Position numbers and translations under genes: made by a program
The notes under the pieces: model-generated
Told to the model about the DNA's origin: nothing
Databases searched by the model: none
The model's input: only the letters and a program-made list of their open reading frames with translations
Shown here: positions 1 through 64,000 of the stretch, in pieces
How the letters are laid out: each line of letters begins with the position of its first letter
How positions within the stretch are numbered: position 1 is the first letter of the stretch
NCBI GenBank assembly: GCA_030621225.1
Contig: JAUXIB010000001.1
Span: 1,253 to 65,252, forward strand
Direction of reading: 5' to 3'
Source: a candidate division FCPU426 bacterium
GTDB lineage: Bacteria > Oederibacteriota > JAUXIB01
Length of the DNA stretch: 64,000 nucleotides

Positions 1-321
1 GGTGTTCATATCCACCCCGTATTGGCGGGCTATCATCCATAAATTTTCGCCCGTTTGTATCTTATGCCGGCGCAATTTCACGCGCGCCGTTTCTTGTTCA
101 CCGGTAACCAGCGGACGCTGCCGTTCCAGTGTCGGCAATCCTGCTTCCTGGGAAGAGCCAGTAAGAGCGCTGCTACCGTTGGCCACCATAAACTCACTCG
201 CCCCATTCATGAGTTCTACGTGTCCGCTAGCACGCACTACAAAGAAAGCACCGCTAATTAATATCGCGGTGGTAAAAACAAGAAAACACAGCAGCACTAA
301 TATCGGACGTTCGTTCAGCAT
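1..321 (-). CDS. LysM-domain protein. Only the N-terminal part is present; the gene runs off the window start.
   Basis: The reverse-strand translation from the ATG (complement of 319-321) gives MLNERPILVLLCFLVFTTAILISG...HKIQTGENLWMIARQYGVDMNT. It has a TM anchor and a LysM-like motif. It is absent from the ORF track because it has no in-window stop. Confidence 0.45.
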   Translation of the reverse strand, partial: MLNERPILVLLCFLVFTTAILISGAFFVVRASGHVELMNGASEFMVANGSSALTGSSQEAGLPTLERQRPLVTGEQETARVKLRRHKIQTGENLWMIARQYGVDMNT

Positions 322-496
322 TCCGTATCTCGTATCTAGTATCTGGTATCTAGTTAGCCATTTCCAGTTTGCTGACTACTGTATACCCTTCGTTTAGGAC
401 CACGCCCATGGGGTCAATTAATTGAATCCTACAGAGCAACGCAAAAGCTCTTCCGCAATCTCCGCGATGCTTCCGCGCTTTCAGAAGCGCGGATTA

Positions 497-1975
497 CTAA
501 ATATCTATCTTTTTGCTCATCAACTGGATGAACTCCTGATTTGTCTTGGTAGCTCCCAGTTTTTCTTTCAGGAACTTCATCGCCTCAACCACTCCCATTG
601 GGCTGAGTAGTTGACGCAGGATCCATAACCGCTTCAGGTCATCTTCCGAAACCAGCAGCTCCTCCCGCCTGGTACCGGAACGCTTGATATCTACAGAGGG
701 ATAAATACGATTATCAACCAGCTTGCGGTCCAGGATGATCTCCATATTGCCGGTACCCTTAAACTCTTCAAAGATCACTTCGTCCATGCGGCTACCGGTC
801 TCAACCAGCGCCGTAGCAAGAATGGTCAGGCTGCCGCCTTCTTCCACGTCGCGCGCCGCGCCAAAAAAACGCTTTGGTCTTTGCAGGGCGTTGGAATCCA
901 CGCCGCCGGAAAGGATCTTGCCGGAAGACGGCGAAACGGTATTATAGGCACGACCAAGCCGAGTGATGCTGTCCAGCAGAATAACCACGTCACGCTTATA
1001 CTCTACGTACCGCTTGGCCTTTTCTATGACCATTTCCGCCACCTGGGTGTGTCTCTCCGGCGGCTCATCAAAGGTAGAACTGATCACCTCTCCCTTTACG
1101 CTGCGCGCCATGTCCGTTACCTCTTCAGGACGCTCATCGATAAGCAAAACGATGATCTGAATATCCGGATGGTTTGTGGTGATCGCGTTAGCTATCTTCT
1201 TCAGCAGTATCGTCTTGCCCGTGCGCGGCGGGGCAACGATCAATCCGCGCTGGCCCTTGCCGATCGGCGTGATCAAGTCCAAAATACGCGTGCTCATTTC
1301 TTTAGGGTCCGTTTCCAGCTTAATGAAGCTGCTGGGATGAACAGGCGTCATGTTATCAAAAAGGATAATGCCCTTGGCCAGTTCCGGATTCTCCTGGTTA
1401 ATGGCCTCCACCTTCAACAAAGCAAAGTATTTTTCCCCTTCCTTGGGGGGACGCACTTGACCGCTGATGGCATCGCCGGTGCGCATGGAAAACTTCCTGA
1501 TCTGGGAAGGCGAGACATAGATGTCATCGGAACCGGGCAAGTAGTTATAGTTCGTGGAACGCAAGAAGCCAAACCCATCCGGCAGTATTTCCAGCACCCC
1601 CTCCGCAAAGACTAGCCCGTTTTTACGCGCTTGCGACTCTAAAATTTTAAAGATCAGTTCGTGCTTCTTCAGCCCGGCCACGCTTTCCTCGCTCATCTCG
1701 CGGGCGATCTTGGATAATTCCGATATGCTCCGCTGTTTAAGATCACTTATATTCAAGCCAGCGCCGCTGGCCACTTTTATTTCCCCCGCGCTGCGAGGTC
1801 TGGCCGACCCGGTGGGTTTTGTTTTTACGGGCCCTTTGTCGGATGGCGCCACTCCTAATTTCGAGCCTGCCCCGCTTCTGATCGCCGCTCCTCGGACTGT
1901 GGGGCGAGCTGCGCCTCGCGTCCCTAACGAACGTTTCCCTTTCTGCTCGTTTTCCTGATCGGTTGTTTTAATCAT
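497..1975 (-). CDS. rho: Transcription termination factor Rho, with a basic low-complexity N-terminal extension.
   Basis: The 492-aa product has an RNA-binding N-terminal domain ([17 protein letters not shown]), a Walker A motif ([12 protein letters not shown]), and a RecA-like core ending in [11 protein letters not shown]. Confidence 0.9.
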
Positions 1976-2469
1976 GATAAATAAATACCTTTCTTTTTGG
2001 TTTGTGGTTCTTATTGCGCGGATAACGCACTACAGATTAGGATAATTATTTTATTTTCAAGGCCTCACTTCGGAAAACAAATTAAAAGAGTCTATTCCCT
2101 ACAAGGAGATCGTTTAGATATCTGGGAAAGGAACCTCCGAAGATCAACTTTAACTCACAACACTTATAGTCCATGTAGTCTAGTCTATGTTGCCTCCCTT
2201 GTCAAGGCTTTCTTTCCATTTTTGACATAATTATTATTTAGATCGCACCGAAAAAGTTTTTTTACCACGACGACACAACGTTCTTTATTTATTTGGTTTG
2301 TCACACCTGCGGAAGCAGGTGTCCAGTACAAAATGGATTCCTGCTTCCTACTTCGCCCTACGAGCTACGAAGGACAGGTGCGCAGGAATGACAGCCGAAT
2401 ACCTTGCGGCTTGCCGCAGGGAGTTTATTACGATAGACTAACGATCAGTGACGAAAAAATGCTTGACGC

Positions 2470-2498
2470 TTGACCCTGTGTCCGGGTAGGGCTATAAT
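2470..2498 (+). promoter_or_regulatory. Candidate sigma70-type promoter: TTGACC, a 17-nt spacer, then TATAAT.
   Basis: The -35 TTGACC lies at 2470-2475 and the -10 TATAAT at 2493-2498. It faces the CDS at 2687. The leader contains a perfect hairpin at 2584-2620. Confidence 0.35.
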
Positions 2499-2686
2499 AA
2501 AGCAAGGTTTAGCGGTGGGCTACTTTGTGCGGAGGTCGCGGAGGAACGGTGTCTTTTCGCGCTTTCCGCCCCCTGGCGTCTGCCCCCATTCCTGTCTTCC
2601 GACAGGAAGACATGGGGGTGCAGGGGCGCGTTCTCCGCGGATAATTTAGGTAAAATAACCTATTACCCAAGGTAAGGAATACGCGT

Positions 2687-3442
2687 GTGAAAGACTTCAT
2701 TCAGGTTATTATCCTGGTTATCGCCATTCTGTTGGCGTTGGTTTTGTTACGTCAGTGTGAGGGCCCCCAGTATCCGGTTGAGTTGACGGCTATTCCATTG
2801 CCGGCGCGCACCGTGACCCAGGAACCTTCTCCGTTGCCCACCCTTACTCCTGTGCCGACGGTATATGTGTCGCCTGCTGATACTCCGATTCCGAGGCCTA
2901 CCGCTACGCCGCGGCCGATCAAGCTTGGCAAGGGCAAGGGAGTGATCAGCGGCCATTTGCGTCATTACCGCCACGGCACTAGGTACATAGATCCGTATGA
3001 GGGAGCTAATGTAGCCCTTTTTTATAAGGGGCAAAAGGCCAAGCAGGTGAAGACGGATCGGGCCGGTGTGTTTCGTATCAGCGGCTTGCCCACGGGGGTC
3101 TACGATCTGAGGGTTTTTGTAATGTCGGCGTATCCTTACGATAAGACCAGGGGGATCGAGGTTGAAGACGGCCGTGAGACCGCGGGGGTCTCCATTCTTC
3201 TGGAGCAGGAGTTTGTCCCCGATGAGATGAACTTGACCTTCAAGCGGGGAGTGGGTGAGGCTCAGGCCCGGCAGGCCATACGCCAGCACGGACTGACCTT
3301 GGTCAAAAGAGACCCGGAAAATGGAGATTACCTGGTGAAGGTGTCCCCGGGGAAGTACGTTCCGGATATGCTGGAGGAGATGAGAGAAGACGAGCAGGTG
3401 CGTGACGCAGTGCCGAACTATTATGTTTATTACCATGATTGA
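2687..3442 (+). CDS. Secreted or membrane-anchored protein with a Pro-rich linker and a carboxypeptidase-regulatory-like (CarbopepD_reg) beta-sandwich.
   Basis: GTG start. Features are an N-terminal hydrophobic helix, a PxP-rich linker, and a GVISGHL...GVFRISGLPTGVYDLRV motif. Confidence 0.5.
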   Translation: MKDFIQVIILVIAILLALVLLRQCEGPQYPVELTAIPLPARTVTQEPSPLPTLTPVPTVYVSPADTPIPRPTATPRPIKLGKGKGVISGHLRHYRHGTRYIDPYEGANVALFYKGQKAKQVKTDRAGVFRISGLPTGVYDLRVFVMSAYPYDKTRGIEVEDGRETAGVSILLEQEFVPDEMNLTFKRGVGEAQARQAIRQHGLTLVKRDPENGDYLVKVSPGKYVPDMLEEMREDEQVRDAVPNYYVYYHD

Positions 3443-3454
3443 GGGTGGGTACTG

Positions 3455-4102
3455 ATGAAGAAGAGGATTCTGATAGCTGGGTTCATTTTTATTTTGGCGG
3501 CTGGTGCTTCGTTTGCGGACGAAGAGGACTGGCTGGCATTTTATCCCTTGCAGTTGGGTGACCAACGGGAATACCTGATTACTTACAAGGGGAAGGAAAT
3601 ACGAGCGAACGTTGACATCGTTAAAACATATGTGGAAGATGAGCAGGAATACTATGTGATGCGTTCCGATGAGAACGACGTGGAATATCACATTAACGCT
3701 AATGAACAAGGTGTGTTTTTGCGGCGGTGGCGATATCCTTTTCCGGTGTTGAAATTCCTCAAATACACTGTCAAGTTTGACCCGCCTATCCCGATTATCA
3801 GGTATCCGCTTGAAGTGGGTAAGCGTTGGGTCTATGTCGGCCGTGGATCGGTATGGTTTATGGGGCGGGACATCAGTGTGTCCTATGTGGTCAAAGAGCA
3901 AGGGACGATGGAGTTAGCTCTGGGTGAGGTGAAGTATTTCAAGATTTCCGGTCTGATCAACGACAGCAAGGCACTCTACGAGGAGCTTTATTATTATGGT
4001 CAGGGGTACGGTTATATAAAGGGGCATGGCCGGAACAGGCGAGATGTAATTGTGGACTACCGGCCTGGCTCGGCAGATGCCAAACAGCAACCGGATAAAT
4101 AG
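3455..4102 (+). CDS. Hypothetical secreted protein.
   Basis: Signal peptide MKKRILIAGFIFILAAGASFA. The 215-aa ORF shows coding-like composition. No recognised domain. Confidence 0.4.
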   Translation: MKKRILIAGFIFILAAGASFADEEDWLAFYPLQLGDQREYLITYKGKEIRANVDIVKTYVEDEQEYYVMRSDENDVEYHINANEQGVFLRRWRYPFPVLKFLKYTVKFDPPIPIIRYPLEVGKRWVYVGRGSVWFMGRDISVSYVVKEQGTMELALGEVKYFKISGLINDSKALYEELYYYGQGYGYIKGHGRNRRDVIVDYRPGSADAKQQPDK

Positions 4103-4142
4103 CGGTTGTGTGGTGTGTATCGAATATCGGTGGTGTGAGATA

Positions 4143-4679
4143 ATGAAAAAGACTTCGGGTTTTATTCTTGTAATATTCTGCCTGGTGTTGAGTTTGGATC
4201 GACCGTTAATGGCCCTTGATCTCGAAATAGTCCCCGTGGGGATCAGGACTTTTCTTGCTGATGTAAAAGAAGAAAAAAAAGAAGCGGCAGCGGGTGGGTC
4301 TTATGTAACGGCTGAGCTGGGGCTGCCGGTGTTAGAGACGTTAAGTGCGCTGCTAAGCACTTATGATTTCGAAGTGGAAAGGTTTTGGCTGGTAGCAGAT
4401 GATTGTTTGCTGAAACTAAAGGCTGCGGATGAGCAGTCGGTGGTGATCCTTACGCTGCGTTTGTTGCGCGCTTCGGACAACTGGCGGTTAGTTGACAAGC
4501 CCTTGATGCGTGAGATCAGGTTGCCGAGGAAGGGGGCGGTGCGGGGAGATAGCGGGAAGCTACGCCGCCAGGCTAACAAACTACGCGCTGGGATTCTGGT
4601 GGACAAGGCGGTCCTGGAGGGAGTGGAAGCATTTCTCGAGGAGATGAAGGGGAAGCATTCGCAAAAGGATGATGGCTAA
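4143..4679 (+). CDS. Hypothetical secreted protein.
   Basis: Internal ATG at 4143 gives MKKTSGFILVIFCLVLSL, a signal peptide. The upstream ORF extension overlaps the preceding gene. Confidence 0.4.
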   Translation: MKKTSGFILVIFCLVLSLDRPLMALDLEIVPVGIRTFLADVKEEKKEAAAGGSYVTAELGLPVLETLSALLSTYDFEVERFWLVADDCLLKLKAADEQSVVILTLRLLRASDNWRLVDKPLMREIRLPRKGAVRGDSGKLRRQANKLRAGILVDKAVLEGVEAFLEEMKGKHSQKDDG

Positions 4680-4785
4680 CGTTTAAGCGTCAAACATCGA
4701 ATGTCAAATATCTGAACGTTGAATGGCGAAAACCCTCATCGATGTTTGACATTGGTTCCGTAACGTTTGACGGAAGATAGGGGGC

Positions 4786-7149
4786 TTGATAATGATGAAG
4801 CGACCGGTGGTCGCCTTTTCTTTTTCCAGTATAATCGGTGTATTAGGGGCTGATGTTTTCAGCAAAGCCGATTGGTTTGTTGCCTGCCTGGCGGCGGCCT
4901 GTTTCTTTGTTTGTGTCGCCGCCGCCGCGTTTCTCCTCTGGCGTCAAAAAAGGGAAGACCTATATTTTTTCACGGCAGTATTACTGTGTTTTCTTTTGTT
5001 ATTTGGTTTGCGTACGGCGCAGTTGAAACTTCCGGACGATCACATCTGCCGTTTGATAGGCGTGGGCCGGGCCAGTGTGGAAGGCAGGCTGGCGGGTATG
5101 CCCCGGAATACTTCCTGGCGCACCAGCTATGACTTGATCGCGGACCGCTGCCTGGTTGCCGGGGGGTGGCGAGATTGTTGCGGGGTGATAAAGCTTCATC
5201 TCTATGGTCAAAGGGAACTCCTGGCGCCTGGCGAACGGGTAAGGGTAAGTGGGAAGCTCAAGTTACCGGACCGTGCCCTCAACCCGGGCCAGTTTGACTA
5301 TCGACATTACCTGGCAAATCAGGATATTCATCGGGAGTTACAGGCGCAGGCTGTTAGTTGTTTGCGCCTGGACGGGGGGCGCTGGGCTGTGCCCGGTCGC
5401 TGGCTGCTCCGCTTGCGCCTGGCGGCGGAAAGCGCATTGGTGGGGTCGCTGGGTGAAGAAACTGCCCGGCCGATGAAGGCGTTCCTTTTTGGTAAGAAAG
5501 ATGAACTTGCGCCCAACGAGCGGGACGATTTCAACCGTACCGGTATCGCGCACGTTTTGGCTGTTTCCGGATTGCATGTTGGGCTGGTCTTCGGCTTCTT
5601 TTATCTTCTGTTACGTGTTTTGCGTTGTCCCCTGCGCTGGGCGATGCTTGCCGCGCTTGGCGGTGCCGCCCTTTACACCATGCTGACGGGAGCGGAGATA
5701 CCGGCCTTGCGTGCCACCCTGATGGCAGCGGTTGTTGTGCTCTCCTTTTCCTTTGGGCGGGAAGTGGATCTTTTTTCGGTGGTCCTACTTGTCGGAATAT
5801 TTTTTTTGCTGTTTAATCCCGGAGCGCTCCACCATCCCGGATTTCAGTTGTCTTTTTTAGTTACCTTGGGCATCATTGCTTTGGCGCCGCGCTTGGAAGC
5901 TGTGTTCGCTTTCTTGCCCGGTAGATACCTGCGTTCACTGGTGGTGGTCGCCATCGCCGCGCAACTGGCGGTATTTCCGCTCACTGCCTGTCATTTCCAC
6001 CTAGTGGCGCCCGTTGGCTTGCTGTTGAACCTGTTGGTAGTTCCCCTGCTGTCGATCGCCCTTGCCCTTGGTTTTATCGCGATGCTCTTTTATTATCCGC
6101 TGCCTTTCCTGGCCCAGGTCTTCGGGGCCAGCGGTGGTGTAGCAGCGGGGCTGTTAATGAAAGTGAGCAGCTTTTTCGCGGCCTTGCCCGGCGGTTACTT
6201 CCATTTGCCATCACCGTTGTTATTAACCATAGCAGGATACTATTTTCTGCTTTTTTCATTCAGTGGTTATTTTCTTTGTTCGCGTCGCCAGCGGCTGGCG
6301 CTGACAGTGCTTTTTTTGCTCTGCTTGAATGCTGAAATGATTCGCGCCTGGTGCCGTGCGCCGCAGGGGGAATTAGAGATAAGTTTTCTGTCTGTCGGCC
6401 AGGGGGACGCGGCGTTGTTGCGTTGCCGCAATGGAGGGACGGTACTTATAGATTGTGGGGCGGGGCCGCCTGCGGCCGCGGCGGCCAGGGTGGTTGCTCC
6501 CTTTCTTTGGGAGTTGGGCGTTAGACGGCTTGATGCCGTGGTGCTTTCACATCGGGACTATGACCATGCCGGCGGGTTGGCCTACCTGTTACGGAATTTC
6601 GAGGTAGGAGCCGTAATAGAATCTGTCGCGGCAGGCGGCCAGCTCTTGAATAAGGAGCTGCCGGAGGAACTTATCCAGCGGCGAGCAGCGCAGAAGCTTT
6701 TGGTCGCCAAGGGGCAGGAAATCGAAGGGTTGCCGGGAATTCGGTTGAAAGTGGTGCATCCTCCCAGCGATTACCGCGGCAATGATAATGATGGTAGCCT
6801 GACATTGCTAGTTGAAACAAGCCGCTTCCTGGCCTTTTTTGGGGGTGACATTGGGGTGGGGATAGAAAAATCGCTTGTATCGTGCCTGGCAGGGAGGCGT
6901 CTGGATGTACTCAAGGTGGGGCATCACGGGTCTGCCGGCTCAACCTCTAGAGAATTTCTCTCCCGCACGCAGCCGCGTCTGGCGGTTATTTCATGCGCCG
7001 GACGAGAGGAGCATGGTCTGCCGTCCACGGAAGTTATTAAGTCTCTGCTCTTTTCAGGGGCCAGCGTACTGCGGACGGATAAGCGGGGGATGGTGCGGGT
7101 CAGCGTGAGCAAGAGTGGGGAGGTAGAGGTGGAGACGTTCATTGAGTAG
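4786..7149 (+). CDS. comEC: DNA internalization competence protein ComEC/Rec2: DUF4131, competence domain and metallo-beta-lactamase domain.
   Basis: Polytopic membrane core (AHVLAVSGLHVG...), and a C-terminal MBL fold with HRDYDHAGG and KVGHHGS motifs. Confidence 0.85.
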   Translation: MIMMKRPVVAFSFSSIIGVLGADVFSKADWFVACLAAACFFVCVAAAAFLLWRQKREDLYFFTAVLLCFLLLFGLRTAQLKLPDDHICRLIGVGRASVEGRLAGMPRNTSWRTSYDLIADRCLVAGGWRDCCGVIKLHLYGQRELLAPGERVRVSGKLKLPDRALNPGQFDYRHYLANQDIHRELQAQAVSCLRLDGGRWAVPGRWLLRLRLAAESALVGSLGEETARPMKAFLFGKKDELAPNERDDFNRTGIAHVLAVSGLHVGLVFGFFYLLLRVLRCPLRWAMLAALGGAALYTMLTGAEIPALRATLMAAVVVLSFSFGREVDLFSVVLLVGIFFLLFNPGALHHPGFQLSFLVTLGIIALAPRLEAVFAFLPGRYLRSLVVVAIAAQLAVFPLTACHFHLVAPVGLLLNLLVVPLLSIALALGFIAMLFYYPLPFLAQVFGASGGVAAGLLMKVSSFFAALPGGYFHLPSPLLLTIAGYYFLLFSFSGYFLCSRRQRLALTVLFLLCLNAEMIRAWCRAPQGELEISFLSVGQGDAALLRCRNGGTVLIDCGAGPPAAAAARVVAPFLWELGVRRLDAVVLSHRDYDHAGGLAYLLRNFEVGAVIESVAAGGQLLNKELPEELIQRRAAQKLLVAKGQEIEGLPGIRLKVVHPPSDYRGNDNDGSLTLLVETSRFLAFFGGDIGVGIEKSLVSCLAGRRLDVLKVGHHGSAGSTSREFLSRTQPRLAVISCAGREEHGLPSTEVIKSLLFSGASVLRTDKRGMVRVSVSKSGEVEVETFIE

Positions 7150-7240
7150 TTGTCGCGCGTCGCGTGTCTTGTGTCGTACGTCGCATGGACGCGTGACTCG
7201 TGACCCGTGACACGAGACACGTGATTAGCAGGATCGCATT

Positions 7241-8032
7241 CTAGATAAATACCAGGATCAAGATCCCGATCAAGAAGCAGTAAGGACTGAAAAAATACAG
7301 CCTGCCGCGTTTGGTTAATACCACCAGAAAATGCAGGGCGGCCAAACCGATCGTGAAGGCGGCCAGAAAACCGGACAGCGCTGCAGGCAGGGATAAGCCT
7401 GCGGGAAGGTCGCCGCTTAATTCCAGAAGCAGGGCACCGCAGATAGCAGGGAGGGAGAGCAGCATCGAGAAAGACACTGCTTTTTCGTGGCGGCAACCCA
7501 GCAGTAAGAGACAGACGATAGTCAGGCCGGAGCGGGAGAGTCCGGGAAAAATCGCTAACCCTTGAACGAGCCCGGCTGTCAGAGCCATGCCCAGACTGAT
7601 TTCAGCGGTGATGGTTGACCGTCGGTGGTGTAGGACCAGCGGCAGGATAAGAACCAGGCCGGTGACCAGCAGCGCCCAGGCCGCCGAAGACGGCGAGGAG
7701 AAGGCGGCGCGCAGGGGGTGTTTGAGGGCCAGGTAGACAAAAGCGGTGGCGGCGTTGCCGGCAAGCAGTAGTAGGGAGAGCCGGCTGCCGGATAATAATT
7801 GTCGTTCCCCGCGCAATTGGCGGAACAAGTCCTGGAAGATGTTGATAATAGGATGGCGATAGTAAATGACTACTACCAGAGCGGTCGCGATATGCAGAAT
7901 AATATCCAGGAGGAGCAGTGGCCCCTGCGCGGATAGTAGGTGCTGTACGATTACCAGGTGACCGGAACTGGAGACAGGCAGAAACTCAGTCAGGCCCTGT
8001 AATATGCCAAGAGTGATAGCGTCAAGATACAT
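7241..8032 (-). CDS. uppP: Undecaprenyl-diphosphatase (BacA/UppP).
   Basis: N-terminus ILQGLTEFLPVSSSGHL. It is a 263-aa polytopic membrane protein. Confidence 0.85.
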   Translation of the reverse strand: MYLDAITLGILQGLTEFLPVSSSGHLVIVQHLLSAQGPLLLLDIILHIATALVVVIYYRHPIINIFQDLFRQLRGERQLLSGSRLSLLLLAGNAATAFVYLALKHPLRAAFSSPSSAAWALLVTGLVLILPLVLHHRRSTITAEISLGMALTAGLVQGLAIFPGLSRSGLTIVCLLLLGCRHEKAVSFSMLLSLPAICGALLLELSGDLPAGLSLPAALSGFLAAFTIGLAALHFLVVLTKRGRLYFFSPYCFLIGILILVFI

Positions 8033-8326
8033 GGCTGCTAGTTTAGCATAATGAGTTATGAATTGTGAATACGGTATACAGAATACGGGATATGAATTAG
8101 TCGTTAGTCATTTCCACTTTCGTCTAGACTATGGCGGACATGGGTATTTAGTATCTGGTTACTAGCCCTGCATGTCCTGCCATAGCTTTAGCGACGGCGG
8201 AAGCCTTGTCGAAGGGCTGGTCGTCAACCAAATGCCCCCTGCGGGGACTAACTGATATTAAATAGGATAGCGGCCAATGACCAAATACTAACGACCAAAA
8301 CAGCAAATAAGAAGCGGCAAACTAGA

Positions 8327-8490
8327 GATGTTGGTCCTCCGGACACTCCAATATTAAATAGAGTAAGGCCGGTCTCCGGACACTCCAATATTAAATAGAG
8401 TAAGGCCGGTCTCCGGGCACTCCGATATTAAATAAAATGATGTTGGTCTTACGGACACTCCAATATTAAATAAAATGATGTTGGCTACCG
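8327..8490. repeat. Tandem repeat of about 4.4 copies with a 37-38 bp period. Each unit has a 20-nt core GGACACTCCAATATTAAATA and a 17-19 nt variable tail.
   Basis: Copies lie at 8341-8377, 8378-8414 (identical to the first), 8415-8452 and 8453-~8490. A solo copy occurs at 40345-40375, after prfB. Confidence 0.8.
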
Positions 8491-8548
8491 CTTAGCATAT
8501 GTGATAGAATCCCAGAAGATTGAAAAAGATATTAAGGAGATATTTAAT

Positions 8549-9265
8549 ATGCGGTTGAAGATATTTGTTTCGATGTTACTGGTCGTTTTTTGTGGCTCCT
8601 GCGGTCGGGGGTTAAAGGAATATGTCCGTCCCAGCGGCATGCCGGAGGGGATTGCCAGTATAGCGGTTTTTCCTTCGTGTGTCGAATGTGGCTACATGGA
8701 AGAGGATGAGGTGCTCATCTGCAAACGTTGCCAGTGTGACGGATATAAGACAGGTTTGTTGATAAAGGCGGAAGTTGAGCGCCTGACATCGGATATTAAG
8801 GTAAGCTATTACCATCGCCCGGAGCTTGACGCGCGGAGTATAGAGCGTAAGGTTTGGCAGGCGGTCAAGGATGATAAGCTGGTTTTTGAGGAAGTTGCCG
8901 AGTTGGGAGAGATGAGCGAGTCGGACCTTATTCTGTTTTCCTCCGTATATTGTTGGGAGAGAGATGACCGTTCTCCCCCCGGCGCCCAAGGCGGGAACGA
9001 TAGTTTTACCATGCGCTCAGGAAAAAAGGCCGGCAAGCCGGTGAAGGTTCGAGATAAAATAGGCTTGGACCTGGTGCTGATCGATACCGACAGCGGGGAG
9101 TTGATCTGGCGTCAGCGAGGCAAGCTGCACTCTGATAGCAAACAGCGCCGCGAACGTCATACTCACGTTTATGATTCGGCGGTCGTTTTTATCGGTGAAA
9201 TGCTGAAGACTTTTCCCTTGCGTAGCGTTGTGGAACAGGAGCCGGCGGCAGAAGAAAGCGAGTGA
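8549..9265 (+). CDS. Hypothetical lipoprotein.
   Basis: Internal ATG at 8549 gives MRLKIFVSMLLVVFCGSC, a lipobox. A candidate promoter TTGGCT-18-TAGAAT sits just upstream at ~8474-8510. Confidence 0.45.
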   Translation: MRLKIFVSMLLVVFCGSCGRGLKEYVRPSGMPEGIASIAVFPSCVECGYMEEDEVLICKRCQCDGYKTGLLIKAEVERLTSDIKVSYYHRPELDARSIERKVWQAVKDDKLVFEEVAELGEMSESDLILFSSVYCWERDDRSPPGAQGGNDSFTMRSGKKAGKPVKVRDKIGLDLVLIDTDSGELIWRQRGKLHSDSKQRRERHTHVYDSAVVFIGEMLKTFPLRSVVEQEPAAEESE

Positions 9266-9280
9266 GCCTGAAAAAGTATA

Positions 9281-9315
9281 AAAAAAGGCCGACAAGATTT
9301 CTTGTCGGCCTTTTT
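9281..9315. terminator. Bidirectional rho-independent terminator between convergent genes.
   Basis: The stem GGCCGACAAG/CTTGTCGGCC is flanked by A6 and T5 tracts. Confidence 0.6.
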
Positions 9316-9356
9316 ACCATAAAAGAACGAGATACGAACTACGAGTAACGCGGTCA

Positions 9357-9812
9357 CTACTTGCGTTTTTTGCCACTCGGCCTGCCCTGCCCGGGGCCGT
9401 CACCCATCCCTTTCCACATTTTCAGCCTGTTAGCGAATTTTTTAAATTGTTCTGGGGTAAGGATTTCCTTGGTTTTGAGCAGGGAGTCCACGCGCAAACG
9501 CAGCATCTTCGCGTGTAACTCGCCGATTTCGTTTATTAAGTTGTCGATGATCGATTTGTCGCTCTTTTCTTTCTTCAGCTCATGCTGTAATTTTTTCTCG
9601 CTCTTCGCGATTTCGGCTCGGACGTCGATGGTGGCCAATTCTGTTTCGTGGCGAATGTTGTCCAGTTGCTCCAGTTGTTCTTCACTTAGGCCGAGGCGTT
9701 TTTTGAAATCGGGGCGTCCCTCATCCTTATTGCCGGGGCCGGGGGGGCCTTGTGCCCAGGTTAACGGCACCAGGATGGTGAGCGCTGCTAGAACGGCGAG
9801 TGCTTTTTTCAT
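9357..9812 (-). CDS. Periplasmic Spy/CpxP-family (LTXXQ motif) stress protein.
   Basis: Signal peptide, helical repeats, and the LTPEQ motif. Confidence 0.55.
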   Translation of the reverse strand: MKKALAVLAALTILVPLTWAQGPPGPGNKDEGRPDFKKRLGLSEEQLEQLDNIRHETELATIDVRAEIAKSEKKLQHELKKEKSDKSIIDNLINEIGELHAKMLRLRVDSLLKTKEILTPEQFKKFANRLKMWKGMGDGPGQGRPSGKKRK

Positions 9813-9854
9813 CTTTTTTCTCCTTGAGTTAAATGGTTATCTGTTCCTGGGGGA

Positions 9855-10361
9855 TTAAGCGCGGTAATCAAGTTTTGGTTTGCGTCCCGTTTTTTCGTCA
9901 TCGCTATGAGTTTCGGGAATGTAATTAAGGTAATCAATAATATCGTCTGCTGGGACTAACAGTGAATCCCAGTCATTCAGGGAATCGCTGGCAATGTTGT
10001 TCTCCAGCATGCTGAGTTGTTGATATAGAAAGTTGTCTACGGCGTGCTGGTCAACGGGCCGGGCGGTTGGGAAATCTAAGGTTAAGAAGACGGCCGCTAT
10101 CAGCAAGAGCGCAGCCGTTATAGCGACCATACGGCGCCGCGGTTGAGGACGCGGTGTCGCGAGAGCCGTTTCAATGCGCGGCCAAAGGTCCGGCACGGGC
10201 TGTTGTTGGTCCAGCTGGTGTCCCAATCGGTGTAAAGCGGCCAGTTCTTTCCGGCAACGCGCGCAACTTTTAATATGACCGCGTATTTGTTTTGTTAGAA
10301 TTGGCTCGAGCTCGTTGTCGTAAAAGGCCGAGAGCAAGGATCTTGTTTTTCGACAGTTCAT
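9855..10361 (-). CDS. Anti-sigma factor of the zf-HC2/RsrA type, with one TM helix.
   Basis: HIKSCARCRKEL zinc motif and a central hydrophobic helix. It overlaps the upstream ECF sigma by 4 bp. Confidence 0.6.
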   Translation of the reverse strand: MNCRKTRSLLSAFYDNELEPILTKQIRGHIKSCARCRKELAALHRLGHQLDQQQPVPDLWPRIETALATPRPQPRRRMVAITAALLLIAAVFLTLDFPTARPVDQHAVDNFLYQQLSMLENNIASDSLNDWDSLLVPADDIIDYLNYIPETHSDDEKTGRKPKLDYRA

Positions 10362-10894
10362 GTTTTTCTCCTTATATTCTTCAACTTACTTCGCGCTCTG
10401 CTAAGCGCGGAACGGACGGTTCCTACCGGCAGGGACATGGTATTAGCGATTTCCTGGTAGGAGAGTCCTTGCAGTTCTCTTAACACCAGTAAACTCCTGG
10501 TGCGTGGGTCCAGGCGTGCCAATAGTGTATGGACGGTCAACTTTGCGTCGGCTTTGGACTCTTCCCGCTTTTCGCTGTCAGTCGTGTCAGATAATTGCAG
10601 CCAGCTTAAGAAACGGCGGCGACGCAGTAGATTCAGGCAGTAATTGACCGCCAGGCGATACAGCCAGGTGGTAAAAGAGGCGCGGAAGTTATAACGGCCC
10701 GCTTTGTGGTAAAGGCGCAGGAAGATGTCCTGGGTGGCATCCTCTGCGTCCTGACGGTTCCCCAGGATGCCCAGGGCTGTGCGGTAGACTTGTTCGCCGC
10801 TCATTTCGTATATCACTTTCAACGCCTCCATCTCGCCGGATTGCAGCCGGTGTATGATTTTTTTATCTGGTTTCATGCTTTTATCTTTAGACAC
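10358..10894 (-). CDS. RNA polymerase ECF (sigma-24) sigma factor.
   Basis: Sigma70 region 2 (FTTWLYRLAVNYCLNLLRRRR) and region 4 (LSYQEIANTMSLPVGTVRSALSRAR). Confidence 0.8.
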   Translation of the reverse strand: MSKDKSMKPDKKIIHRLQSGEMEALKVIYEMSGEQVYRTALGILGNRQDAEDATQDIFLRLYHKAGRYNFRASFTTWLYRLAVNYCLNLLRRRRFLSWLQLSDTTDSEKREESKADAKLTVHTLLARLDPRTRSLLVLRELQGLSYQEIANTMSLPVGTVRSALSRARSKLKNIRRKT

Positions 10895-11046
10895 CCAGGA
10901 GATTAAAAAAGTTCCATTGAAATTCGTGTATTATGTAAAAGTGATTGTAGCCACTTGTAGGCTGGCTGTCAAACTGCATTGTGATTAGTGTGCTACGTGT
11001 GACATTGGACGTTTGACGTTAGACGCTGTTATGATACAATCGAGAG

Positions 11047-11814
11047 ATGTTAACGGAATTTGGCTATATATTGACCGGTTTGATCGCTGGTTTCTTTGGC
11101 GGACTGCTTGGCGTCGGTGGTGGGTTTCTAAAGGTGCCGATACTTATTCTGGTTTTCGGCATGCAGATGCACATCGTCCGGGCGGTGAGCTTGATCAGTA
11201 ACGTTTTTATCGCGGCCGCTGCGGCACAACGTTACTGGCGTAAGGATATGATTATTTTTCCAGTCGTGCTGCGGGTGATGGGCTGGGCGATGGCCGCCGC
11301 GCTGGCGGGAGTGATGCTCGGCGATGTGCTGGATGAAAAGGTGATCAGACGTGTCTTTGCGCTATTCCTTGTCTGGGTGTTTGTGGATATTTTGCGGCCT
11401 CGGCGGGGTGACGAGAAGGTTGCGCGGCGGGCCAGGTCCGACCGGGTCGGAGAAGCGGCGGTGGGCGGGCCAATGGGTTTTATGGCGGGTCTACTTGGTA
11501 TCGGCGGCGGGGTAATAGCGGTGCCTTTGGGCCGGCGTATTCTGGGATTGTCCGTAAGGAACGCGATCGCCTGTTCCGTGGCCTTGATAATACCTTCGTC
11601 GCTGGTAGCGTCAGTGCTTTGTGTATATAATGGTGTGCGCTTGGAAAACTTCAGCCTGGGTCAACCGTTATTGGTTTGTCTCTACTTAGTGCCGGGGTCG
11701 ATCGTGGGCGCGCAGCTTGGCGCATACGTTTCATTGCGTATAAACTCACGCTATATTCGTTATATTTTCGCGGCAATACAGCCAATTGTGTTTTATAAGA
11801 TGTGGTTTGGTTAG
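11047..11814 (+). CDS. TSUP-family (TauE/SafE) sulfite/anion exporter.
   Basis: Two 4-TM repeats with GGGF/GIGGG motifs. Confidence 0.7.
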   Translation: MLTEFGYILTGLIAGFFGGLLGVGGGFLKVPILILVFGMQMHIVRAVSLISNVFIAAAAAQRYWRKDMIIFPVVLRVMGWAMAAALAGVMLGDVLDEKVIRRVFALFLVWVFVDILRPRRGDEKVARRARSDRVGEAAVGGPMGFMAGLLGIGGGVIAVPLGRRILGLSVRNAIACSVALIIPSSLVASVLCVYNGVRLENFSLGQPLLVCLYLVPGSIVGAQLGAYVSLRINSRYIRYIFAAIQPIVFYKMWFG

Positions 11815-11910
11815 TAATTCGCGGATTACGGTACATGGGTAAAGAGGACTCGGGACTAGTTGTTCGTTATTGGTAAAAGAGAAATTTGTGGATAAAAAGG
11901 AGTGAAGACA

Positions 11911-12969
11911 ATGCAGAAAGAATCACTGGGTTTTTTGAAAGAGCTGATGGAAACGATCAGTCCTTCTGGTTTTGAGGAAGAAGCGATGAAGGTGTGGAAA
12001 AAGCGGACGGCACGTCACGCCGACAGTGTATCCAGTGACGTGCATGGTAATTCCATCGCTGTACTCAACGCGAAGGGCAAACCACGGGTGATGTTCGCTG
12101 GTCACGCGGACGAGATCGGTTACATGGTCAAGTATATTGACGATAAGGGATACCTCTATTTTGATACCATCGGCGGCGTGGATCTGCACCTGGTGCCTGG
12201 TGAGAGGGTCTGGATCAAGACCGGTCAGGGCCGTGTCCTTGGCGTCATCGGGCGGAAACCTATTCATCTTTTGGAGGTGGAAGAACGCAAGAAGGTTGCT
12301 AAGTTGGATAAGCTTTGGATAGACATAGGTGCCGCGGACGGTAAGCAGGCGGCGAAGGTAGTGTCGATCGGCGATCCTGCCGTGCCCGCGGTCGGTTTTC
12401 AGGTTTTACGTGGTGATAAGGTAGTGGCGCGAGGCTTTGACGACAAGGCGGGAGCTTTTGTGGTTTCCGAGGCGTTACGTCTGCTCTCCCGGAAGCCCAG
12501 GGCGGCGGTGTTCGGCGTAGCTACTGTGCAGGAGGAGCTAGGGTTGCGCGGGGCTACAACGAGCGCTTTTGGCATTGACCCGCAGGTGGGTATTGCCGTG
12601 GACGTGACATTTGCGACTGACTGTCCAGACATGGACAAAAAACGTGTGGGGGACATCAAAGTCGGTGGTGGTCCGGTTATCTCACGCGGCGCTAATGTGA
12701 ACCACAAGGTTTTTGAATTATTGGTGAAGACGGCAAAACGGGAAAAGATCCCCTATCAGATAGAGGCCGCACCGCGCGCTACGGGTACCGATGCTAACGT
12801 TATTCAGTTGACGCGCGCCGGGGTGGCGGCGGGACTGGTCAGTGTGCCCAATCGCTACATGCATACACCGGTCGAGTTGGTTAGCCTGGAAGATCTGGAT
12901 AATACCGCGAAGCTGTTGGCAGCGTTTGTGCTGGGGTTGACCCCCAACACAAAGTTTGAACCATATTGA
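11911..12969 (+). CDS. M42-family aminopeptidase (FrvX/endoglucanase-like).
   Basis: GHADEIGYMV and FDDKAGAFVV motifs. An AGGAG ribosome-binding site lies 8 nt upstream of ATG 11911. Confidence 0.75.
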   Translation: MQKESLGFLKELMETISPSGFEEEAMKVWKKRTARHADSVSSDVHGNSIAVLNAKGKPRVMFAGHADEIGYMVKYIDDKGYLYFDTIGGVDLHLVPGERVWIKTGQGRVLGVIGRKPIHLLEVEERKKVAKLDKLWIDIGAADGKQAAKVVSIGDPAVPAVGFQVLRGDKVVARGFDDKAGAFVVSEALRLLSRKPRAAVFGVATVQEELGLRGATTSAFGIDPQVGIAVDVTFATDCPDMDKKRVGDIKVGGGPVISRGANVNHKVFELLVKTAKREKIPYQIEAAPRATGTDANVIQLTRAGVAAGLVSVPNRYMHTPVELVSLEDLDNTAKLLAAFVLGLTPNTKFEPY

Positions 12970-13242
12970 TTGTTGTCGTGGGTTGTGGGTCGCGAGGCAG
13001 CTAAATAGTTTGTGGTTCGGGAGATGCTCTGAAGTATGAGTAAGGTAGTATCTAGTATCTAGTATCTGGTATCTAGTTTGGTTTCTAAACATTTAGCTGA
13101 GTGAGCCCTTCGACAATGCGCAGAACTAGATACCAAACGCTAACGACCAAAACAGCATACAGGAAAAAGCGCTACTTTAGCGGCAGACTATAGTGGTCGC
13201 AAGACGTTCGCGGCGAACGATGTGCGATATGCGAACAACGGG

Positions 13243-13659
13243 CTAAATATCCGAGAAGCGTCGATCCCAGAAGAGGAGGAAAAGGCCGTACCCTACTCCG
13301 AACAAGGCCAATGCTACCCAGAAGTATTTGGCGCAGGAGAGGTCAGTGTGAGGAAGTTTGATCTTTTCAAAGAAGATGCTCAAGATGCCATAGCTCAGGA
13401 TAACCAGGCCGTTAAACATCAGCAGTACGGAGATCATCAGTCCGGAGCACCTCTTGATCACAGCTAGCAGGAGAGAGGCGATGAGGAACAAGGCGCACAC
13501 GGTTAGCAGGGCGTACAGATAGGACGGCTTTTTTAGTTTGGCCGCTTCCTGAAGATAAAGGGTGACGATGACCAACACATTGGAGAATATCGCCAAGCCC
13601 ATGCTGATGAAAAAAGAAATCGTATGTTTCATTCGTTCGTTACTCATTTGTTCCCCCAT
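13243..13659 (-). CDS. Hypothetical small membrane protein.
   Basis: 138 aa with four predicted TM helices. Confidence 0.35.
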   Translation of the reverse strand: MGEQMSNERMKHTISFFISMGLAIFSNVLVIVTLYLQEAAKLKKPSYLYALLTVCALFLIASLLLAVIKRCSGLMISVLLMFNGLVILSYGILSIFFEKIKLPHTDLSCAKYFWVALALFGVGYGLFLLFWDRRFSDI

Positions 13660-13833
13660 AAATTATATACGCTAGGATTATAGAAAAAAGCCGGGGAATA
13701 GTCAATGATTTCGTGGAGGCATGTTTCGTGGAGGCAGGAAAGCAAGGCGGCGGGACAAGTCGTTGAACGTCAGTATAAAGCGACGTTAGACCTTTGGCGT
13801 TCAGACGCTAGGGGAATGTAAGTCGAACGTCTA

Positions 13834-15171
13834 ATGTCAAATGTCAGCATAAAGTTAAAAGATATGGTAATGGACGAGCAACGAGCAACGCATGTCCGCC
13901 ATAGCTTCGGCGATGGCGGAAGTAACGGGCAACGAAACAGCAAGCCGCTCACGGTGAGTGAGCTAAATTTGCTTGTTAAGGGGAGCGTGGAGTTGGCTTT
14001 CCCCCAGATATGGGTAGAAGGCGAGATATCGAACTTTAAGCACCACGTTTCCGGCCATATGTACTTTACGCTTAAGGACGAGCGTTGCCAGTTGCGTTGT
14101 GTGATGTTTCGCGGGGTAAACAGCCGTCTCGTTTTTACTCCCGCTGACGGTATGAACGTCCGGGCGTGCGGTGGAGTGACCATTTACGAGGTGCAGGGGA
14201 GTTATCAGCTCAACATTAGAGAAATGGAACCGGCAGGTGCCGGCGCTTTGCGGCTGGCTTTTGAAAAGCTCAAGCGCAAGCTTGATGGGGAAGGTCTTTT
14301 TGCCGTCGAGCGCAAGCAGCCGCTGCCCAGCTTGCCCCGTGCTGTGGGTGTCGTTACTTCGCCGGGCGGCGCGGCTATTCGCGATATGTTGCGCGTATTT
14401 GAGTTGAGACGGCTGGGGTTGCCGGTCCTGTTGTATGGTGTGCCGGTGCAGGGGAGAGACGCGGCGCAAAAGATAGCCGGGGCGATAGAGACGCTGAACG
14501 AGCTGGGGGAGGTGGACGTGGTGATCGTTGGCCGCGGCGGTGGTTCTTTGGAAGACCTGTGGTCTTTTAACGAGGAAATAGTCGCCAGGGCAATAGCCGC
14601 GTCGCGCATCCCGGTGGTTTCCGCGGTGGGTCACGAGATAGATTTCACCATATCGGATATGGTAGCTGACTTGCGCGTGCCTACTCCTACCGCGGCAGCC
14701 GAGGCCGTCTGTGACGGGATGGAGGAGCTACGCCTGGAGCTGAGGCAGAGAAAGGGGCGATTGCGTGACGTCTTGGTGCACCTGGTGCAGTTAGCGCGGG
14801 CTCGTTTGCTAGCGGCCCGGCCGGAACGTCTGCGCCAGGTCTGGGACAACTATTGCCAGTCGCGTTACCGCGAGCTGGACGGATTGCTTGAGCGGCTGAT
14901 CGTGGCGCCGGTTTCTTTGCTGAAGGAGAAAACGCATCGTCTGGCCGAATTGCGGGCGCGTCTGGCGCCGTTGGGACCCGCAGACGTTCTGCGGCGCGGC
15001 TATAGCATTACAACGCGGGCGGTGGACGGGAAAGTGATTTCCGACGCGGCGGAGGTGGGTATCGGAGAAAAACTAAGAGTGAGGTTGCATAAGGGAGAGT
15101 TGGGGACGAAGGTGGAGCGGGTAGATCGAAACGGCGAATCGGCGAATCGGCGAGACGGCGAGGATGACTAG
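13834..15171 (+). CDS. xseA: Exodeoxyribonuclease VII large subunit. The start is uncertain because the first ~30 codons overlap a dispersed repeat.
   Basis: OB-fold N-terminus LTVSELNLLVKG...HMYFTLKD, and a catalytic core VVTSPGGAAIRDM...VGHEIDF. Confidence 0.8.
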   Translation: MSNVSIKLKDMVMDEQRATHVRHSFGDGGSNGQRNSKPLTVSELNLLVKGSVELAFPQIWVEGEISNFKHHVSGHMYFTLKDERCQLRCVMFRGVNSRLVFTPADGMNVRACGGVTIYEVQGSYQLNIREMEPAGAGALRLAFEKLKRKLDGEGLFAVERKQPLPSLPRAVGVVTSPGGAAIRDMLRVFELRRLGLPVLLYGVPVQGRDAAQKIAGAIETLNELGEVDVVIVGRGGGSLEDLWSFNEEIVARAIAASRIPVVSAVGHEIDFTISDMVADLRVPTPTAAAEAVCDGMEELRLELRQRKGRLRDVLVHLVQLARARLLAARPERLRQVWDNYCQSRYRELDGLLERLIVAPVSLLKEKTHRLAELRARLAPLGPADVLRRGYSITTRAVDGKVISDAAEVGIGEKLRVRLHKGELGTKVERVDRNGESANRRDGEDD

Positions 15172-15249
15172 CTCTGAGTTATTAGATATGAAATTCGTGT
15201 CCCGAATTCCGAGCCGCGAAATACGAGGTGCGAATAGAGGAGAAAACGA

Positions 15250-15483
15250 ATGCCGAAAGAAGACTTTGATAAACTCAGCAAAGAGTTAGCGGGGATAGTT
15301 GACGAATTGGAAAAGGGCGAAGTAGGCTTGAGTGAAGCGCTGGAGAAATTCAAGAAAGGCACCAAGCTTGCTGAACGCCTGGATACTATTCTCAAGGGTA
15401 CGCAGCAGAAGGTGGAGTTGTTGTCCAAGGAGTTAGACGGCAAGTTGAAGCGGCAGGAGTTTACTGCCGAGAAAGAAGAATGA
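15250..15483 (+). CDS. xseB: Exodeoxyribonuclease VII small subunit.
   Basis: 77-aa helical protein with FEKLSKELAGIVDELEKGEVGLSEALEKFKKG. Confidence 0.75.
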   Translation: MPKEDFDKLSKELAGIVDELEKGEVGLSEALEKFKKGTKLAERLDTILKGTQQKVELLSKELDGKLKRQEFTAEKEE

Positions 15484-15688
15484 GTTATGAATTCTGAATT
15501 ATGAATGCTGAATTGGAAATGCGAACCACTGCTGAATCAGGGCTAACTTCCGGGGCTTTTAATTCTTAACGGAATGTCCTAGCTAACGGTAGTGGTTATA
15601 ATGCATATGGGCCCAAAAACAAATGACTTGACATGCCTTACAATGGGAGTACAATTCTGCTACTATATATATCAGAGGGGAGAACGTC

Positions 15689-16234
15689 ATGCCTGTTACA
15701 ACATGCACAAACATTAATCCACTGTTCACCACAGCGCAAGTGCTTTCGCTTTGCGGCAGCATACTGCTTGCTGGCGGTGGTGCAATATGGGTAGTGCGGG
15801 GAATGTTGGCAAAGATCGAAAAAAACATGGGTACGATCGAAGGCAATATTCGTAGCGATATAGGAAACTTAGAGCTGGATATTAGCACCGTGAAGTCTTG
15901 GTTGGGTAGTTTGCTGGTGAACCTAGAAGGCAAGATAAACAAGACCGCCTTGGCTGATTTAAAGAGACGCTTGGTTGTGAAAGTCACCGCAACGGGCAAT
16001 CCAATATCAAAAGAGCAGGCAGACAAGATTCTTTCCTACCTCGATAGAGTCGGAGCAAAGAAAACGTTTACCCCGGAGGAAGCTTCTGATTTCCAACTTT
16101 TGATTGAGTCCTATGTTACCGATGACGGGGTAAGGGAGAAATACGCCAAGCGACAGAGTGAGCTAGATATTCTCTCAACGATTGCCGGTTCAATCTACAG
16201 CGAATACTACTTAAAGGCGACCGTCAAGAAATAG
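15689..16234 (+). CDS. Hypothetical protein carried as an IS passenger, with an N-terminal TM helix and coiled coil.
   Basis: 181-aa ORF with a GAGGGGAG ribosome-binding site. No recognisable domain. Confidence 0.35.
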   Translation: MPVTTCTNINPLFTTAQVLSLCGSILLAGGGAIWVVRGMLAKIEKNMGTIEGNIRSDIGNLELDISTVKSWLGSLLVNLEGKINKTALADLKRRLVVKVTATGNPISKEQADKILSYLDRVGAKKTFTPEEASDFQLLIESYVTDDGVREKYAKRQSELDILSTIAGSIYSEYYLKATVKK

Positions 16235-16244
16235 CGTAAGGTTT

Positions 16245-17180
16245 CTATTTCTTTGGTCTTATCTTCTCCTCCTCTTTCCACTCCAGCAATAGTTCATAGT
16301 TATCTCCGCACTTGGGCAGTGCTCGTTGGATCAGCCTATACATTGATCCCCATGTCGAGCTAGCCTTCATGAAGCTAATGACTGTATGAATATGCCGCTG
16401 CAAGGCAGGATGCCCTATGTTTTCGGTTAGCCTTTGGTGATAGCGGTGTTTCCTTCTGCCCTTGTCGTCCTTCGGGGTAACACGGCGTAGCTCTGTCAAT
16501 ACACCAGGGGCTAGTCTTTCGTATACGAGATCATTAGTGAACCTGCCAACAACGGATGGTTTTGCTATTTTATTGCCACGCCATTCCCAGTTTCTTAGTC
16601 TGAACATTTCCTTGTAGAACTCATCGGGAAATTGTTTTTCCCATGCCAGCAATTCCTTACTGATAAAGTTCTCCAACACCTTCTGCAAAGCGGATCGAGT
16701 TCGATGATCCTGATATCCCGTAATCTCGTCTATCAAGGCTATGATCCCGACCTTTGCCAAGCCACGAACTACGATCTCTGCCACTTTGGCTATGTGTTGT
16801 TGCTGGTGATGTAGTTTTTCATCTTCTCTGGCTCTTAGAATTGAATCACAAAGCTCTACCAATACGGTCGCTTCATAGCCAACACCGAAAAGGCCTTTGG
16901 GAGTGACGAATGGGATCGGATTCTTGATCACCTCCCTTAATTTTTCGCTAATGTAGGGCTGGAGCGACTTTCCGGCGATAAACTTGGTTAATCTATCCCC
17001 CTTGATCCGCTTATCTCCAGTACCCGGAGACATACCTAGCGTCTTGATCATTCCTGTCTTAGCCAGTACCCGTCTTCCATCTTCGAGTACATAACACGGC
17101 AACTCAAAATCTTTAACCATAAGAGGGTTAGCCGGATCACCAAAAATCGCTTTCATTGCTACTTGTGGTTTATTGGTCAT
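16245..17180 (-). CDS. P63C-domain protein (phage-associated family) carried as an IS passenger.
   Basis: The 311-aa product resembles the P63C family. It overlaps the transposase gene by 4 bp. Confidence 0.45.
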   Translation of the reverse strand: MTNKPQVAMKAIFGDPANPLMVKDFELPCYVLEDGRRVLAKTGMIKTLGMSPGTGDKRIKGDRLTKFIAGKSLQPYISEKLREVIKNPIPFVTPKGLFGVGYEATVLVELCDSILRAREDEKLHHQQQHIAKVAEIVVRGLAKVGIIALIDEITGYQDHRTRSALQKVLENFISKELLAWEKQFPDEFYKEMFRLRNWEWRGNKIAKPSVVGRFTNDLVYERLAPGVLTELRRVTPKDDKGRRKHRYHQRLTENIGHPALQRHIHTVISFMKASSTWGSMYRLIQRALPKCGDNYELLLEWKEEEKIRPKK

Positions 17181-18052
17181 TGAGTGCCTCCCATAGCGTT
17201 TTTGATAGTTAAGTCGAATACTTCTACATCGTCTCTGTGATTGTGCCGATAGCAGAACTCTCGCACATATTTGTTAAGGTGCTTCACGCTCACCTTGTGA
17301 TATTGACCAACAATGCCTCGTTTGAGCAACGCCCAAAAGCTCTCGATATTGTTGGTGTGGATGTCTCCATCGACATAGCACTTCCCGTGGTCAACCACCT
17401 TGTGGTCGATTATCTCCTGCATGCGAAAATAGCTATTGTATTGGTCGGTCATGAGTACAGCATCATCCCTATCTATATTGCCCCGCACTAGCGTTGATAA
17501 TTTCTTGTAACTTAGCTTGGTCGCCTTCTGCGCCCGAACCCTCCCGCCTCTTTCCATCATGCCAACTACTGGTGTTTTCTTAGTACCACGCCCACGCTTC
17601 CTAGGGCCGCCCTTGGTTTTACCGTCACCGCCTTTGCGAGGCTTCCCGCCGATGTAAGTTTCATCCATTTTTGCGATTCCCCGGAGTAGATCGTTGTCAT
17701 CAAACATGGCCCTGCGAATCCGCATGCCCATATACCATGCCGTGTTGCGGTTGACTTCGATGTCTCTCGCTAGTTGCCGGGAACTGATGCCTTTCTTGGC
17801 ATTGAGGATTAAGCTGATAGCAAGAAACCATTTCTGTAAATCAGCCTTGGTCTTGTGGAAGATGGTCGCAACCGTTACGCTATAGGTGGTCTTGCAGTTG
17901 TTGCAGTGATGCCGATGTCCTTTCTTATAGCTTGTGGTATTATGAGATTTGCAGTAAGGGCATTGCGGTTTGCCGTTCCAGCGAACCTTCTCAAGATAAG
18001 CTATGCAAGCATCTTGGGTGGGGAACTGTTTGTAAACCTGGATGATATTCAT
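17177..18052 (-). CDS. IS1595-family transposase with an N-terminal zinc ribbon and an ISXO2-like DDE domain.
   Basis: N-terminus CPYCKS...CNNCKTT. The core contains ISSRQLARDIEVNRNTAWYMGMRIR. Confidence 0.8.
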   Translation of the reverse strand: MNIIQVYKQFPTQDACIAYLEKVRWNGKPQCPYCKSHNTTSYKKGHRHHCNNCKTTYSVTVATIFHKTKADLQKWFLAISLILNAKKGISSRQLARDIEVNRNTAWYMGMRIRRAMFDDNDLLRGIAKMDETYIGGKPRKGGDGKTKGGPRKRGRGTKKTPVVGMMERGGRVRAQKATKLSYKKLSTLVRGNIDRDDAVLMTDQYNSYFRMQEIIDHKVVDHGKCYVDGDIHTNNIESFWALLKRGIVGQYHKVSVKHLNKYVREFCYRHNHRDDVEVFDLTIKNAMGGTQ

Positions 18053-18185
18053 TGTCGTCTCCTTTAGTTGTTGCTACCGTTAACTAAGACGATTATATCA
18101 TCAGGAGATTGGATGTCAAGAGAAATCGTAAAGTATTTTGCTACCTTTAACTAGGACATTCCGATTCTTAATTACAACTCATAAT

Positions 18186-19466
18186 TCAGAGAATCCGTCT
18201 CGCCTTGACAAACCGTTTTTGGTAGTAACTCCCGCTGAAATTTGAACGGGTAACGCCCTTGGAGCAGGAGGCATGGGCGAATTTTCCCTCGCCTACGTAG
18301 ACCCCCACGTGTGAGATGCGGCCGCGGAATTTCATGTCAAAGAAGACCAAGTCACCAGCTTGAAGTTTAGTGCGTTCCACCTTTCTTCCCACCCGCGCTT
18401 GCCGGCGGCTGTTGCGTGGTAACTCTATATCCAGGTCGCGGTAAACAGCGCGAGTGAAAGCCGAACAGTCAATACCCCGCTTGTCCTCGCCGCCGAATTT
18501 GTAGGGGACACCCAGCCATTTAGTTACCGCGGTTTTTAACGCGGCGAAGGGAGTCGATTTGCTACGGCGTTTTTTTGCGGATCGAGCCTGCGCTTTTTGT
18601 ACTATTTTTTCCTCCTGTTGCAGGCGCCGGGAGGTTCTCTTCTTATAATTGGATTGTCGCTGGCGTGATACTATCTTTTCTTGGCGTTGTATTTTTTTCT
18701 TTAGCTTGGGGGATGGAGTGGGTTTTGTTTTGACGGTGCGCCGGAGTTCCTTTTTCTGTTTTTCCTGCTCTTGACGCAGGTGCTTTAGCTTGCGTTCGGC
18801 GGAGGAAAGAGGCCGCCAGCTCTTAGGATATAGCTGGCGCAGGGTACTGACCATGCGCAGGACTATTTCGTCAGCGTCTCGTTTCCCCTGGTCCACATCG
18901 ACCATCATCGCCAGTACGGCCTTTTCATCGTCCAGGCCGCGTTCTACGGCGTAGACCAACCCGCGACAAAGGACGGGCAACAGGCCCTGCCGCCAGTTAT
19001 ATTCCACTGAGTGCAGGATGAATTCGTTATAAACACGTGGCTTTACCGGGGAGTTTTTGAAGTCTTTGAGTGCGTTGGCGGCTTCCAGGATCTTTCCCGG
19101 TTTGACGACTAACCCGTATTCGGCCAGGTCTTCGGCTTCTTCGGCCGGGGCGCCGGCGAGTACGGCGGCAAAGACATTGGCGGCAAGCTGGCCGCAGTCT
19201 TCGAGAGGCATTTGCAGGTAAAGCCCGGTGCCGAGCACTGCCAGGGCTGAGTCATAAGGATAGGCCGTTTCCCGTTCCGGCGCCGGTAGGGAAGCAGTGC
19301 CGGATTTGAATCCTTTGGCAAACGATTTGTTCTGTCCGGAATTCAAGCCTACTTCTTTTTGAATTATCAGCTTTCGCATCGCGTCCCAGTGCGTTTGCGG
19401 CGGACAATATCCCGGCTGAGCCAGTCCCAAACTGACGGCGAGTAACAGGATGATCCTGAATATCAT
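18186..19466 (-). CDS. NlpC/P60 (C40) cell-wall peptidase with a Lys/Arg-rich central linker.
   Basis: The C-terminus GVPYKFGGEDKRGIDCSAFTRAVY...GDLVFF...HVGVYVG carries the Cys-His catalytic pair. The likely start is ATG at complement 19464-19466, with an AGGGAG ribosome-binding site and signal peptide MIFRIILLLAVSLGLAQ. Confidence 0.7.
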   Translation of the reverse strand: MIFRIILLLAVSLGLAQPGYCPPQTHWDAMRKLIIQKEVGLNSGQNKSFAKGFKSGTASLPAPERETAYPYDSALAVLGTGLYLQMPLEDCGQLAANVFAAVLAGAPAEEAEDLAEYGLVVKPGKILEAANALKDFKNSPVKPRVYNEFILHSVEYNWRQGLLPVLCRGLVYAVERGLDDEKAVLAMMVDVDQGKRDADEIVLRMVSTLRQLYPKSWRPLSSAERKLKHLRQEQEKQKKELRRTVKTKPTPSPKLKKKIQRQEKIVSRQRQSNYKKRTSRRLQQEEKIVQKAQARSAKKRRSKSTPFAALKTAVTKWLGVPYKFGGEDKRGIDCSAFTRAVYRDLDIELPRNSRRQARVGRKVERTKLQAGDLVFFDMKFRGRISHVGVYVGEGKFAHASCSKGVTRSNFSGSYYQKRFVKARRIL

Positions 19467-19741
19467 GATTGCTCCCTGGTTGCGTCTAACATCTGAACGC
19501 CTAAGGTCAAACGCCGCTTTATGCTGACGTTCGACCCGCCTTCGCCATGTTACGTGCAAAACATTAATGCTACGGCGTGGCATGCATTTGACGTTGGACG
19601 TTAGACTTGAATTATCTTGACCCAATAGTATCTCCCCCTGCGGTGGTTGTCAACAGCGGACACTACGGTGAACAAGCGATGTTAACGATTTCAATCACGA
19701 CGGATGTCTTGATGGTTGAAGAGCCGTGGTATAATCAGCAG

Positions 19742-20437
19742 ATGGCAATTGATAGGAAGAAGGCATACCATCGTACTTATGACTTGCTACTGAATCATTT
19801 CGGTTCGCGGCACTGGTGGCCGGCCAAGACGCGTTTTGAGGTGATCCTCGGCACCATCCTTACCCAGAATACCTCCTGGCATAACGCCTCGCGGGCGATA
19901 GCCAATCTGCGCGGCGCAGGAGTATTGAGCTATCGCGGCATGCAAGCGGTGCCGATAGCCCGTCTGCGGCGCTTGATCAAGCCCGCCCTTTATTTCAATA
20001 CCAAGGCCCGCTATTTAAAAAATATTCTCGCCTATATGCGGGCCAACGGTAACGGGAACCTGAAAGTATTTTTTCGCGGAAACGGGGAAGAACTCCGGCG
20101 ACGGCTCTTAACCGTTAAAGGGGTCGGCGAGGAGACCGCTGATTCCATTCTGCTTTACGCGGGTGAGCTACCTACTTTTGTGGTGGATGCCTATACGCGG
20201 CGGATCTTTTCGCGTCTTGGGCTGATGGCTGAGGACGTTAGCTACGCTGAGATGAAAGGCGAATTCGAAAACCACCTACCGCGGCGCGTAAAGTTGTATA
20301 ATGAATATCATGCGCTGATAACTACTTTTGGTCACCGCGTCTGCAAGAAACAGCCATTATGTGATCAGTGCCCGTTGCGGCGGGACAAGAGACTAACCAG
20401 TATGCTGAGGAGATCAAAAGGATGTCTGGCGAATTAG
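19742..20437 (+). CDS. HhH-GPD superfamily DNA glycosylase (endonuclease III-like) with a C-terminal Cys cluster.
   Basis: Motifs EVILGTILTQNTSW and VKGVGEETADSILLYAG, with a catalytic Asp in VDAYTRR, and CKKQPLCDQC. The start is uncertain; alternative ATGs lie at 19607 and 19712. Confidence 0.55.
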   Translation: MAIDRKKAYHRTYDLLLNHFGSRHWWPAKTRFEVILGTILTQNTSWHNASRAIANLRGAGVLSYRGMQAVPIARLRRLIKPALYFNTKARYLKNILAYMRANGNGNLKVFFRGNGEELRRRLLTVKGVGEETADSILLYAGELPTFVVDAYTRRIFSRLGLMAEDVSYAEMKGEFENHLPRRVKLYNEYHALITTFGHRVCKKQPLCDQCPLRRDKRLTSMLRRSKGCLAN

Positions 20438-21600
20438 AAAGCAACCCGAACCCCGAACACGGGACACGGGACGCGGGATATGGGGTCGGAGCAAACAACG
20501 ATTTGCGCCTGGTTTTTTGGGAAACTACGGCTGCCTGTAATTTGCACTGTCGGCATTGTCGTCGCTTGGATGATGTAGAGCAGGCGCTCGAGGATCAGCT
20601 GGATACGGCGCAGGCTAAGCGGCTTATCGACCAGATAGCTGAGCTGGCGGAAGCACAGGCAAGGCAGAAAGGACACGGGACACGGGACACGGGACACGGG
20701 ACGAACAAAGTCATTCTCGTTCTTTCCGGTGGCGAGCCTCTGATGCGGCAGGATGTTTTTGAGTTGGCCCGTTATGCGGTGAGTAAAGAACTGACCGTGG
20801 CCATGGCCACTAATGGCACGCCGGTGGACGAGGATAAGGCACGGCTGATCGCGGCATCGGGTATCAAGCGGGTAAGCGTCAGCCTGGACGGTGCGCTGGC
20901 TGAGACACACGATAATTTTCGTGGTGAACAGGGCTCGTTTGCAGGAGCGCTGCGTGGTTTTCGCCTGGTGAAGCAGGCGGGGGTGGAAGCGCAGATCAAT
21001 TTTTCGCTGGCCAAGCAGAATGAGCGGGAACTACCCCAGTTGTATGACCTGGCAGTGCGCGAGGGAGCGTGCGCGCTGCACATCTTTATGCTGGTGCCGG
21101 TGGGTTGCGGACTTGAGCTCAGCGAGGCGGACATGCTGAACCCAGATGACTATGAGCGGGTGATGGGTTGGATCTATGAGCAGAGCCGTTCGGGGAAGAT
21201 ACAGCTCAAGGTGACCTGCGGGCCGCACTATTACCGGGTGATCCGCGAGCAGGCCAAGCAGCGGGGCGAAGAACTCAACGTACAGACACACGGTATGGAG
21301 GCGGTAACCAGGGGCTGTCTGGGGGGTATTTCAGTCTGTTTTGTTTCTTCTTTGGGGGAAGTATTTCCCTGCGGCTATTTGCCCACGGCGGCGGGCAACG
21401 TCACCAAGCAGAGCTTGAAGGAGATATGGGAAAAATCCGAGGTGTTTCAGCAGTTGCGTGATTACAGCCTGCTGGAGGGGAAGTGCGGCGTTTGCGGTTA
21501 TCGCAAGGTCTGCGGCGGCTGTCGCGCGCGCGCTTACGCCAAGACCGGTAATATGCTCTCTGAGGAACCATTCTGCGCGTACATACCGAAGAGCAAGTGA
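20422..21600 (+). CDS. Radical SAM protein with a C-terminal SPASM domain; a peptide- or cofactor-maturase class.
   Basis: CNLHCRHC (CxxxCxxC), the SAM motif LSGGEPL, and SPASM cysteines CGPHYY...CGVCGYRKVCGGCRARAY. There are in-frame GHGTRD heptamer-repeat insertions. An alternative TTG start lies at ~20503. Confidence 0.75.
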   Translation: MSGELESNPNPEHGTRDAGYGVGANNDLRLVFWETTAACNLHCRHCRRLDDVEQALEDQLDTAQAKRLIDQIAELAEAQARQKGHGTRDTGHGTNKVILVLSGGEPLMRQDVFELARYAVSKELTVAMATNGTPVDEDKARLIAASGIKRVSVSLDGALAETHDNFRGEQGSFAGALRGFRLVKQAGVEAQINFSLAKQNERELPQLYDLAVREGACALHIFMLVPVGCGLELSEADMLNPDDYERVMGWIYEQSRSGKIQLKVTCGPHYYRVIREQAKQRGEELNVQTHGMEAVTRGCLGGISVCFVSSLGEVFPCGYLPTAAGNVTKQSLKEIWEKSEVFQQLRDYSLLEGKCGVCGYRKVCGGCRARAYAKTGNMLSEEPFCAYIPKSK

Positions 21601-21790
21601 AAAAGAGTTTTTTCCACCACAAAGACACAAAGAACACCAAGTATTCACGAAGAGGAGTTCCTTGGGTGTTCTCTTTGTGACCTTCGTGTCTTAGTGGTTA
21701 AAATACCTATTTTAAACCGGCTAAACCTTCCTACTTCAAATTTCGTTATACTATATATCAGGGGGTTAAGCCGGCTAAGAGGGAGTCCGG

Positions 21791-22375
21791 TTGGTGGATA
21801 AATCCATAGAATTATTAGTTAAGCAGGCCAAACAAGGCAATCCGGAAGCCTTTGAAAAGCTGGTAGTGCTCTACCGGCAGAGGATCTATCGTGTGGCTTT
21901 CCGCGTGGTGCGGGAGAAAGAAAGCGCGTTGGATGTGGCCCAGGAAGTTTTTATCAGAGTCCATGCTGAGTTAAAGAACTGCCGGGGAGAGGCGGCTTTT
22001 GAGGGGTGGCTCTATAGGTTGGTTACTAATCTTGCTATTGACCATTATCGTCGGGCCAGGAAGCGCCGCTGCCTGTCTCTTTTTAAGGACTTTGCGGGAA
22101 AGGAAAGCCCGGAGCGCGTTTTAGAGGCCGGCCGGGCGAACGAGCGGCTGGGCAGAGCCTTGGATAGCTTGACTGACCGCCAGCGGCAAATATTTGTGCT
22201 GAAGCATTATCAGGGATTGAGCATCGTCGAGATCGCCGGGGTGATCCGCGCGGCGGAGGGAACGGTGAAAGCTACGCTGCATCAAGCGGTTGGTAAGATG
22301 AGGAATTTTTTGCTGGATGAAGCTAAAAGGGACGCGGGACCCGGGACACGGGACTCGGGACCCGCAAAGGGTTGA
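21791..22375 (+). CDS. ECF sigma factor.
   Basis: Region 2 (GWLYRLVTNLAIDHYRRARKR) and region 4 (LSIVEIAGVIRAAEGTVKATLHQAVGKMR). The C-terminal tail is encoded by a CACGGGA-type repeat. Confidence 0.8.
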   Translation: MVDKSIELLVKQAKQGNPEAFEKLVVLYRQRIYRVAFRVVREKESALDVAQEVFIRVHAELKNCRGEAAFEGWLYRLVTNLAIDHYRRARKRRCLSLFKDFAGKESPERVLEAGRANERLGRALDSLTDRQRQIFVLKHYQGLSIVEIAGVIRAAEGTVKATLHQAVGKMRNFLLDEAKRDAGPGTRDSGPAKG

Positions 22376-22376
22376 C

Positions 22377-23399
22377 ATGGACTGCGACAAGGTAAAAGAA
22401 AGACTAGCACTCTACTTCTACGGCGAGAGTGGCGGTGAAACGCGAGCCATAAAGGCACATCTGAAAAAATGCCCGGTTTGTCGTAGTGAGTTTGCGGAGC
22501 TGAAGCAAGTCGGGAAGCTGGCGGACGGGATGGAGATACCGCCGGTGGGCGACGGGGAATGGGTCCGTTTTGCTGACAATGTGCGGCAGGGCATCGTTTC
22601 CCGCCCGCTACACGGGCGTTTTCTGCGTCCCCTTGTGCTTTGGCCTGCTCTGGCCGCGGCCGCGGCGGCGTTTATTTTGCATCTTCAGTTTACTCCCGCG
22701 GAGAAGATAAGCGGCGAGACCGTACCTGTTTGTGGTGATCAGCTGGCCCTTGCCGAAGATAGCTCGGCTGAAGAGTCGGCGGCGCGAGTGGGGGCCGCCG
22801 CGGAGTTTCAACTGAGCGAGCCAACGAAGAAGCAAGCGCCGCGGATAGAGCTTGCCGCGCAGGCGCCGGCTGCGATGGAAAAAGACGAGGAAACCGCTCA
22901 GGTTGTCCGGGAGCCAGAGTTCGCTTCTGGAGAAACGATCGATCAGCGACCGTTGGGGTTCGTTCGGCCGGGAGCGGCGCTGCCGGGACCAGCGGCAATG
23001 GACGCCGCCGGGACCACACAGCGTCCCGTCGCTGTCGCGAGCTGCAAAGATGGTAAGGGGGACGACGCAGGGGATATCCCCCGCCCGGAACCGACGGCAA
23101 GCGCTACGCCGTTGAGAGACAGGATAGTCTTGAAAAATAATAAGATAAACCCGTTATTGGGAGATAAGGCGACCATCGTTTACCGTTTGCCGGAAGGTGG
23201 CCGCGTACGTCTGGCGGTCTATAACAGCCTGGGGGAACTGATGCTTGTCCTCTATCAGGGAGAGAGGAATGCCGGGACGTTTGAAGAGTACTGGGAAGGC
23301 GCCAATCGGGCGGGTGCTGTGGTTAGCGCCGGCATCTATTTTGTTAGTATTGAAACGCCCTCCTATAACGAGCGGCGTAAGATAGTAGTGGTAAAGTAG
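22377..23399 (+). CDS. Anti-sigma factor with a zf-HC2 domain, one TM helix, an acidic Ala/Pro-rich linker, and a C-terminal T9SS-type (FlgD-Ig-like) sorting domain.
   Basis: HLKKCPVCRSEF motif and TM helix LVLWPALAAAAAAFILHL. The C-terminal ~85 aa (NNKINPLLGDKATIVYRL...VYNSLGEL...WEGANRAG..SAGIYFVSIET...KIVVVK) align with the C-termini of four neighbouring proteins. Confidence 0.65.
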   Translation: MDCDKVKERLALYFYGESGGETRAIKAHLKKCPVCRSEFAELKQVGKLADGMEIPPVGDGEWVRFADNVRQGIVSRPLHGRFLRPLVLWPALAAAAAAFILHLQFTPAEKISGETVPVCGDQLALAEDSSAEESAARVGAAAEFQLSEPTKKQAPRIELAAQAPAAMEKDEETAQVVREPEFASGETIDQRPLGFVRPGAALPGPAAMDAAGTTQRPVAVASCKDGKGDDAGDIPRPEPTASATPLRDRIVLKNNKINPLLGDKATIVYRLPEGGRVRLAVYNSLGELMLVLYQGERNAGTFEEYWEGANRAGAVVSAGIYFVSIETPSYNERRKIVVVK

Positions 23400-23412
23400 C
23401 CAGGGGATCACC

Positions 23413-25746
23413 ATGCGTTTCTCAAGCAGAATACTTATTATCACCTGTTTCGTTCTGTTGCTGGTCGCCGGTAAAGCAGAAGCATATACCGTGGTATTTC
23501 CTGATCCTAACCTTGAGGTGGCGATAAGAAGTGCGATCGGGAAACCCGTGGGTGATATAGATAATACCGAGCTCATCGGTCTCACCACGCTAACTGCTTC
23601 TTATAGCGGTATCGCCGATCTGACCGGGTTAGAGGAATGCGTGGATCTTATATACATAAACTTCTGGGGTAATTCAATATCCGACATTAGCCCGTTGTCT
23701 GGTCTGAGCAACTTGCAGGGCCTTCTTTTTCGAGATAATTCCATTAGTGATATCAGCGCACTGTCTGGGTTGATCAACTTACAGACCATTGGGTTCAACT
23801 CTAATTCCATTAGTGATATCAGCGCGCTGTCGGGGTTGACCAACTTACAGACCATTAGGTTCTACTCTAATTCCATCAGCGATATCAGCGCGCTGTCGGG
23901 GTTGGTGAACCTGACCGATGTTTGGCTCGAATGGAATGCCATCAGCGATGTAACTGCTCTAGTGGCGAATTGCGACGCGGGGGGGCTCGGTGCAGGTGAC
24001 GCTGTGTATATCAGGAACAATCCCTTGAGTGCCCAGGCCGAAAACGTTGATATACCATATTTGCAGGGCAAGGGTGTCTTTGTACAGTACGGGGATTATA
24101 CGATGACTACAACGCTAACGCTTACAGCTGCTATTTCCACCACTCATACTCCCACACCGACAAGCAGCGTCACCTCGACAGTTACTCCCACAGCGACAGT
24201 CAGCGCTACCTCGACAATCAGCGCAACGGTGACCCCAACCCAGCAGGTGGTTGTTTTTCCTGATAGTGGCTTGCAAGCGGCTGTCAGGAGCGCCATTGGT
24301 AAGCCGGCGGGGGACATATACAAGACGGACCTGATCGGACTTACTCTTCTGGACGCGCACGGCTCGGGTATCAGCGATCTGACCGGGCTGGAGGAATGCT
24401 CTGATCTAGCCAGCCTTTTTCTTGCCGATAACAGCATCGTTGATCTTGCGCCGCTCTCTGGGCTGGGTAATCTTACCTATCTGGAACTGTCCTCGAATTC
24501 CATTAGCGATCTTAGCCCGCTGGCCGGGTTGACGGGCCTGGGTAACCTGTTGCTGGACAGCAATTCTATTAGTGGGCTCGGACCGTTGAGCGGTTTGACC
24601 TCGTTGACCAACCTAACCTTGAGTGGTAACTCGATTAGTGACGCTACGGCCCTGGGTTCTCTTACGACCTTGAAAGGTCTGAATCTGAATAATAATTTAT
24701 TGGCAAACCTCGCGGCGCTTTCCGCGCTTACAGTGTTGACCAGTCTTTCACTGGATGACAACTCTGTAAGTAATGTAAGTCCGCTTGCTGCGCTGACGGA
24801 GTTAACCAGTCTGGGGCTGAATGCTAATTCCCTAGCGGATATTTCCGCTTTGTCCGGGCTGATCAAGCTGACCCAGTTATATCTGCAGGAAAATTCTATA
24901 GTTGATATCAGTTCCTTGGCGGGGCTGCTCAAGTTAGATAATCTTTTGTTGAGGAATAATTCTATCAGTGAAGTGAGCTCGCTGGTGACGAACTGTGACG
25001 CGAGCGGTCTAGAGGGAGGCGACTGGGTGGATTTGCGGGGGAATCCCTTGGAGTCGCAGGCGTTGAATACGGATGTTCCCTATTTGCTAAGCAAGAGCAT
25101 CAACGTGATGTATGACCTTCCCCCGACGCCAACGCCAACGCCGACAGTGCGCTTGTCGGTAACGGTGCGGGCCTGTCCGGGGCAGGAAGATTATCTCCAG
25201 TTGCGCATGAGTTCTATTGACGCTTCATTCGTGGATTGTGATAGCGCTTACTTCCAAGTATATCTGCAAGCTTCTGCGGGGGTTCCGCTGAGCGTGAGCG
25301 CGGCAGCCGGTGACGGTAAAAGTTGTTGGGCGCGTTACTATCCTGAGCCTGGCTGGCGGGATATCGACGTTGTCTACGCTTATGCCAGGGACGACGAAGG
25401 TTCCTGGGGTGTGTCTAACGGAAGTTTCCAGCGGGAAATATGCTCGGAAGGCGGGGCAGTCATGCGCAACAACAAGATATATCCGCTTAAGAACGATCAG
25501 CCCGTGGTGGTGCAGTTTAACGCCAAGGGGCGATGCCGTGTTGCTGTCTATAACCAGGCCGGCGAGGTGGTGGCGGGCCTGCTGGGGGACGGCAGCGCCG
25601 CTATGATCTCGTTATCTGAGGGTACACACCAGGTTAGCTGGGGCGGGGAATCACGGATCGGGTCGTTGGTGTCAAGCGGCATATATACCATTGTGGTAGA
25701 GACCCCGGATTACGTGAAGAAGTTTAAGGTGGTTGTGATCAAGTAG
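23413..25746 (+). CDS. Secreted leucine-rich-repeat protein with two LRR modules, Thr/Ser/Pro linkers, a conserved pre-CTD domain and the CTD.
   Basis: Signal peptide, and 22-residue repeats of the form NSISDIS.LSGL.NL. It has a duplicated N-cap (VVFPD..L..A.RSAIGKP) and the C-terminal KFKVVVIK sorting domain. Confidence 0.7.
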   Translation: MRFSSRILIITCFVLLLVAGKAEAYTVVFPDPNLEVAIRSAIGKPVGDIDNTELIGLTTLTASYSGIADLTGLEECVDLIYINFWGNSISDISPLSGLSNLQGLLFRDNSISDISALSGLINLQTIGFNSNSISDISALSGLTNLQTIRFYSNSISDISALSGLVNLTDVWLEWNAISDVTALVANCDAGGLGAGDAVYIRNNPLSAQAENVDIPYLQGKGVFVQYGDYTMTTTLTLTAAISTTHTPTPTSSVTSTVTPTATVSATSTISATVTPTQQVVVFPDSGLQAAVRSAIGKPAGDIYKTDLIGLTLLDAHGSGISDLTGLEECSDLASLFLADNSIVDLAPLSGLGNLTYLELSSNSISDLSPLAGLTGLGNLLLDSNSISGLGPLSGLTSLTNLTLSGNSISDATALGSLTTLKGLNLNNNLLANLAALSALTVLTSLSLDDNSVSNVSPLAALTELTSLGLNANSLADISALSGLIKLTQLYLQENSIVDISSLAGLLKLDNLLLRNNSISEVSSLVTNCDASGLEGGDWVDLRGNPLESQALNTDVPYLLSKSINVMYDLPPTPTPTPTVRLSVTVRACPGQEDYLQLRMSSIDASFVDCDSAYFQVYLQASAGVPLSVSAAAGDGKSCWARYYPEPGWRDIDVVYAYARDDEGSWGVSNGSFQREICSEGGAVMRNNKIYPLKNDQPVVVQFNAKGRCRVAVYNQAGEVVAGLLGDGSAAMISLSEGTHQVSWGGESRIGSLVSSGIYTIVVETPDYVKKFKVVVIK

Positions 25747-25884
25747 ACGGCATACCCTACTTCGCTCTTTCGGAGCTTCGTAGAGCAAGCAGGATACGGG
25801 ATACAGGAAACCGGAAGCAGGATAAGGAATTCTGAGTTCTGAATTATGAATTATGAATGAGGCAGGCAGGGGGAGGGAGCGGAT

Positions 25885-26322
25885 ATGAAAAAAGCATTTA
25901 GTGCTGCGATGGTTGTTGGTTTGTTGTTGGTCACTACTGCTATTGCGCACGAGCCTGCGAAGGAGCAGAAGGAGAAGCACTTGCGTGTAAACGCGCAGGC
26001 GAACGCCTTCCTGGCCAAGGAATTGGGTGTGCCGCTGGCGGCGATACAGAACGCGCGTGGTATGGATTATCCCTTTAGCAATACGCTTTTCTTTGCGGTG
26101 GTGATTTCTCAGACCAGGGGCAAGGCAAAGATGAAGGACGTGGTTGTGCTCAGCGAAGCGGGGAGAAGCTGGGGGGAGATCTGTGAGCAGTATGGGTTGG
26201 ATTACGAGGTAATGGTTACGGAGAGAAGACGTGTTCTTAAGAGGATGCGGCAGGCAGGGATCGAAGTACCCGGTGTAACGGACGAGGAGTGGCAGAAATT
26301 ATTTGATTTAAAACCGGAGTGA
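25885..26322 (+). CDS. Small secreted protein of an unknown family; paralog of the gene at 28754.
   Basis: Signal peptide. The motifs VNAFLAKELGVPLAAI and DYPFS..FFFAVV.SQ.KGKAKMKDV are shared with the paralog. Confidence 0.5.
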   Translation: MKKAFSAAMVVGLLLVTTAIAHEPAKEQKEKHLRVNAQANAFLAKELGVPLAAIQNARGMDYPFSNTLFFAVVISQTRGKAKMKDVVVLSEAGRSWGEICEQYGLDYEVMVTERRRVLKRMRQAGIEVPGVTDEEWQKLFDLKPE

Positions 26323-26328
26323 TTTGGC

Positions 26329-28608
26329 GTGAGAATTTTTGTTCTGACAACGATTTTTTTGTTATTTCCAGTGTTAACAGGCTGGGCAATCCCGGTTTAT
26401 AACGGTGACACCCTCACCGATGATGACTGGCCGATGTTTGGCGGAAATATCCATCATACAGGGGTCGGCAAGGACCTGCCCAACTTTAAGAGTATGCAGC
26501 TCTGCGGTCAGAGATCGTTGGGGGGAGGATGGATAAAAAGCCAGCCGATAGCTGTGGCGGGAAGACTTTACGCTAATACGGAAGGGGGCTACACATACAG
26601 CTTGAATATCCATGATCTGAGCGCTCCGCCCTACTGGGTCAAAAACGTGGGCGGGGGTGTTTTTACCTCTCCTTTGTATTACAAGGGTAATGTTTATATT
26701 TTGGATCGTAATTCTCAGTTGTCGGCGTTTGACATTGACGGTAACTTGCTATGGACTTATACGGGTACCGCCAGTTATTATGCCAATCAGAACTCTCCCA
26801 TCGCTGCTAATGGCGTCATTTATTTCGGTGATATGATGGGAATAGTTTATGCGATAAATACGGATGGCACCCTCCGCTGGGGTAGGGCGCTGTATGATCG
26901 CGTACATACTGAAGCGGTCTATGATGTTGAGCGGGAACGTATTTACATCGGAGCTTCCAGCGGCAAGATTTATGTTCTGGATGCAGGGGACAACCCCGCT
27001 ACCTGGGGCAAGGTGGTTGGGATGGATGATATAGGAGGAGACATGCTTTATGGGGGCCTGTCTTTTTACAAGGGTGCTACATCGGCGGATGATAAGGTGA
27101 TCAGCGGCGGGGAGGACGGTCATGTGCATTCCTTTCGGGCGGAGCCCTTTGCTTTTTTGGATTCGTACGCTACTGGCGGTACCATTACTGCCGCCCCGGC
27201 TATCAAGGACGGTAGGGTTTATGTGGCCTCAAATTCGCATCGTGTCTATGGGCTTGACCTGTTAGCTGACGGTAGCTTTGCTGATGTATGTTATTCATTG
27301 AGCAATAATAATTATCCCAAACAGAGCCCCTGTATTATAGTAGCCTGTGAAATTATTGCTTCCGGTTGCCATGGGGACAGGGTTATTATGCGGTGTACGG
27401 ACTGTGAAACAGTGTGGTATGAGGATACTACCGCGGATACATGGGGGGGCTTGATATCGCACGAGGGGAAGATCGCGGTGACCGGCAAGAACGTGATCTT
27501 CACTTATTGCCCGGTGCTCGATATCCCTACGCTTACAGCAAGTATGACCTCTACTGTTACGCCCAGCGTGACTCCGACCGCCAGTCCCACTGCTACTATT
27601 AGCGCCAGTATTACCGCCAGTGTCACCCCCAGCATGACACCCAGTGCTACCCCTACCTTTACCTCCACTGTAACTTCTACTGCCACTGTTACCATAACCG
27701 CTACTGCTACCGTAACCGTCACCGGTACCTGGACAGAGACCGGCACGGTTACCAAGACCAGTACCGACACACTGGTGTTTACTCCCACTAATACTCTTAC
27801 TGTGACCGGTACTAACACTTTTACTTTGACCTGTACTGATAGTGTTACGCTTACCGATACGCCTACGGCAAGTCCGAGCCATACTTCTGTTGCTACGTTT
27901 ACCGACACGCCTACGGCAAGTTCGAGTCATACGCCCAGTGCTACGCGGACGGTTACTCCGACAGCTACTCTCACTGGCACCATGACTCCTTCTTCTACCG
28001 CAACTTTTACTATTACCTGTGAGGTGGAACCACCACAGCTATCGGTAAAGGTGGTCTTTGACCCGGAGCGCTCGGATGATCTGATGCTGATCATGAAGTC
28101 CTCCGAGCCGGTGGATTGCTCCCAAAGCTATTTCGAAGCCTATCCGCATTCGTATCCACGGGATAAGCGGGAGTGCCGTGAGGTCACCCAGGTGGACGAG
28201 ACCACCTGCCAGTGCTACCTGCCGCGCGAGGTGGGATTCGGTGATCTCGCTAAAGTCTACGCTTATGCCGTTGATCACTGCGGCAACCAGGGGGTCTCTG
28301 ACGGGGAGTTTGAGCTGGAGGTGATCCCGGATTCGGGAGTGGTGATAACCAGCAACAAGATCCGTCCGGGAAGCTGCGCCGGGATAATCTACCAGCTGGA
28401 GGACGCGACGCGGGTGGAGATAAAGATCTACAATCTGGCCGGGGAACTGATAAAGGTGATCCAGAACGGCAATCAGCCGGCGGGACGTTACCAGGAAGAA
28501 TGGTGCGGAGGTAACCAGGCAAATGAATTTGTGGCCAGCGGTATTTATGTCGTATATATACGCACGGATTTCTACGAGGTGACGGAGAAGATAGTGGTGC
28601 TGAAATAG
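26329..28608 (+). CDS. Secreted PQQ-repeat beta-propeller protein with a ~170-aa Thr/Ser-rich linker, a Cys-containing conserved domain and the CTD.
   Basis: GTG start with signal peptide. The N-terminus has the DDDWPMFGGNIHHTG motif and repeated Y.G.....YALD propeller blades. The TS-rich region spans 27.53-28.02 kb, and the gene ends KIVVLK. Confidence 0.7.
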   Translation: MRIFVLTTIFLLFPVLTGWAIPVYNGDTLTDDDWPMFGGNIHHTGVGKDLPNFKSMQLCGQRSLGGGWIKSQPIAVAGRLYANTEGGYTYSLNIHDLSAPPYWVKNVGGGVFTSPLYYKGNVYILDRNSQLSAFDIDGNLLWTYTGTASYYANQNSPIAANGVIYFGDMMGIVYAINTDGTLRWGRALYDRVHTEAVYDVERERIYIGASSGKIYVLDAGDNPATWGKVVGMDDIGGDMLYGGLSFYKGATSADDKVISGGEDGHVHSFRAEPFAFLDSYATGGTITAAPAIKDGRVYVASNSHRVYGLDLLADGSFADVCYSLSNNNYPKQSPCIIVACEIIASGCHGDRVIMRCTDCETVWYEDTTADTWGGLISHEGKIAVTGKNVIFTYCPVLDIPTLTASMTSTVTPSVTPTASPTATISASITASVTPSMTPSATPTFTSTVTSTATVTITATATVTVTGTWTETGTVTKTSTDTLVFTPTNTLTVTGTNTFTLTCTDSVTLTDTPTASPSHTSVATFTDTPTASSSHTPSATRTVTPTATLTGTMTPSSTATFTITCEVEPPQLSVKVVFDPERSDDLMLIMKSSEPVDCSQSYFEAYPHSYPRDKRECREVTQVDETTCQCYLPREVGFGDLAKVYAYAVDHCGNQGVSDGEFELEVIPDSGVVITSNKIRPGSCAGIIYQLEDATRVEIKIYNLAGELIKVIQNGNQPAGRYQEEWCGGNQANEFVASGIYVVYIRTDFYEVTEKIVVLK

Positions 28609-28753
28609 CTCGAAGGAATTCTGAATTCTGAGTTATGAATTATGAAAACGGTGGTCAGTGAGCAGCTTGCCCAGAGCGTACTAACGCGAATGGTACAGGG
28701 ATACTAGATACGAGATACTGGCATCGCCTAAAGGTAAGTGTGGGAGGAGCACT

Positions 28754-29209
28754 ATGAAAGTCAAGCGGAACGGCAGAGCACTGGTTTCTATATTGATGTT
28801 TAATTTTTTTCTGCTTAGTGCAGCCCATGCATATGAGCCGGCCGAAGCGGAAAAGGTCCACTATGCCCGCGTCAATGGGCAGGTTAACGCTTTCTTGGCG
28901 AAAGAACTGGGGGTGCCTCTTGCCGCTATAAAGCAAGCCCGTGATAGAGATTATCCCTTTAGTTATGCTTTTTTCTTTGCGGTGGTAGTAAGCCAGGGGA
29001 AGGGCAAAGCAAAGATGAAGGACGTTCTGGATATGCACGACGAGGGAGTGACTTGGGGTGAAATTTGTATCGAGTTCGGTCTGGATTTGCGGGTGCTGAG
29101 CGAGGAGATGAAGCGAGTTTTTAGAAAAATGATTGACTCCGGTCTGGACGTTCCGCCCCAGACTTATAAGGAAAGAAAAAAGTTATTTGAGATTGGGCCA
29201 AAAAAATAG
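28754..29209 (+). CDS. Small secreted protein; paralog of the gene at 25885.
   Basis: 151 aa with a signal peptide and the same conserved motifs. Confidence 0.5.
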   Translation: MKVKRNGRALVSILMFNFFLLSAAHAYEPAEAEKVHYARVNGQVNAFLAKELGVPLAAIKQARDRDYPFSYAFFFAVVVSQGKGKAKMKDVLDMHDEGVTWGEICIEFGLDLRVLSEEMKRVFRKMIDSGLDVPPQTYKERKKLFEIGPKK

Positions 29210-29288
29210 GAAAGACTGTTTTACTCATAGTCTGCACCCGGTAACACGGTGCATACGGGCTAGACTAACCAAATTACGGATCACGACG

Positions 29289-31376
29289 ATGACTCGAAAA
29301 CTTGACATATTTCGCGCTCCCCTTAGTATATTCTTTCTAGGGATTTTCTTCTTGATCCCATCGGCGATCGGTATACCACCCGAGCTTTACAACGGCGATG
29401 ATACTCTTACTGATGATGATTGGCCGATGTATATGGGCAACATCCACCACACCGGCGCGCCATTGGTTGATGATCCCTGTTTTTGTGAGTTGCAGTGGTG
29501 TGACATTATAGAACACATGGGTGAGATGTGGTCCGAGCCGATTGCGGTAGATGGACGGATCTATGTTGCGACTGCGAGCGGGGAACTGGTGGCCGCAGAC
29601 CTGGATACCTTGCAGGTGCTTTGGCGGAGGTCTACTGTTTATCAGGTTTTTTCCTCTCCGGTTTATTACAAGGGAAAGATATATGTTGTGAATAGTCGTA
29701 GTCAGTTAATGGCCTGGGATACTGATGGCAATCCGGAGCCGTGGGTGTATATTCCTGCCACTTCCTATGGGAGTTGGAGTTGTCCGATGGTGGTGGATGA
29801 TGTCATCTATTATGGTGACCCGTGGGGAAAAAGGGTGTATGCCGTAAACTTGGATGGCAGTGAGAAGTGGAGGAACCATTTTAGCGGCGGAATCTCGAAT
29901 GCCCTTGTTTACGATAGGGCGAGAAGCCGTCTCTACGTTGCGACCGGCAATGGCTATGTCTACGGGGTGGATGTGACCGACAACGGGAAGGTCATCTGGG
30001 TGACAAAAACAGACGGGGGGATCCTAGGCCTTTCTTTTTATAATGATGCTATCCTGGCTTTCAGTGGATTAACTGTTTACTCCTTAGACGCCGCGAATAA
30101 CGGTGCCATAAATGATTCCTATTTTTTAGACAGCGTAATGGGAGCGCCCGGGGCGGTGAAGAACGGTATGGTCTATCTCACTCCTAATTGGAGAATTGCA
30201 GGTTTCCCGATCTTTGGCGACGGTACCTTTGGGGTAGGTTGGGCGGTTTGGTCAGACAACAACCACCCCACGCATACTCCGCCACTTGTGGTTTGTTGTA
30301 AGGTTATCACCAACGGTTGTCATGGGTGGGTAGAGATAGTAGAATGCGAGTCTTCGGTTATGTCAGTGGCCGGGCGCACCTCTGATAGCCGGGCATCGTC
30401 AATAGCTTATAAAGGAAAGATATATATGCCCGGCTCTACGGAAATAAATGTATTTTGCCCGGTAGCGTGCACGGCTACTTGTACGGTGAGCCCGACCATT
30501 ACCGTAACGCTGACTGCCAGTCCAACGCCCAGTGTAACGCTGACTGCGACCCCTACACCTACGCCCAGTTCCAGTCTGACGGCCAGTCCTACTCCGAGTA
30601 GTAGTTCGACGCCCAGTGTGACCGCTACTGCCAGTTTCACGCCCAGCATGACCCCCAGCGTTACCCCGACCATTACCTTTACCACGACCCCTACCTGCAG
30701 TCAGACCAGGACGGATACCCCGGTCTGTAGCGATACGCCGACAGCTACTGTTACTCCTACTTACACGGTAACGCCGACCATCACCTGCGAATCCGCGCCG
30801 CCGCAATTGTCGGTGAAGGTGGTCTTTGACCCGGAGCGCTCGGACGACCTGATGCTGATCATGAAGTCTTCCAAGCCGATAGACTGCTCCCAGAGCTATT
30901 TCGAAGCCTACCCGCATTCGTATCCACGGGACAAGCGGGAGTGCCGTGAGGTCACCCAGGTGGACGAGACCACCTGCCAGTGCTACCTGCCGCGCGAGGT
31001 GGGGTTTGGTGACATCGCCAAAGTCTTCGCTTATGCCGTTGATCACTGCGGCAATCAGGGGGTCTCTGACGGGGAGTTCGAGCGGGAGGTGATCCCAGAT
31101 TCAGGCGTGGTAATAACTAACAACAAGATCCGATTGGGAAGCTGCGCCGGGATAATCTACCACCTAGAGGACGCGACGCGGGTGGAGATAAAGATCTACA
31201 ACTTGGCCGGGGAGCTGATAAAGGTGATCCAGGACGGCAACCAGCCGGCGGGACGTTACCAGGAAGAATGGTGCGGGGATAACCAGACGAATGAATTTGT
31301 GGCCAGCGGTATTTATGTCGTATATGTACGCACGGATTTCTACGAGGTGACGGAGAAGATAGTGGTGCTGAAATAG
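29289..31376 (+). CDS. Second secreted PQQ-repeat beta-propeller-CTD protein; paralog of the gene at 26329.
   Basis: Internal ATG at 29289 gives signal peptide MTRKLDIFRAPLSIFFLGIFFLIPSAIG. The last ~190 aa are more than 90% identical to the paralog at the nucleotide level. Confidence 0.7.
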   Translation: MTRKLDIFRAPLSIFFLGIFFLIPSAIGIPPELYNGDDTLTDDDWPMYMGNIHHTGAPLVDDPCFCELQWCDIIEHMGEMWSEPIAVDGRIYVATASGELVAADLDTLQVLWRRSTVYQVFSSPVYYKGKIYVVNSRSQLMAWDTDGNPEPWVYIPATSYGSWSCPMVVDDVIYYGDPWGKRVYAVNLDGSEKWRNHFSGGISNALVYDRARSRLYVATGNGYVYGVDVTDNGKVIWVTKTDGGILGLSFYNDAILAFSGLTVYSLDAANNGAINDSYFLDSVMGAPGAVKNGMVYLTPNWRIAGFPIFGDGTFGVGWAVWSDNNHPTHTPPLVVCCKVITNGCHGWVEIVECESSVMSVAGRTSDSRASSIAYKGKIYMPGSTEINVFCPVACTATCTVSPTITVTLTASPTPSVTLTATPTPTPSSSLTASPTPSSSSTPSVTATASFTPSMTPSVTPTITFTTTPTCSQTRTDTPVCSDTPTATVTPTYTVTPTITCESAPPQLSVKVVFDPERSDDLMLIMKSSKPIDCSQSYFEAYPHSYPRDKRECREVTQVDETTCQCYLPREVGFGDIAKVFAYAVDHCGNQGVSDGEFEREVIPDSGVVITNNKIRLGSCAGIIYHLEDATRVEIKIYNLAGELIKVIQDGNQPAGRYQEEWCGDNQTNEFVASGIYVVYVRTDFYEVTEKIVVLK

Positions 31377-31640
31377 CTCGAAGGAATTCTGAATTCTGAG
31401 TTATGAATTATGAAAACGGTGGTCAGTGGTCAGTGGTCGGTGGATGGTGGTCAGTGAGCAGCTTGCCCAGAGCGTACTAACGCGAATGGTACAGGGATAC
31501 TAGATACGAGATACTAGCATCAAGTCTCGAGTTCTGGAAAAGAGTAACCAAGAGGTAAAAAACATCACAGTAGGGGCGTCCCTCTGCGGGCGCCCCTCGC
31601 CCAAAGGGCGAGTAGAGCCAAAAACCAAAGCGTCTCGATA

Positions 31641-31666
31641 AAAGCCGACATTATTGTCGGTTTTTT
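31641..31666 (+). terminator. Rho-independent terminator.
   Basis: CCGACA-TTAT-TGTCGG stem followed by T6. Confidence 0.55.
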
Positions 31667-31728
31667 CTGTTATTAATGGTTTAGTTTGATAAAATTAAGG
31701 CGATGTTGTTAGTGAGGGGGAGAATACT

Positions 31729-34104
31729 TTGCGTTATTTTCTGATCACTCTTTTGTTTGCTTCCTTGCTAATCGCACGCCTGGGTGCGATCGGCGGCAGT
31801 GGAGCCAACTTTCTGCGTCTGGAGCAGGGGGCCAGGCCTTTAGGTATGGGCGGCGCCTTTGTCGGTCTGGCCGACGATGCTGACGCTGTATACTGGAATC
31901 CGGCCGGTCTTTCCCGTCTGCGCTATCCCCAACTTACGTTCACCCATTATCAGGGCATTGCCGACCTGACGAGCGAATTTTTCAGCCTGGCTATCCCCAC
32001 TGAGAAGTGGGGCGGGTTCGGTTTAAATATCCTCTATAGCAGCGTAGAAGACCTAAAGCATTATAATAGCTTTGGCGTGGAAGTGGGTGAAATAGAAAAT
32101 TATGACCTGGCCCTGGAGACTTCCTGGGGCGACCGCTTTCACCCTCTCTTTAGTGCCGGGGCGGGCATGAAGTATTACTTTAGCCGCCTGGAAGAAGTAC
32201 ATGCTTGGGGCTATGCCATGGATTTTGGCCTGATCCATTACTTGCCCTGGTCCGGGGCTACTTTTGGTATGGCCTTGCGCAACCTCGGCCCGGGGATATG
32301 TTACCTGGCGGCCGCCGATCCGCTGCCCTTGAATCTTAAGTTGGGTCCTGCGGTCAAACGTCACCTGAGAGGGAGACACTGGTTGACGCTCTCCATGGAA
32401 ATGGATCGCATCCTGCTCTCGGGGGAAAACAGCTATATTCAAGCCGGGTTTGAATATGCCTACGGACGTATTTGTTTTCTGCGTGGCGGCTATCGTTTTG
32501 GCAGGGATAACGATTATTATTCTCTGGGCATGGGCTGTGGTCTCAAACCTGTATGGGTGGATTACGTTTATATTCCTTACGGGCCGATCGGTATGACCCA
32601 CCGTGTCTCACTGACCCTGGGCTGGCCGAAAGGGAAAAAGGAACTGCCGCGTATCTTTCGCAAGCGGACTGCCCGTCCGGTGGCCTATTTGACCGGGGAA
32701 GAGCGGATGGTATTGCCGCGGCAGTCCATTCAACTAAAGGCGGAAGTCATCAGTCTTGCTGAGGTTATAGATTGGCAGTTGAGCTTGGAGGACTGGCGGG
32801 GGAAAGTGGTGCGCGAATTTACGGGGCAGGGCGTCCCGCCCGCGGCGATCCTCTGGTATGGTAAGAATATAAACGGTCAATTGGTCGTCTCCGGTCGTTA
32901 TACCGGCAAGTTTTCCGTGCGGGACAGGAACGGCAGAAGGGGGACGGCACAACGGGATTATCATTTGTTGGAGGTAGAAGAGGTGGTAATGCGCTTGCCG
33001 GCCGCTGTGCTCTTTGATTCAGGGCACATTGAGCTTCGGGCGGCGGGAAAGGCGAGGCTGCGGGAGATTTATCAGGAGATAACGGGCAAATATCCCGGTT
33101 GTCGCCTGCGTGTGGAGGGGCATTCTGATAATGTTCCGCTTCGCCCGGGAGGGCCGGCGCGGGATAACCAGGAGCTTTCCGAGCGGCGTGCCGGCAGTGT
33201 GGGGGAAGTGTTGCGAGAATTCGGATTTCCCGCCGCGCGCTTGGGCATAGTCGGCTTTGGTTCCTTGCGGCCTATTGCGACTAATGACAACGACGCGGAT
33301 AGGGCCAGGAACAGGCGGGTGGAGCTTGTGGTGGAAAAGAGTGCGGCGGTAACCAAGTTGCCGCCGATTATAGGGAGTGATCTGACCCTTGATGGCAAAG
33401 GCAGCCCTTACTTGGTTGACGGGGACGTACTGGTACAGGCGGGAGCTACCCTGACCGTTGAAGCGGGAGTGGTAATTAAATTTGCATCAGGTTCGTACGG
33501 CGAAGCGACGGCTTCCTCTACTGTTTCAAGCGATCTTATCGTTTTGGGCGGTTTGCGTGCTGTGGGCGAGGCGGGAAGGCCGGTCGTTTTTATTGGCAGC
33601 GAGGGAGGGGCGTGGGGGGCGATTTTCTTCGGCCGTGGCGCGGGCGAAGACTGCCTGCTGGAGCATTGCCGTCTGGAGCGGGGGAAGATAGTTTGCAATT
33701 ACGCTTCGCCGGGCATCAGGAGATGTGTTATCAGAGAGGGTGGCGGTATTGAAGTGGGGCATAAGGCGGCGCCGATTATTGAAGGCAATCTGTTGGAGAA
33801 AAACAGCAGCGGTATTCTCTGCTGGTTTGACAGCTCGCGCCTTTCTTTGCGCTACAATACTATCAGCGGTAACAAGTATGGTCTGGTCCTGCGCGGCATC
33901 GGCGAGGCGGCCGTAGAAAACAACAACATCTGCGCTAACCAGATAGACCTGGCAAACATGACAACGCAGAATGTCAGGCTAGCCAATAATTGGTGGGGTT
34001 CTACCGATGTGTTTGAGATAAAGCGTAATGTTCACGACGGAGAAGATGACGCGGGCAAGGGGCTGGTCATCGTGGAGCCGGTATTGCAAGAGGCGGTCAG
34101 ATGA
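31729..34104 (+). CDS. Fusion protein: PorV/PorQ-like (FadL-like) outer-membrane beta-barrel, then an OmpA-family peptidoglycan-binding domain, then a right-handed beta-helix.
   Basis: TTG start after a GAGGGGGAG ribosome-binding site. The N-terminus LRLEQGARPLGMGGAFVGLADDADAVYWNPAGLS matches the signature of PorV-family barrels. The central region RLRVEGHSDNVPL...ELSERRAGSV...NRRVELVV is OmpA-like. The C-terminus has NosD-like parallel beta-helix repeats. Confidence 0.55.
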   Translation: MRYFLITLLFASLLIARLGAIGGSGANFLRLEQGARPLGMGGAFVGLADDADAVYWNPAGLSRLRYPQLTFTHYQGIADLTSEFFSLAIPTEKWGGFGLNILYSSVEDLKHYNSFGVEVGEIENYDLALETSWGDRFHPLFSAGAGMKYYFSRLEEVHAWGYAMDFGLIHYLPWSGATFGMALRNLGPGICYLAAADPLPLNLKLGPAVKRHLRGRHWLTLSMEMDRILLSGENSYIQAGFEYAYGRICFLRGGYRFGRDNDYYSLGMGCGLKPVWVDYVYIPYGPIGMTHRVSLTLGWPKGKKELPRIFRKRTARPVAYLTGEERMVLPRQSIQLKAEVISLAEVIDWQLSLEDWRGKVVREFTGQGVPPAAILWYGKNINGQLVVSGRYTGKFSVRDRNGRRGTAQRDYHLLEVEEVVMRLPAAVLFDSGHIELRAAGKARLREIYQEITGKYPGCRLRVEGHSDNVPLRPGGPARDNQELSERRAGSVGEVLREFGFPAARLGIVGFGSLRPIATNDNDADRARNRRVELVVEKSAAVTKLPPIIGSDLTLDGKGSPYLVDGDVLVQAGATLTVEAGVVIKFASGSYGEATASSTVSSDLIVLGGLRAVGEAGRPVVFIGSEGGAWGAIFFGRGAGEDCLLEHCRLERGKIVCNYASPGIRRCVIREGGGIEVGHKAAPIIEGNLLEKNSSGILCWFDSSRLSLRYNTISGNKYGLVLRGIGEAAVENNNICANQIDLANMTTQNVRLANNWWGSTDVFEIKRNVHDGEDDAGKGLVIVEPVLQEAVR

Positions 34105-34163
34105 TATTTTAACTGGCAGTAGTGGCGTCCTTCCACGGGCGCCACCAGCCAAAGGCTGGTCAA

Positions 34164-34949
34164 ATGTCGAAAGCTGGCTATAAGAAAATAGCGATGTTAC
34201 TGGCTGGAGTGGTGATGTTGTGGACTTCGGTCGCTTGTGCAGAGGACTACCTGCGTGCGGCCGGTACTCTGTATAAAAACGGTGAACTGGCTGATGCTGC
34301 CGTTTATCTGGAGGCGGCGTTGAAGAAGCAGCCGAACTGCCAGGATTGCTGGCAGTTACTGGGGTACTGCCATTATAACCTGGGGGAGTTTGCCAAGGCT
34401 TTGCAGGCCTACCGGAAGATGTTGGAGCTTTCTCCGGGGCGGGATGACGTGAGGCGGCTAATCCAAGAAATAGAGCAGGAGATCAAGAGCGCGGAGAAGG
34501 ACAAAAGCAACCGGCGGGAAACAGTGCGGAGAAGACGTAGCGGTTGGGGGGCGATATTGGGTGTGCCCAGCGGTGTGACTTTTGCCAGGAGGTTACAGGA
34601 CATGTACATAGTGACGCTGATGTTGGGGTCACGGTTTGATAACCAGATAGCCTTGAGCGCTGATATGTTCGCGCGCTTTTCGCTGGAGGAGAGTGGCGTC
34701 ACCTATATCAGTTTTGGCCTGGGTTGGTGCACGATGGCCGGCGGCAGCGAGACGGTGGGAATCACTGAAACCGGTAAGATCTTAAAGGTGGCGCGGCAGA
34801 CGCGCGCCGGGCCGAATATTCCCCTGGCCGTGTCGTATTTTTTTGGCGGCACGGAGTTCTTTTTACAGGGGAGCGCTATGATCGAGATTACTCCTGAGTA
34901 TAAATTGGTGCCGGGCGGCGGCCTGGGGGTGCGGTGGTATATTGAATAA
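34164..34949 (+). CDS. TPR-repeat protein with a C-terminal beta-rich segment.
   Basis: Signal or TM helix AMLLAGVVMLWTSVACA and TPR helices (AAVYLEAALKKQPNCQDCWQLLGYCHYNLGEFAKALQAY). Confidence 0.45.
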   Translation: MSKAGYKKIAMLLAGVVMLWTSVACAEDYLRAAGTLYKNGELADAAVYLEAALKKQPNCQDCWQLLGYCHYNLGEFAKALQAYRKMLELSPGRDDVRRLIQEIEQEIKSAEKDKSNRRETVRRRRSGWGAILGVPSGVTFARRLQDMYIVTLMLGSRFDNQIALSADMFARFSLEESGVTYISFGLGWCTMAGGSETVGITETGKILKVARQTRAGPNIPLAVSYFFGGTEFFLQGSAMIEITPEYKLVPGGGLGVRWYIE

Positions 34950-35228
34950 GGCGTAGTTCGTAGCTAGTAGCTCGGAGTTCGTGGCTCGATGCTCGATTCG
35001 TGCCGCGTATAGCGTTATTTTTCATTGTTTTCGTCAAACGTCTAAACGTCCAATGTCACATGCCGCTTAACGTTCGGCGAACTCCCCCTACATCCTGAGC
35101 CCCTTTTTCCCTTTTTACTTTTTAATTTTTAATTCTTTCCTAAGCCTTGCCAATAGTCCTTTTTGGTGGTATACATTAATAAAATATGTTTGTTTAGTAA
35201 TTCTTAATATAAACAGGAGGAAAATACT

Positions 35229-37523
35229 ATGAATCTGAAGAAAATCACACTGGTCGCTTGCCTGGTGATGGCGGTTGTCTTGATGCCGGCATTGGCCCAG
35301 AACATACCGCAAACAATGAACTACCAGGGGCAATTATTAGATCCCGGCACTAAACAGCCCAAACCGGACGGGGCGTATAATTTTGAATTCCGCATATACG
35401 ACTCCATTCCTGCGCAGGTCTGGAGCGAAATCCAGAACGGGGTCCCGGTGAACGGGGGGCTTTTTAATGTAACGCTTGGTGAATTTACGCTGATCAATCT
35501 TTCTTTCAACGATCAATATGAGCTGGAGATATGGGTGGGGGGCGAAAAGTTGAGTCCCCGTATTAAGCTGAACAGCGTTGGCTATGCTTTTCAGGCAGAA
35601 GAGGTGGATGGTTTTAGTGCATCGACTATAGCAGCGGCCGATCGGATCCTGGCCTTGAATTCGAACACCGCTTTTGTCATCACCGCCGTCAATGGCCTCG
35701 GTCCGCTGATCGAAGCGAACAACGACGCCGGCGCAGGTAGTGCCATCCGGGGAACGAACCAATCGGGTACCGGCATTGAGGCGGTTAGCGACGTCAGGGA
35801 TGCCTTTGCTTTGCATGCGCGAAATACCGGAGGAACGGGTAGCGGTGATATGATCGGTGTTTACGGTGAGGGCGGAGTCGGTGTGGCCGGCAGGAGCACG
35901 GAAATGTGGGGCGTTGGCATCGGCGGCAAGGTCGAAGCAGTCGGTAATTCCGGGGTGGCGGTGATCGGTTTAAATATAGGCGGTGGGGACAGAGCTACGG
36001 GAATGACGGGAATCTTGGACAATAAGGACGCGGCGGTTACCGCGTATGGTGTTTTAGGGTCGACCAACACCCTTGAAGGAGCAGGGGTTTTCGGCGTAGC
36101 TGATAACCCTAATACCAAAGGGGTATCGGGCATTAATGTAAAAGGCGCGGGTATATCGGCTTTTGGTATGCCGGCTATTGAGGCTACGTCCACCACACGC
36201 AGTGCCCGTGCGATCATGGCCGCAAATACGGGAGAGCATGGCGCGGGGAGCGTGGTGGCTATTGAGGGTAACGCGGCTACCCCCGGCAATGAAGGTATCG
36301 GTGTGCAGGGCGTGGGGCAGTATGGCATTGTAGGCGCTTCGACGAATACCGTGACTAACGGCATAGGTGTTTACGGCGAGAATACTACTGCCGCTAATAC
36401 CGCCGCCGGCGTCTATGGGTTAAACAGCAACGGCGATAGCACTCCTAGTGTGATAACCGCGGGTGTGAGCGGCAGCAACCAGCAGAACGCCGGTGTGGAC
36501 GCGGTCGGCGTTTATGGTTTTACGCAGAGCCGCGGTGCTGCCGGTGTTATGGGAGAAAATTTAGCTGTGCTGGGCGCGGGTGATCCGGTGGGCGTGCGCG
36601 GCATTGTGCGTGACAGTAAGGGTGTTGGTGTGGAAGGTTTGGTGGATGATGTGACTCCGGGCGGTACGCAGATAGGTGTGCGCGGCTGGAGTAACTCGTC
36701 CGATGGTACGGGAGTGAAGGGCATGGCTGAAAAATATGCGGTTCATGGAATAACCGGCACCGCTGGGGGCTACGGAATCTTTGCTGAAAACACCGCCAAT
36801 GCCGGCGGGCCTGTAGCGTTACGCGCGGAGGCAACGGCGGGGATATCAGGTACGGGCGTACAGGGTGAGTCCTTTGACTTTGGCGTGTACGGCATCGCCC
36901 GGGCTTCCGGGGGCGCGGGAGTGTTCGGGCAGAACACAGATAACGCCGCCGTCGGCAATCAGGTTGGGGTGAGGGGAGATGCGTCCGCTCTCAAGGGTAT
37001 CGGCGTCGTCGGAGAGAACTGGGACATGACCCCGGGCGGCGCCCAGGTGGGAGTGAAGGGCACGGTCAACTCGTCTGATGGCATCGGCGTGCACGGAGAG
37101 AACGTTATCGCCGCCGGCGGCAGCACTGCCATCGGCGTGCTGGGCGAGGCGTTGGACGCGGGAGCGGTCGGCACCTGGGGACGCGGCGGCCTGGGCGGCA
37201 CGGGTGTGACTGCCGAGAATATGGATGCCTCGGGCGCGAGCGAGGCCCTGCGTGTGGTCAACGGTACGGTTGTCGTGTCGTCCCCCATTCTCGGTCGCCG
37301 GCAGTGGACCGCGGGGATGAATGAGGCGGTGGATCTGGGTCCGGGGGTCAACGTCCTCAAACCAGAGAGTATGATAATCGTCACTATTGAGGGCAATTTA
37401 TTGATTAATTTCGGTACCGTGACGACTACATACGGCACGCCTAATAGTTTTATGATACACACTAGTGTTAATCCGGTGCCTGTAAATACTTGGTATTCGT
37501 TTTTGATAATAAATCCATACTAG
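35229..37523 (+). CDS. Secreted glycine-rich repeat protein of about 764 aa.
   Basis: AGGAGG ribosome-binding site and signal peptide. It has dozens of G-[VI]-x-G-type repeats (GVYGENTTAANTAAGVYG, GIGVQGVGQYGIVG...). It has no CTD. Confidence 0.55.
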   Translation: MNLKKITLVACLVMAVVLMPALAQNIPQTMNYQGQLLDPGTKQPKPDGAYNFEFRIYDSIPAQVWSEIQNGVPVNGGLFNVTLGEFTLINLSFNDQYELEIWVGGEKLSPRIKLNSVGYAFQAEEVDGFSASTIAAADRILALNSNTAFVITAVNGLGPLIEANNDAGAGSAIRGTNQSGTGIEAVSDVRDAFALHARNTGGTGSGDMIGVYGEGGVGVAGRSTEMWGVGIGGKVEAVGNSGVAVIGLNIGGGDRATGMTGILDNKDAAVTAYGVLGSTNTLEGAGVFGVADNPNTKGVSGINVKGAGISAFGMPAIEATSTTRSARAIMAANTGEHGAGSVVAIEGNAATPGNEGIGVQGVGQYGIVGASTNTVTNGIGVYGENTTAANTAAGVYGLNSNGDSTPSVITAGVSGSNQQNAGVDAVGVYGFTQSRGAAGVMGENLAVLGAGDPVGVRGIVRDSKGVGVEGLVDDVTPGGTQIGVRGWSNSSDGTGVKGMAEKYAVHGITGTAGGYGIFAENTANAGGPVALRAEATAGISGTGVQGESFDFGVYGIARASGGAGVFGQNTDNAAVGNQVGVRGDASALKGIGVVGENWDMTPGGAQVGVKGTVNSSDGIGVHGENVIAAGGSTAIGVLGEALDAGAVGTWGRGGLGGTGVTAENMDASGASEALRVVNGTVVVSSPILGRRQWTAGMNEAVDLGPGVNVLKPESMIIVTIEGNLLINFGTVTTTYGTPNSFMIHTSVNPVPVNTWYSFLIINPY

Positions 37524-37732
37524 GGTATCGGGCGCGTGCGGACGAGGCGTGGCGGGGAGATAAAGGTAGGGTGCGGACACGAGAAAAGGCGCTTAATGAG
37601 TCAAACGTCTGAATGTCAAAGGTCAAACCCTTCGACTCATTTCATTTGCTTTCGCCTTCGTCAAGGGCTACGGCGGACAAGCAGGGCAGGTTGTTGAACG
37701 GTAAAGGTTAAAGGTTAAGGATTGAACGTCAA

Positions 37733-38986
37733 ATGATGCAGAGGACGCTATACGCTATACGCTATACGCTGTACGCGATCAACAGCGCGTTGTTGATCGC
37801 CGCATTGCTCAATATGCCGCTTTACGCCGCTCCGGTAGCTGTGAGCTCGGCCAACTATGAGATCGACTGGGACGTGGTCGACGCGGGCGGCGCGGCGCGC
37901 AGTTCGGCGACTTACTACGTTAACGACTCGCTGGGTCAGGCGGCAAGCAGCTTTGTCGGCTCAGTCAGCTATGATCACAGCATCGGCTTTCAACGGATGG
38001 CTTCGCCGACGATGACTGCCACACCGACCGCTACCGTAACGCGTACTGTTTCTGTTACCTATACGCCTACTGCTACGCCTACCGCTACCGAGAGTGCTAG
38101 TCATACACCGAGTTACAGCCCCACTTCTACCTCTACCGCTACATCGACCAGCACACCTAGTTGGACGGCTACTGATACTGAAACCAGTACTCCTACTGCC
38201 ACCTTTAGCTGGACGGAGACGGATACGCCTACAGCTACACCGAGCCGGACGGAGACAGCGACTCCCTCGGCCAGCCCCAGCCTGACCATGACGGCCACGC
38301 TGACCCGAACCCGGTCGATTACGCGTACGACCACGGAGACGTATACCCTGAGTTCCAGTCCTACTTCTACGCGGACGGCTACCAGGACGGTTACGCGCAG
38401 CGTTACTCGGACAATGACGCGCACTTCTACCGGGACGGCAAGCAAGACCTATAGTCCTACCCGCACTTGGACGAGCACGGCGACGCCTACTTTCACGCCG
38501 AAACCCACCCGCAGCGTCACCCTTACAGTAACCAGGTCAGCTACACATACGCACAGTGTTACGGTTTCGGCGACGCCAACCTGGACGCCTACGCTCACCC
38601 GGAGCGCGACTTATACGATCAGTTCCACTTACACGTCCAGCTCCACCGTTACGCCTACCTTTACCATAACGCCTACTTTCACACGTACGCCGACTTGGTA
38701 TCTGCCCGCTTTCCTGGACAAGAATCATTTTAATCCTGCCGCGGGCGAGGAATTGCTGATACGCGGTCTTGCCGCGCGGGCTGGGCACTTGACGGTGGAT
38801 GTTTACTCGATAAACGGCGAGCGGATCGGCCGGGTGTTGGAGCGGCAAGTGAAACTGAAAGAACCATATCGTACCAGTTGGAGCGGGCGTAACGCTACCA
38901 AGGATTTTGTGGGCAACGGCGTATACATGGTGTTGATCAAGTGCGGCGATTGGCAGGAGATCAAGAAGGTGATTGTGTTGAAGTGA
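37733..38986 (+). CDS. Secreted protein made almost entirely of a Thr/Ser/Pro/Ala-rich linker plus the CTD.
   Basis: N-terminal hydrophobic segment, about 250 aa of TPTATxT repeats, and the C-terminal NPAAGEELLIRGL...VYSINGERIG...WSGRN...GNGVYMVLIK...KVIVLK. Confidence 0.55.
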   Translation: MMQRTLYAIRYTLYAINSALLIAALLNMPLYAAPVAVSSANYEIDWDVVDAGGAARSSATYYVNDSLGQAASSFVGSVSYDHSIGFQRMASPTMTATPTATVTRTVSVTYTPTATPTATESASHTPSYSPTSTSTATSTSTPSWTATDTETSTPTATFSWTETDTPTATPSRTETATPSASPSLTMTATLTRTRSITRTTTETYTLSSSPTSTRTATRTVTRSVTRTMTRTSTGTASKTYSPTRTWTSTATPTFTPKPTRSVTLTVTRSATHTHSVTVSATPTWTPTLTRSATYTISSTYTSSSTVTPTFTITPTFTRTPTWYLPAFLDKNHFNPAAGEELLIRGLAARAGHLTVDVYSINGERIGRVLERQVKLKEPYRTSWSGRNATKDFVGNGVYMVLIKCGDWQEIKKVIVLK

Positions 38987-39244
38987 GTCGCGAGTTACGA
39001 GTCTCGAGTCGCGTGTCGGCATATATGTTTTTAGCAGGCGATTGTGCCCTAGACGGACGCGTGACGTGTGACATGCGACCCGTGACTGAAACGCGGACTT
39101 TGCATGCGGCCTGTGATTTCTTGATTTAGGCCGCGTTTTCTGGTAAAATCGCCTGAACATAGTGGTTTAGGCGTTTTTTTGTTTTCACCCCCTCTTACGC
39201 GGCTTCGCCGCTGTTCTTCCCCATCGAGGGGGAGAGGGAAGGAA

Positions 39245-40340
39245 ATGATGGTATTAAAGGACCGTAGGCTTGAAGAGCTTTCTCAACGGCTTTCCAAGCT
39301 GGGAGGTTATCTTTGACCTGGCTACGAAACGAGAACGGCTTGTAGAGCTGGAAAAGGCCGCGGAGAATCCTGATTACTGGAAGGATAGAGAGACTGCCCG
39401 CAAGGGAGAAGCTGAAAGTGCCGGCCTGAGAAAAGATATAGAAACGGTAGCAGGGCTGGAGCAGCAGTTATCTGACCTGGTGGCGATGGCGGAATTGCTT
39501 GCCGGGGAAAAGGACGAGGGGCTGGCTGCCGAATTAGACCAGGGCAAGGAAACGCTGGCGCGGCAGCTTGGGCGGGCAGAATTTAGACGGATGCTTGACG
39601 GTGAACATGACCGCGCCGGTGCTCTGCTGACCATTCATCCCGGCGCCGGCGGTACGGAGAGTCAGGATTGGGCACAGATGCTTTCGCGTATGTATTCTCG
39701 TTGGGGCGAGAGTCGTGGCTATAAGCAGGAAGTGCTGGATCTACTGCCCGGTGAGGAAGCGGGGATCAAATCCGTAACCATTGCCATCAGTGGTGATTAT
39801 GCTTTCGGCTATTTGCGGGTTGAGCGCGGCGTGCACCGTCTGGTGCGCATATCTCCCTTTGACGCCAATAAGCGGCGACATACTTCTTTCGCCTCTGTGG
39901 ATGTGATCCCGGACATAGAAGACAGTATTGAGATGGATATCAGTGACGAAGAGCTAAAAGTAGATACCTATCGGGCGGGCGGCGCGGGCGGCCAGCACGT
40001 GAACAAGGTAGAATCGGCGGTGCGTATCACTCACTTGCCTACCGGTATCGTCGCACAATGCCAGAGCGAACGCTCGCAGCACAAAAACCGCGGCTCGGCG
40101 ATGAAGATCCTTAAAGCGCGTGTTTACGCTCATCGGCAGGAAGAGCTGGCCCGGGAGCGGAAAGAGGCCAGCCCTGAGAAAAAAGAAATAGCCTGGGGCA
40201 ACCAGATCCGCTCTTATGTTTTTCAGCCTTATACCATGGTCAAGGACCACCGTACGAATTACGAGATGGGTAATGTGAACGCGGTGATGGACGGTGATCT
40301 GGACAAGTTTATGGAGGAAGCGCTTAAGCAAAAGGTTTAG
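39245..40340 (+). CDS. prfB: Peptide chain release factor 2, with the programmed +1 frameshift at CTT TGA C (frame 0 is 39245-39313; the +1 frame runs from 39315).
   Basis: Frame 0 reads MMVLKDRRLEELSQRLSKLGGYL then TGA, with the internal SD-like GGGAGG three nt upstream of TAT CTT TGA C. The +1 frame continues ...DYWKDRETARK... and carries SGAGGQHVNK (the GGQ motif). Confidence 0.85.
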
Positions 40341-40486
40341 TTCTTCAGACACTCCAATATTAAATAGAATGAGGTTGGAAGGTTGAAGGTCAACGAAGGT
40401 CACGGGGAGTCAGTATTTCGTATCAGGTATCTAGTATCTGGTTGCATACTGAATACCAGCGACAGCAATTAAACAGGGAGGACGCG

Positions 40487-40798
40487 GTGCCTTTCATTGG
40501 AAACATATTAGTCGGTCTTGGACACGTATTGCAGATGTTTTTGCAGCTTTATATGTTCGTGGTCGTATGTAACGTACTGATCTCCTGGATAAACCCTGGG
40601 CCGATAAACCAGTTCGTGCTGGTATTGCGTGCCCTTTCCGAACCGGCGTTGCGTCCTTTTCGCCGGCTGGTCTCACCCTATAGATACGGCATAGACGTCG
40701 CTCCCATGCTGGTCATCCTGGTTCTGGTCTTTCTGCAATACGCCGTGGCCAGGAACCTGATCGTACTGGGGAGAATGCTGGGAGGAGGTATGCCATGA
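40487..40798 (+). CDS. YggT/Ycf19-family membrane protein.
   Basis: GTG start after an AGGGAGGA ribosome-binding site. It contains L.SW......P....L.EP.LRPFRR and two TM segments. Confidence 0.55.
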   Translation: MPFIGNILVGLGHVLQMFLQLYMFVVVCNVLISWINPGPINQFVLVLRALSEPALRPFRRLVSPYRYGIDVAPMLVILVLVFLQYAVARNLIVLGRMLGGGMP

Positions 40799-41886
40799 GC
40801 GGTGCTGTGATGAGAGTAAAGCTGGGCGCGGACTCACATGATGTCTATTTCCGTGGTTTGCAGGATCTGCCGCGTGTTTTGCGCGAGGTGGGGCTTAAAG
40901 ACCATGATTTTTTTATCCTCACCGATAAAAAGGTAGCCCGCCTTTACGGCCGGCGTTTGGCGGGGATCATGAAGCAAGGGAAGCTGCGCTGTAAATTGCA
41001 CGCGGTGCCGCAAGGGGAGCAGAGCAAGAACTTTGTTAGTTACCGGCGATTGATAGGTAAACTTAATTCCTTTGATGGTTTAAAAGTCCGCCCGGCGGTG
41101 ATCGCTTTTGGCGGTGGCGTGGTAGGCGATCTGGGAGGATTCCTTGCCGCGAGTTATAAGCGGGGTATTCCGCTCTTTCAGGTGCCGACTACATTATTGG
41201 CCCAGGTGGACAGTTCGTTGGGCGGTAAGACGGGGATAGATTATGTTACGCATAAGAATCTGGTGGGCGCCTTCTATCAACCGCGCGGCGTCCTGGTTGA
41301 TGTGTCCCTGCTGCGTACATTGAGCGAGGAGGACTATGCTACAGGACTGGCCGAGGTGATCAAATATGGTGTGATCAAGGACGCTGATCTGTTTGCGGGG
41401 CTGGAGCGGGACCGGGCGCGTGTTTTAGCCAGGGAGAGCGGCTATATGAAGGGAGTGGTGCGCCGTTGTCTGGATATCAAACGGCGGTTGGTGGAAAAGG
41501 ACGTTTATGATCGCCAGGGGATAAGGATAATCCTCAATTTCGGCCATACCATTGGCCACGCCGCGGAGAACGCGGCGCGCTACAGTTTGCCGCATGGTCG
41601 GGCGGTGGCCGTGGGGATGCTTTGCGCGGCGAAGTTGGCTCTACTGACGGAACATTTTTCCGCGCGTGGTTACCGGCGGCTGGCGGAGTTGATCGAGGGG
41701 ATGGGGTTGCCTACCATTTACCGAAAGCTAAAGTGGCGGGACATTCATGCCAGTTATGTTTACGATAAGAAGTTTACCACGGGAAAAAGCCGCTTTGTTT
41801 TACCAACGGCAATTGGCAAAGTGAAAGTGATTGAGGGAATACCGTTGGCTCTGGTGCGGCGGGTGGTTGGGCAGTTCCTCAAGTAG
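40795..41886 (+). CDS. aroB: 3-dehydroquinate synthase (or a related sugar-phosphate cyclase).
   Basis: The NAD and metal motifs of the DHQS family: GGGVVGDLGGFLAASYKRGIPLFQVPTTLLAQVDSSLGGKTGID and NFGHTIGHA. Confidence 0.75.
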   Translation: MSGAVMRVKLGADSHDVYFRGLQDLPRVLREVGLKDHDFFILTDKKVARLYGRRLAGIMKQGKLRCKLHAVPQGEQSKNFVSYRRLIGKLNSFDGLKVRPAVIAFGGGVVGDLGGFLAASYKRGIPLFQVPTTLLAQVDSSLGGKTGIDYVTHKNLVGAFYQPRGVLVDVSLLRTLSEEDYATGLAEVIKYGVIKDADLFAGLERDRARVLARESGYMKGVVRRCLDIKRRLVEKDVYDRQGIRIILNFGHTIGHAAENAARYSLPHGRAVAVGMLCAAKLALLTEHFSARGYRRLAELIEGMGLPTIYRKLKWRDIHASYVYDKKFTTGKSRFVLPTAIGKVKVIEGIPLALVRRVVGQFLK

Positions 41887-41958
41887 AGTTTGTCGCGGGT
41901 CACGGGTCGCTGGTTGCGTGTCCGGCGGCAGAGAGTGACGCACGATACGAGACAAGAC

Positions 41959-43152
41959 ATGAAACAAAACCCCGGTAAAATAAAACTAGAACTCTATTGC
42001 AAAGGGATCAAGATAGACGATTCCTGCGAGTTGGCAGAAGACGCCCAACCGATTCAGCGCACACGCGCGGGACTGGGCAGCGGTCTGGAGGTGATACTCC
42101 CCGCGGGTTTGTTGGCCAATATTCCGGTAACGGAAGAATTTGTCCGGGACACACCATTTTTGTTAGTTAAACGGGGTGGTTGTTACTATATCTTACGAAA
42201 TGGCGAGACGGTTTGCCCGGTCAAGCTGCCGCGGCAACCTGATTGGTACCGGAAGAAAACTCCCTCTGGTTCGTTGATGTCCCGCGTTGGGGTTATGCAA
42301 GGGACTTATTTGGGCGTTTATCCTACCAAGATCTGCTCTTATTGGGACGATGATCCCAAGCGGAATTGTAAGTTTTGCAGCACCGGCCTGAATATCGGCA
42401 AGTATGAGCAAGCGGAGAAAAGCGTGGAGGATGTGGTAGAGACCGCTCGGGCCGCCAAGCGGGAATCCAAGATCACTTTTGTACATTTTAATGCCGGTTA
42501 TTACGGTGGTGATGAATTGCTTGCCGTTGAGCCTTATGTCAAGGCGGTAAAACAGGAAACCGGCCTCTTGGTCGGGGTGCAGGTTCCTCCCTCAAAAGAT
42601 TTGCGGCAATACGATCGGCTGGTAGCGTCTGGGGTGGACCATTTTTCTTTTTGTTTCGAGCTGTGGAATCGCGAGAAGTTCGCCGAGGTCTGTCCCGGTA
42701 AGCAGGACACGCTGGGCCAGGAGGTTTTTTACGCGGCGATGAAGTATACGGCTGGGTTGATGGGGGTGGGTAAGAACTCGGGTGAGATCATCGCCGGCCT
42801 GGAGCCTTTGGCGGATACCTGTCGTGCGCTGAATTTCATAACGGATGTCGGTTGTTTCCCTACCGTATGTGTTTTTCGCCCGCTTACGGGTACCGACTAC
42901 GAAAAGACGCCGTCACCAAAATACGAAGAGATGCTCAAGGTTTTCAACCATATGTATCGCGTCTGTCGTGACAAGGGAATCCCTACTGGTATTGCGCCCA
43001 ACGTTAAAGTGAGTATTGTCGTCCTGCCTTATGAGGGGAGATATTTTGCTGAGGGTTGGGGACTAAAGGATGTTTGGTATAGTTTTAAGTTGGCGCTGAT
43101 CAGAGTGGTGTTTAGGAGCTATTTTAGGCTAAAAATGCTGTTCAAGAGATAA
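41959..43152 (+). CDS. Putative atypical radical-SAM/TIM-barrel Fe-S enzyme.
   Basis: Cys cluster CSYWDDDPKRNCKFC (Cx10Cx2C), then YYGGDELL (GGE-like) and GEIIAGLE (GxIxGxxE-like). Start taken at ATG 41959; the longer ORF from 41890 begins inside a GTCACGGGTC repeat. Confidence 0.35.
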   Translation: MKQNPGKIKLELYCKGIKIDDSCELAEDAQPIQRTRAGLGSGLEVILPAGLLANIPVTEEFVRDTPFLLVKRGGCYYILRNGETVCPVKLPRQPDWYRKKTPSGSLMSRVGVMQGTYLGVYPTKICSYWDDDPKRNCKFCSTGLNIGKYEQAEKSVEDVVETARAAKRESKITFVHFNAGYYGGDELLAVEPYVKAVKQETGLLVGVQVPPSKDLRQYDRLVASGVDHFSFCFELWNREKFAEVCPGKQDTLGQEVFYAAMKYTAGLMGVGKNSGEIIAGLEPLADTCRALNFITDVGCFPTVCVFRPLTGTDYEKTPSPKYEEMLKVFNHMYRVCRDKGIPTGIAPNVKVSIVVLPYEGRYFAEGWGLKDVWYSFKLALIRVVFRSYFRLKMLFKR

Positions 43153-43167
43153 TCTGTGGAGAAAAGG

Positions 43168-44445
43168 ATGACTCGTGAAACCAGGCGCCAGCTTACTCAT
43201 ATTTTCCTTATTGGTTTCGCATTCTTCCTGCCCTATTTAGGGAAGACCGTTGCTGTAGGCTGTGCTTTTTTCGCTCTGGTTTTTAATCTTACGTTGTTGC
43301 CTCGTCTTGTTCCGAGTTTGTTTCGGCGCGGTGAGGGAAAGCTTTCAGGCGTGACGCTCTATCCTTTTTCCGTGTTGCTGCTGGTTTTGTTTTTCCCTTT
43401 GCCGGTGGCGGCCGCAGCTTGGGCGGTGATGGCGCTGGGTGATGGCGCCGCCACGATTGTCGGCAAAAAGCTCAAAGGTCCGCGGCTGCCCTGGAACCGC
43501 GCCAAGAGCTGGTCGGGATCGTCGGCGTTTCTGATCGCTGCTTTTTGGGGAGCTTATGGTCTTTACGGCTGGATGACGGGAGACTTCGGTCCGGCGGCTG
43601 TTTGTCTGGTGGTTGCCGGGGTCTTGGCCGGGGCACTGGTGGAATCCTTGCCGTTAACAGTGGATGACAACTTAAGTGTGCCGTTGGCGGCCGGGATCGT
43701 GATCTGGCTTGGCACACTATACCCGGCGGCGCAGGTCGTTACCACGGAACGTCTGCTGTTGGCCCTGGCTATAAATTTACCCATTGCCTTGATAGCGTTG
43801 CTTGCTGGCCAAGTGAGTAAAAAGGGGTTCTTGGCGGGACTGCCGCTGGGTGTGGTTATGCTTTGCTGGTCGGGTTGGCCGGGCTATCTGGCGTTGGTTT
43901 CTTTTTATGCTTTGGGAAACTTGGCTACCAAGACCGGTTATCGCCGCAAGAAAACCAGGGGTAGCGCTCAAGAGAGAGGGGGACGACGCGGTGCTAAGCA
44001 CGCTCTGGCTAATTGTTTGGTAGGGGCGGGGGCCGCCTTGGCTTACTATTTAAGCGGGGAGCCGTTGTTTATGGTAGCGCTCGTTGCATCTTTTGCTACT
44101 GCCGCTTTTGACACGGTGAGCGGTGAACTGGGCCAGCTTTTTCCGGGGAAACCAATATCACTCTTGACATTCAAGCGTGTCCCGGTGGGTGAGAGCGGCG
44201 CCGTATCCCTGGGTGGGACCTTGTGCGGGTTGGCTGCCGCCGGTTTGGTGGCCTTGGCGCCTTATCTTGCCGGTGGTTTAGCCGGGCGCTGGATAGCGGC
44301 GGTACTTTGTGGCGCGACCCTGGGAGCGTTAGCGGAAAGCTATCTGGCGCTGTCTATGGAAAAACGAGGGCTGCTGGATAACGAGGAGTTGAATTTTACC
44401 AATACGCTGATCGGTGCGGTAGCAGCATTTTATCTGGCGGGATAA
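43168..44445 (+). CDS. Polytopic membrane protein: a CTP-dependent polyprenol/phytol-kinase-like domain fused to DUF92 (TMEM19-like).
   Basis: Kinase-family motif LGDGAATIVGKKLKGPRLPWNRAKSWSGSSAF. The C-terminal half has DUF92-like Gly-rich TM helices. Confidence 0.5.
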   Translation: MTRETRRQLTHIFLIGFAFFLPYLGKTVAVGCAFFALVFNLTLLPRLVPSLFRRGEGKLSGVTLYPFSVLLLVLFFPLPVAAAAWAVMALGDGAATIVGKKLKGPRLPWNRAKSWSGSSAFLIAAFWGAYGLYGWMTGDFGPAAVCLVVAGVLAGALVESLPLTVDDNLSVPLAAGIVIWLGTLYPAAQVVTTERLLLALAINLPIALIALLAGQVSKKGFLAGLPLGVVMLCWSGWPGYLALVSFYALGNLATKTGYRRKKTRGSAQERGGRRGAKHALANCLVGAGAALAYYLSGEPLFMVALVASFATAAFDTVSGELGQLFPGKPISLLTFKRVPVGESGAVSLGGTLCGLAAAGLVALAPYLAGGLAGRWIAAVLCGATLGALAESYLALSMEKRGLLDNEELNFTNTLIGAVAAFYLAG

Positions 44446-44545
44446 GGAATTCCGAGTTATGAATTCTGAATGCTGAATTATGAATAACGTTGATTGCAAA
44501 AAAACTTAAACTACTTAACGTTCACTTTAGTATAATTTGAGAGTT

Positions 44546-46000
44546 ATGCGTATATTAGTAACATATCCGCCGCTCAAAGGCCCGGGTCAGCCGACCCTGG
44601 GGCAGAACCGCCAGTTCCAGTGGTTTCACAATCCTTCATATATATACCCCATGGTTCCCGCCTCGGCCGCTACTATGCTCAAGCAGGCAGGACATGACAC
44701 GCTTTATTTGGACGCCATTGCCCGCGAATGGGACTGGATTCGTTACCGGCAGGCATTGAAGGACTTTGGGCCGGATCTTTTAGCCATGGAGACAAAGACG
44801 CCGGTAGTAAAGCAGCACTGGGCGATCATAGATAAAATAAAGAAGTTGTTGCCGGAGGTGAAGTTGGTTTTGATGGGCGATCACGTCACCGCGTTTCCCA
44901 AGGAATCATTTGACAATTGCGGCGTGGATTTTGTTTTGGCCGGAGGATATTATGATTTCCAGCTTGTCGCCCTGGCGGGCTACCTGGCGGGGAAGGGCAA
45001 GCTTGAGGCCGGCACCTATTACCGTACGTCGAGCGGTAAAATAGGCTCGACCGGTAATTTTCGCACGGACTATGATCTGAATAAAGCCCCGCTCGTTGAT
45101 CGTGAACTTACCTCCTGGAAACTGTATGGTGAAAAACTCTACAAAAGAACTCCCTTTACTTACATGATGTCCGGCCGCGATTGCCCTTATGCCAAGTGTA
45201 CCTTTTGTTCCTGGACGACGCTGTACCCAAGATTTAATGCCAGGCGTCCGGAACGCAGCCTGGAAGAGGTGGGGCATCTGGTAGAGAACTACGGTATTCG
45301 TGAGATATTTGATGATACGGGTACTTTCCCGCCAGGCGGATGGTTGGAAAAGTTCTGCCGGGGGATGATCGAGCGTGGTTACAGTGAGCAAACATTGATC
45401 TCCTGCAATTATCGTTGTGATTATATTTTGCGGAGCGATCTACAGTTGATGAAACGCGCGGGGTTCCGTTTGATGAAGATGGGTTTGGAGTCGGCGAACC
45501 AGGATACGCTTGACCGTTTGAAGAAGAACACCACGGTAGAAAAAATCGTCGCCGGTTGTAAGGCCGCCAAGCAAGCGGGATTGGACGTGCACTTGACAAT
45601 AATGGTGGGGTATCCCTGGGAGAGCCGCGATGACGCGCGGCGTACGCTGGACTTGGCGCGTGAGTTGATGATCAAGGGGTACGCTGATATGCTGCAGTCC
45701 ACTGTAGTTATGTCTTACCCGGGAACCCCGCTTTGGCGAGACGCGGTAAAGAACGATTGGTTGAAGTTTCCTGCTGATGCTTACGAGAAGCTGGATATGA
45801 CTCGACCGGTGTTTAAAATAAAAGGAGTAAGCGACGAGGAGATTATGGAGATATGCAACGCCATTTATCGCACTTTTCTTCATCCGCGTTTTGTTTGGAA
45901 CCACTTGCGGCGTATCCGTTCCTTTGAAGATGTTCGTTATATTGCGCGCGGCGTTAAGCCGGTGTTTGGACATCTGCTCGATTTTATGCGGAAAGTTTGA
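44546..46000 (+). CDS. B12-binding-domain radical SAM protein.
   Basis: N-terminal Rossmann-like B12 domain, a Cys motif CPYAKCTFC, and an overall ~480-aa class-B radical-SAM architecture. TATAAT lies 9 nt upstream, so the transcript may be leaderless. Confidence 0.65.
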   Translation: MRILVTYPPLKGPGQPTLGQNRQFQWFHNPSYIYPMVPASAATMLKQAGHDTLYLDAIAREWDWIRYRQALKDFGPDLLAMETKTPVVKQHWAIIDKIKKLLPEVKLVLMGDHVTAFPKESFDNCGVDFVLAGGYYDFQLVALAGYLAGKGKLEAGTYYRTSSGKIGSTGNFRTDYDLNKAPLVDRELTSWKLYGEKLYKRTPFTYMMSGRDCPYAKCTFCSWTTLYPRFNARRPERSLEEVGHLVENYGIREIFDDTGTFPPGGWLEKFCRGMIERGYSEQTLISCNYRCDYILRSDLQLMKRAGFRLMKMGLESANQDTLDRLKKNTTVEKIVAGCKAAKQAGLDVHLTIMVGYPWESRDDARRTLDLARELMIKGYADMLQSTVVMSYPGTPLWRDAVKNDWLKFPADAYEKLDMTRPVFKIKGVSDEEIMEICNAIYRTFLHPRFVWNHLRRIRSFEDVRYIARGVKPVFGHLLDFMRKV

Positions 46001-46126
46001 TTAGTATCTCGTATTTAGTAGTTCGTATCTCGTTGCGGATAGGCGAGAGAAATAGAAGACAAAGCGAACTAGATACTAGGAACCAGATACAGGTGGCTGA
46101 TACCATGTGAAAAGGAAACTTACTTA

Positions 46127-46963
46127 ATGCCAAGTAAGAAGCCGTTAGTTAGCATAGTGGTGACCACCCGCAACTCGATGCGTACACTGCGGGCTTGTCT
46201 GGAATCGATCAAGCGGCAAAGTTACCCGCGTCGAGAGTTGATCGTGGTGGACAACAAGAGCAGCGATGGTACTTTGGAGTTCGCACGGCGCTATAGTCGC
46301 AAAGTGTTTACCGCTGGGCCTGAACGGCACGTGCAGCGGAACTATGGCTTGAAAAAGGCGCGGGGGAAGTATTTGATGTTCATTGACTCGGATATGGAAC
46401 TTGCCCGTGGTTTGGTGGCCGAGGCGGTAAGTAAATGCGAAAACCACGAATACGGTGCGCTGATCTTACCGGAAATATCTGTGGGGAAAGGCTTTTGGGC
46501 GCGGTGCCGTATGCTTGAGAAGAAGTGTTATTTGCAAGATAAATTGATGGAAGCGGCCAACCGTTTTATTTTACGGCGGGATTATGTAAAGGTTGGTGGT
46601 TATGACGATACGCTGATCGTGGGTGAAGATTTCGACTTGCACGAAAAATTATTGGCGGCCGGAGTGCGTATCTCGCGGGTGAGCTCAATGATTCGCCACC
46701 ACGAAGTGCGCGGTTTCCGGGAGATGTTGGCCAAGCATTTTTATTATGGTTCGCTGATGCCCGGTTATTTGCGTCGTCATCCCGTGGATGGTACGGGACG
46801 CTTTTTCCCGCTGCGGCCTGCCTATTTTCGTAATTGGCGTCTCTTTCTGCGCGATCCGATGCATGGGATAGGATTGGTGGTGATGAAGGTGTTGCAGTAT
46901 GTTGTGGCAGGGATAGGGTTTGTGTGGGGGGTGGGGCGCGGGGTAGTAAAAATTAAAAATTAA
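46127..46963 (+). CDS. Family-2 glycosyltransferase, polyprenol-phosphate sugar transferase-like.
   Basis: VSIVVTTRNSMRTLRACLESI...VVDNKSSDGT and a DSD motif (MFIDSDMEL). Confidence 0.75.
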   Translation: MPSKKPLVSIVVTTRNSMRTLRACLESIKRQSYPRRELIVVDNKSSDGTLEFARRYSRKVFTAGPERHVQRNYGLKKARGKYLMFIDSDMELARGLVAEAVSKCENHEYGALILPEISVGKGFWARCRMLEKKCYLQDKLMEAANRFILRRDYVKVGGYDDTLIVGEDFDLHEKLLAAGVRISRVSSMIRHHEVRGFREMLAKHFYYGSLMPGYLRRHPVDGTGRFFPLRPAYFRNWRLFLRDPMHGIGLVVMKVLQYVVAGIGFVWGVGRGVVKIKN

Positions 46964-47091
46964 AAAGGAAAAAGGATTGGTTGTTTCACAGCATAGCTGT
47001 GAAACGGACAATGATATTTGTAGGGGCGGCTCGTGAGCCGCCCGGAGAACCGGCATTTAAAAAGAAAACAGCAAACAACAAGGAGATACAA

Positions 47092-47595
47092 ATGGCTGAT
47101 GAGACGAAACAACTAACTGAAGAACAGATCTTCGAGGGCATGTTTTTTTCGCTGGTGATCTCGCTTTCTACGGCAGCGATGTCGCAGATGGGTAAGATAG
47201 CTAATCCGGTGAGCCAAAAAATAGAGCGGAATCTGACCCAGGCCAGGGGCTCTATTGATATGTTGCGTATGATCAAAACCAAGACCGAGGGCAACCTCAG
47301 CGAGAATGAGAAAGGGTTCTTGGAGAAGACCGTTAACGAGCTGCAGATGAATTTTCTGGATGAAGTGAAGAAGGGAGATGAGCCGGCAGAAGTCGAGGCG
47401 GTGAACGAGCGAGATGGAGAACCCTCCTCCGCGAAAGAGCCTGCCTCCGTTGAAACTACGGCGGACAAGACGGAGGCAACGGGCGAAACGGCGCGGCCTG
47501 AGGATAAAGGCCAAGCGGAAGCTAAGCCCGCGCCCGAGAAAACGGCGAAGAAGAAAGCCGCTAAGAAAACCAACCAAAAAAAGAAAAAGGAATAG
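47092..47595 (+). CDS. DUF1844-family protein with an acidic, Lys-rich C-terminal tail.
   Basis: AGGAGA ribosome-binding site, then MADETKQLTEEQIFEGMFFSLVISLSTAAMSQMGKIANP... Confidence 0.5.
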   Translation: MADETKQLTEEQIFEGMFFSLVISLSTAAMSQMGKIANPVSQKIERNLTQARGSIDMLRMIKTKTEGNLSENEKGFLEKTVNELQMNFLDEVKKGDEPAEVEAVNERDGEPSSAKEPASVETTADKTEATGETARPEDKGQAEAKPAPEKTAKKKAAKKTNQKKKKE

Positions 47596-47982
47596 ATCCA
47601 CAGATTTCACAGATTTCACAGATTATTATTTGGATAACGGCAAAGGTGATTCTTCGTTAGAGGGGAAGCATTCTTGGTTTTGACGGTTTGAAGTCAAGGT
47701 TGGACACAAAAATTACACCGATGATAACTGAGGTATATGAGGGTTCCGTTTCCACCATGAAAATATATAAAAACGGAAGTCATCCCGGCACTACAAAGAA
47801 GTTAATAAGAATTCCCGGGCTAACGCCCGTGTCTTCTTGTTCCGGTGTAGCTTGTGTCTTCTGATTTGCGGAATAATGCGGGGTGTAATTGGACTTTTTA
47901 GTAAACGGGTTTGCGTATTTCGCGGGTGGCTTTTTCAAGTAGTTTTTTAGTTACTAAGAAAAAATCTGTGTAATCTGTGGAT
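47596..47982. repeat. ~390-bp noncoding element bounded by 20-bp terminal inverted repeats (ATCCACAGATT[T/A]CACAGATT); MITE-like.
   Basis: Left end ATCCACAGATTTCACAGATTTCACAGATT at 47596-47624. Right end AATCTGTGTAATCTGTGGAT at 47963-47982; 19 of 20 positions are complementary. It has no ORF and is AT-rich. Confidence 0.45.
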
Positions 47983-47988
47983 TAAAGA

Positions 47989-49167
47989 ATGCGTCGAGAA
48001 GCTTGGGCCTGGTGTAGTTATGATTTCGCCAACACCATATTCTCTATGGTGGTGGTCAGTCTTACTTTTCCTCTCTACCTTAATACCCTCAGCGGTAGGG
48101 ACGCTCCCGCGGGATGGGCTAATTCGCTCTCTATGCTTGCCGCCGCGTTGACTGTTCCCCTCGCCGGGATCCTGGCTGACCGTACCGGGAGAGGCCGACG
48201 GTTTCTTTTTCAAACTACCCTGCTTTGTTGTGTGTTTACTGCGTTCCTGGGTTGCGGAGAGCGTATCTGGACGTTAGTGCTGGCGTTTGCCGTCGCTAAT
48301 TATTTTTACCAGATCGGCCTGGTCTTCTATAATTCGCTATTGACTGCGGTCAGTTCGCCGCGGCAGCGTGGCAAGGTATCCGGCTGGGGGGTGTCGCTTG
48401 GTTACCTTGGTTCTATCTGTGGCTTGCTGGTCGCCGGAGTGATTCAGAACCGTTACGGATTGCCGGCGGTTTTCTATGCGGCGGCGGTTTTGTTCTTTTT
48501 TACCGCGTTGCCGATTTTTTTTTTAGTCCCCTCAGTTCGGCGGGAGAAACCGATCACTTGGTCGGCGTTGGTTGACGGATGGGCTCAGGTGATCAGGACA
48601 TTATCTACCGTGTGGCGAGCGAGGCGCAGCCGAAATTTTTTTCTGGCAAAGTTCTTCTATACTGAGGCTATGAATACCATCATAGTTTTCATGTCTGTCT
48701 ACGCTGTGCGGGCGGTGGGCTTTGACATGGGAGAAGTAAAGTCAGTGATGATCGCCTTGACGGTCTCCGCGGTCATCGGCGCGGTGATAATTGGCAGGTT
48801 GGTAGATTCCCTTGGAGCGTCGCGGGTGCTCTTGGGGATTGTCCTGCTTTGGGCGCTAGTAATAATTGGCCTGATATTTTTGCCCGGAAAAGCGGCGTTT
48901 TATATGTTAGGTTCTTTGGCTGGGGCGCTACTGGGAGGGGTGTGGACCAGCGACCGGGTGGTGCTTATCTCGCTGGCGCCACGCGGGCAACTCAACGAGT
49001 ATTTTGGGCTCTATGGTTTGGTGGGAAAAGCTTCGGCTGTTTTTGGCCCGGTTACCTTTGGCCTTACCGCGGATGCTTTTGGCTACGCTTGGGCGATGGG
49101 TACGGTGCTGGTTATGCTGCTTTGCGGTTTATTTTTTCTTCTGGCTTTTCGCCGGGCAGGTGCTTAA
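47989..49167 (+). CDS. MFS transporter.
   Basis: 12 predicted TM helices, and DRTGRGRRF-like loop 2-3. Confidence 0.7.
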   Translation: MRREAWAWCSYDFANTIFSMVVVSLTFPLYLNTLSGRDAPAGWANSLSMLAAALTVPLAGILADRTGRGRRFLFQTTLLCCVFTAFLGCGERIWTLVLAFAVANYFYQIGLVFYNSLLTAVSSPRQRGKVSGWGVSLGYLGSICGLLVAGVIQNRYGLPAVFYAAAVLFFFTALPIFFLVPSVRREKPITWSALVDGWAQVIRTLSTVWRARRSRNFFLAKFFYTEAMNTIIVFMSVYAVRAVGFDMGEVKSVMIALTVSAVIGAVIIGRLVDSLGASRVLLGIVLLWALVIIGLIFLPGKAAFYMLGSLAGALLGGVWTSDRVVLISLAPRGQLNEYFGLYGLVGKASAVFGPVTFGLTADAFGYAWAMGTVLVMLLCGLFFLLAFRRAGA

Positions 49168-49396
49168 TGTCGCATACCGCATATTGTATATCGGATGTCG
49201 TTGGCATTCAGCATTCAGAACTCATAATTCAGAATTCCTTGCAACCTTTAACTTTTTAACCTGTGGCCTGCTAACCCCTTGCCTTCCCTGTTTGGAAATG
49301 ATATTATAACCGCGCTTTAATCTAATCGCCGCGGGCAAATGCAATGTGCCAAAGTGCCACGCCTGCCTTGCCTGCGGGTATCTATGAGGAGCTTCT

Positions 49397-50161
49397 TTGC
49401 CGGGAAAAATTATAGCTGTAACAAATCAGAAGGGCGGCGTTGGCAAGACAACTACCGCGGTTAACCTTGGTTGCGCGCTAGGGGTGCTGGGACGAAAGGT
49501 GATGCTGGTAGACGCTGACCCGCAGAGTAACGCTACCAGCGGCTTGGGTGTCAGCGCTGCTGCCGGGGCAAGCGTCTATGAGTTGTTGTTGGGCGAGGTA
49601 TCTCTAGCGGATGTCCTTTTGCCGGATGTTTCGGAGAATGTCTCCCTATTGCCTGCCGCTACATGTTTAACGGGCGCGGAGATAGAGCTGGTGGGCATGG
49701 AGAATCGCGAAACGAGGCTGGGGGTTTCGCTTAAGCCGGCGCGGCGGGGATATGATTTTATAATCATCGATTGCCCCCCTTCTTTAGGGCTGCTGACCCT
49801 GAATGCTTTGAGCGCTGCCGATGGGGTGTTGATCCCGATACAGTGCGAATATTATGCGCTGGAGGGGGTGGGGCACCTTTTGGATTCCATCAACCGTATT
49901 AAGCGTTCCCTGAACAAAAAACTTTCTATTGAAGGGGTGGTGTTGACGATGCTGGATACACGTACTAACCTGGCTCAGCAGGTGGCGGAGCATGTCAGGG
50001 AGGTTTTTGGCGAGAAGGTGTTCAAAACCGCTGTACCGCGCAACGTGCGGCTTAGCGAGGCTCCGAGCTTTGGCCAAGATATTTTCCGCTACGCGAAACG
50101 GTCGCGGGGTGGGGAGGCGTATTTGGAATTGGCGAAGGAAGTCATTGCGCGAGGTGGCTGA
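49397..50161 (+). CDS. parA: Chromosome partitioning ATPase ParA/Soj.
   Basis: TTG start 5 nt after AGGAG. Walker A KIIAVTNQKGGVGKTTTAVNLG. Confidence 0.85.
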   Translation: MPGKIIAVTNQKGGVGKTTTAVNLGCALGVLGRKVMLVDADPQSNATSGLGVSAAAGASVYELLLGEVSLADVLLPDVSENVSLLPAATCLTGAEIELVGMENRETRLGVSLKPARRGYDFIIIDCPPSLGLLTLNALSAADGVLIPIQCEYYALEGVGHLLDSINRIKRSLNKKLSIEGVVLTMLDTRTNLAQQVAEHVREVFGEKVFKTAVPRNVRLSEAPSFGQDIFRYAKRSRGGEAYLELAKEVIARGG

Positions 50162-50183
50162 ACAGGTTGCCGCGGGTCGCTAG

Positions 50184-50231
50184 CCCTTCGTTTTCCCTCA
50201 GGGCCGTCTTTGCCCTGAGCTTGTCGAAGGG
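50184..50231. terminator. Nested-hairpin element (CCCTTCG...CGAAGGG around CCTCAGGGC...GCCCTGAG), REP-like or terminator-like, placed after parA.
   Basis: Perfect nested inverted repeats. Related copies occur at 58150-58235, 8200-8240 and 37630-37680. Confidence 0.45.
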
Positions 50232-50321
50232 TCGCTGGTTTCTAGTCTGAATCATCAGCAAGAGTTGCACTAGCGACAAGAGACGAGAGACGAGTGATAG
50301 AGCATTTATGGGAGAAATGAT

Positions 50322-51179
50322 ATGGCTAAGAAAAAAGCACTAGGTAGAGGCATAGCGGCGCTGATCCCGGAACGCGAGGCCAAACCGGTGGCAAAAGAAA
50401 ACCAAGGCGGCTTGCGCGAGCTGCCGCTGGACGAGATAGTTCCTAACCCTTTTCAACCGCGGCATGATTTTTCGCGAGAGGGGCTGGAGGAATTAGCTTC
50501 TTCCATACGTGAGAAGGGTATTATTGATCCCTTGCGGGTAAGGCGGCGTAAAAACGTCTACCAATTAGTTTACGGTGAGCGGCGGCTGCGAGCGGCGCGG
50601 CTGGCCGGGTTAAAGAAGGCGCCGGTAATCGTCAGCGAATTTGCGGATCAGGATATGTTGGAGGTTGCCCTGGTAGAGAACGTACAGCGACGGGATCTTA
50701 ATCCCTTGGAAGAGGCGGCTGCCTATCAGGATATTATCAAGCGCGGCGCCAGCCAGGAAGCGGTGGCCAAGAAGGTGGGCAAAGACCGGGCCAGCGTTGC
50801 CAATAGCTTGCGTCTGCTTCGTTTGCCCGCGGAAGTGAAAGAACTGCTGTGCGCGGAAAAACTAGGTATGGGTCATGCGCGGGCGCTACTGTCGTTGCCC
50901 AATAAACCGGCGATGATTCGTTTGGCTCGACAAACTGTACGTCAGGGGTTATCGGTACGGCAGGTGGAGAAATTGGCTGGTATTGGCGGGACGGGTAAGA
51001 AAGGTCGAAAAAAGCCGACGGAGAAGAATGCCGAGGTGGAACGTATTGCAGACCGTTTGCGTCGCGTCCTGGGTACTAAGGTAATTGTCAATTATAAGCG
51101 TGGGCGTGGCATGATAAGTATACATTTCTTTAATGATGAAGATCTGGAAAGATTGGTAGAAATTATTGGTATTAAATGA
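50322..51179 (+). CDS. parB: Chromosome partitioning protein ParB/Spo0J.
   Basis: ParB box ELPLDEIVPNPFQPR and an HTH segment. Confidence 0.85.
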   Translation: MAKKKALGRGIAALIPEREAKPVAKENQGGLRELPLDEIVPNPFQPRHDFSREGLEELASSIREKGIIDPLRVRRRKNVYQLVYGERRLRAARLAGLKKAPVIVSEFADQDMLEVALVENVQRRDLNPLEEAAAYQDIIKRGASQEAVAKKVGKDRASVANSLRLLRLPAEVKELLCAEKLGMGHARALLSLPNKPAMIRLARQTVRQGLSVRQVEKLAGIGGTGKKGRKKPTEKNAEVERIADRLRRVLGTKVIVNYKRGRGMISIHFFNDEDLERLVEIIGIK

Positions 51180-51391
51180 CGGGCAAGGGGACGCTTTTCT
51201 ACATTATATGTGGGAACTTCCCGGCGGGTAAGTAATGGGTATCCTTGTAATTCGTGGAAAAGCGCCGTTATTTCGCGTTTTTCGCGTAAAGCAGCCCCCT
51301 ACTGGCTACTAAAAATCCTTGACATTTTTGCTCAAAAAAAATAGAATATTGGCTGGTTATGGGGGTGCGGTAAAATACAGGAGGTAGTGAA

Positions 51392-51676
51392 GTGCCACAG
51401 ACCAAAGCAGAGATTGTTAGCGCTAAAATTCAAGAGGAAATGAAAAGGGTTGCGCCGCACGCGAAGGTACGGGTGGATTTCGAGGGCCATAATGACGATG
51501 GTGCTGATATCTATATTTATGCGCCGCGTAAACACACCGATATGTTGGCGTCCCGCGCTAAAAAATTGCGTGACTCTATGGTAAAGGGTGACCAGTTTTT
51601 AACTATCAGGATACTTGCTGAAGATATTGAGAACATGAGTGAAGAGGCAAAGAAGAAATACGGGATTACCGCCTAA
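51392..51676 (+). CDS. Hypothetical small protein.
   Basis: GTG start after AGGAGG. 94 aa. Confidence 0.3.
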   Translation: MPQTKAEIVSAKIQEEMKRVAPHAKVRVDFEGHNDDGADIYIYAPRKHTDMLASRAKKLRDSMVKGDQFLTIRILAEDIENMSEEAKKKYGITA

Positions 51677-51772
51677 GGAGTTTTTGCGGGTGCTGATTCC
51701 GGCGGTTTCGGGCGAGCTTACTTGTCAATAGCCGAATGGGGTCAGGATCCCCTTGGCATAAATGGGTAGAAA

Positions 51773-52696
51773 ATGTTTAGGAGATTAAAGGCAGCCTTGA
51801 AGCGTAAGATTACCATTATGGTGATCAATCACGATGGCAGTAAAGTCCGCCAGGTGAGCCTGAGCCAGCTTATTATCTGCTTGTTTATCATTCTTATGTC
51901 CAGTGCTTTCTGCTGGTCGTTTCTTATTGTCAGTAAAAACGTGGATTATCGGTTTGCCAAATGGGAGTTGGCCAAAGCCCGCAAGCACTTGGAGGTAATC
52001 AGCGGTGAGTGGAATAAGTATCGGCAGACTCTGACTGGTTTCTCGATGTTGGAAGGGAAGGTGCGCGAGATGCTGGCGATGAAAAAGCGGGATACGATAA
52101 TCAAATTCACCGGGCTGGGCGGGCCGGGGGAGAGCGATGAGGTCCAGATCAACCGTTGGTTGAAGGAAAATGAGCAGCAGTTCCGCTTGCGTGTGGAAAA
52201 AGAGTTGGGAAGTTTGGCCGCAGGGGCCAGCAAGCAGACTGAAAGATTTCAGGCGCTGGAGAAGCAGCTAGCCAAGCAGAAATCGCTGATGGAGGCCCGT
52301 CCCTGTGGCTGGCCGGTAAAGGGATGGATAACCTCAGGCTTTGGGCCGCGAAATCATCCCACCAAGAAAAAGATAATGCAGCATAACGGCATCGATATCG
52401 CTAATGAGGTAGGCACTCCGGTAAGATCTACCGCCCCCGGACTTGTTACTTTTGCCGGTTGGACGAAAGGGTATGGTCGAGTGATGATTATAGACCATGG
52501 CTACGGTTGGTCCACTCGTTATGGGCACTTAACGAGGTTTAAAACTAAAGTTGGGCGGCGTGTGCTGCGTGGGGAAGTGATCGCTTATCTTGGAAATAGC
52601 GGAGAAAGCACTGGGCCGCATTTGCAGTATGAGGTGCGTCGTCATAGTGTACCGCAAGATCCTGCTAAATATTTGGAACAGAAGACAGACTTATAG
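51773..52696 (+). CDS. M23-family metallo-endopeptidase with an N-terminal TM helix and coiled coil.
   Basis: HNGIDIANEVGTPVRSTAPGLV...IDHGYGWSTRYGHL. Confidence 0.75.
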   Translation: MFRRLKAALKRKITIMVINHDGSKVRQVSLSQLIICLFIILMSSAFCWSFLIVSKNVDYRFAKWELAKARKHLEVISGEWNKYRQTLTGFSMLEGKVREMLAMKKRDTIIKFTGLGGPGESDEVQINRWLKENEQQFRLRVEKELGSLAAGASKQTERFQALEKQLAKQKSLMEARPCGWPVKGWITSGFGPRNHPTKKKIMQHNGIDIANEVGTPVRSTAPGLVTFAGWTKGYGRVMIIDHGYGWSTRYGHLTRFKTKVGRRVLRGEVIAYLGNSGESTGPHLQYEVRRHSVPQDPAKYLEQKTDL

Positions 52697-52735
52697 TAGA
52701 AGCGGCAAGCATTTTGGTTGTTAGCCGGGGAAATC

Positions 52736-53107
52736 ATGAAGATAGACACCGTAATAGGCAATAAGACTAGGATCAAAGGTGATATTAAGAGTAGTGGGGC
52801 CGTGCGTGTTGACGGGCGGGTCGATGGTTCGGTGAGTGGGAACGATGGTGTCATCGTCGGAGAATCAGGGACGATCAATGGTAACGTTCGTTGTAAGGAC
52901 GCTGTTGTCGGCGGCAGGATAGAAGGTAATCTCTATGCCAAGAATAAGGTAGAGCTTTTGCGTACTGCTTGTGTTCAGGGAGACATCAGTTATGGGCGTT
53001 TGTTGATGGAGGAGGGCGTCCAGTTTGAGGGGCGTTGTGTGAAGGATAAGGAAGGCGAAACTGAGAAGAAGCACCGTTGGCGTGATTCGGGCGAAGCGGC
53101 ATCGTGA
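52736..53107 (+). CDS. Bactofilin (CcmA-like polymer-forming cytoskeletal protein).
   Basis: Beta-helical repeats IKGDIKSSGAVRVDGRVDGSV...INGNVRCKDAVVGGRIEGNL. Confidence 0.7.
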   Translation: MKIDTVIGNKTRIKGDIKSSGAVRVDGRVDGSVSGNDGVIVGESGTINGNVRCKDAVVGGRIEGNLYAKNKVELLRTACVQGDISYGRLLMEEGVQFEGRCVKDKEGETEKKHRWRDSGEAAS

Positions 53108-53703
53108 ATTTAATTAGCATTCCGAGGCGGTTTCTAGTTGCTAATCCTGAGCAACGTCGAAGGGCGAGCAACGACTTGATGATTTATTCCAAGGCAAAAT
53201 ATCTGGCCGTATTCATAATTCTTGTCCTACTGTCTCAACTCCATTTGAGCGCACTCTACTGGGAAGATGATTTTCCCGCCAATGATCCTGAAAACGCCTA
53301 CCGGGTGCCCAAGGGGTGTGTGCTTGGTCCTATCTGGGATCGGGTGAAAAGGAACACAACCAGTCTTTCTAACTTCTTGCTCTATGGCGGCAAGGAGCCG
53401 GCAGATATGGGTCCGCCTATCAATAAGCGTAAGAAGGGAATGATCGTGCTCGGGTGCGGTGTCTTGGGGGGAGTGACCGGGGCCATGATCGGGCTGGTGA
53501 CTGAGCAGGAGGGTAGGGAACAGACAATTCACCGGGCCACTTCTGTGGGCATTGGTGTAATGTGTGGGATCGTTGTGGGGATATGGGTGGTTCCGGAGAG
53601 CTTCAGCTATGATGACCAGGCGCGTTGGCGTGTTCGTCCCCTGCGCACGGCCGCAGTTCCACGGCGGGAGTTGAAAGCGACGCTGTGGCGGGGTAGGTTC
53701 TGA
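53104..53703 (+). CDS. Hypothetical membrane protein.
   Basis: 199-aa ORF with a TM helix and a Gly-rich TM segment. Confidence 0.3.
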   Translation: MNLISIPRRFLVANPEQRRRASNDLMIYSKAKYLAVFIILVLLSQLHLSALYWEDDFPANDPENAYRVPKGCVLGPIWDRVKRNTTSLSNFLLYGGKEPADMGPPINKRKKGMIVLGCGVLGGVTGAMIGLVTEQEGREQTIHRATSVGIGVMCGIVVGIWVVPESFSYDDQARWRVRPLRTAAVPRRELKATLWRGRF

Positions 53704-53722
53704 TAAGAAAATTAAGGTGACT

Positions 53723-55453
53723 ATGAAATATTTGCGGATGAAGGCCGCGGGGCCTTTTTTCTTTTTAATATTGGTGCTGTCAGGATGCGTCGGTGTTGAG
53801 CGGCAGGTAGCATCGACCGTTGGGCCGGACAAAGCGATGGAGGCCAGGGCTCTTTCTCATTATGCCCGGGGTCGCTTGGCTGAGCAGGCAGACGATTATC
53901 AGAAAGCGGCGGATGAGTTTTACCGGGCGCTGACTTACGACAAAAATTCCACCTATATCGGTCAAGCCCTGTTGGCAAATGCCTTGCGCGCGGCAGGGAG
54001 CGAGGAGAAGATAGATGCCGTTGCGGATGCCTATCAAGGCAAGGAAGATGTTTCTTTGCTGCTTCAGCTGGGCGAGGCCTATTTAAAAGCGGGTAACTCG
54101 GAAAAGGCTCTGCGCAGCTACGAGTTGGCCGGTCGACTGGCGCCGGAGATGATGGAGCCTATCTTCTACCTGGGATATGTCCGTTATCAGCGGGGCGAAT
54201 ACGGAAAGGCGGTAACCCATTACCGGCATGCTATACGCGTGTGCTCCGAGGGAAAGGCGCTTGTTTACTATTATCTTGCTTTAGCGCTAGAGCGCATGGA
54301 ACTCTATGAACAAGCCATAGGGAATTTGCTGAGTGCGCTGAAACTGGATCCTGTTGATCAGGATAGTTTATATCATTTGGCTGTAAACTATGAGCAGCAG
54401 GGGGAGCTGGAGCGGGCGGCGGAAACATATCGTAAATTACTGGTCTTGCGGCCGCAAGAGGCGCGTATACGGCAGCGACTGGTAGAGATCTACTATCAGG
54501 AGAGAAAGTGGCCTCAGGCGATCGCTGAGTTGGGGGGGCTGATTCAGTTTGCCCCCGAGAACTTGGCGTTGCGTGTGCAGCGCGGCCAAGCCTATTATCT
54601 CAGTGGTGACTATATCCGGGCGATAGAGGATTTTGCTTATGTTGTAGAGAAGGATCCAATTGATACTGAGGCGCGTTTTCGCTTGGGGGTGGCTCTGGAG
54701 ACGTCCGGTCGAACCGCCGAAGCAGAGTCCGTTTACCAGTTACTACTGGGACAGGGAGGACCCAAGGCGGAAGTGCTGGTTAGCTTAGCGCGCGTCTATA
54801 GCAAATTGGAAAAGGAGCAGGAAATGATTGCCGCTCTGGAGGAAGCCGTTGTGTTGGCGGGAGAGGACATTGAAATCCGTCTTTTTCTTGCGCATGGTTA
54901 TTTTCTTGCCGAGCAGATCGAAAAAGCGGCAGACGTTTATCGGAGCATTACTGAGCTGGATGCGGACAATGTGGATGCCCGTTTCAATTTGGGTATCATC
55001 TACGACAGGTTGGGCGAGGGGGAGAAAGCGGTTGTTGAGTTTCGGCAGGTGCTCCGAATAGATCCCGCCAATGCTGACGCTTATAACTATATTGGTTATA
55101 CTTACGCGGAAAAGGGGATCCACCTGGATGAAGCTATTCAGTTGATCGAGAAAGCGCTACGTTTGGATCCGGATAATGGCTATTACTTGGACAGCTTGGG
55201 CTGGGCGTACTATCGCAAGGGACGGCTGAAGAAAGCGGAGCAGGAACTGCTGCGTGCGGTATCCAGCATCAAGGGGGTTGGTAATGAAGACGCGATAGTT
55301 TATGAGCATCTCGGTGATGTCTATCACGGACGTGGTAAGGAAGAAAAGGCCTTGATCGAATGGAAGCGTGCCCTGGAGCTTGCTCCGGCGAACGAGGTGT
55401 TGAAGAAAAAAATAACGGGTAAAGAAACAGAGTTGAAATCCCATGCTGATTGA
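53723..55453 (+). CDS. TPR-repeat lipoprotein.
   Basis: Lipobox LVLSGC, and more than ten TPR units. Confidence 0.6.
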   Translation: MKYLRMKAAGPFFFLILVLSGCVGVERQVASTVGPDKAMEARALSHYARGRLAEQADDYQKAADEFYRALTYDKNSTYIGQALLANALRAAGSEEKIDAVADAYQGKEDVSLLLQLGEAYLKAGNSEKALRSYELAGRLAPEMMEPIFYLGYVRYQRGEYGKAVTHYRHAIRVCSEGKALVYYYLALALERMELYEQAIGNLLSALKLDPVDQDSLYHLAVNYEQQGELERAAETYRKLLVLRPQEARIRQRLVEIYYQERKWPQAIAELGGLIQFAPENLALRVQRGQAYYLSGDYIRAIEDFAYVVEKDPIDTEARFRLGVALETSGRTAEAESVYQLLLGQGGPKAEVLVSLARVYSKLEKEQEMIAALEEAVVLAGEDIEIRLFLAHGYFLAEQIEKAADVYRSITELDADNVDARFNLGIIYDRLGEGEKAVVEFRQVLRIDPANADAYNYIGYTYAEKGIHLDEAIQLIEKALRLDPDNGYYLDSLGWAYYRKGRLKKAEQELLRAVSSIKGVGNEDAIVYEHLGDVYHGRGKEEKALIEWKRALELAPANEVLKKKITGKETELKSHAD

Positions 55454-56339
55454 GGCCCCAGCCAAAATAAATCTTGCTCTTAACGTGGTGGGGCGACGCC
55501 GGGATGGTTACCATTTAGTGGAGAGCGTGCTTCAGGCCATTAGCCTCTATGATCGCTTGGAAGTGGAAGCGGGGGAAGGGGCGCCGGAACTGCGGTGTGA
55601 CCTGCCCGAGTTGGAGGGGGAAGATAATCTGGTGTTGCGCGCCGCGCGGCTATTACGGCAAGAGTATGGCGTAACCCAGGGATGCCGGATAGAACTGGTC
55701 AAGAGCATCCCCATAGCTGCCGGGCTGGGCGGGGGAAGTAGTGATGCCGCGGCGACACTGCTTGCTCTTAATGAGCTTTGGCAGCTTGGCTTGGAAAGGG
55801 ATACTCTGTTTTCTTTGGCGGCGCGTTTGGGCAGTGATGTTCCTTTTTTCATTGCCGGCGGCACGGCTTTTGTTGAGGGGCGCGGTGAGATAATAAACTC
55901 TTTACCGGGACTGCCCCGGCTTGACCTTGTTTTGGTCAAGCCGGATTTTACTCTTTTAGCCGGTGAGGTCTATGCAGCAGGGGATTTTGCCTTGACAGGT
56001 AATAAAGGAAGTGCTAGATTGCTTGCCCTGGAGTTGGAGAGGATGTCGCGGCAGCTTGTCACATCGAAACCGAAAACAGTCGGTTCTGACGGTAACTTCA
56101 CGCGAAGTTTGCACATCGGTGAATTTCTAGTTAATGACCTGGAAAGCGGCGCTTTTGTATTGCGACCAGAACTAAGGGATCTGAAAGAGGAGCTTACCGC
56201 TGTTTGTGGTGGTGGGGTGCTGATGAGTGGGAGTGGCCCCACTTTTTTTACTGTATGCCGTGACCAGGCCGAGGCGCAGGAAAGGGCGGAGTTGTTAGAG
56301 AAGGCGGGACATGAGGTTTTCGTGGCACATACGGTTTAG
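55443..56339 (+). CDS. ispE: 4-diphosphocytidyl-2-C-methyl-D-erythritol kinase.
   Basis: MLIEAPAKINLALNVVGRRRDGYH and the GHMP kinase motif PIAAGLGGGSSDAAA. Confidence 0.8.
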   Translation: MLIEAPAKINLALNVVGRRRDGYHLVESVLQAISLYDRLEVEAGEGAPELRCDLPELEGEDNLVLRAARLLRQEYGVTQGCRIELVKSIPIAAGLGGGSSDAAATLLALNELWQLGLERDTLFSLAARLGSDVPFFIAGGTAFVEGRGEIINSLPGLPRLDLVLVKPDFTLLAGEVYAAGDFALTGNKGSARLLALELERMSRQLVTSKPKTVGSDGNFTRSLHIGEFLVNDLESGAFVLRPELRDLKEELTAVCGGGVLMSGSGPTFFTVCRDQAEAQERAELLEKAGHEVFVAHTV

Positions 56340-56413
56340 CGTCGAATGTCGGCACGTCGAAGGTCGAACGTTGCCCAATGACGTTAGATGTTAAGATGAA
56401 AAGGGGAATAAAC

Positions 56414-56995
56414 ATGACAATGTTTTGCGGTAAGTGTGGGACAAAAAGAGACTCGCGCAGCAAGTATTGCATAAGTTGTGGTTATGAATTTAAGACACCG
56501 TTCAAGGAAGAAGATGCGAAAAAATCCGCGAAGGAAAAACCGATCTCTGGGATTGCACGCCCCACCTGGGTGAGGGTGATGATCGTTTTAGGCGGAATAA
56601 GCGGTGTGGTGCTTGCGGTGTTGCTGGTGTTTCGGTTGGCGACCGGCTCGTTTCATAAAAAGGAGAAGGTAAGTGACACTACGGTAGCGGAGGGTGGTTC
56701 GCCGCTTAGTTTGGTTGACCAGGCGCAAGCCAAAGCTGATGCCGGGGATCTTGATGGAGCGATAAAACAGCTGGAAGATTTCACCAAGAATAACCCGAAC
56801 GAGGGCGTTTTTTACTGGTATTTAGCTGATTTCTATAAGGAGCAGGGGGATCTAGAGGCCGGGATAAAGACTTTAGAAAAATGTTATAATTGCTACAAGG
56901 ATGATAGTTTTTGGGGGGCCGAGACGTTGAAAAAGAAGGAAGAATTCAGGCAGGAATTATTGCGGATTAAGGGCAGGGGAAAAGAGGCCAAGTGA
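56414..56995 (+). CDS. Zinc-ribbon, TM helix and TPR protein.
   Basis: CGKCG...CISCG ribbon, a TM helix, and a C-terminal TPR. Confidence 0.4.
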   Translation: MTMFCGKCGTKRDSRSKYCISCGYEFKTPFKEEDAKKSAKEKPISGIARPTWVRVMIVLGGISGVVLAVLLVFRLATGSFHKKEKVSDTTVAEGGSPLSLVDQAQAKADAGDLDGAIKQLEDFTKNNPNEGVFYWYLADFYKEQGDLEAGIKTLEKCYNCYKDDSFWGAETLKKKEEFRQELLRIKGRGKEAK

Positions 56996-57378
56996 CTAAA
57001 GGTGAGTTGTGGATAGAGAAACGGCGGCACGAAAGATTGGAACTCAGTTTTTCTGTGAGTTATCACCTGCTGAGCGCTGGTGCTGGTGTCAAGGATGATC
57101 AGGCGCAGATTGCGAATATGAGCCGTGGCGGTATCCGTCTGGTGACTTGGGAAGATGTCCAAGTGGGTTCCACTATTCATTTGAAGATATTTTTGCCTGA
57201 CGAATTACCTCCGGTAACAGGGACTGCGCGGACAGTCTGGCGTAGAGAGAAGGGCAAAGATGAAAAAGGCAGAACTGAATATCATATAGGTTTGAAATTC
57301 GTGGAGTTGGAGAGCAAGGGACAGGATTTGGTTACTCGGTTCATGACGGAAAATTTGAAGAAGATGTCGGGATTATGA
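56992..57378 (+). CDS. PilZ-domain protein (c-di-GMP-binding).
   Basis: RRHERL (RxxxR) and a D.S.GG-type motif (MSRGGIRL). Confidence 0.55.
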   Translation: MTKGELWIEKRRHERLELSFSVSYHLLSAGAGVKDDQAQIANMSRGGIRLVTWEDVQVGSTIHLKIFLPDELPPVTGTARTVWRREKGKDEKGRTEYHIGLKFVELESKGQDLVTRFMTENLKKMSGL

Positions 57379-57698
57379 TTTTTGCGACAGGGACGCGAAA
57401 GTCACAGAGTAGGTGAGCAGGGAGAGTATATAGAGCAGGTAAATCGACTGCGAACCAGAGGGCCGAGCTTCCATAATTTTTTATATCATAGCTCGGGTCA
57501 TGCTGGCACCATAAAACATTTAATAGTGCAGTGCGGTCTACTGCTCTGTTGATCGGGTTGTTTTCGAGCATTCGAGATTCGATATTGGACCGCATTCAAA
57601 AATCCGAGCTAGTCTAATTTCAAATCTCGATTTTCGAATGCTCTGTGATTCTGTGGCAGGGGCAGTTACCTGGGGAAGGGTCCCTGCCACAGAATCAC

Positions 57699-57775
57699 GG
57701 CGGTGTAGCTCAGGTGGTTAGAGCACGCGGCTCATATCCGCGGCGTCGGAGGTTCGACTCCTCCCACCGCCACCA
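57699..57775 (+). tRNA. tRNA-Met (anticodon CAT, elongator type or Ile2-type); CCA is encoded.
   Basis: Manual cloverleaf: acceptor GGCGGTG/CACCGCC, D-arm GCTCAGGTGGTTAGAGC, anticodon stem CGCGG with loop CTCATAT, and T-arm GGAGGTTCGACTCCTCC. Confidence 0.85.
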
Positions 57776-58239
57776 ATTTCCCGCAGTGCGGTAAATTGGT
57801 GGATTAAATTATAGGACGAACCTCCGGCGCAGAGGGGGTGTGGGGGAGAGGATTCTCACCCACGATGCGAGGGGGGGACAGTGACGGCGCCTGGTTTTAT
57901 CCAAGCGCCGGAGCGCCAGGGGGGAATCTTCCCCCGTGGGGAGGAGCTGCTCCGACCGGAGGACGGTCGACTCCTCCCATCGCCACCAGCCCCCATGTCT
58001 TCCTGGCGGAAGACAGGAATGGGGGCAGAGCAGTCGAGCGGTAGACAGTAGAACAGTAGATTACGGCGAGACTGCGGTCTACTGTCTCCTGATCTCCCGT
58101 TCAAGATAAGGGGTAAAATTGGTGGAGTAATCTATTCTCGGACTGACGACCAATAACCAGCAACCCTTCGACTCGCTTCGCTCGCTCAGGGCTAGAAGGG
58201 CCCTGAGGGCAATCGAAGGGCTAACAACTGCTTCTCATC

Positions 58240-59760
58240 ATGCCAAACACCCGCGACCGTTGGAATTCACAGGTCGGTTTTCTTTTTGCCGCAGTCGGTT
58301 CAGCCATTGGCCTGGGCAATATCTGGCGTTTTAGTTATATGTGCCACGATAACGGGGGCGGGGCTTTCTTGGTGCCATACTTTGTCGCTCTGCTTGCCGC
58401 CGGTATTCCCCTGATGCTTTTAGAATATGGGTTTGGGCATTCGCGGGCGGGCTCGGCTCCGTTGTCCTTCGCAAAAGTAGGTCAAAAAAGCGAGGTGCTC
58501 GGCTGGTTTATGCCGGTAATGGTGATGTTCGTGATCATGCTCTACTACTCGGTGGTTATTGCTTGGTGTCTCAACTACCTTGTGTTTAGTTTTGACTTGA
58601 GCTGGGGAGCGGATACCGAGAGTTTTTTCTATAATAATTTTCTCAAGTTGAGCGAGGGGCCCGGTCAGTTGGGAGACGTTCGTCTGCCAATTTTACTTTC
58701 CTCATTGGTTGTTTGGTTTATTATTTGGATTATCTGTTTTAAAAAAGTAAGCCATGGCATAGAACGAGCCTGCAAGATATTTATGCCTACGCTTTTTTTG
58801 CTTACTGCGGTGCTGGTGATTTGGGGACTTCAGTTAGATGGCGCTACCGAAGGGCTGAGATATTATCTGCGACCTGACTGGAGTAGGCTCAAAGAGTGGA
58901 AGGTATGGAACGATGCTTTTGGGCAGATGTTTTTTTCGCTTTCGTTAGGTTTTGGCATTATGATCGCTTATGCTAGCTACCTGCCCAAAAGGGCTAACAT
59001 CGTGGGGAACGCTTATTTGACGAGCGTAATTAACTGCGGCTACTCGTTTTTTGCCGGGTTCGCTGTTTTTAGCGTACTTGGCTATATGGCCCAGGTTAGC
59101 GGTGTGCCGATAAAGGATGTGGTCGCCGGAGGCCCCGGACTTGCTTTTGTCGTTTATCCCCGCGCCATCAGTCTACTACCCGCGTTCAATTCGTTGTTCG
59201 GCGTCTTGTTTTTCTTGATCCTGGTGATCGCCGGTATTTCTTCCGGCATTTCTATAATCGAGGCGTTGGGCAGTGCTATCCAGGATAAGTTTTCGATAAA
59301 CCGGTTTCGGGTAATAACACTCCTCTGTGTGACCGGTTTTTTGGGGAGTTTACTTTTTTGTCTGCAAGGAGGGCTTTATTGGTTGGATATTTTGGATCAC
59401 TACTCTAACAATTATGGTCTGGTAGCTGCCGGTTTCCTTGAATGTCTGATAGTGGGTTGGGCCGTGAAGACACACCTGCTGCGCAAGCATATCAATGATT
59501 CGTCTACTTTGAAGATAAACCGCATTTGGGATTTTTCTATTAAAGTTATCACGCCGCTTATCCTCGGTTCGTTCCTGGTGGGTGCGCTATACCACGAATT
59601 TGCCGAGCGTTACGAGGGATACGCCATCAAGTATCTGGTGATCGGCGCGGGGTGGCTCCTGTTCTTATTGGCGGCGGCTGTTTTTATAAGCCGTTTGCCC
59701 TGGCGGGCAGGAAGTCTCAAACGTGAACACTCGTCACGTGGCGGCAAGCTACTAACATGA
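58240..59760 (+). CDS. Sodium-dependent transporter of the NSS/SNF family.
   Basis: NSS signature GFLFAAVGSAIGLGNIWRFSY. Confidence 0.8.
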   Translation: MPNTRDRWNSQVGFLFAAVGSAIGLGNIWRFSYMCHDNGGGAFLVPYFVALLAAGIPLMLLEYGFGHSRAGSAPLSFAKVGQKSEVLGWFMPVMVMFVIMLYYSVVIAWCLNYLVFSFDLSWGADTESFFYNNFLKLSEGPGQLGDVRLPILLSSLVVWFIIWIICFKKVSHGIERACKIFMPTLFLLTAVLVIWGLQLDGATEGLRYYLRPDWSRLKEWKVWNDAFGQMFFSLSLGFGIMIAYASYLPKRANIVGNAYLTSVINCGYSFFAGFAVFSVLGYMAQVSGVPIKDVVAGGPGLAFVVYPRAISLLPAFNSLFGVLFFLILVIAGISSGISIIEALGSAIQDKFSINRFRVITLLCVTGFLGSLLFCLQGGLYWLDILDHYSNNYGLVAAGFLECLIVGWAVKTHLLRKHINDSSTLKINRIWDFSIKVITPLILGSFLVGALYHEFAERYEGYAIKYLVIGAGWLLFLLAAAVFISRLPWRAGSLKREHSSRGGKLLT

Positions 59761-59814
59761 GTTTATGTCCCGGAAATCGGCTCTCGAGCCCCTGGGGGGA
59801 ATATAATACTGTCC

Positions 59815-62073
59815 GTGACTTCAAAAGCAGAAAAAATTCTCGAAGACCTTAATCCCGAACAACGGCAAGCGGTGCAGCATTTCGAGGGCCCGGCTCTGGT
59901 CCTGGCCGGAGCGGGTAGCGGCAAGACCCGGGTGATCACCTATCGTATTGCTTATCTGATAGGCCGGCACCAGGTGCGGCCGCGGCATATCCTCGCCGTA
60001 ACTTTTACCAACAAGGCGGCGGGGGAGATAAAAGAGCGGGCCGCTAAAATGGTGGGGGAAGGGGGCCGGGCCGCTCATCTGAGTACTTTCCATTCTTTGG
60101 GGGCTTCCATTTTGCGGCAGGAGTGCGAACGTCTAGGTTACCGTCCTGATTTTACCATCTATGATAGCCAAGACAGCCAGCGCTTGATCAAAGAGTGCTT
60201 GCGCGAATTGCACGGGGATAAGGGCGGGGATGAGCCGCGTGCCTACGCCAATGCAATTGATGGCGCCAAAAATGAGAATATGCCTCCGGAAAAATATCAG
60301 CGCTTGGCCAGGGACTATTTCACTCGGCGCGTTGCCGGAGTCTACGGACTATACCAGAACAAGCTGCGTGCTAACAACGCTTTCGATTTTGGCGATCTGG
60401 TGATGATGACCGCGGAGCTCTTTCACAGTCAGGCGGAAGTGTTGGCTGCCTACCGCGAGCGCTTTCGTTATATCTTGATAGACGAATACCAGGACATCAA
60501 CCAGGCCCAGTACCAGATGATGCGACTGCTTTGTGGGGAGGGCAATAATATTTATGTGGTTGGCGATCCGGACCAGTCCATCTACGCCTGGCGCGGCGCC
60601 GATGTGCGTAATATTTTAAATTTCCAAGATGATTTCTCCGGCGCGGCTGTCTACCGCCTGGAGAATAACTACCGCTCCAGTGGCAATATCCTTGAGGCGG
60701 CCAACAACCTGATCAAGGGCAATAAGGATCGTTTGGAAAAGAAGCTGGTGCCGGTTAAGCAGAGCGGTGAGCTGGTGCGTTTGGCTGCTTTAGCAGACGA
60801 AAAAAAGGAGGCCGACTATATTACACAACGCATCCTCTTTTTGCGTCGTCAAGCTGGGTTCAAAAATTGTGATTTTGTGGTGCTCTACCGAACCAACGCC
60901 CAGTCTCGGGTGCTGGAGGACACTTTTCGCTGGCATAATCTGCCCTATGAGATCGTGGGTGGGATCAAGTTTTACGAGCGCGCGGAGATAAAGGATGTTT
61001 TATCCTATTTGATGTTTCTGGTTAATCCCGATGACTCGTTGAGTTTGCGGCGGGTGATCAACGTGCCGGCGCGTGGCATCGGTGATAGCAGCCTGGACAA
61101 GATAGTGCACTGGGGAGCCGCGCGCCAGCTAAACCTGGCTCGGGCGGTGAGCGAGCTTGCGGGGGCGTATAGCAATACGCCCCTACTGCCGGTCAAGACA
61201 ATGAAGCGGCTGACCGATTTTTTGGAGATGATGGACGAGCTGCGTTCCCGCTTGGCGCATGAAGACGCTTGCGAAATGCTCAAACGGGTGATCGAGAGGA
61301 CAGACTATCTGGACGCACTCAAGAAGCAGGGCAGCGAGGAGTCTCTGGAAAGGGTGGAGAATGTAAAAGAATTAGTTTCAGCGGCGCAGGATTTTGTCAA
61401 GGAGACGGCTGGCGGCAAGGCGCGCGAATTTCTGGAGCGGGTGTCGCTGGTGGCCGATGTTGACCAGTGGGACGATATGGCCAGTAAAGTTACGCTGATG
61501 ACCATGCACAATGCCAAGGGTTTGGAGTTCCCGGTGGTATTCTTGAGCGGCTTGGAGGAGAATCTGATGCCGCACGCTAATTCTTTGGATACCAAAGATG
61601 AGTTGGAAGAGGAAAGACGTTTGATGTACGTGGGGCTGACGCGCGGTATGGAGATGGTTTTTTTGACTCACGCTTGGCGGCGTATGATCTACGGTCGGGA
61701 AAGATACGGTTTTCCCTCTCGGTTTTTAAAGGAGATCCCGGCGAAATTATTGGAGCAGGAGCGGGGGATGGCCGGGGACGTATTGTTACCTACGTCCGAT
61801 GACGATGAGACAAGACGTGTCGGGGGGAAAACGAAGGGGCGAAAAAGCAGCGGCAAACGAGAATCTGTAGGGGCGCGGTTGATCGTGTCCGGGGAAAGAG
61901 AAAAAGCGGACGGTGGCTTGCGGGTCGGGGATAACGTTGAGCATCACAAGTTCGGTCCTGGCATGGTGCTCAGCGTCAGAGGCAAAGGCGCGAAAAAGAT
62001 GTTCGTGGTCTCTTTTTTGGACTACGGGCAGAGGACGTTGTTGGCGTCGGTGGCGAAATTGAAGAAGAAGTAG
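59815..62073 (+). CDS. pcrA: ATP-dependent DNA helicase PcrA/UvrD.
   Basis: Motif I AGAGSGKT, II (ILIDEYQD), and VI (VGLTRG) of SF1 helicases. Confidence 0.85.
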   Translation: MTSKAEKILEDLNPEQRQAVQHFEGPALVLAGAGSGKTRVITYRIAYLIGRHQVRPRHILAVTFTNKAAGEIKERAAKMVGEGGRAAHLSTFHSLGASILRQECERLGYRPDFTIYDSQDSQRLIKECLRELHGDKGGDEPRAYANAIDGAKNENMPPEKYQRLARDYFTRRVAGVYGLYQNKLRANNAFDFGDLVMMTAELFHSQAEVLAAYRERFRYILIDEYQDINQAQYQMMRLLCGEGNNIYVVGDPDQSIYAWRGADVRNILNFQDDFSGAAVYRLENNYRSSGNILEAANNLIKGNKDRLEKKLVPVKQSGELVRLAALADEKKEADYITQRILFLRRQAGFKNCDFVVLYRTNAQSRVLEDTFRWHNLPYEIVGGIKFYERAEIKDVLSYLMFLVNPDDSLSLRRVINVPARGIGDSSLDKIVHWGAARQLNLARAVSELAGAYSNTPLLPVKTMKRLTDFLEMMDELRSRLAHEDACEMLKRVIERTDYLDALKKQGSEESLERVENVKELVSAAQDFVKETAGGKAREFLERVSLVADVDQWDDMASKVTLMTMHNAKGLEFPVVFLSGLEENLMPHANSLDTKDELEEERRLMYVGLTRGMEMVFLTHAWRRMIYGRERYGFPSRFLKEIPAKLLEQERGMAGDVLLPTSDDDETRRVGGKTKGRKSSGKRESVGARLIVSGEREKADGGLRVGDNVEHHKFGPGMVLSVRGKGAKKMFVVSFLDYGQRTLLASVAKLKKK

Positions 62074-62376
62074 TCAGTAGACGATAGGCGGTATGCGAGC
62101 CACAGTACGCCGGAAACAGGAAACCGGATACAGGACACCGGGAGCTTAGCCTGATAATGCGCGCTATACGCTGTGCACGGCACTAGCGACTAGCGACCAG
62201 AGACTAGCGACGATAGCCGATAGACGAGTCCCGAGCCACGAGTATCTAGTCCCGAAAAGCGTGTTAAAACTGATATAATGAAAGCAACTAGATATGCTTG
62301 TCCTCCATAGCTAACGCTTCCAACCATAAAAGTAATATTTATGGAAGCGTTAAGGACGGCGGAAGATACAAAAAAT

Positions 62377-62685
62377 ATGAGTGAAAGTAAAAACAAAAAA
62401 TTATCCCCCGAGCAAGTCGAAAAAATCTCTCACTTGGCGCGGCTTGAGCTCTCCTCGGAGGAGCGGGAGAAGTTTGCCGGCCAGCTGTCTTCTGTTCTCG
62501 ACTATATCGCTAAAATAAGCAAACTTGACCTCAAAAACGTAGAGCCGCTGGCCCATGTTGGCGAGTTGAAGAACGTTTGGCGGGAAGACGAGGTGGAGCG
62601 AACGGATGTCCACGATAAGTTGATGGACCTTGCGCCGGAAGCGAAGCGGGGGCATTTTAGGGTGCCGAGGATTATTGAAGAGTGA
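62377..62685 (+). CDS. gatC: Glutamyl/aspartyl-tRNA amidotransferase subunit C.
   Basis: LSPEQVEKISHLARLELSSEE... Confidence 0.8.
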   Translation: MSESKNKKLSPEQVEKISHLARLELSSEEREKFAGQLSSVLDYIAKISKLDLKNVEPLAHVGELKNVWREDEVERTDVHDKLMDLAPEAKRGHFRVPRIIEE

Positions 62686-62769
62686 AAGGCGGTATCTTGA
62701 ATCTCGTATCTCGCGCTTTCGGAGACAAAACTAGATACCAGATACTAGATACTAGATACGTATCCAAGA

Positions 62770-64000
62770 ATGAGCGAAGCTTTCACATACAGAACAATCT
62801 CTGAGTTGAGTTCTCTCCTCCACAAAAAGGAGACGAGCTCAACGGAGCTTACCGAGCTCTACCTCAGCCGTGCCGAGGCGCTGGCTGAGAAGACGAACTC
62901 GTACATCAAACTGACGAGAGCTGAGGCGTTGAAGGCGGCGGCCGCGGCGGATAAGACGCTCAAGGCGGGCGAAGCCGGTCCGCTATGCGGCGTGCCGCTG
63001 GGCGTCAAAGATATCATCTGCCAGGACGGTGTGGAGATTACCTGCGGCTCGAAGATACTCAAGGGATACGTCCCGCCCTACGACGCCACTGCGGTGGCGA
63101 AGCTGAAACAGGCGGGAGCGGTAATTCTCGGCCGCCTGAACATGGACGAGTTCGCCATGGGTTCCTCCACCGAGAACTCGGCTTTCGGCCCGGTGCATAA
63201 TCCCTGGGATTTAGAATATGTCCCCGGGGGTTCCTCCGGTGGATCCGCCGCCGCCGTGGCTGCGGGGGAAGCGCCGGCAGCGCTGGGTAGTGATACCGGT
63301 GGCTCTATCCGTCAGCCGGCGGCTTTTTGTGGGGTGGTTGGGCTAAAACCGACCTACGGGCGCGTTTCCCGTTACGGCTTGGTGGCGTTCGCCTCATCGC
63401 TTGACCAGATCGGTCCCCTGACCCAGGACGTGCGTGATGCCGCGCTGCTTTTGAATTGCCTCGCCGGTCATGACCGGCGTGACGCTACCTCGTTGGCAGA
63501 AAAAGTCCCCGATTTTACCGCGGCACTGACTGGCGAATTAAAGGGCTTGCGCGCTGGCGTATTGAAACTGGATGGCCTGAGCGGAGTAGACCCTGAGGTG
63601 CTTGTCTCCTTTCGGCAGGCGGTGGAGCTACTGGCCGGGGCGGGGGTGGAGATAAAAGAAATTGAGTTGCCGCATCTTGATTATGGTCTTGCCGCCTATT
63701 ATATTATCGCGCCCTCTGAGGCCAGCTCGAATCTGGCTCGTTATGACGGGGTGCAATACGGGTTACGTTGCCAGGATACGCCGGATGTGGTCGCTATGTA
63801 TAAAGGCACGCGGGGCGAGGGGTTCGGCGACGAAGTAAAAAGACGTATTATGCTCGGCACTTACGCGCTCTCCTCGGGTTATTATGATGCCTATTACCTT
63901 TCAGCGCTCAAGGTGCGACGCTTATTGAAAAACGATTTCGACCAGGTTTTTAGCGGGCTGGATGTTGTTCTCACCCCGACTACGCCTACCGCGGCTTTTA
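62770..64000 (+). CDS. gatA: Glutamyl/aspartyl-tRNA amidotransferase subunit A; the 3' end is beyond the window.
   Basis: Amidase signature GGSSGGSAAAVAAG, and GSDTGGSIRQPAAFCGVVGLKPTYGRVSRYG. No stop occurs before the window end. Confidence 0.85.
   Translation, partial: MSEAFTYRTISELSSLLHKKETSSTELTELYLSRAEALAEKTNSYIKLTRAEALKAAAAADKTLKAGEAGPLCGVPLGVKDIICQDGVEITCGSKILKGYVPPYDATAVAKLKQAGAVILGRLNMDEFAMGSSTENSAFGPVHNPWDLEYVPGGSSGGSAAAVAAGEAPAALGSDTGGSIRQPAAFCGVVGLKPTYGRVSRYGLVAFASSLDQIGPLTQDVRDAALLLNCLAGHDRRDATSLAEKVPDFTAALTGELKGLRAGVLKLDGLSGVDPEVLVSFRQAVELLAGAGVEIKEIELPHLDYGLAAYYIIAPSEASSNLARYDGVQYGLRCQDTPDVVAMYKGTRGEGFGDEVKRRIMLGTYALSSGYYDAYYLSALKVRRLLKNDFDQVFSGLDVVLTPTTPTAAF

Follow-up and report, generated by a model that had tools for sequence, protein, structure and literature searches.

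How did runs of one G-rich heptamer, GGGACNC, come to lie at three sites within 1.9 kb (20457-22364) of a 64-kb window, the whole stretch of DNA that was analysed, and what does it mean that all three are translated? A first-pass annotation of the letters took them for a mobile or slippage-prone repeat that tolerates translation and might act in the manner of a contingency locus. We examined the host genes, the rest of the window, orthologous loci and independent contigs for evidence bearing on each of these proposals.

Three GGGACNC arrays and their host genes

The genes concerned follow one another on the forward strand. A gene for an HhH-GPD DNA glycosylase (19607..20437; Pfam PF00730, NCBIfam) overlaps by 16 nt the start of a gene for a radical SAM/SPASM protein (20422..21600; Pfam Radical_SAM and SPASM), which carries arrays 1 and 2. 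The product matched the TIGR04545 model over its full length (339/339 model positions) with 437.7 bits; because this score is below the curated NCBIfam cutoff of 500, we call the protein AhbD-like (heme b synthase-like). It has a CX3CX2C motif, a GGE motif and a SPASM domain, with C39, C43, C46 and G104-E105-P106 invariant. AhbD catalyses the final step of the siroheme-dependent heme pathway. Further downstream, an ECF sigma factor gene (21791..22375; Pfam Sigma70_r2 and Sigma70_r4_2), whose start is likely GTG 21794 by comparison with an ortholog, encodes a protein 75% identical to the sigma factor of a close relative, L002. The anti-sigma factor gene (22377..23399; zf-HC2 and FlgD-Ig / T9SS-type C-terminal domain) begins 1 nt past the sigma stop. 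The exact AhbD-like protein corresponds to P0001 in a public protein collection, and none of the exact AhbD-like, sigma or anti-sigma (ATG 22377) proteins is on record in public assemblies. Searches with the longer ORF from 22317 and with the RF2 protein led to Logan contigs, both identical to the window. The nearest named homologs of the RF2 protein belong to several phyla and share only 56-59% identity with it.

Array 1 (20457-20478 by TRF and direct reading) consists of 3.1 copies of ACACGGG, namely ACACGGG, ACACGGG, ACGCGGG and A, followed by TATGGGG. Its G-tract motif extends to 20485, giving an overall span of 20457..20485 with four G-tracts, of which 20461-20485 forms the G4 motif. The array starts 20 nt downstream of the glycosylase stop codon (20435-20437) and makes up codons 12-19 (EHGTRDAG) of the AhbD-like ORF that starts at ATG 20422. 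Array 2 (20671..20702), a perfect GGACACG repeat of 4.6 copies, sits between the CNLHCRHC and GGEP motifs and is the sole GGGACNC array deep inside a gene. Array 3 (22329..22364) has the form GGGAC[G/C/A/T/C]C in five units (5.1 copies by TRF and direct reading), which read GGGACGC, GGGACCC, GGGACAC, GGGACTC, GGGACCC and G. It encodes the C-terminal tail of the sigma factor, approximately residues 180-191 of 194, and its end lies 9 nt upstream of the sigma stop codon (22373-22375) and 13 nt upstream of the anti-sigma ATG. The runs are real and far beyond chance, and they lie where the first-pass annotation placed them: at the glycosylase/radical-SAM junction, in the interval between the Cys and GGE motifs, and in the sigma tail ahead of the anti-sigma gene.

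Period-7 arrays throughout the window

Exact runs of period 7 numbered nine in the window and none in shuffled sequences, while every other period from 2 to 15 gave 0-1. A more lenient scan found 16 period-7 arrays, against 0-1 for each of the periods from 4 to 12. Altogether about 35 arrays of period 7, with a wide variety of units, were recognized, and about 27 of them are intergenic, though intergenic sequence accounts for only about 14% of the window. Their density per 10 kb was 4.5 in the window and 7.9 in the relative L001, compared with 0.48 in 79 control loci from other phyla, which places the window about ten-fold above the controls.

Heptamer arrays of many units other than GGGACNC, overlooked in the first-pass annotation, fill the intergenic regions of the whole window. 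Most arrays have AT-rich units with no G4 potential.

The pattern extends to other genomes. A relative whose AhbD-like protein is 78% identical has the same heptamer pattern, and orthologous intergenic spacers of L001 also bear heptamer arrays, of different units. The unit families GATACNA, GAATTNT and GNGWCNC turn up repeatedly, both in several spacers and in distant lineages, L088 among them, and (GGGACNC)3 was found in at least 120 metagenome contigs. In the metagenome contig L091, a valyl-tRNA synthetase gene contains two in-frame GAGTCCC arrays, C-rich on the sense strand.

Recurrence of the repeat at gene junctions, as originally proposed, was borne out. Of two intergenic runs that had been listed as related, one is substantial: GAC[N]CGT in 5.3 copies (7188-7224) pairs with an inverted array (7150-7185), so that the region 7150..7224 between the convergent ComEC and BacA genes holds two related heptamer arrays in inverted orientation (GTCNCGN ... 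GACNCGT) with an imperfect hairpin of -38.9 kcal/mol (z-score -2.1). The other, a weak GTC[G/A]CGG run on the forward strand (41893..41912) that starts 6 nt past the 3-dehydroquinate synthase stop, has only about three imperfect units and falls below the TRF score threshold.

Direct evidence for a change of unit number in this genome comes from a GTGGTCA array of 5.4 copies on the forward strand (31419..31456). Its paralogous flank at 28647-28657 has 1.4 units, and the two are otherwise identical over about 190 nt, differing by exactly 28 nt, that is, by four GTGGTCA units. The suggestion that the repeats are slippage-prone is therefore supported by a whole-unit change, but in GTGGTCA and not in a GGGACNC array.

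With the lineage represented by one 64-kb window and a few short contigs, we consider it reasonably probable (about 0.6) that the lineage as a whole carries a population of heptanucleotide tandem arrays to which the three GGGAC(N)C runs belong, these being tolerated in disordered parts of proteins. Such arrays would arise and change length by replication slippage, as known simple-sequence repeats do. They build up where little harm is done, mainly in intergenic spacers and at gene ends. None of the six frames of the GGGACNC unit contains a stop codon, and the unit encodes small, polar residues (G, T, R, D and H/L/P/S); for these reasons it may survive in ORFs at disordered protein sites. Candidate tolerant sites are the N-terminal extension of the AhbD-like protein, the surface loop between its helix alpha1 and strand beta2, and the C-terminal tail of the ECF sigma factor. 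All coding-embedded arrays of the window are free of stops on the sense strand.

The insert in the AhbD-like enzyme

Codon alignment with canonical homologs delimits an insert of 57 nt (20650..20706, forward strand), corresponding to 19 codons from E77 to N95, in the loop between helix alpha1 and strand beta2 of the structure model. Its first 21 nt are non-repeat and lengthen helix alpha1; the heptamer array comes next. The loop had been described as lengthened by about 20 aa through a repeat-encoded peptide. The length holds, the loop being about 19 aa longer than in homologs, but the peptide encoded by array 2 is GHGTRDTGHGT (11 aa) and not GHGTRDTGHGTRDTGHGT (18 aa), and 8 of the extra residues are non-repeat.

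In 113 of the 118 scored homologs, 36-39 aa separate the Cys motif from GGEP; spacings of 56, 56 and 68 aa, in P0001, P0002 and P0004 respectively, are confined to this clade. Two related lineages have the insert in common, and it is absent from one close relative as well as from those 113 homologs. The first-pass annotation had allowed that the repeat might prove absent elsewhere, with orthologs carrying a non-repetitive loop. The canonical short loop is indeed found in one close ortholog and nearly all distant ones, but two orthologs have the repeat too: GGACACG units are also present at the array 2 site in L001 and L003, and in L003 an additional 37-nt block splits the array in its middle. 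L002 has neither array 2 nor the sigma-tail array, its sigma ortholog being 14 aa shorter, and shows at most a decayed trace of array 1. At the junction site of array 1, orthologs have other heptamers, GAGTCCC in L001 and ACCAGCA in L003.

In a neighbour-joining tree the insert-less P0003 clusters with P0001, yet it retains ancestral 'RP' residues. A recombination test along the gene gave no significant difference: the segment upstream of the insert was identical at 41/49 and 39/49 positions to the insert-bearing orthologs, versus 38/49 to P0003.

The AlphaFold model of the enzyme has a mean pLDDT of 84, and only three stretches, residues 1-23, 88-93 and 228-230, fall below 50. Of these, the first and second are the two arrays, which suggests that the arrays are translated into low-confidence, probably disordered, segments. 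By analogy with general radical-SAM architecture, the insert loop would lie on the side of the barrel remote from the active site. The claim that the 7-nt repeat tolerates translation is in agreement with these observations, since it is a real tandem unit, open in six frames and located in low-confidence segments.

Unit number, presence and absence of the arrays

Since seven nucleotides are not a whole number of codons, slippage by a single unit changes the reading frame, and a phase-variable locus could switch the AhbD-like enzyme or the sigma factor off and on, or yield length-variable inserts. Heptanucleotide units are placed inside ORFs so that a one-unit change alters the frame, the internal array is perfect, unit number does change in this genome at the GTGGTCA flanks, and heptanucleotide repeats are among those covered by a survey of phase variation in Haemophilus influenzae (PMC2651432). 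Nevertheless, the window and L001 agree in the number of array 2 units even though their synonymous sites are saturated, and this agreement between two lineages, together with nucleotide-level conservation of the heptamer codons, speaks against a contingency locus. The arrays are also short (3-5 units), and their hosts are housekeeping or regulatory genes, encoding a heme-synthase-like enzyme and a sigma factor, rather than surface genes.

Independent contigs point in the same direction. Two Logan contigs from run SRR14923484 matched the window with 100% identity over 3.1 kb and 3.6 kb, arrays included; they cover 38270-41340 and 22107-25736, the latter with the sigma-tail array, and both ahbD arrays lie outside them. 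Over the array 3 stretch the identical Logan contig is L208. No copy-number variants were found at contig level, either between the Logan contigs and the window or between the window and L001. When 5.8 billion proteins were searched with (GHGTRDT)x6, only 21 tiny ORFs, with no domains, were returned; long, length-variable translated versions are therefore not seen in real proteins. The internal insert appears to be old and fixed. It would be no switching element, since a one-unit change shifts the frame and only three-unit changes keep it. Contingency-locus behaviour, as first suspected, thus appears quite improbable.

A small non-autonomous mobile element, or a templated insertion cassette with GGGACNC repeats and preferred insertion sites, might bring one unit to three sites in 1.9 kb and make it common to distant lineages and to the metagenome contigs counted above. 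The presence and absence of the insert among close orthologs does not fit the tree, and the extra block of L003 lies in mid-array, as such an element might. On the other hand, the codon alignment, inspected at the edges of the insert, revealed no terminal inverted repeats and no target-site duplication, unit number and unit sequence vary continuously among arrays, and an Rfam scan of the window returned one tRNA only, with no RNA family at the arrays. We regard mobility, which the first-pass annotation had proposed, as very unlikely.

The 37-nt block of L003 was considered as a hairpin or MITE and rejected; it folds no better than shuffled sequences (z = 0.22) and is unique among 208 loci.

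Short tandem repeats are prone to mis-assembly, and the arrays might have been sequencing or assembly artefacts. This is already contradicted by the in-frame array at the identical site in three assemblies from different samples and by the identical Logan contigs, and an artefact is hardly conceivable.

G-quadruplex potential and possible function of the arrays

The arrays could have been selected as RNA or DNA G-quadruplexes, or as tandem sites for a heptad-reading protein, and would then modulate how ahbD and the sigma/anti-sigma pair are transcribed, translated or translationally coupled. All three match the pattern (G3+N1-7)3G3+, and a canonical (G3N4)3G3 motif is found on the sense strand in each of them. 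With the ViennaRNA G-quadruplex option, a quadruplex was predicted in the minimum-energy fold of array 2 (-16.2 versus -11.5 kcal/mol), and none in those of arrays 1 and 3. Array 3 combines its G4 motif with a predicted strong hairpin of -25.7 kcal/mol that ends 13 nt upstream of the anti-sigma start. Four or five G-tracts are present, as in the G4-forming GGGNATC repeats (PMC4692102).

Conservation also lends weight to such a function. In array 2, 9 of the 10 synonymous-capable codons are identical between lineages in which codons match at only 47% of identical residues, and three lineages with saturation at synonymous sites keep the nucleotide sequence of the unit. Several arrays have six fixed unit positions and one that takes all four bases, although this concentration of mismatches at a single position reaches only P about 0.014 and is due in part to a few arrays.

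Other observations weigh against it. Junction units at the N-terminus of orthologs are non-G-rich or inverted (GAGTCCC and ACCAGCA, as above), the valyl-tRNA synthetase arrays of L091 present C rather than G on the sense strand, and the arrays of the window mostly lack G4 potential. Among the ahbD genes of 79 other genomes, only six sense-strand G4 motifs were found in 84 kb, all of them elsewhere in the gene, and the alpha1/beta2 loop has no conserved G4. The close relative L002 does without arrays 2 and 3. We therefore hold selection of the GGGACNC arrays as functional elements to be doubtful, though it deserves consideration. The more specific proposal, that (GGACACG)4 in ahbD is a selected G-quadruplex or heptad protein-binding site regulating the AhbD-like enzyme (conceivably as heme feedback, since G-quadruplexes bind hemin), and more broadly that the heptamer families with one free position form a lineage-spanning cis-regulatory code read by a protein, seems to us a long shot.

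Membership in a tolerated, lineage-wide population of arrays remains our preferred reading, and array 2 is probably either under DNA- or RNA-level constraint or subject to slippage homogenisation with purifying selection. Simple neutral slippage does not explain its codon conservation, nor does it explain the clustering of three GGGACNC arrays in 1.9 kb or the recurrence of a few unit families in spacers and distant lineages.

Comparison with known heptanucleotide repeats

Heptanucleotide repeats, known from cyanobacteria, Xanthomonas and Beggiatoaceae, are here extended to an uncultured deep-branching lineage. The AhbD-like enzyme offers a clean case of a repeat that has become fixed within the catalytic domain of a conserved protein, and both insert-bearing and insert-free orthologs exist. 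This pairing makes it testable whether such arrays are neutral slippage products or selected nucleic-acid structures, and how proteins absorb them. For annotation, care is needed with repeat-derived low-complexity inserts and with the choice of start codons near arrays. A literature search for the GGGACNC unit sequence itself yielded nothing relevant.

Heptamer repeats are over-represented in bacteria, with slippage as the hypothesis, according to work as cited in PMC4679880 and PMC4692102. As far as those citations describe them, the cyanobacterial STRR heptamers and the bacterial 7-nt long simple-sequence repeats resemble the present arrays in a genome-wide excess of period 7, several unit families, a mainly intergenic location and replication slippage as the proposed mechanism. 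Our arrays have at least three head-to-tail copies (3.1, 4.6 and 5.1), belong to a period-7 excess that is mostly non-coding, and are accompanied by a whole-unit change in GTGGTCA. They differ from STRR, as cited there, in having no phylogenetic link to cyanobacteria and many more unit families per kilobase.

The phase-variable simple-sequence repeats of Haemophilus influenzae (PMC2651432) likewise have units that are not a multiple of three and lie in or next to ORFs. Unlike such contingency loci, the arrays described here are short, have housekeeping or regulatory hosts and keep their unit number over deep divergence, and no copy-number polymorphism was seen among the contigs compared.

Another parallel is offered by the TAACTGA direct repeats of marine Beggiatoaceae, Cyanobacteria and Bacteroidetes (MacGregor 2015, PMC4679880), which occur in 2-6 copies clustered just upstream of start codons, share their unit among distant lineages and have a few copies inside ORFs. 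However, a single unit dominates there, whereas many are found here, and TAACTGA contains forward stop codons, unlike GGGACNC, which is open in all frames.

Close parallels are GGGNATC of Xanthomonas and GGGGA(C/T)T of Nostoc PCC 7120 (Rehm et al. 2015, PMC4692102). They too have a 7-nt unit composed of a G-tract and a short loop (4 nt for G3 units), with one or two degenerate positions, and are dispersed, mostly in intergenic regions near stop or start codons with an intragenic minority, sometimes as inverted pairs between convergent genes. With about four units as a rule, an array has four G-tracts and thus the potential to form a G4; for GGGNATC-type heptamers four units are preferred and G4 formation occurs in vitro (PMC4692102). 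The unit here departs from their consensus, being GGGAC[A/G/C/T]C, and its G4 is predicted from sequence and an energy model. What sets the present arrays apart from the GGGNATC systems is their host, an uncultured deep-branching lineage, and the presence of one array in the middle of a catalytic domain, where its nucleotide sequence is conserved across three lineages.

Three GGGACNC arrays in and beside coding sequence

Direct reading of 20300-22500 together with Tandem Repeats Finder (TRF) confirmed that the heptamer arrays recognized in the first-pass annotation are real. Three were delimited: ACACGGG x3.1 at 20457-20478 (array 1), a perfect GGACACG x4.6 at 20671-20702 (array 2), and GGGACGC GGGACCC GGGACAC GGGACTC GGGACCC at 22329-22364 (array 3). 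The peptide assigned to array 2 required correction, since it is KGHGTRDTGHGTN, with 11 repeat-derived residues rather than 18. As for the CGTGAC-type runs also proposed, the one at 7188-7224 is real (GAC-N-CGT x5.3), whereas that at 41893-41912 amounts to only about 3 imperfect GTC[G/A]CGG units.

The genes around the arrays are an HhH-GPD glycosylase (19607-20437), a radical SAM/SPASM protein matched best by the model of heme b synthase AhbD (TIGR04545; 20422-21600), an ECF sigma factor (21791-22375), and an anti-sigma factor with zf-HC2 and a FlgD-Ig / T9SS-type tail (22377-23399). The AhbD-like ORF scored 437.7 bits against TIGR04545, below the cutoff of 500, with the model covered over its full length. 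Elsewhere the window is ordinary chromosome, encoding Rho, ComEC, BacA, an M42 peptidase, XseA, RF2, 3-dehydroquinate synthase, and UvrD. Array 1 starts 20 nt past the glycosylase stop and occupies AhbD-like codons 12-19. Because an N-terminal extension preceding the conserved LRLVFWE is typical of the family (mean 38 aa, 8.5% His, in 90 listed homologs), the ATG at 20422 is the likely start, and array 1 is probably translated. Array 3 encodes sigma residues ~180-191 of 194 and ends 13 nt upstream of the anti-sigma ATG; in L002, a contig of a related lineage, the sigma ortholog lacks this tail and is 14 aa shorter.

Just 3' of the ahbD-like stop, an imperfect long inverted repeat of CACAAAGA-type 8-mers, seen by eye at 21600-21700, is likely a terminator-like hairpin; L001, another related contig, has a comparable 8-mer pair, CACCAAGA / TCTTGGTG. 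Directly 3' of the sigma/anti-sigma pair run five large paralogous genes of ~750-790 aa (23413-37523: 23413-25746, 26329-28608, 29133-31376, 31729-34104, and 35229-37523). Only for the first (23413-25746) did the analysis confirm leucine-rich repeats (LRRs) and a C-terminal domain of FlgD-Ig / T9SS type, and a GAATTCT/GAATTAT heptamer array follows each of the first three (23413-31376).

Heptamer arrays throughout the window and its relatives

The window holds about 35 period-7 tandem arrays of many different units, a larger picture than the sites flagged first. Unit families include GTATCT-N (also N-GTATCT), GAATT-N-T, GATAC-N-A, GTGGTCA, ACGCTAT, and ACTAGAT, among others, and examples lie at 324-354, 13046-13077, 25827-25858, 28616-28646, 31384-31456, 37745-37776, 44457-44485, 46001-46033, and 62182-62759. 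Exact period-7 runs numbered nine, compared with none in shuffles and 0-1 for each other period from 2 to 15; a mismatch-tolerant scan gave 16 arrays of period 7, compared with 0-1 at periods 4-12. Per 10 kb, TRF found 4.5 period-7 arrays in the window, 7.9 in L001 (contig of the closest relative), and 0.48 in control loci centred on ahbD, which totalled 1.23 Mb and were drawn from 79 genomes in other phyla. About 27 of the 35 arrays are intergenic, although only ~14% of the window is. Many lie 0-40 nt from a stop codon or precede a start codon by 10-60 nt, and array 2 alone is deep inside a gene.

When window 11047-21600 is aligned with L001 577-11185, orthologous spacers carry heptamer arrays on both sides, and their units differ, so the intergenic arrays turn over. 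Each lineage compared has a heptamer array at the ahbD start with its own unit: the window has GGGAC[A/G]C, L001 has GAGTCCC x3 (GGGACTC when reverse-complemented), L003 (a third related contig) has ACCAGCA / AACGAGC, and L002 keeps a decayed trace. Inverted array pairs form hairpins between convergent genes at window 7150-7224 (-38.9 kcal/mol, z = -2.1) and at L001 4745-4844. Two paralogous LRR genes have 3' flanks (28560-28770 and 31328-31580) that align over ~190 nt and are identical except for one gap of 28 nt, exactly four GTGGTCA units. This natural record of array expansion or contraction directly documents a change of unit number within the genome.

Two Logan contigs from run SRR14923484, assembled independently though probably from reads that the source assembly also used, matched window 38270-41340 and 22107-25736 at 100% identity, with every array in them reproduced. 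They exclude an assembler artefact over these stretches, which contain neither ahbD array, and show no copy-number variants. The suggested contingency-locus behaviour is unsupported by the available comparisons.

Several other features were observed alongside. An 8-mer array, CGAAACGG x4.4, lies within the 3' coding end of xseA (15127-15161), as does one of x3.1 in L001 (4367-4391), which has several further 8-mer arrays, including a reverse-complement pair (8787-8810 / 9261-9284). Three genes at 15689-18052, between xseA and an NlpC/P60 gene, include one for a phage-type P63C-domain protein (16245-17180, - strand); they are missing from the syntenic region of L001 and may thus be a small inserted island. 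A 37-nt tandem repeat (8327-8484; ~4 copies, 85-87% identity, unit CTCCGGACACTCCAATATTAAATAGAGTAAGGCCGGT) lies in the 468 nt that separate BacA from the gene after it; a CRISPR-like reading was ruled out, as the copies have no spacers. The tRNA gene at 57699-57772 is accompanied by inverted repeats (57645-57698, a 26-nt arm pair, and 57566-57643) and a TTCGAGA heptamer array (region 57566-57835). The prfB (RF2) gene has a classical programmed +1 frameshift site at 39246-39320 (GGAGG, then TAT CTT TGA C, ~39299-39317); with its ATG near 39246, the listed ORF 39270-40340 is the downstream frame only.

GGGACNC units can be translated

No stop codon occurs in any frame of GGGACNC or its complement, and the residues encoded are G, T, R, D, H/L/P/R, and S/T/P/A. 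Stops are present in most other families of the window (GAATTAT, TAGTATC, ACTAGAT, TAAAAAT), and all coding-embedded arrays are open on the sense strand. Absence of stops is a necessary filter but explains the pattern only in part, as there are open units that stay intergenic.

A scan of JGI metagenome contigs with GGGACNCGGGACNCGGGACNC returned at least 120 contigs; among the matches listed, GGGACTC predominated in those of 60-76% GC. In L088, a metagenome contig of 45% GC (1-2763), the intergenic regions consist almost entirely of CGGGAC[A/G] and CGTGAC[A/G] units broken up by AAAATT or AAAAAC, and CGTAAAT and TTTTTAA heptamers also occur; three unit families are common to L088 and the window. 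The two unit types are mixed within its arrays, which supports the kinship of GGGACAC and CGTGAC suggested in the first-pass annotation. In a second metagenome contig, L091 (54% GC), the valyl-tRNA synthetase gene (791-3598, - strand) carries two in-frame GAGTCCC arrays (2199-2223 and 3474-3503), with a third in the upstream spacer (3659-3686), so translation-tolerated copies recur in housekeeping genes. When (GHGTRDT)x6 was searched against 5.8 billion proteins, only 21 domain-free ORFs of 32-73 aa were retrieved, and no long translated expansions in real proteins were seen.

The heptamer unit of the internal ahbD array is conserved at the nucleotide level

From the best 120 homologs, 118 were scored for the spacing from CNLxCxHC to GGEP, which was 36-39 residues in 113. 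Only the window protein P0001 (56) and its homologs P0002 (56) and P0004 (68) had these extended spacings. Codon alignment delimited the insert to 19 codons (20650-20706), of which 8 lengthen helix alpha1 and 11 are heptamer-derived. An AlphaFold model from 60 sequences (mean pLDDT 84, pTM 0.86) places it between helix 62-82 and strand 98-102, in the alpha1/beta2 loop; pLDDT drops under 50 at residues 1-23 (array 1), 88-93 (array 2), and 228-230 and nowhere else. Judging from general radical-SAM architecture, this loop would be on the face of the barrel that points away from the active site, and the insert has the look of a tolerated surface loop.

GGGACAC x4.9 occupies the same site in L001 (78% protein identity), with the same number of units as the window, and L003 (72%) has GGACACG GGACAC, 37 nt, then GGACACG GGACACG GGACA; L002, the closest relative by identity (79-81%), has the canonical short loop. 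Third-position identity among these lineages is ~0.48, and where residues are identical the codons match in only 45-51% of cases, indicating saturated synonymous sites. Despite this, the window shares 9 of 10 comparable array 2 codons with L001, and likewise 9 of 10 with L003 (binomial P ~0.006 per comparison, our calculation from codon-alignment counts), so the internal unit is conserved at the nucleotide level. The insert-less P0003 is sister to P0001 in a neighbour-joining tree and keeps the ancestral 'RP' ahead of beta2; simple loss and single gain are each an imperfect fit. In a segment-wise identity comparison made to look for recombination, the stretch upstream of the insert matched the insert-bearing orthologs at 41/49 and 39/49 positions and P0003 at 38/49, a difference short of significance.

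The best-supported reading is that slippage would have generated a lineage-wide population of heptanucleotide repeats, that the stop-free, polar-coding GGGACNC family would be tolerated at three disordered protein positions, and that the internal ahbD copy would be an old, fixed insert. A selected nucleic-acid function of the arrays is unlikely, at perhaps one chance in five. It has room because the nucleotide-level conservation of array 2, the clustering of three GGGACNC arrays within 1.9 kb, and the recurrence of a few unit families in distant lineages are left unaccounted for, as is a pattern in which six unit positions are fixed and the seventh takes three or four bases (window 22329-22364, 7188-7224, and 324-354; L001 3150-3178; for example GGGAC[G/C/A/T/C]C and GAC[G/T/C/A/A]CGT). 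Such gathering of mismatches at one position (P ~0.014) is suggestive, and would be unexpected under neutral slippage and random mutation.

G-quadruplex potential and known heptamer repeats

Arrays 1, 2, and 3 match the G-quadruplex (G4) consensus on the sense strand. With the G-quadruplex option of ViennaRNA, a quadruplex is predicted in the minimum-energy structure of array 2 (-16.2 versus -11.5 kcal/mol), while a hairpin is favoured for array 3 (-25.7 kcal/mol) and a conventional stem for array 1. No conserved G4 at the alpha1/beta2 loop was found in ahbD homologs of 79 other genomes, which leaves any connection of G4 with heme synthesis speculative. The whole window has 7 G4 consensus motifs, all on the + strand, where most genes lie, and none on the - strand; the count does not exceed the Markov expectation of ~4.

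Our literature search found no earlier description of the GGGACNC unit, and we know of none. In kind, the arrays join the heptamer repeats already described from bacteria (PMC4692102, PMC4679880). The GGGNATC repeats of Xanthomonas and GGGGAYT repeats of Nostoc prefer four units, form G4 in vitro, and lie mostly near gene ends and occasionally within genes (PMC4692102). The predicted G4 potential of arrays 1, 2, and 3 has its parallel in these repeats.

What the first reader, a model, noticed from the sequence alone, without database searches (positions are those of the whole stretch)
22377..23399. Anti-sigma factor whose extracytoplasmic part is a secretion-type CTD.
The N-terminal half is a classic zf-HC2 anti-sigma (HLKKCPVCRSEF plus one TM helix). 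The periplasmic portion is a disordered acidic Ala/Pro linker followed by the same CTD as the secreted cargo proteins. I do not know of a described anti-sigma with a T9SS/FlgD-Ig-type sorting domain. It suggests sigma release could be coupled to CTD recognition or cleavage (a PorU-like sortase step) or to outer-membrane shuttle occupancy.
Basis: inference. Interest (0 to 1): 0.78.

Follow-up and report, generated by a model that had tools for sequence, protein, structure and literature searches.

The report
Anti-sigma factor carrying a secretion tag
A membrane-bound inhibitor of a transcription factor ends, on the periplasmic side, in the same C-terminal sorting domain that marks the neighbouring secreted proteins. 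This fusion recurs in many uncultured bacteria next to a PorV-type outer-membrane shuttle gene, which suggests a previously undescribed way of coupling gene expression to outer-membrane secretion.

Summary
ORF 22377-23399 encodes a 340-aa protein with four parts: a zinc-finger (H28-x3-C32-x2-C35) class-I anti-sigma domain matching RsiW, one N-in TM helix (82-104), a disordered acidic Ala/Pro linker, and a C-terminal 7-strand Ig-like domain. That last domain is about 40% identical to the C-terminal domains (CTDs) of the adjacent secreted proteins. Its best structural matches are T9SS CTD-bearing proteins (PorU, PorZ, mirolase, NucA) and FlgD.

It is not an assembly artefact. At least 25 proteins share the architecture, and the CTD is their most conserved region. 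An ECF sigma gene lies directly upstream in 9/9 loci. A PorV/PorQ-family gene sits in 6/6 loci where at least one flank was long enough to show neighbouring genes. CTD-tagged cargo genes (GH8, CBM3, LRR, beta-propellers) follow. In two related loci an ECF-type promoter motif precedes both the sigma gene and the cargo genes.

Best reading, by inference: the anti-sigma factor is a tethered pseudo-cargo whose CTD is engaged by the PorV-type sorting machinery. This would link sigma release to secretion, in the manner of FlgM or FecR. I found no description of such an anti-sigma factor in the literature. Whether these genomes have a complete T9SS is unknown. Verdict: new variant of a known kind, interest about 0.7.

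The parts
21723..21748 (+). Candidate ECF-type promoter (AAACC-N16-TCGTTA) upstream of the sigma gene. Weak evidence.
   Evidence: A regex scan found it about 43 nt upstream of the sigma start. It does not match the GGAAC-N17-GTCxAA motif seen in related loci and has no second copy in the cluster.
21791..22375 (+). ECF sigma factor, 194 aa. Its 3' end carries a GGGACNC heptamer repeat.
   Evidence: Sigma70_r2 E 2e-15, Sigma70_r4_2 E 1.1e-12, TIGR02937 104 bits. It is 40% identical to the sigma of the orthologous locus L006. TRF finds the heptamer repeat at 22329-22364.
22377..23399 (+). The anti-sigma factor with a terminal CTD: the whole gene, 340 aa plus the stop codon.
22377..22526 (+). Cytoplasmic class-I (zinc-binding) anti-sigma domain, residues 1-50. 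The ligands are C3, H28, C32 and C35 (nt 22458-22481 for HLKKCPVC).
22620..22688 (+). Single transmembrane helix, residues about 82-104, N-in/C-out.
   Evidence: The Kyte-Doolittle maximum is 1.88 at residues 85-103, and R/H-rich residues lie on the N-terminal side. The model shows a helix at 88-105.
22689..23111 (+). Periplasmic disordered acidic Ala/Pro/Glu linker, residues about 105-245.
   Evidence: Composition and net charge of -9. pLDDT is about 40. The family linkers are 101-170 aa (median 117) and the sequence is not conserved, at 16% mean identity.
23112..23396 (+). C-terminal sorting-type domain (FlgD-Ig / T9SS type-A-like CTD), residues 246-340, ending in K340.
   Evidence: It is the most conserved region of the family, at 35.5% mean identity.
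23413..25746 (+). Cargo 1: signal peptide + two LRR blocks + CTD. It starts 13 nt after the anti-sigma stop, so it is probably in the same operon.
   Evidence: LRR_4 E 1.4e-40, FlgD_ig 23.3 bits. The local CTD HMM gives E 2e-17.
25885..26322 (+). Small secreted protein of unknown function, a paralogue of 28754-29209.
   Evidence: No family hit. Position only.
26329..28608 (+). Cargo 2: signal peptide + PQQ/BamB-like beta-propeller + Thr/Pro linker + CTD.
   Evidence: PQQ_2 E 3.3e-16, FlgD_ig 33 bits against a gathering score of 27.
28754..29209 (+). Second small secreted protein of unknown function.
   Evidence: No family hit.
29289..31376 (+). Cargo 3: PQQ-propeller + CTD. Its CTD is 92% identical to that of cargo 2. 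The start is probably the ATG at 29289.
31640..31665 (+). Intrinsic-terminator-like hairpin (11 bp stem + T run), the likely end of the sigma/anti-sigma/cargo operon.
31729..34104 (+). PorV/PorQ-family outer-membrane barrel fused to an Ig-like segment, an OmpA peptidoglycan-binding domain and a beta-helix. It is the candidate receptor or shuttle for the CTDs.
   Evidence: NF033709 PorV_fam scores 161.7 bits against a cut-off of 90. OmpA E 1.2e-16, Beta_helix E 4e-8. It is 38% identical over its full length to the equivalent gene of locus L006.
34122..34949 (+). TPR protein directly after the PorV fusion. A PorV-TPR fusion exists in L002.
37733..38986 (+). Fourth CTD-bearing protein of the cluster, 417 aa, followed by a terminator at 39150-39173.
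   Evidence: The local CTD HMM gives E 3e-14. TIGR04183 scores 17.3 bits. Terminator.

Best explanation
The gene encodes a single-pass, zinc-finger (RsiW-like) anti-sigma factor for the ECF sigma factor encoded immediately upstream. Its only folded periplasmic element is a cargo-type C-terminal sorting domain (CTD), held on a disordered tether of about 140 residues that is long enough to reach the outer membrane.

**Proposed mechanism (inferred).** The protein acts as a tethered pseudo-cargo.
1. Its CTD is recognised by the same PorV-family outer-membrane sorting machinery that handles the co-encoded CTD cargo proteins.
2. Engagement, and probably removal, of the CTD exposes the unstructured tail.
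3. The tail is degraded by regulated intramembrane proteolysis, as for RsiW and RseA.
4. The sigma factor is freed to transcribe its own operon and the cargo genes.

Transcription of the cargo would then be gated by the activity or availability of the sorting pathway. This is the logic of FlgM export through the flagellar apparatus, with the trans-envelope geometry of FecR/FecA signalling.

**Shown:** the domain architecture and topology; the CTD fold and its kinship to local cargo CTDs; conservation of the fusion; synteny with the sigma gene, PorV-family genes and cargo; and a shared ECF-type promoter motif in two related loci.

**Inferred:** CTD-PorV contact, cleavage, proteolysis, and the direction of regulation.
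For: **Anti-sigma identity.**
- zf-HC2 scores above its cut-off.
- RsiW matches at E 3.9e-9.
- An ECF sigma gene lies directly upstream in 9/9 loci that hold upstream DNA: window, L002, L005, L006, L007, L008, L011, L013, L015.

**The CTD is cargo-type.**
- It is 40-42% identical to the CTDs of cargo in the same locus, closer than to the CTDs of other anti-sigma factors at 30-37%.
- It always sits at the extreme C-terminus.
- The terminal Lys is kept in 18/19 members. This matches the near-invariant Lys close to the C-terminus of type A CTDs that contacts PorV (PMC10994853).
- Its best structural matches are T9SS CTD proteins.

**Selection.** The CTD is the most conserved region of the family: 35.5% mean identity, against 25% for the anti-sigma domain and 16% for the linker.

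**Reach.** Linker length is constrained to 101-170 aa although its sequence is free.

**PorV link.**
- A PorV/PorQ-family gene scores above the NCBIfam cut-off in window, L002 (two copies), L005, L006 and L008. One was also found in L015 by a local HMM.
- That is 6/6 non-redundant zinc-finger loci where at least one flank was long enough to show neighbouring genes.
- It lies immediately downstream of the anti-sigma gene in three loci and immediately upstream of the sigma gene in one.

**Regulon.**
- GGAAC-N16-18-GTCHWA occurs upstream of the sigma gene and again upstream of downstream cargo genes.
- L005 has 4 sites against 0.08 expected. L008 has 2 against 0.11 expected.
- In the window, cargo 1 starts 13 nt after the anti-sigma stop, and a terminator follows cargo 3.

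**Convergence.** Two other N-terminal types that lack the zinc finger (P0137, P0037) have the same TM-linker-CTD layout and also follow ECF sigma genes.

**Precedent.** The CTD of P. gingivalis PorA binds PorV and feeds into the ECF sigma factor SigP (PMC7712824).
Against: - No interaction, cleavage or proteolysis has been tested, and the sign of the regulation is a guess.
- By sequence the domain is nearer to Pfam FlgD_ig than to canonical T9SS CTDs. PF18962 scores 12.8 bits against a gathering score of 27, TIGR04183 only just reaches its cut-off, and the NucA CTD matches at E 0.73 by sequence.
- In the canonical T9SS the CTD binds PorV loops inside the SprA pore. No SprA, PorU or PorK-N gene is seen in the window or in any locus, and the source organism could not be placed in a phylum.
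- The window's own sigma gene lacks the GGAAC...GTC motif, and I could not define its regulon.
- The promoter pattern was derived after the fact from the sigma-upstream regions, so only the extra sites are independent evidence.
- The PorV background frequency in these genomes is unknown, so 6/6 cannot be converted into a P-value.
- The one non-zinc-finger locus with flanks (L011) shows no PorV gene within the 8.9 kb held.
Confidence: 0.4

Rival explanations
1. Shuttle-occupancy or load sensor, with the opposite sign of regulation. The anti-sigma CTD sits docked on the PorV-type protein and is protected there. When periplasmic cargo CTDs accumulate, or the shuttle becomes limiting, they displace it. 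The freed tail is degraded and the sigma factor raises expression of the shuttle and cargo operon. This would be an envelope-stress-like response to a secretion backlog.
For: It rests on the same structural and synteny evidence as the main model. The anti-sigma CTD resembles local cargo CTDs, so it could compete for the same site. In several loci the PorV gene lies inside the putative sigma operon.
Against: Cargo inducing more cargo is a positive loop with no obvious brake. No evidence discriminates it from the pseudo-cargo model. The same unknowns apply about the machinery.
Confidence: 0.25
2. Generic periplasmic Ig-like sensor. The FlgD-Ig-type domain was recruited only as a binding module for a ligand, for peptidoglycan or the outer membrane, or for homotypic CTD-CTD contact. 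It is never handled by a sorting machine, and the link to secretion is only common ancestry of the domain.
Against: The domain is always the last element, ends at the very C-terminus and keeps the terminal Lys. It belongs to the same subfamily as local cargo CTDs. The PorV-family gene is syntenic in 6/6 loci. Three unrelated N-terminal types converge on the same TM-linker-CTD layout.
Confidence: 0.2
3. Artefact or misannotation: a frameshifted fusion of an anti-sigma gene with a downstream CTD gene, or a membrane-anchored cargo whose N-terminus only resembles an anti-sigma domain by chance.
For: zf-HC2 and CTD scores for the single sequence are close to their thresholds. The source is a metagenome-assembled contig.
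Against: The ORF is continuous and identical in a second assembly. 25 proteins from different samples have the same layout with invariant H/C/C. The family profile matches RsiW at E 3.9e-9. A sigma gene lies upstream in 9/9 loci.
Confidence: 0.03

Closest known systems
RsiW / sigma-W of Bacillus subtilis, and RseA/MucA-type class-I anti-sigma factors
   Different: The extracytoplasmic part is not an RsiW- or RseA-type domain. It is a long disordered tether ending in a cargo-type sorting domain. No site-1 protease is identifiable.
FlgM / sigma-28 flagellar checkpoint, and T3SS regulators such as ExsE
   Same: The logic is the same: the inhibitor of a sigma factor carries the export signal of the secretion apparatus whose substrates that sigma factor controls. 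Secretion competence therefore licenses transcription. This comparison rests on my own knowledge of these systems and was not tested here.
   Different: There is no sequence or fold relationship. FlgM is soluble and exported whole through an inner-membrane T3SS. Here the anti-sigma factor is anchored in the inner membrane, and only its C-terminal tag could be engaged at the outer membrane.
PorA - PorXY - SigP of Porphyromonas gingivalis (PMC7712824)
   Same: A CTD-bearing protein whose CTD interacts with PorV relays information about the T9SS to an ECF sigma factor that controls T9SS genes.
   Different: PorA is a separate surface protein that acts through a two-component system, and the link to SigP is indirect. 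Here the CTD is fused directly to the anti-sigma factor.
FecA / FecR / FecI cell-surface signalling
   Same: An outer-membrane barrel encoded next to an ECF sigma/anti-sigma pair. The anti-sigma factor spans the periplasm to contact it. The sigma factor controls the linked transport genes.
   Different: There is no FecR or DUF4880 domain and no TonB-dependent transducer. The outer-membrane partner would be a PorV/FadL-like barrel, and the contact element would be a sorting domain.
T9SS type A CTD cargo and the PorV shuttle (PMC10994853; PMC12618676)
   Same: A terminal 7-strand Ig-like CTD with a conserved Lys near the C-terminus. T9SS CTD-bearing proteins are its top structural matches. Cargo genes are genetically linked to a cognate shuttle gene, as described for type B CTDs and PorP/SprF.
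   Different: The carrier has a signal-anchor instead of a cleavable signal peptide, so it cannot be released. Sequence scores against canonical T9SS models are borderline. The rest of the T9SS was not seen. The PorV homologue in the window is fused to OmpA and beta-helix domains.

Membership tests
Class-I zinc-binding anti-sigma factor (zf-HC2, PF13490; RsiW/RsrA/ChrR type) | HxxxCxxC motif plus an upstream Cys/His ligand | tested here: met
   H28, C32 and C35 are invariant in 19 sequences. From my reading of the alignment, C3 is present in 16 of 19.
Class-I zinc-binding anti-sigma factor (zf-HC2, PF13490; RsiW/RsrA/ChrR type) | Profile score above the curated threshold, or homology to solved anti-sigma domains | tested here: met
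Class-I zinc-binding anti-sigma factor (zf-HC2, PF13490; RsiW/RsrA/ChrR type) | Encoded directly downstream of, and co-transcribed with, an ECF sigma gene | tested here: met
   In the window the gap is 1 nt. A sigma gene lies upstream in 9/9 loci with upstream DNA.
Class-I zinc-binding anti-sigma factor (zf-HC2, PF13490; RsiW/RsrA/ChrR type) | Binds and inhibits its sigma factor; binds zinc | not testable with these tools
   Needs two-hybrid, co-purification or reporter assays.
T9SS type A C-terminal sorting domain (TIGR04183 / PF18962) | Profile score above the curated threshold | tested here: inconclusive
   TIGR04183 scores 23.1 bits against a cut-off of 23.0, so it is only just met. PF18962 scores 12.8 against 27, so it is not met.
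T9SS type A C-terminal sorting domain (TIGR04183 / PF18962) | 7-strand Ig-like sandwich at the extreme C-terminus, resembling solved CTDs | tested here: met
T9SS type A C-terminal sorting domain (TIGR04183 / PF18962) | Near-invariant Lys close to the C-terminus (PMC10994853) | tested here: met
   K340 is present in 18/19 members, and K335 is common. Structural equivalence to RemZ K1110 was not checked.
T9SS type A C-terminal sorting domain (TIGR04183 / PF18962) | The carrier protein has a cleavable Sec signal peptide and is released to the periplasm | tested here: not met
   The anti-sigma factor has an 81-residue cytoplasmic domain and an internal signal-anchor helix. The neighbouring cargo proteins do have N-terminal signal peptides.
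T9SS type A C-terminal sorting domain (TIGR04183 / PF18962) | The genome encodes the T9SS core (SprA/Sov, PorU, PorK/L/M/N, PorV) | tested here: inconclusive
   Only a PorV/PorQ-family protein was found, in the window and 5 related loci.
T9SS type A C-terminal sorting domain (TIGR04183 / PF18962) | The CTD is cleaved by the PorU sortase after transport | not testable with these tools
   Requires proteomics or genetics.
FlgD Ig-like domain (PF13860) | Profile score above the gathering threshold | tested here: inconclusive
   It scores 25.6 bits against a gathering score of 27. The sister CTDs in the same cluster score 33.0 and 31.7. The family profile hits FlgD chains at E 4e-8.
FecR-type cell-surface-signalling anti-sigma factor | FecR/DUF4880 periplasmic domain and a TonB-dependent transducer partner | tested here: not met
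   There are no such Pfam or NCBIfam hits in the protein or its neighbours.
FlgM-type secreted anti-sigma factor | FlgM fold or sequence; export of the whole anti-sigma factor | tested here: not met
   No FlgM hit. The protein is membrane-anchored. The resemblance is functional logic only.

The most novel reading that the evidence does not exclude
This would be a trans-envelope secretion checkpoint for an outer-membrane sorting pathway. An inner-membrane ECF anti-sigma factor acts as a tethered pseudo-substrate of a T9SS-like (PorV-dependent) machine. Capture or cleavage of the sorting tag at the outer membrane would be the signal that releases the sigma factor and switches on the cargo genes. 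It would be the first FlgM-like coupling of transcription to secretion described for CTD-dependent secretion. At least three unrelated N-terminal anti-sigma types appear to have evolved it convergently in uncultured lineages.
Probability: 0.35. Interest if true: 0.85.

Novelty: new variant of a known kind. Interest (0 to 1): 0.7.

Why it matters
How bacteria match the synthesis of CTD-tagged cargo to the capacity of the outer-membrane sorting pathway is poorly understood. In P. gingivalis only the indirect PorA-PorXY-SigP route is known.

This family wires a sorting tag directly onto an anti-sigma factor and keeps it next to a PorV-type gene and the cargo genes. That gives a simple and directly testable hypothesis for secretion-coupled transcription.

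It would also add a new class of sensory input to ECF signalling. It suggests that PorV-family proteins plus FlgD-Ig-type CTDs form functional modules outside well-studied Bacteroidota. It could further provide a compact, portable sensor of secretion activity for synthetic biology.

Tried and rejected
1. **Single-sequence AlphaFold model.** The result was uninformative (pLDDT 43). I replaced it with an alignment-based model.
2. **Word-indexed protein searches.** The single protein and the family profile returned few members: 2 and 9 hits. The exhaustive phmmer search was what revealed the family.
3. **Scans of public DNA collections.** The genome-contig scan first failed with the broad alignment. 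With a subgroup alignment it returned one locus that was already known. The two metagenome scans added only L014, identical to L008, and L015. The family's taxonomic range therefore remains unknown.
4. **Taxonomy of the source organism.** The best named hits to its release factor 2 are only 55-60% identical and spread over many phyla. Accession searches in the literature found nothing.
5. **Shared promoter in the window cluster.** Only one weak AAACC-N16-TCGTTA site lies upstream of the sigma gene. The GGAAC...GTC motif of related loci occurs in the window only at the other sigma gene.
6. **The 764-aa protein at 35229-37523.** I tested whether it is a conserved extra component by comparing it with the 710-aa protein of L005. 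There was no meaningful similarity.
7. **A dedicated clade of anti-sigma CTDs.** I tested whether the anti-sigma CTDs form a clade separate from cargo CTDs. They do not, although the domain is short and the tree is weak.
8. **A single ECF group.** I tested whether the sigma factors form one group. They show only subgroup-level similarity.
9. **AFDB fold search.** The library was unavailable.
10. **ECF re-classification paper.** No matching anti-sigma type is mentioned, and no supplements are held.
Full report
**1. What is at the coordinates**

The window holds an uninterrupted ORF on the + strand ending at 23399. The ATG at 22377 lies one base after the TGA of the upstream gene and follows an AAGGG ribosome-binding site. 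Every homologue begins M-x-C, as this start does. An upstream ATG at 22317 would overlap the sigma gene and is unlikely to be used.

The upstream gene (21791-22375) is an ECF sigma factor. It matches Sigma70_r2 at E 2e-15, Sigma70_r4_2 at E 1e-12 and TIGR02937 at 104 bits.

**2. Anatomy of the protein**

- **Residues about 82-104, TM helix.** This is the only strongly hydrophobic segment. Arg and His residues on its N-terminal side indicate N-in/C-out topology.
- **Residues about 105-245, linker.** It is low-complexity: for 116-250, 20% Ala, 10% Pro, 10% Glu and net charge -9. It is predicted disordered, with pLDDT about 40.
- **Residues 246-340, C-terminal domain.** These form a 7-strand beta-sandwich modelled at pLDDT about 97.

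**3. Is the C-terminal domain the cargo CTD?**

Yes.

- *Identity to neighbours.* It aligns end-to-end with the C-terminal domains of the four signal-peptide proteins in the cluster. These are the LRR protein (23413-25746), two PQQ-propeller proteins (26329-28608 and 29289-31376) and a 417-aa protein (37733-38986). Identity reaches 42%, and all share the terminal K-x-V-V-x-K.
- *Profile scores.* Scores are borderline for this one sequence: FlgD_ig 25.6 bits against 27, and TIGR04183 23.1 against 23. Its sisters in the cluster pass FlgD_ig at 33.0 and 31.7 bits.
- *Foldseek.* The top matches are FlgD and PorZ, with the NucA and RemA CTD chains lower in the list.

By sequence alone the domain is closer to FlgD_ig than to the solved Bacteroidota CTDs. 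I call it a FlgD-Ig-type, T9SS-type-A-like sorting domain.

**4. Is the fusion real?**

An independent Logan assembly of run SRR14923484 is base-identical across 22107-25736.

More importantly, an exhaustive phmmer search of 1.84 billion cluster representatives returned full-length matches of 297-368 aa. Twenty-five retrieved proteins have the same layout:

- HxxxCxxC at residues about 24-33 (48 in the longer-start form of the window protein);
- a TM helix at about 80-105;
- a non-conserved linker of 101-170 aa (median 117);
- one CTD ending at the last residue.

Across the family the CTD is the most conserved region, at 35.5% mean pairwise identity. The anti-sigma domain is at 25% and the linker at 16%. 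The second refutation test, an artefactual junction, is also not met.

**5. Genomic context is conserved**

- **Sigma gene.** An ECF sigma gene lies immediately upstream in all nine loci that contain upstream DNA.
- **PorV/PorQ-family gene.** Members scoring above the NCBIfam cut-off of 90 bits occur as follows:

| Locus | Position | Score (bits) | Relation to the pair |
|---|---|---|---|
| window | 31729-34104 | 161.7 | after the cargo genes; fused to OmpA and beta-helix domains |
| L006 | 12326-14719 | 178 | after the cargo gene; same fusion, 38% identical over full length |
| L005 | 8091-8996 | 156.8 | directly after the anti-sigma gene |
| L008 | 9116-9835 | 100.6 | directly after the anti-sigma gene |
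| L002 | 5447-6316 | 117.7 | directly before the sigma gene |
| L002 | 3045-4370 | 131 | second copy, with TPR repeats |

  L015, a further independent locus, has a PorV-like gene right after the anti-sigma gene, found by a local HMM. That makes six of six non-redundant zinc-finger loci where at least one flank was long enough to show neighbouring genes.
- **Cargo genes.** The downstream genes encode CTD-tagged proteins, except that the L002 gene is cut by the contig end so its C-terminus was not seen. They are LRR and PQQ-propeller proteins (window), a 2207-aa PD40-propeller protein (L006), a GH8 and a CLIPPER-domain protein (L005), a CBM3 protein (L008) and a GH8 (L002).
- **Operon structure in the window.** Cargo 1 starts 13 nt after the anti-sigma stop. 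The first convincing terminator is at 31640-31665, after cargo 3. The sigma gene, the anti-sigma gene and three cargo genes plausibly form one operon.

**6. Regulon evidence from relatives**

The sigma-upstream regions of L005, L007, L008 and L011 carry a typical ECF promoter, GGAAC-N16-18-GTC(T/A/C)(A/T)A. The same pattern recurs upstream of downstream genes:

- **L005:** at 9028, before the gene after PorV, and at 12303, before the GH8-CTD gene. There are four sites in all against 0.08 expected.
- **L008:** at 9850, before the CBM3-CTD gene. There are two sites against 0.11 expected.

The pattern was derived from the sigma-upstream sites, so only the additional sites count as independent. 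They are placed exactly where promoters of cargo genes should be.

In the window this motif occurs only at the other sigma/anti-sigma pair, 10894-9855 on the minus strand. The sigma gene of interest has just a weak AAACC-N16-TCGTTA candidate.

**7. Convergence**

Two further N-terminal types lack the zinc finger (P0104/P0131/P0137 and P0037/P0053). They have the same N-in anchor, long linker and terminal CTD, and they also sit directly after ECF sigma genes. The TM-tether-CTD design has therefore been attached to ECF signalling more than once.

**8. How it most likely works**

*Shown.* An RsiW-like anti-sigma factor has as its only folded periplasmic element a cargo-type sorting domain, held on a tether whose length but not sequence is conserved. 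It is embedded in a conserved module with a PorV-family outer-membrane protein and CTD cargo.

*From the literature.*
- In the T9SS the CTD is the secretion signal.
- It binds the loops of the PorV carrier inside the SprA pore.
- A near-invariant Lys close to the CTD C-terminus contacts PorV (PMC10994853). The family keeps a terminal Lys in 18/19 members.
- Cargo and cognate shuttle genes are often linked (PMC12618676).
- The PorA CTD binds PorV and influences the ECF sigma factor SigP (PMC7712824).

*Inference.* The anti-sigma factor is a tethered pseudo-cargo. When the sorting machinery engages its CTD, and probably removes it, the remaining unstructured tail becomes a substrate for regulated intramembrane proteolysis. 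The sigma factor is then released and activates the cargo operon. Cargo synthesis is thus licensed by a working sorting pathway. This is FlgM logic with FecR-like geometry. I give this about 0.4.

*Rivals.*
- The mirror-image model has the CTD docked and protected until cargo displaces it. I cannot separate it from the main model with sequence data (0.25).
- A generic Ig-like sensor unrelated to sorting is possible (0.2). It is disfavoured by the strict terminal position, the terminal Lys, kinship to local cargo CTDs and the PorV synteny.
- An artefact is effectively excluded (0.03).

**9. Limits**

- No SprA, PorU or PorK-N gene is visible in the 64-kb window or in the related loci.
- The organism is a deep-branching uncultured bacterium. 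Its release factor 2 is at most 60% identical to any named sequence, and those are scattered over many phyla.
- Whether the CTD pathway here is a true T9SS or a simpler PorV-dependent system is therefore open.
- The background frequency of PorV genes in these genomes is unknown.
- The collection scans recovered few extra loci.

**10. Novelty**

Literature searches combining anti-sigma with T9SS, PorV, FlgD or zf-HC2, together with the ECF re-classification paper, found no description of an anti-sigma factor with a sorting-type CTD. Database members are unnamed or labelled 'hypothetical protein'.

ECF sigma/anti-sigma signalling and CTD sorting are both known kinds. The fusion and its conserved module are a new variant, with a plausible and testable new signalling logic.

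Noticed in passing
window, about 35 sites; for example 7188-7224, 13046-13077, 20457-20478, 20671-20702, 22329-22364, 25790-25858, 28616-28646, 31384-31456, 37745-37776, 62182-62227: Short period-7 tandem repeats of 3-5 copies sit in nearly every intergenic region. The unit sequence differs from site to site (GGGACNC, GAATTAT, GTGGTCA, CAGGATA, CGTCAAA, ACGCTAT and others). Some run into coding sequence and give the odd 'GTRDxGHGTRD' peptides in the sigma tail and in the radical-SAM-like ORF 20368-21600. They resemble cyanobacterial STRR heptamer repeats (TRF).
   Followed up: partly
window 31729-34104; L006 12326-14719: An unusual fusion protein: a PorV/PorQ-family barrel, an internal Ig-like segment with a FlgD-like W.G..G..V..G.Y pattern, an OmpA peptidoglycan-binding domain and a C-terminal beta-helix. 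It is conserved at 38% identity over its full length between two loci.
   Followed up: partly
window 25885-26322 and 28754-29209: Two paralogous small secreted proteins (145 and 151 aa). Each sits immediately in front of a PQQ-propeller-CTD cargo gene. Neither hits any family. They may be cargo-specific chaperones or partners.
   Followed up: no
L011 6001-6960 (P0137) and L013 872-1834 (P0037): Proteins without the zinc finger but with the same N-in anchor, long linker and terminal CTD also follow ECF sigma genes. They are probably additional anti-sigma classes that use the same tag.
   Followed up: partly
window 9855-10894 (-): A second ECF sigma / zf-HC2 anti-sigma pair. The anti-sigma factor is short (168 aa) and has no CTD. 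A canonical GGAAC-N17-GTCTAA promoter lies at 10887-10915.
   Followed up: partly
L008 8890-9087 and 9062-9832 (the same in L014): The PorV-family gene after the anti-sigma gene is split over two reading frames in this lineage, and the split appears in separately deposited assemblies. It may be a frameshift, a pseudogene or a recoding event.
   Followed up: no
window 35229-37523: A 764-aa signal-peptide protein rich in Gly-containing repeats lies inside the PorV/CTD cluster. It has no family hit apart from a weak N-terminal match to a Bdellovibrio adhesive-fibre domain. It is not similar to the 710-aa protein at the equivalent place in L005.
   Followed up: partly
window 16245-18052 (-): Two adjacent minus-strand ORFs interrupt the otherwise plus-strand gene order and coincide with a dip in GC and GC skew. 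One begins MNIIQVYKQFPTQDACIAYLEKVRWNGKP, which looks like an IS1595-type transposase. This reading is from the sequence only.
   Followed up: no

Follow-up and report, generated by a model that had tools for sequence, protein, structure and literature searches.

In Helicobacter pylori, babA, babB, and related outer-membrane paralogues have near-identical 3' segments and divergent functional regions, and the identity of the 3' segments is maintained by RecA-dependent intragenomic gene conversion. In Porphyromonas gingivalis, the genes rgpA, kgp, and hagA share modules that are >90% identical, a similarity ascribed to homologous recombination, in the form of gene conversion and domain rearrangement (PMC5266723). 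We examined two tandem cassettes in a 64,000-nt stretch of DNA (the window) from an uncultivated bacterium and consider it highly probable that direct copy-to-copy gene conversion, in at least two events, homogenised the 3' ~680 nt of these ancient two-gene units. The case is one of ordinary but clean concerted evolution, with a pattern already known from pathogens. Like the P. gingivalis genes, those of the window appear to encode surface proteins of the T9SS-secreted type, with near-identical shared modules and other parts that differ. However, the P. gingivalis genes are dispersed and share haemagglutinin/adhesin domains, whereas the window genes stand in tandem, share an Ig-like domain, a CTD, and 3' non-coding DNA, and each combine a non-catalytic PQQ-like propeller N-terminus with a small partner gene upstream. 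The H. pylori proteins differ from those described here in fold and in secretion route, and their loci, too, are dispersed; conversion there serves antigenic or adhesin switching, of which the window cassettes show no sign.

All features discussed here lie on the forward (+) strand. A comparison based on Rho gave no taxonomic placement, its best matches being 66–74% identical and scattered among numerous phyla, with Acidobacteriota, Omnitrophota, Ignavibacteriota, and Methylomirabilis among them. The two cassettes of a small-protein gene and a propeller gene proposed in the first-pass annotation are both present, and their coordinates were checked: cassette 1 consists of small1 (25885–26322, 145 aa) and propeller 1 (26329–28608, 759 aa, with a signal peptide), and cassette 2 consists of the small1 paralogue small2 (28754–29209, 151 aa) and propeller 2 (29289–31376, 695 aa counted from the ATG at 29289, with the reading frame already open from a TTG at 29133). 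Propeller 1 comprises a PQQ_2/BamB-like beta-propeller (to ~27500), a T/P-rich linker (~27501–28020), and a C-terminal module at 28021–28605 made up of a Cys-containing Ig-like domain and a FlgD_ig/T9SS-like CTD; propeller 2 matches this architecture except for a shorter linker. Upstream of the cassettes and on the same strand are genes for an ECF sigma factor (21791–22375), a zf-HC2 anti-sigma factor whose C-terminal end is the same CTD-like domain (22317–23399), and an LRR protein that carries the same type of Ig-like and CTD module at 31% identity (23413–25746). Downstream lies a gene whose product is a fusion of a PorV/PorQ-family protein with an OmpA domain and a beta-helix (31729–34104; NF033709, 161.7 bits, cut-off 90). 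The cassette transcript probably ends at an intrinsic terminator at 31640–31665, the sole convincing one 3' of the cassettes (z = -3.9 for 31522–31670); a GC-rich hairpin element precedes it at ~31570–31613.

Judged from their divergence, the two cassettes are ancient tandem duplicates: amino acid identity is 39% between the propeller parts and 50% between small1 and small2, and synonymous sites are saturated. The duplication can be taken as old because a related contig, L002, clusters with cassette 1 (57.5% versus 40% for the propeller). More generally, the flanks group by orthology, with cassette 1 resembling L002 and L003 more than it does cassette 2, a comparison that concerns the part outside the homogenised tract only, as L002–L004 end before the C-terminal module.

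The propellers reach 60.1 and 51.7 bits with PQQ_2 (PF13360) in Pfam, above the gathering cut-off of 27.6. They are neither BamB nor PQQ dehydrogenases, since scores for both lie far below the respective cut-offs (TIGR03300, 55.2 and 53.5 bits versus 285, and 24.7 bits versus 480); moreover, their signal peptides, called by eye from sequence, have no lipobox Cys, and unlike BamB these proteins are not lipoproteins and possess a linker, Ig-like domain, and CTD. The CTDs score 33.0 and 31.9 bits with Pfam FlgD_ig (cut-off 27). In an AF2 model of the C-terminal module (pLDDT 85), two beta-sandwiches are seen, the second reaching the last residue, and the best match in the PDB is the T9SS protein PorU (6za2, E = 1e-7). 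With a signal peptide, a terminal beta-sandwich of ~80 residues, an adjacent PorV/PorQ-family gene, and PorU as best match, the propellers resemble T9SS type A CTD cargo. Unlike such cargo, however, their CTDs fall just under the cut-off for TIGR04183 (Por_Secre_tail; 21.0 and 20.8 bits versus 23), and an inner-membrane anti-sigma factor has this domain at its C-terminus as well; for these reasons T9SS export is a candidate, not a proven, route. Besides the PorV/PorQ-family gene, no T9SS core genes were found in the 64-kb window.

Pairwise alignment and dN/dS along the gene, the comparisons suggested in the first-pass annotation, both reveal clearly non-uniform divergence between the cassettes. 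In a global alignment, nucleotide identity is ~50% across the small genes, propeller domains, and T/P-rich linkers, and 88–100% per 60-nt block from ~28035/30803 (copy 1/copy 2) onward. Identity steps up from 55% to 94% at 28048/30816 and does not fall again before 28725/31521, 117 nt 3' of the stop codon, where it is abruptly lost. By a maximum chi-square test, the breakpoint is at 28042/30810 (55% identity before, 91% after), with a statistic that 0 of 500 permutations matched. The homogenised tract—28048–28725 in copy 1, aligned to 30816–31521 in copy 2—takes in the final 186 codons with their stop codon and then 117 non-coding nt, and contains 41 mismatches in 678 aligned nt (94% identity) plus one 28-nt indel. 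Diverged N-terminal regions and a C-terminal part that is, with its downstream DNA, ~90–95% identical had been described from the sequence before, and the alignment agrees (~50% versus 94%); the tract exists as described, but its start had been set at 28021/30790, ~27 nt ahead of the nucleotide-level start at ~28048/30816.

Could such a profile have arisen with no exchange, through much stronger constraint on the C-terminal module and slow divergence since an old duplication? A secretion or anchoring domain is possibly constrained, and dN/dS in the tract is low (0.03/0.29). On the contrary, synonymous sites fall from saturation (Nei-Gojobori pS of 0.78 for both propeller part and linker and of 0.77 for the small genes) to a pS of 0.24 in the last 190 codons (dS 0.29, dN 0.03), and the non-coding DNA (28609–28725 versus 31377–31521) is 99% identical, with one mismatch apart from the 28-nt indel. 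Just 5' of the tract, moreover, codons 28027–28041 (PPQLS) keep their amino acids, yet four of the five differ synonymously. As a control, we used the LRR gene and its orthologue, which show a pS of 0.75–0.77 in all parts and in which the Ig-like part, at 46% identity, is the least conserved segment. This pair shows that the Ig-like and CTD module type is not intrinsically slow-evolving, and because its synonymous sites are saturated in the same type of module, constraint alone is insufficient. The contrast in dS and the non-coding identity effectively refute a constraint-only explanation, to which we assign next to no probability; saturated dS outside against 0.29 inside, together with the near-identical non-coding DNA, instead bears out the first-pass reading of recent gene conversion or concerted evolution. 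Following conversion, the protein seems to have been under purifying selection (dN/dS ~0.1), and 31 of the 45 coding mismatches are at third codon positions.

Within the tract, a younger segment is nested, starting at ~28522: there are 44 mismatches in 488 nt before this point and 2 in 204 after it (7 of 1000 permutations), and dS drops from 0.31 to 0.00. The near-identity of the last ~200 nt suggests a second, more recent exchange, although tighter constraint on the last 28 codons may account for part of it. That the non-coding tail is more alike than the synonymous sites of the older part of the tract might also be read as a sign that a function at the nucleotide level—a structured RNA, an antisense gene, or a regulatory element across the gene end and spacer—preserves the identity, and heptamer arrays, which the tail contains, have elsewhere been proposed as regulator binding sites (PMC4679880). 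Yet the tail has no Rfam match, has tolerated the 28-nt indel, and in folding stays level with shuffled controls (z = -0.09 and +0.52), and most mismatches of the coding tract are at third codon positions, as they would be for protein-level selection only. Nucleotide-level function is thus an extremely improbable cause, and the tail was also rejected as a terminator or structured RNA by the terminator and folding analysis.

The downstream repeat-family copies that the first-pass annotation had counted as part of the similarity were found to be heptamer arrays: one GAATTMT array lies 3' of each propeller gene (28616–28646 and 31384–31414), and GATACNA arrays follow (28700–28718 and 31496–31514). 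A third copy of the GAATTMT block (family D7) occupies 25824–25872 in the spacer between the LRR gene and small1, with its units at 25827–25857. The indel corresponds to an insertion in copy 2 relative to copy 1 (31418–31445) of four extra GTGGTCA-type heptamer units; this had been reported as a "GGTCAGTG expansion", and while there is indeed an expansion, its unit is the heptamer and not an octamer. It belongs to a window-wide excess of intergenic period-7 arrays. Intergenic direct repeats of the heptamer TAACTGA are known from Beggiatoaceae, Cyanobacteria, and Bacteroidetes (PMC4679880), and the arrays of the window are like these in being short (2–6 heptamer units), intergenic, and near gene ends (PMC4679880). 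Unlike the fixed TAACTGA heptamer, the unit here varies by array (GAATTMT, GTGGTCA, GATACNA, GGACACG, and others).

The source being a metagenomic contig, a collapsed, duplicated, or chimeric join in assembly has to be weighed as well; the tract holds perfect shared runs of 71 nt (28165–28235) and 161 nt that could let an assembler switch between copies, and an independent contig for cassette 2 was not found. Nevertheless, 41 sites and one indel distinguish the two tracts, each of which runs into different unique flanks. In addition, a contig of the Logan assembly (L001) is 100% identical to 25833–28194, repeating cassette 1 through the junction of divergent and conserved sequence, and it ends at the last unique k=31 word before the 71-nt run, where the k=31 graph must branch if the reads contain both copies. 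This end point indicates, indirectly, that the underlying reads do contain the repeat. Given the differing sites, the distinct flanks, and the stop at the branch point, the assembly artefact that had been raised as an alternative in the first-pass annotation is very unlikely.

A different donor deserves consideration too: the 3' module may have come from a third source, either a paralogue elsewhere in the genome or a longer array shrunk by unequal crossover. Related modules occur in the LRR protein and another gene of the window, so module-bearing genes are numerous, and the small gene of contig L003 is a mosaic of cassette-2-like and cassette-1-like sequence, which points to other exchanges in the family; our view is, besides, limited to 64 kb of the genome. 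Against this, no other module in the window exceeds 31–43% identity, the single outside relative found is 47% identical, and adjacent tandem copies are the simplest partners. That relative was the one protein returned when an index of 5.8 billion proteins was searched with the C-terminal module, a search that says little about further copies in the same genome because it missed the window's own proteins. A metagenome scan with the module yielded only distant CTDs (25–47% identity), and a small-protein relative was encoded at 0 of 69 loci. On balance, we think a third source unlikely. Conversion of the Ig-like and FlgD_ig/T9SS-like C-terminal module between the neighbouring copies, by comparison, is well supported by the breakpoints, the dS contrast, the orthologue control, the lack of an RNA-structure signal, and the break in the k-mer assembly.

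The products of the small genes, which lie outside the tract, are exported, all-helical, and members of a rare family that carries no annotation. Described as uncharacterised in the first-pass annotation, they indeed have no match in Pfam or NCBIfam, and their fold has none below E 0.8 in a Foldseek search of the PDB; a PDB profile search gave a designed repeat protein as its single match, and profile scans of genome contigs and metagenome contigs with the small-protein alignment gave no matches. A signal peptide can be seen by eye in small1, and the N-termini of all inspected members of the family are signal peptides or hydrophobic leaders, with the exception of P0020, which looks N-terminally truncated. 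A DNA-binding role, considered from matches to multi-HTH repeat proteins, was therefore rejected, the matches reflecting a shared helix-turn-helix-like unit.

The suggestion that the small proteins are cognate to the propellers gains support as a conserved gene pairing. Throughout the closer branch, every informative contig (L002, L003, L004, and L005–L007) pairs a small gene with a propeller-CTD gene, down to 26% identity; at that identity, L005–L007 combine a different neighbourhood and a 4-nt gene overlap with the full propeller-linker-Ig-FlgD_ig architecture. Co-occurrence thus holds for the closer branch but not for more distant members of the family, which are not adjacent to propellers; in L160, the order is an Ig-CTD gene, a small gene, and a signal-peptide gene. 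Most likely, we infer, each small protein is a periplasmic partner of its own propeller, whether escort, chaperone, or subunit.

These observations are best explained by the following scenario. An ECF-sigma-linked surface-protein gene cluster in an uncultivated, deep-branching bacterium holds two tandem two-gene units, in each of which the gene for a small helical protein exported by Sec is directly followed by that for a secreted PQQ-like propeller/linker/Ig-like/CTD protein. Non-reciprocal homologous recombination between the neighbouring copies very probably replaced the 3' ~680 nt of one with that of the other in at least two events, an older one spanning 28048–28725 and a very recent one spanning ~28522–28725, after which a heptamer array slipped by four units in one copy. 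A shared machinery for export or anchoring, of which the adjacent PorV-like protein is plausibly a part, may explain why conversion was tolerated or favoured in the C-terminal modules of the two cargoes; the propeller and small genes may have been kept out of conversion by their divergence into cognate pairs.

The sequence by itself documents concerted evolution of the export/anchoring module in paralogous surface proteins, non-coding DNA included, as the functional heads and partner genes diverge, and a pattern of concerted C-terminal modules known from pathogens is found here in a deep, uncultivated lineage. The conserved two-gene unit, unannotated in any library, offers a target for work on the periplasmic handling of T9SS-like cargo. 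We also advance, as a speculative and rather doubtful proposal, that two HTH-like helical units and a signal peptide define an undescribed family of periplasmic partners (escorts, chaperones, or regulatory subunits), that conversion keeps the C-terminal module uniform for one machinery, and that the CTD of the anti-sigma factor could help the cell to sense this machinery. Were this true, the partners would be dedicated to propeller-type cargo of a T9SS-like pathway, each having co-diverged with its own propeller, the uniform Ig-like and CTD module would let both cargoes fit one export or anchoring machinery, and the CTD-like domain on the operon's anti-sigma factor could give the cell a means of sensing the state of that machinery.

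The two cassettes lie in a run of plus-strand genes that begins with an ECF sigma factor (21791-22375), a zf-HC2 anti-sigma factor (22317-23399), and a 777-aa LRR protein (23413-25746), and continues with small1 (145 aa, 25885-26322), propeller 1 (759 aa, 26329-28608), small2 (151 aa, 28754-29209), and propeller 2 (695 aa, from the ATG at 29289 to 31376). As the only convincing intrinsic terminator 3' of the cassettes is at 31640-31665, the two are probably co-transcribed; compared with shuffled controls, 31522-31670 is strongly structured (z = -3.9). Beyond this strong terminator, on the same strand, is a gene (31729-34104) whose PorV/PorQ-family product is fused to OmpA and beta-helix domains.

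Aligned globally, the two units are ~50% identical in nucleotides across the small genes, propeller domains, and T/P-rich linkers, whereas 60-nt blocks starting at ~28035/30803 (copy 1/copy 2) are each 88-100% identical. Maximum chi-square analysis placed the breakpoint at 28042/30810, with 55% identity 5' and 91% identity 3' (observed statistic reached in 0/500 permutations). Immediately 5', the PPQLS codons at 28027-28041 specify the same amino acids with four of five codons synonymously different, so the DNA-level tract begins at ~28048/30816—the high-identity 3' tract reported in the first-pass annotation is real, but starts about 27 nt later than given there. It ends abruptly at 28725/31521, which is 117 nt beyond the stop codon and leaves 28 nt to the start of small2. 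The copies differ at 41 of its 678 nt, and copy 2 has one 28-nt insertion (31418-31445), made up of four additional units of a heptamer, GTGGTCA, and not of an octamer as first described.

Divergence between the cassettes (Nei-Gojobori estimates) is far from uniform. Synonymous sites are saturated in the propeller part (pS 0.78, dN 0.59, 39% amino acid identity), the linker (pS 0.78), and the small genes (pS 0.77, dN 0.37), as against pS 0.24, dS 0.29, dN 0.03, and 94% amino acid identity in the last 190 codons. The 117-nt non-coding tail carries one mismatch; it shows no more structure than shuffled controls (z = -0.09 and +0.52) and has no match in Rfam. Third codon positions hold 31 of the tract's 45 coding mismatches, the mark left by purifying selection acting on the protein after exchange. 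If the C-module—the Cys-containing Ig-like domain plus FlgD_ig/T9SS-like CTD—were merely constrained and slow to evolve, the LRR gene, which carries the same module type, should show it too. Compared with its orthologue on a relative's contig (L004, ERZ23498357), however, pS is 0.75-0.77 alike in the LRR, Ig-like, and CTD parts, and the Ig-like part is the least conserved (46% amino acid identity versus 66% in the LRR part). Because this orthologous pair has diverged in the same module, constraint cannot account for 94% identity between old paralogues. Judged from the sequence, the tract is very probably a product of gene conversion between the cassette copies, as originally proposed.

An assembly artefact, also raised at the outset, is unlikely: the tract copies differ at 41 sites and continue into unlike flanks, and a Logan contig (L001, run SRR14923484) is 100% identical to 25833-28194 and so spans the junction at which copy 1 passes from divergent to conserved sequence. 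Since the copies' first long stretch of identity starts at 28165, copy 1 has its last unique 31-mer at 28164-28194, and the contig's end at 28194 is the required branch of a k=31 graph if the reads hold both copies. No independent contig was found for cassette 2.

Within the converted tract, mismatches number 44/488 nt before 28522 versus 2/204 nt after (7/1000 permutations), with dS 0.31 and 0.00, respectively; this unevenness suggests at least two exchanges. The older would be roughly contemporary with the split from the organism of contig L003 (ERZ25073603), whose orthologous small gene has a dS of 0.38. The perfect runs left between the copies (71 and 161 nt) would permit more RecA-type exchange.

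A search of 5.8 billion proteins yielded only two close relatives of the small proteins. On contig L002 (ERZ26661968), a small gene (55% identity) precedes, with the same 6-nt spacing as cassette 1, a propeller closer to propeller 1 (57.5% identity) than to propeller 2 (40%), which makes the duplication older than that lineage split. L003 is closely related to cassette 1 (mature small protein 93%, then a propeller-1-like gene start), and since its signal-peptide region resembles cassette 2 (22/30 residues identical), this low-coverage contig appears to hold a second recombination junction in the family. L004 has, in order, the LRR-gene orthologue, a small gene, and a propeller-gene start; its small gene contains an in-frame TAG (1360-1362) at the conserved Gly of the W-G-E-I-C motif, a Gly in all other family members, and the frame is normal past this codon, which may mark a pseudogene, a sequencing error, or a read-through site.

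The small proteins had no match in Pfam or NCBIfam, and their AlphaFold2 (AF2) model, all-helical (pLDDT 78 overall, ~90 in the core), had no significant match in the PDB. An exhaustive profile search recovered 29 proteins, most of 136-185 aa with an N-terminal signal peptide; some multi-HTH repeat proteins were also hit, via the C-terminal half of the profile. One distant member, P0022 (26% identity to small1), was found in at least 24 contigs, in a neighbourhood unlike the window's, with a Tad-type secretin on one side and nuo genes on the other. Its gene overlaps by 4 nt that of a 656-aa protein that has every element of the architecture, from propeller through Cys-rich junction, T/P linker, and Ig-like domain to FlgD_ig. 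Elsewhere, a small gene sits between a gene ending in an Ig-CTD and one starting with a signal peptide (L160), and the more distant P0035 and P0045 adjoin apparent beta-barrel proteins or an AsmA-family gene, not propellers. The suggested co-occurrence thus recurs in L002, L003, L004, and the P0022 contigs, but not at loci with distant CTDs (0/69). The pairing is therefore old and confined to this propeller subfamily, in support of a functional partnership whose nature we infer.

The two propeller proteins exceed the Pfam cut-offs for PQQ_2 (60.1 and 51.7 bits against 27.6) and for FlgD_ig (33.0 and 31.9 bits against 27); as BamB or PQQ-dehydrogenase they score far under the equivalog cut-offs. 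The nearest outside C-module (47% identity, contig L161) likewise terminates a propeller-linker gene. The C-module AF2 model (pLDDT 85) comprises two beta-sandwich domains, matching first the T9SS protein PorU (6za2, E = 1e-7) and then generic tandem Ig domains. This match and the adjoining PorV/PorQ-family gene make it plausible that export and anchoring follow a T9SS-like route. They do not establish membership, given TIGR04183 scores just below the cut-off (21.0 and 20.8 bits versus 23), the same domain on an inner-membrane anti-sigma factor, and no other T9SS core gene visible in the 64-kb window. On that zf-HC2 protein, this C-terminal domain of secreted proteins (43% identity with the propeller CTD, 22.9 bits against TIGR04183) is oddly placed, and may be an interaction module and not an export signal alone.

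The remaining window is ordinary bacterial chromosome (rho, comEC, xseA, prfB, aroB, pcrA). Best Rho identities are only 66-74%, to proteins scattered over many phyla, so the host is without a close representative in the genome collection. The 31729-34104 fusion is itself unusual, combining a PorV/PorQ-family barrel (residues 25-297), an OmpA peptidoglycan-binding domain (417-535), and a right-handed beta-helix/NosD-like region (645-756). Downstream are two more putative surface-protein genes (35229-37523 and 37733-38986), one weakly matching the N-terminal domain of Bdellovibrio mosaic adhesive trimer fibre proteins, the other ending in a CTD-like domain 29% identical to the propeller CTD. 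An IS1595-family transposase gene (17177-18052, minus strand; 199.9 bits, cut-off 75) is followed on that strand by a 311-aa ORF without family match (16245-17180).

Period-7 tandem arrays are in striking excess across the window, with 16 of at least four units versus 0-1 for each of periods 5, 6, and 8-11 (for example 323-354, 7188-7224, 13045-13080, 15480-15507, 20670-20706, 22328-22364, 25830-25864, 28616-28647, 31384-31451, 37744-37780, 44460-44487, 62182-62211, and 62730-62761). Nearly all are intergenic, just 3' of stop codons or 5' of start codons, and the heptamer varies between arrays, unlike the single fixed unit of the known TAACTGA repeats (PMC4679880). In the related L161, a period-7 run immediately follows the propeller-CTD stop codon. 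A GC-rich hairpin element (GGGGCGTCCCTCTGCGGGCGCCCCTCGCCC...GGGCGA; 31570-31613) lies just beyond the tract end of cassette 2, and three tandem copies of it occur directly upstream of the L003 small gene (60-200). An intergenic array of a 37-nt unit occupies 8327-8484 (3.6-4.2 copies, 85-87% match).

Partial homogenisation of surface-protein paralogues is already well known, the bab genes of H. pylori among the cases. The locus likewise resembles the T9SS cargo genes rgpA, kgp, and hagA of P. gingivalis, which share modules >90% identical, ascribed to domain rearrangement and gene conversion (PMC5266723). It is a clean further case, from an uncultivated lineage, and particular in two respects—the homogenised part is the export module together with non-coding DNA, and every propeller gene comes with an unannotated partner gene.
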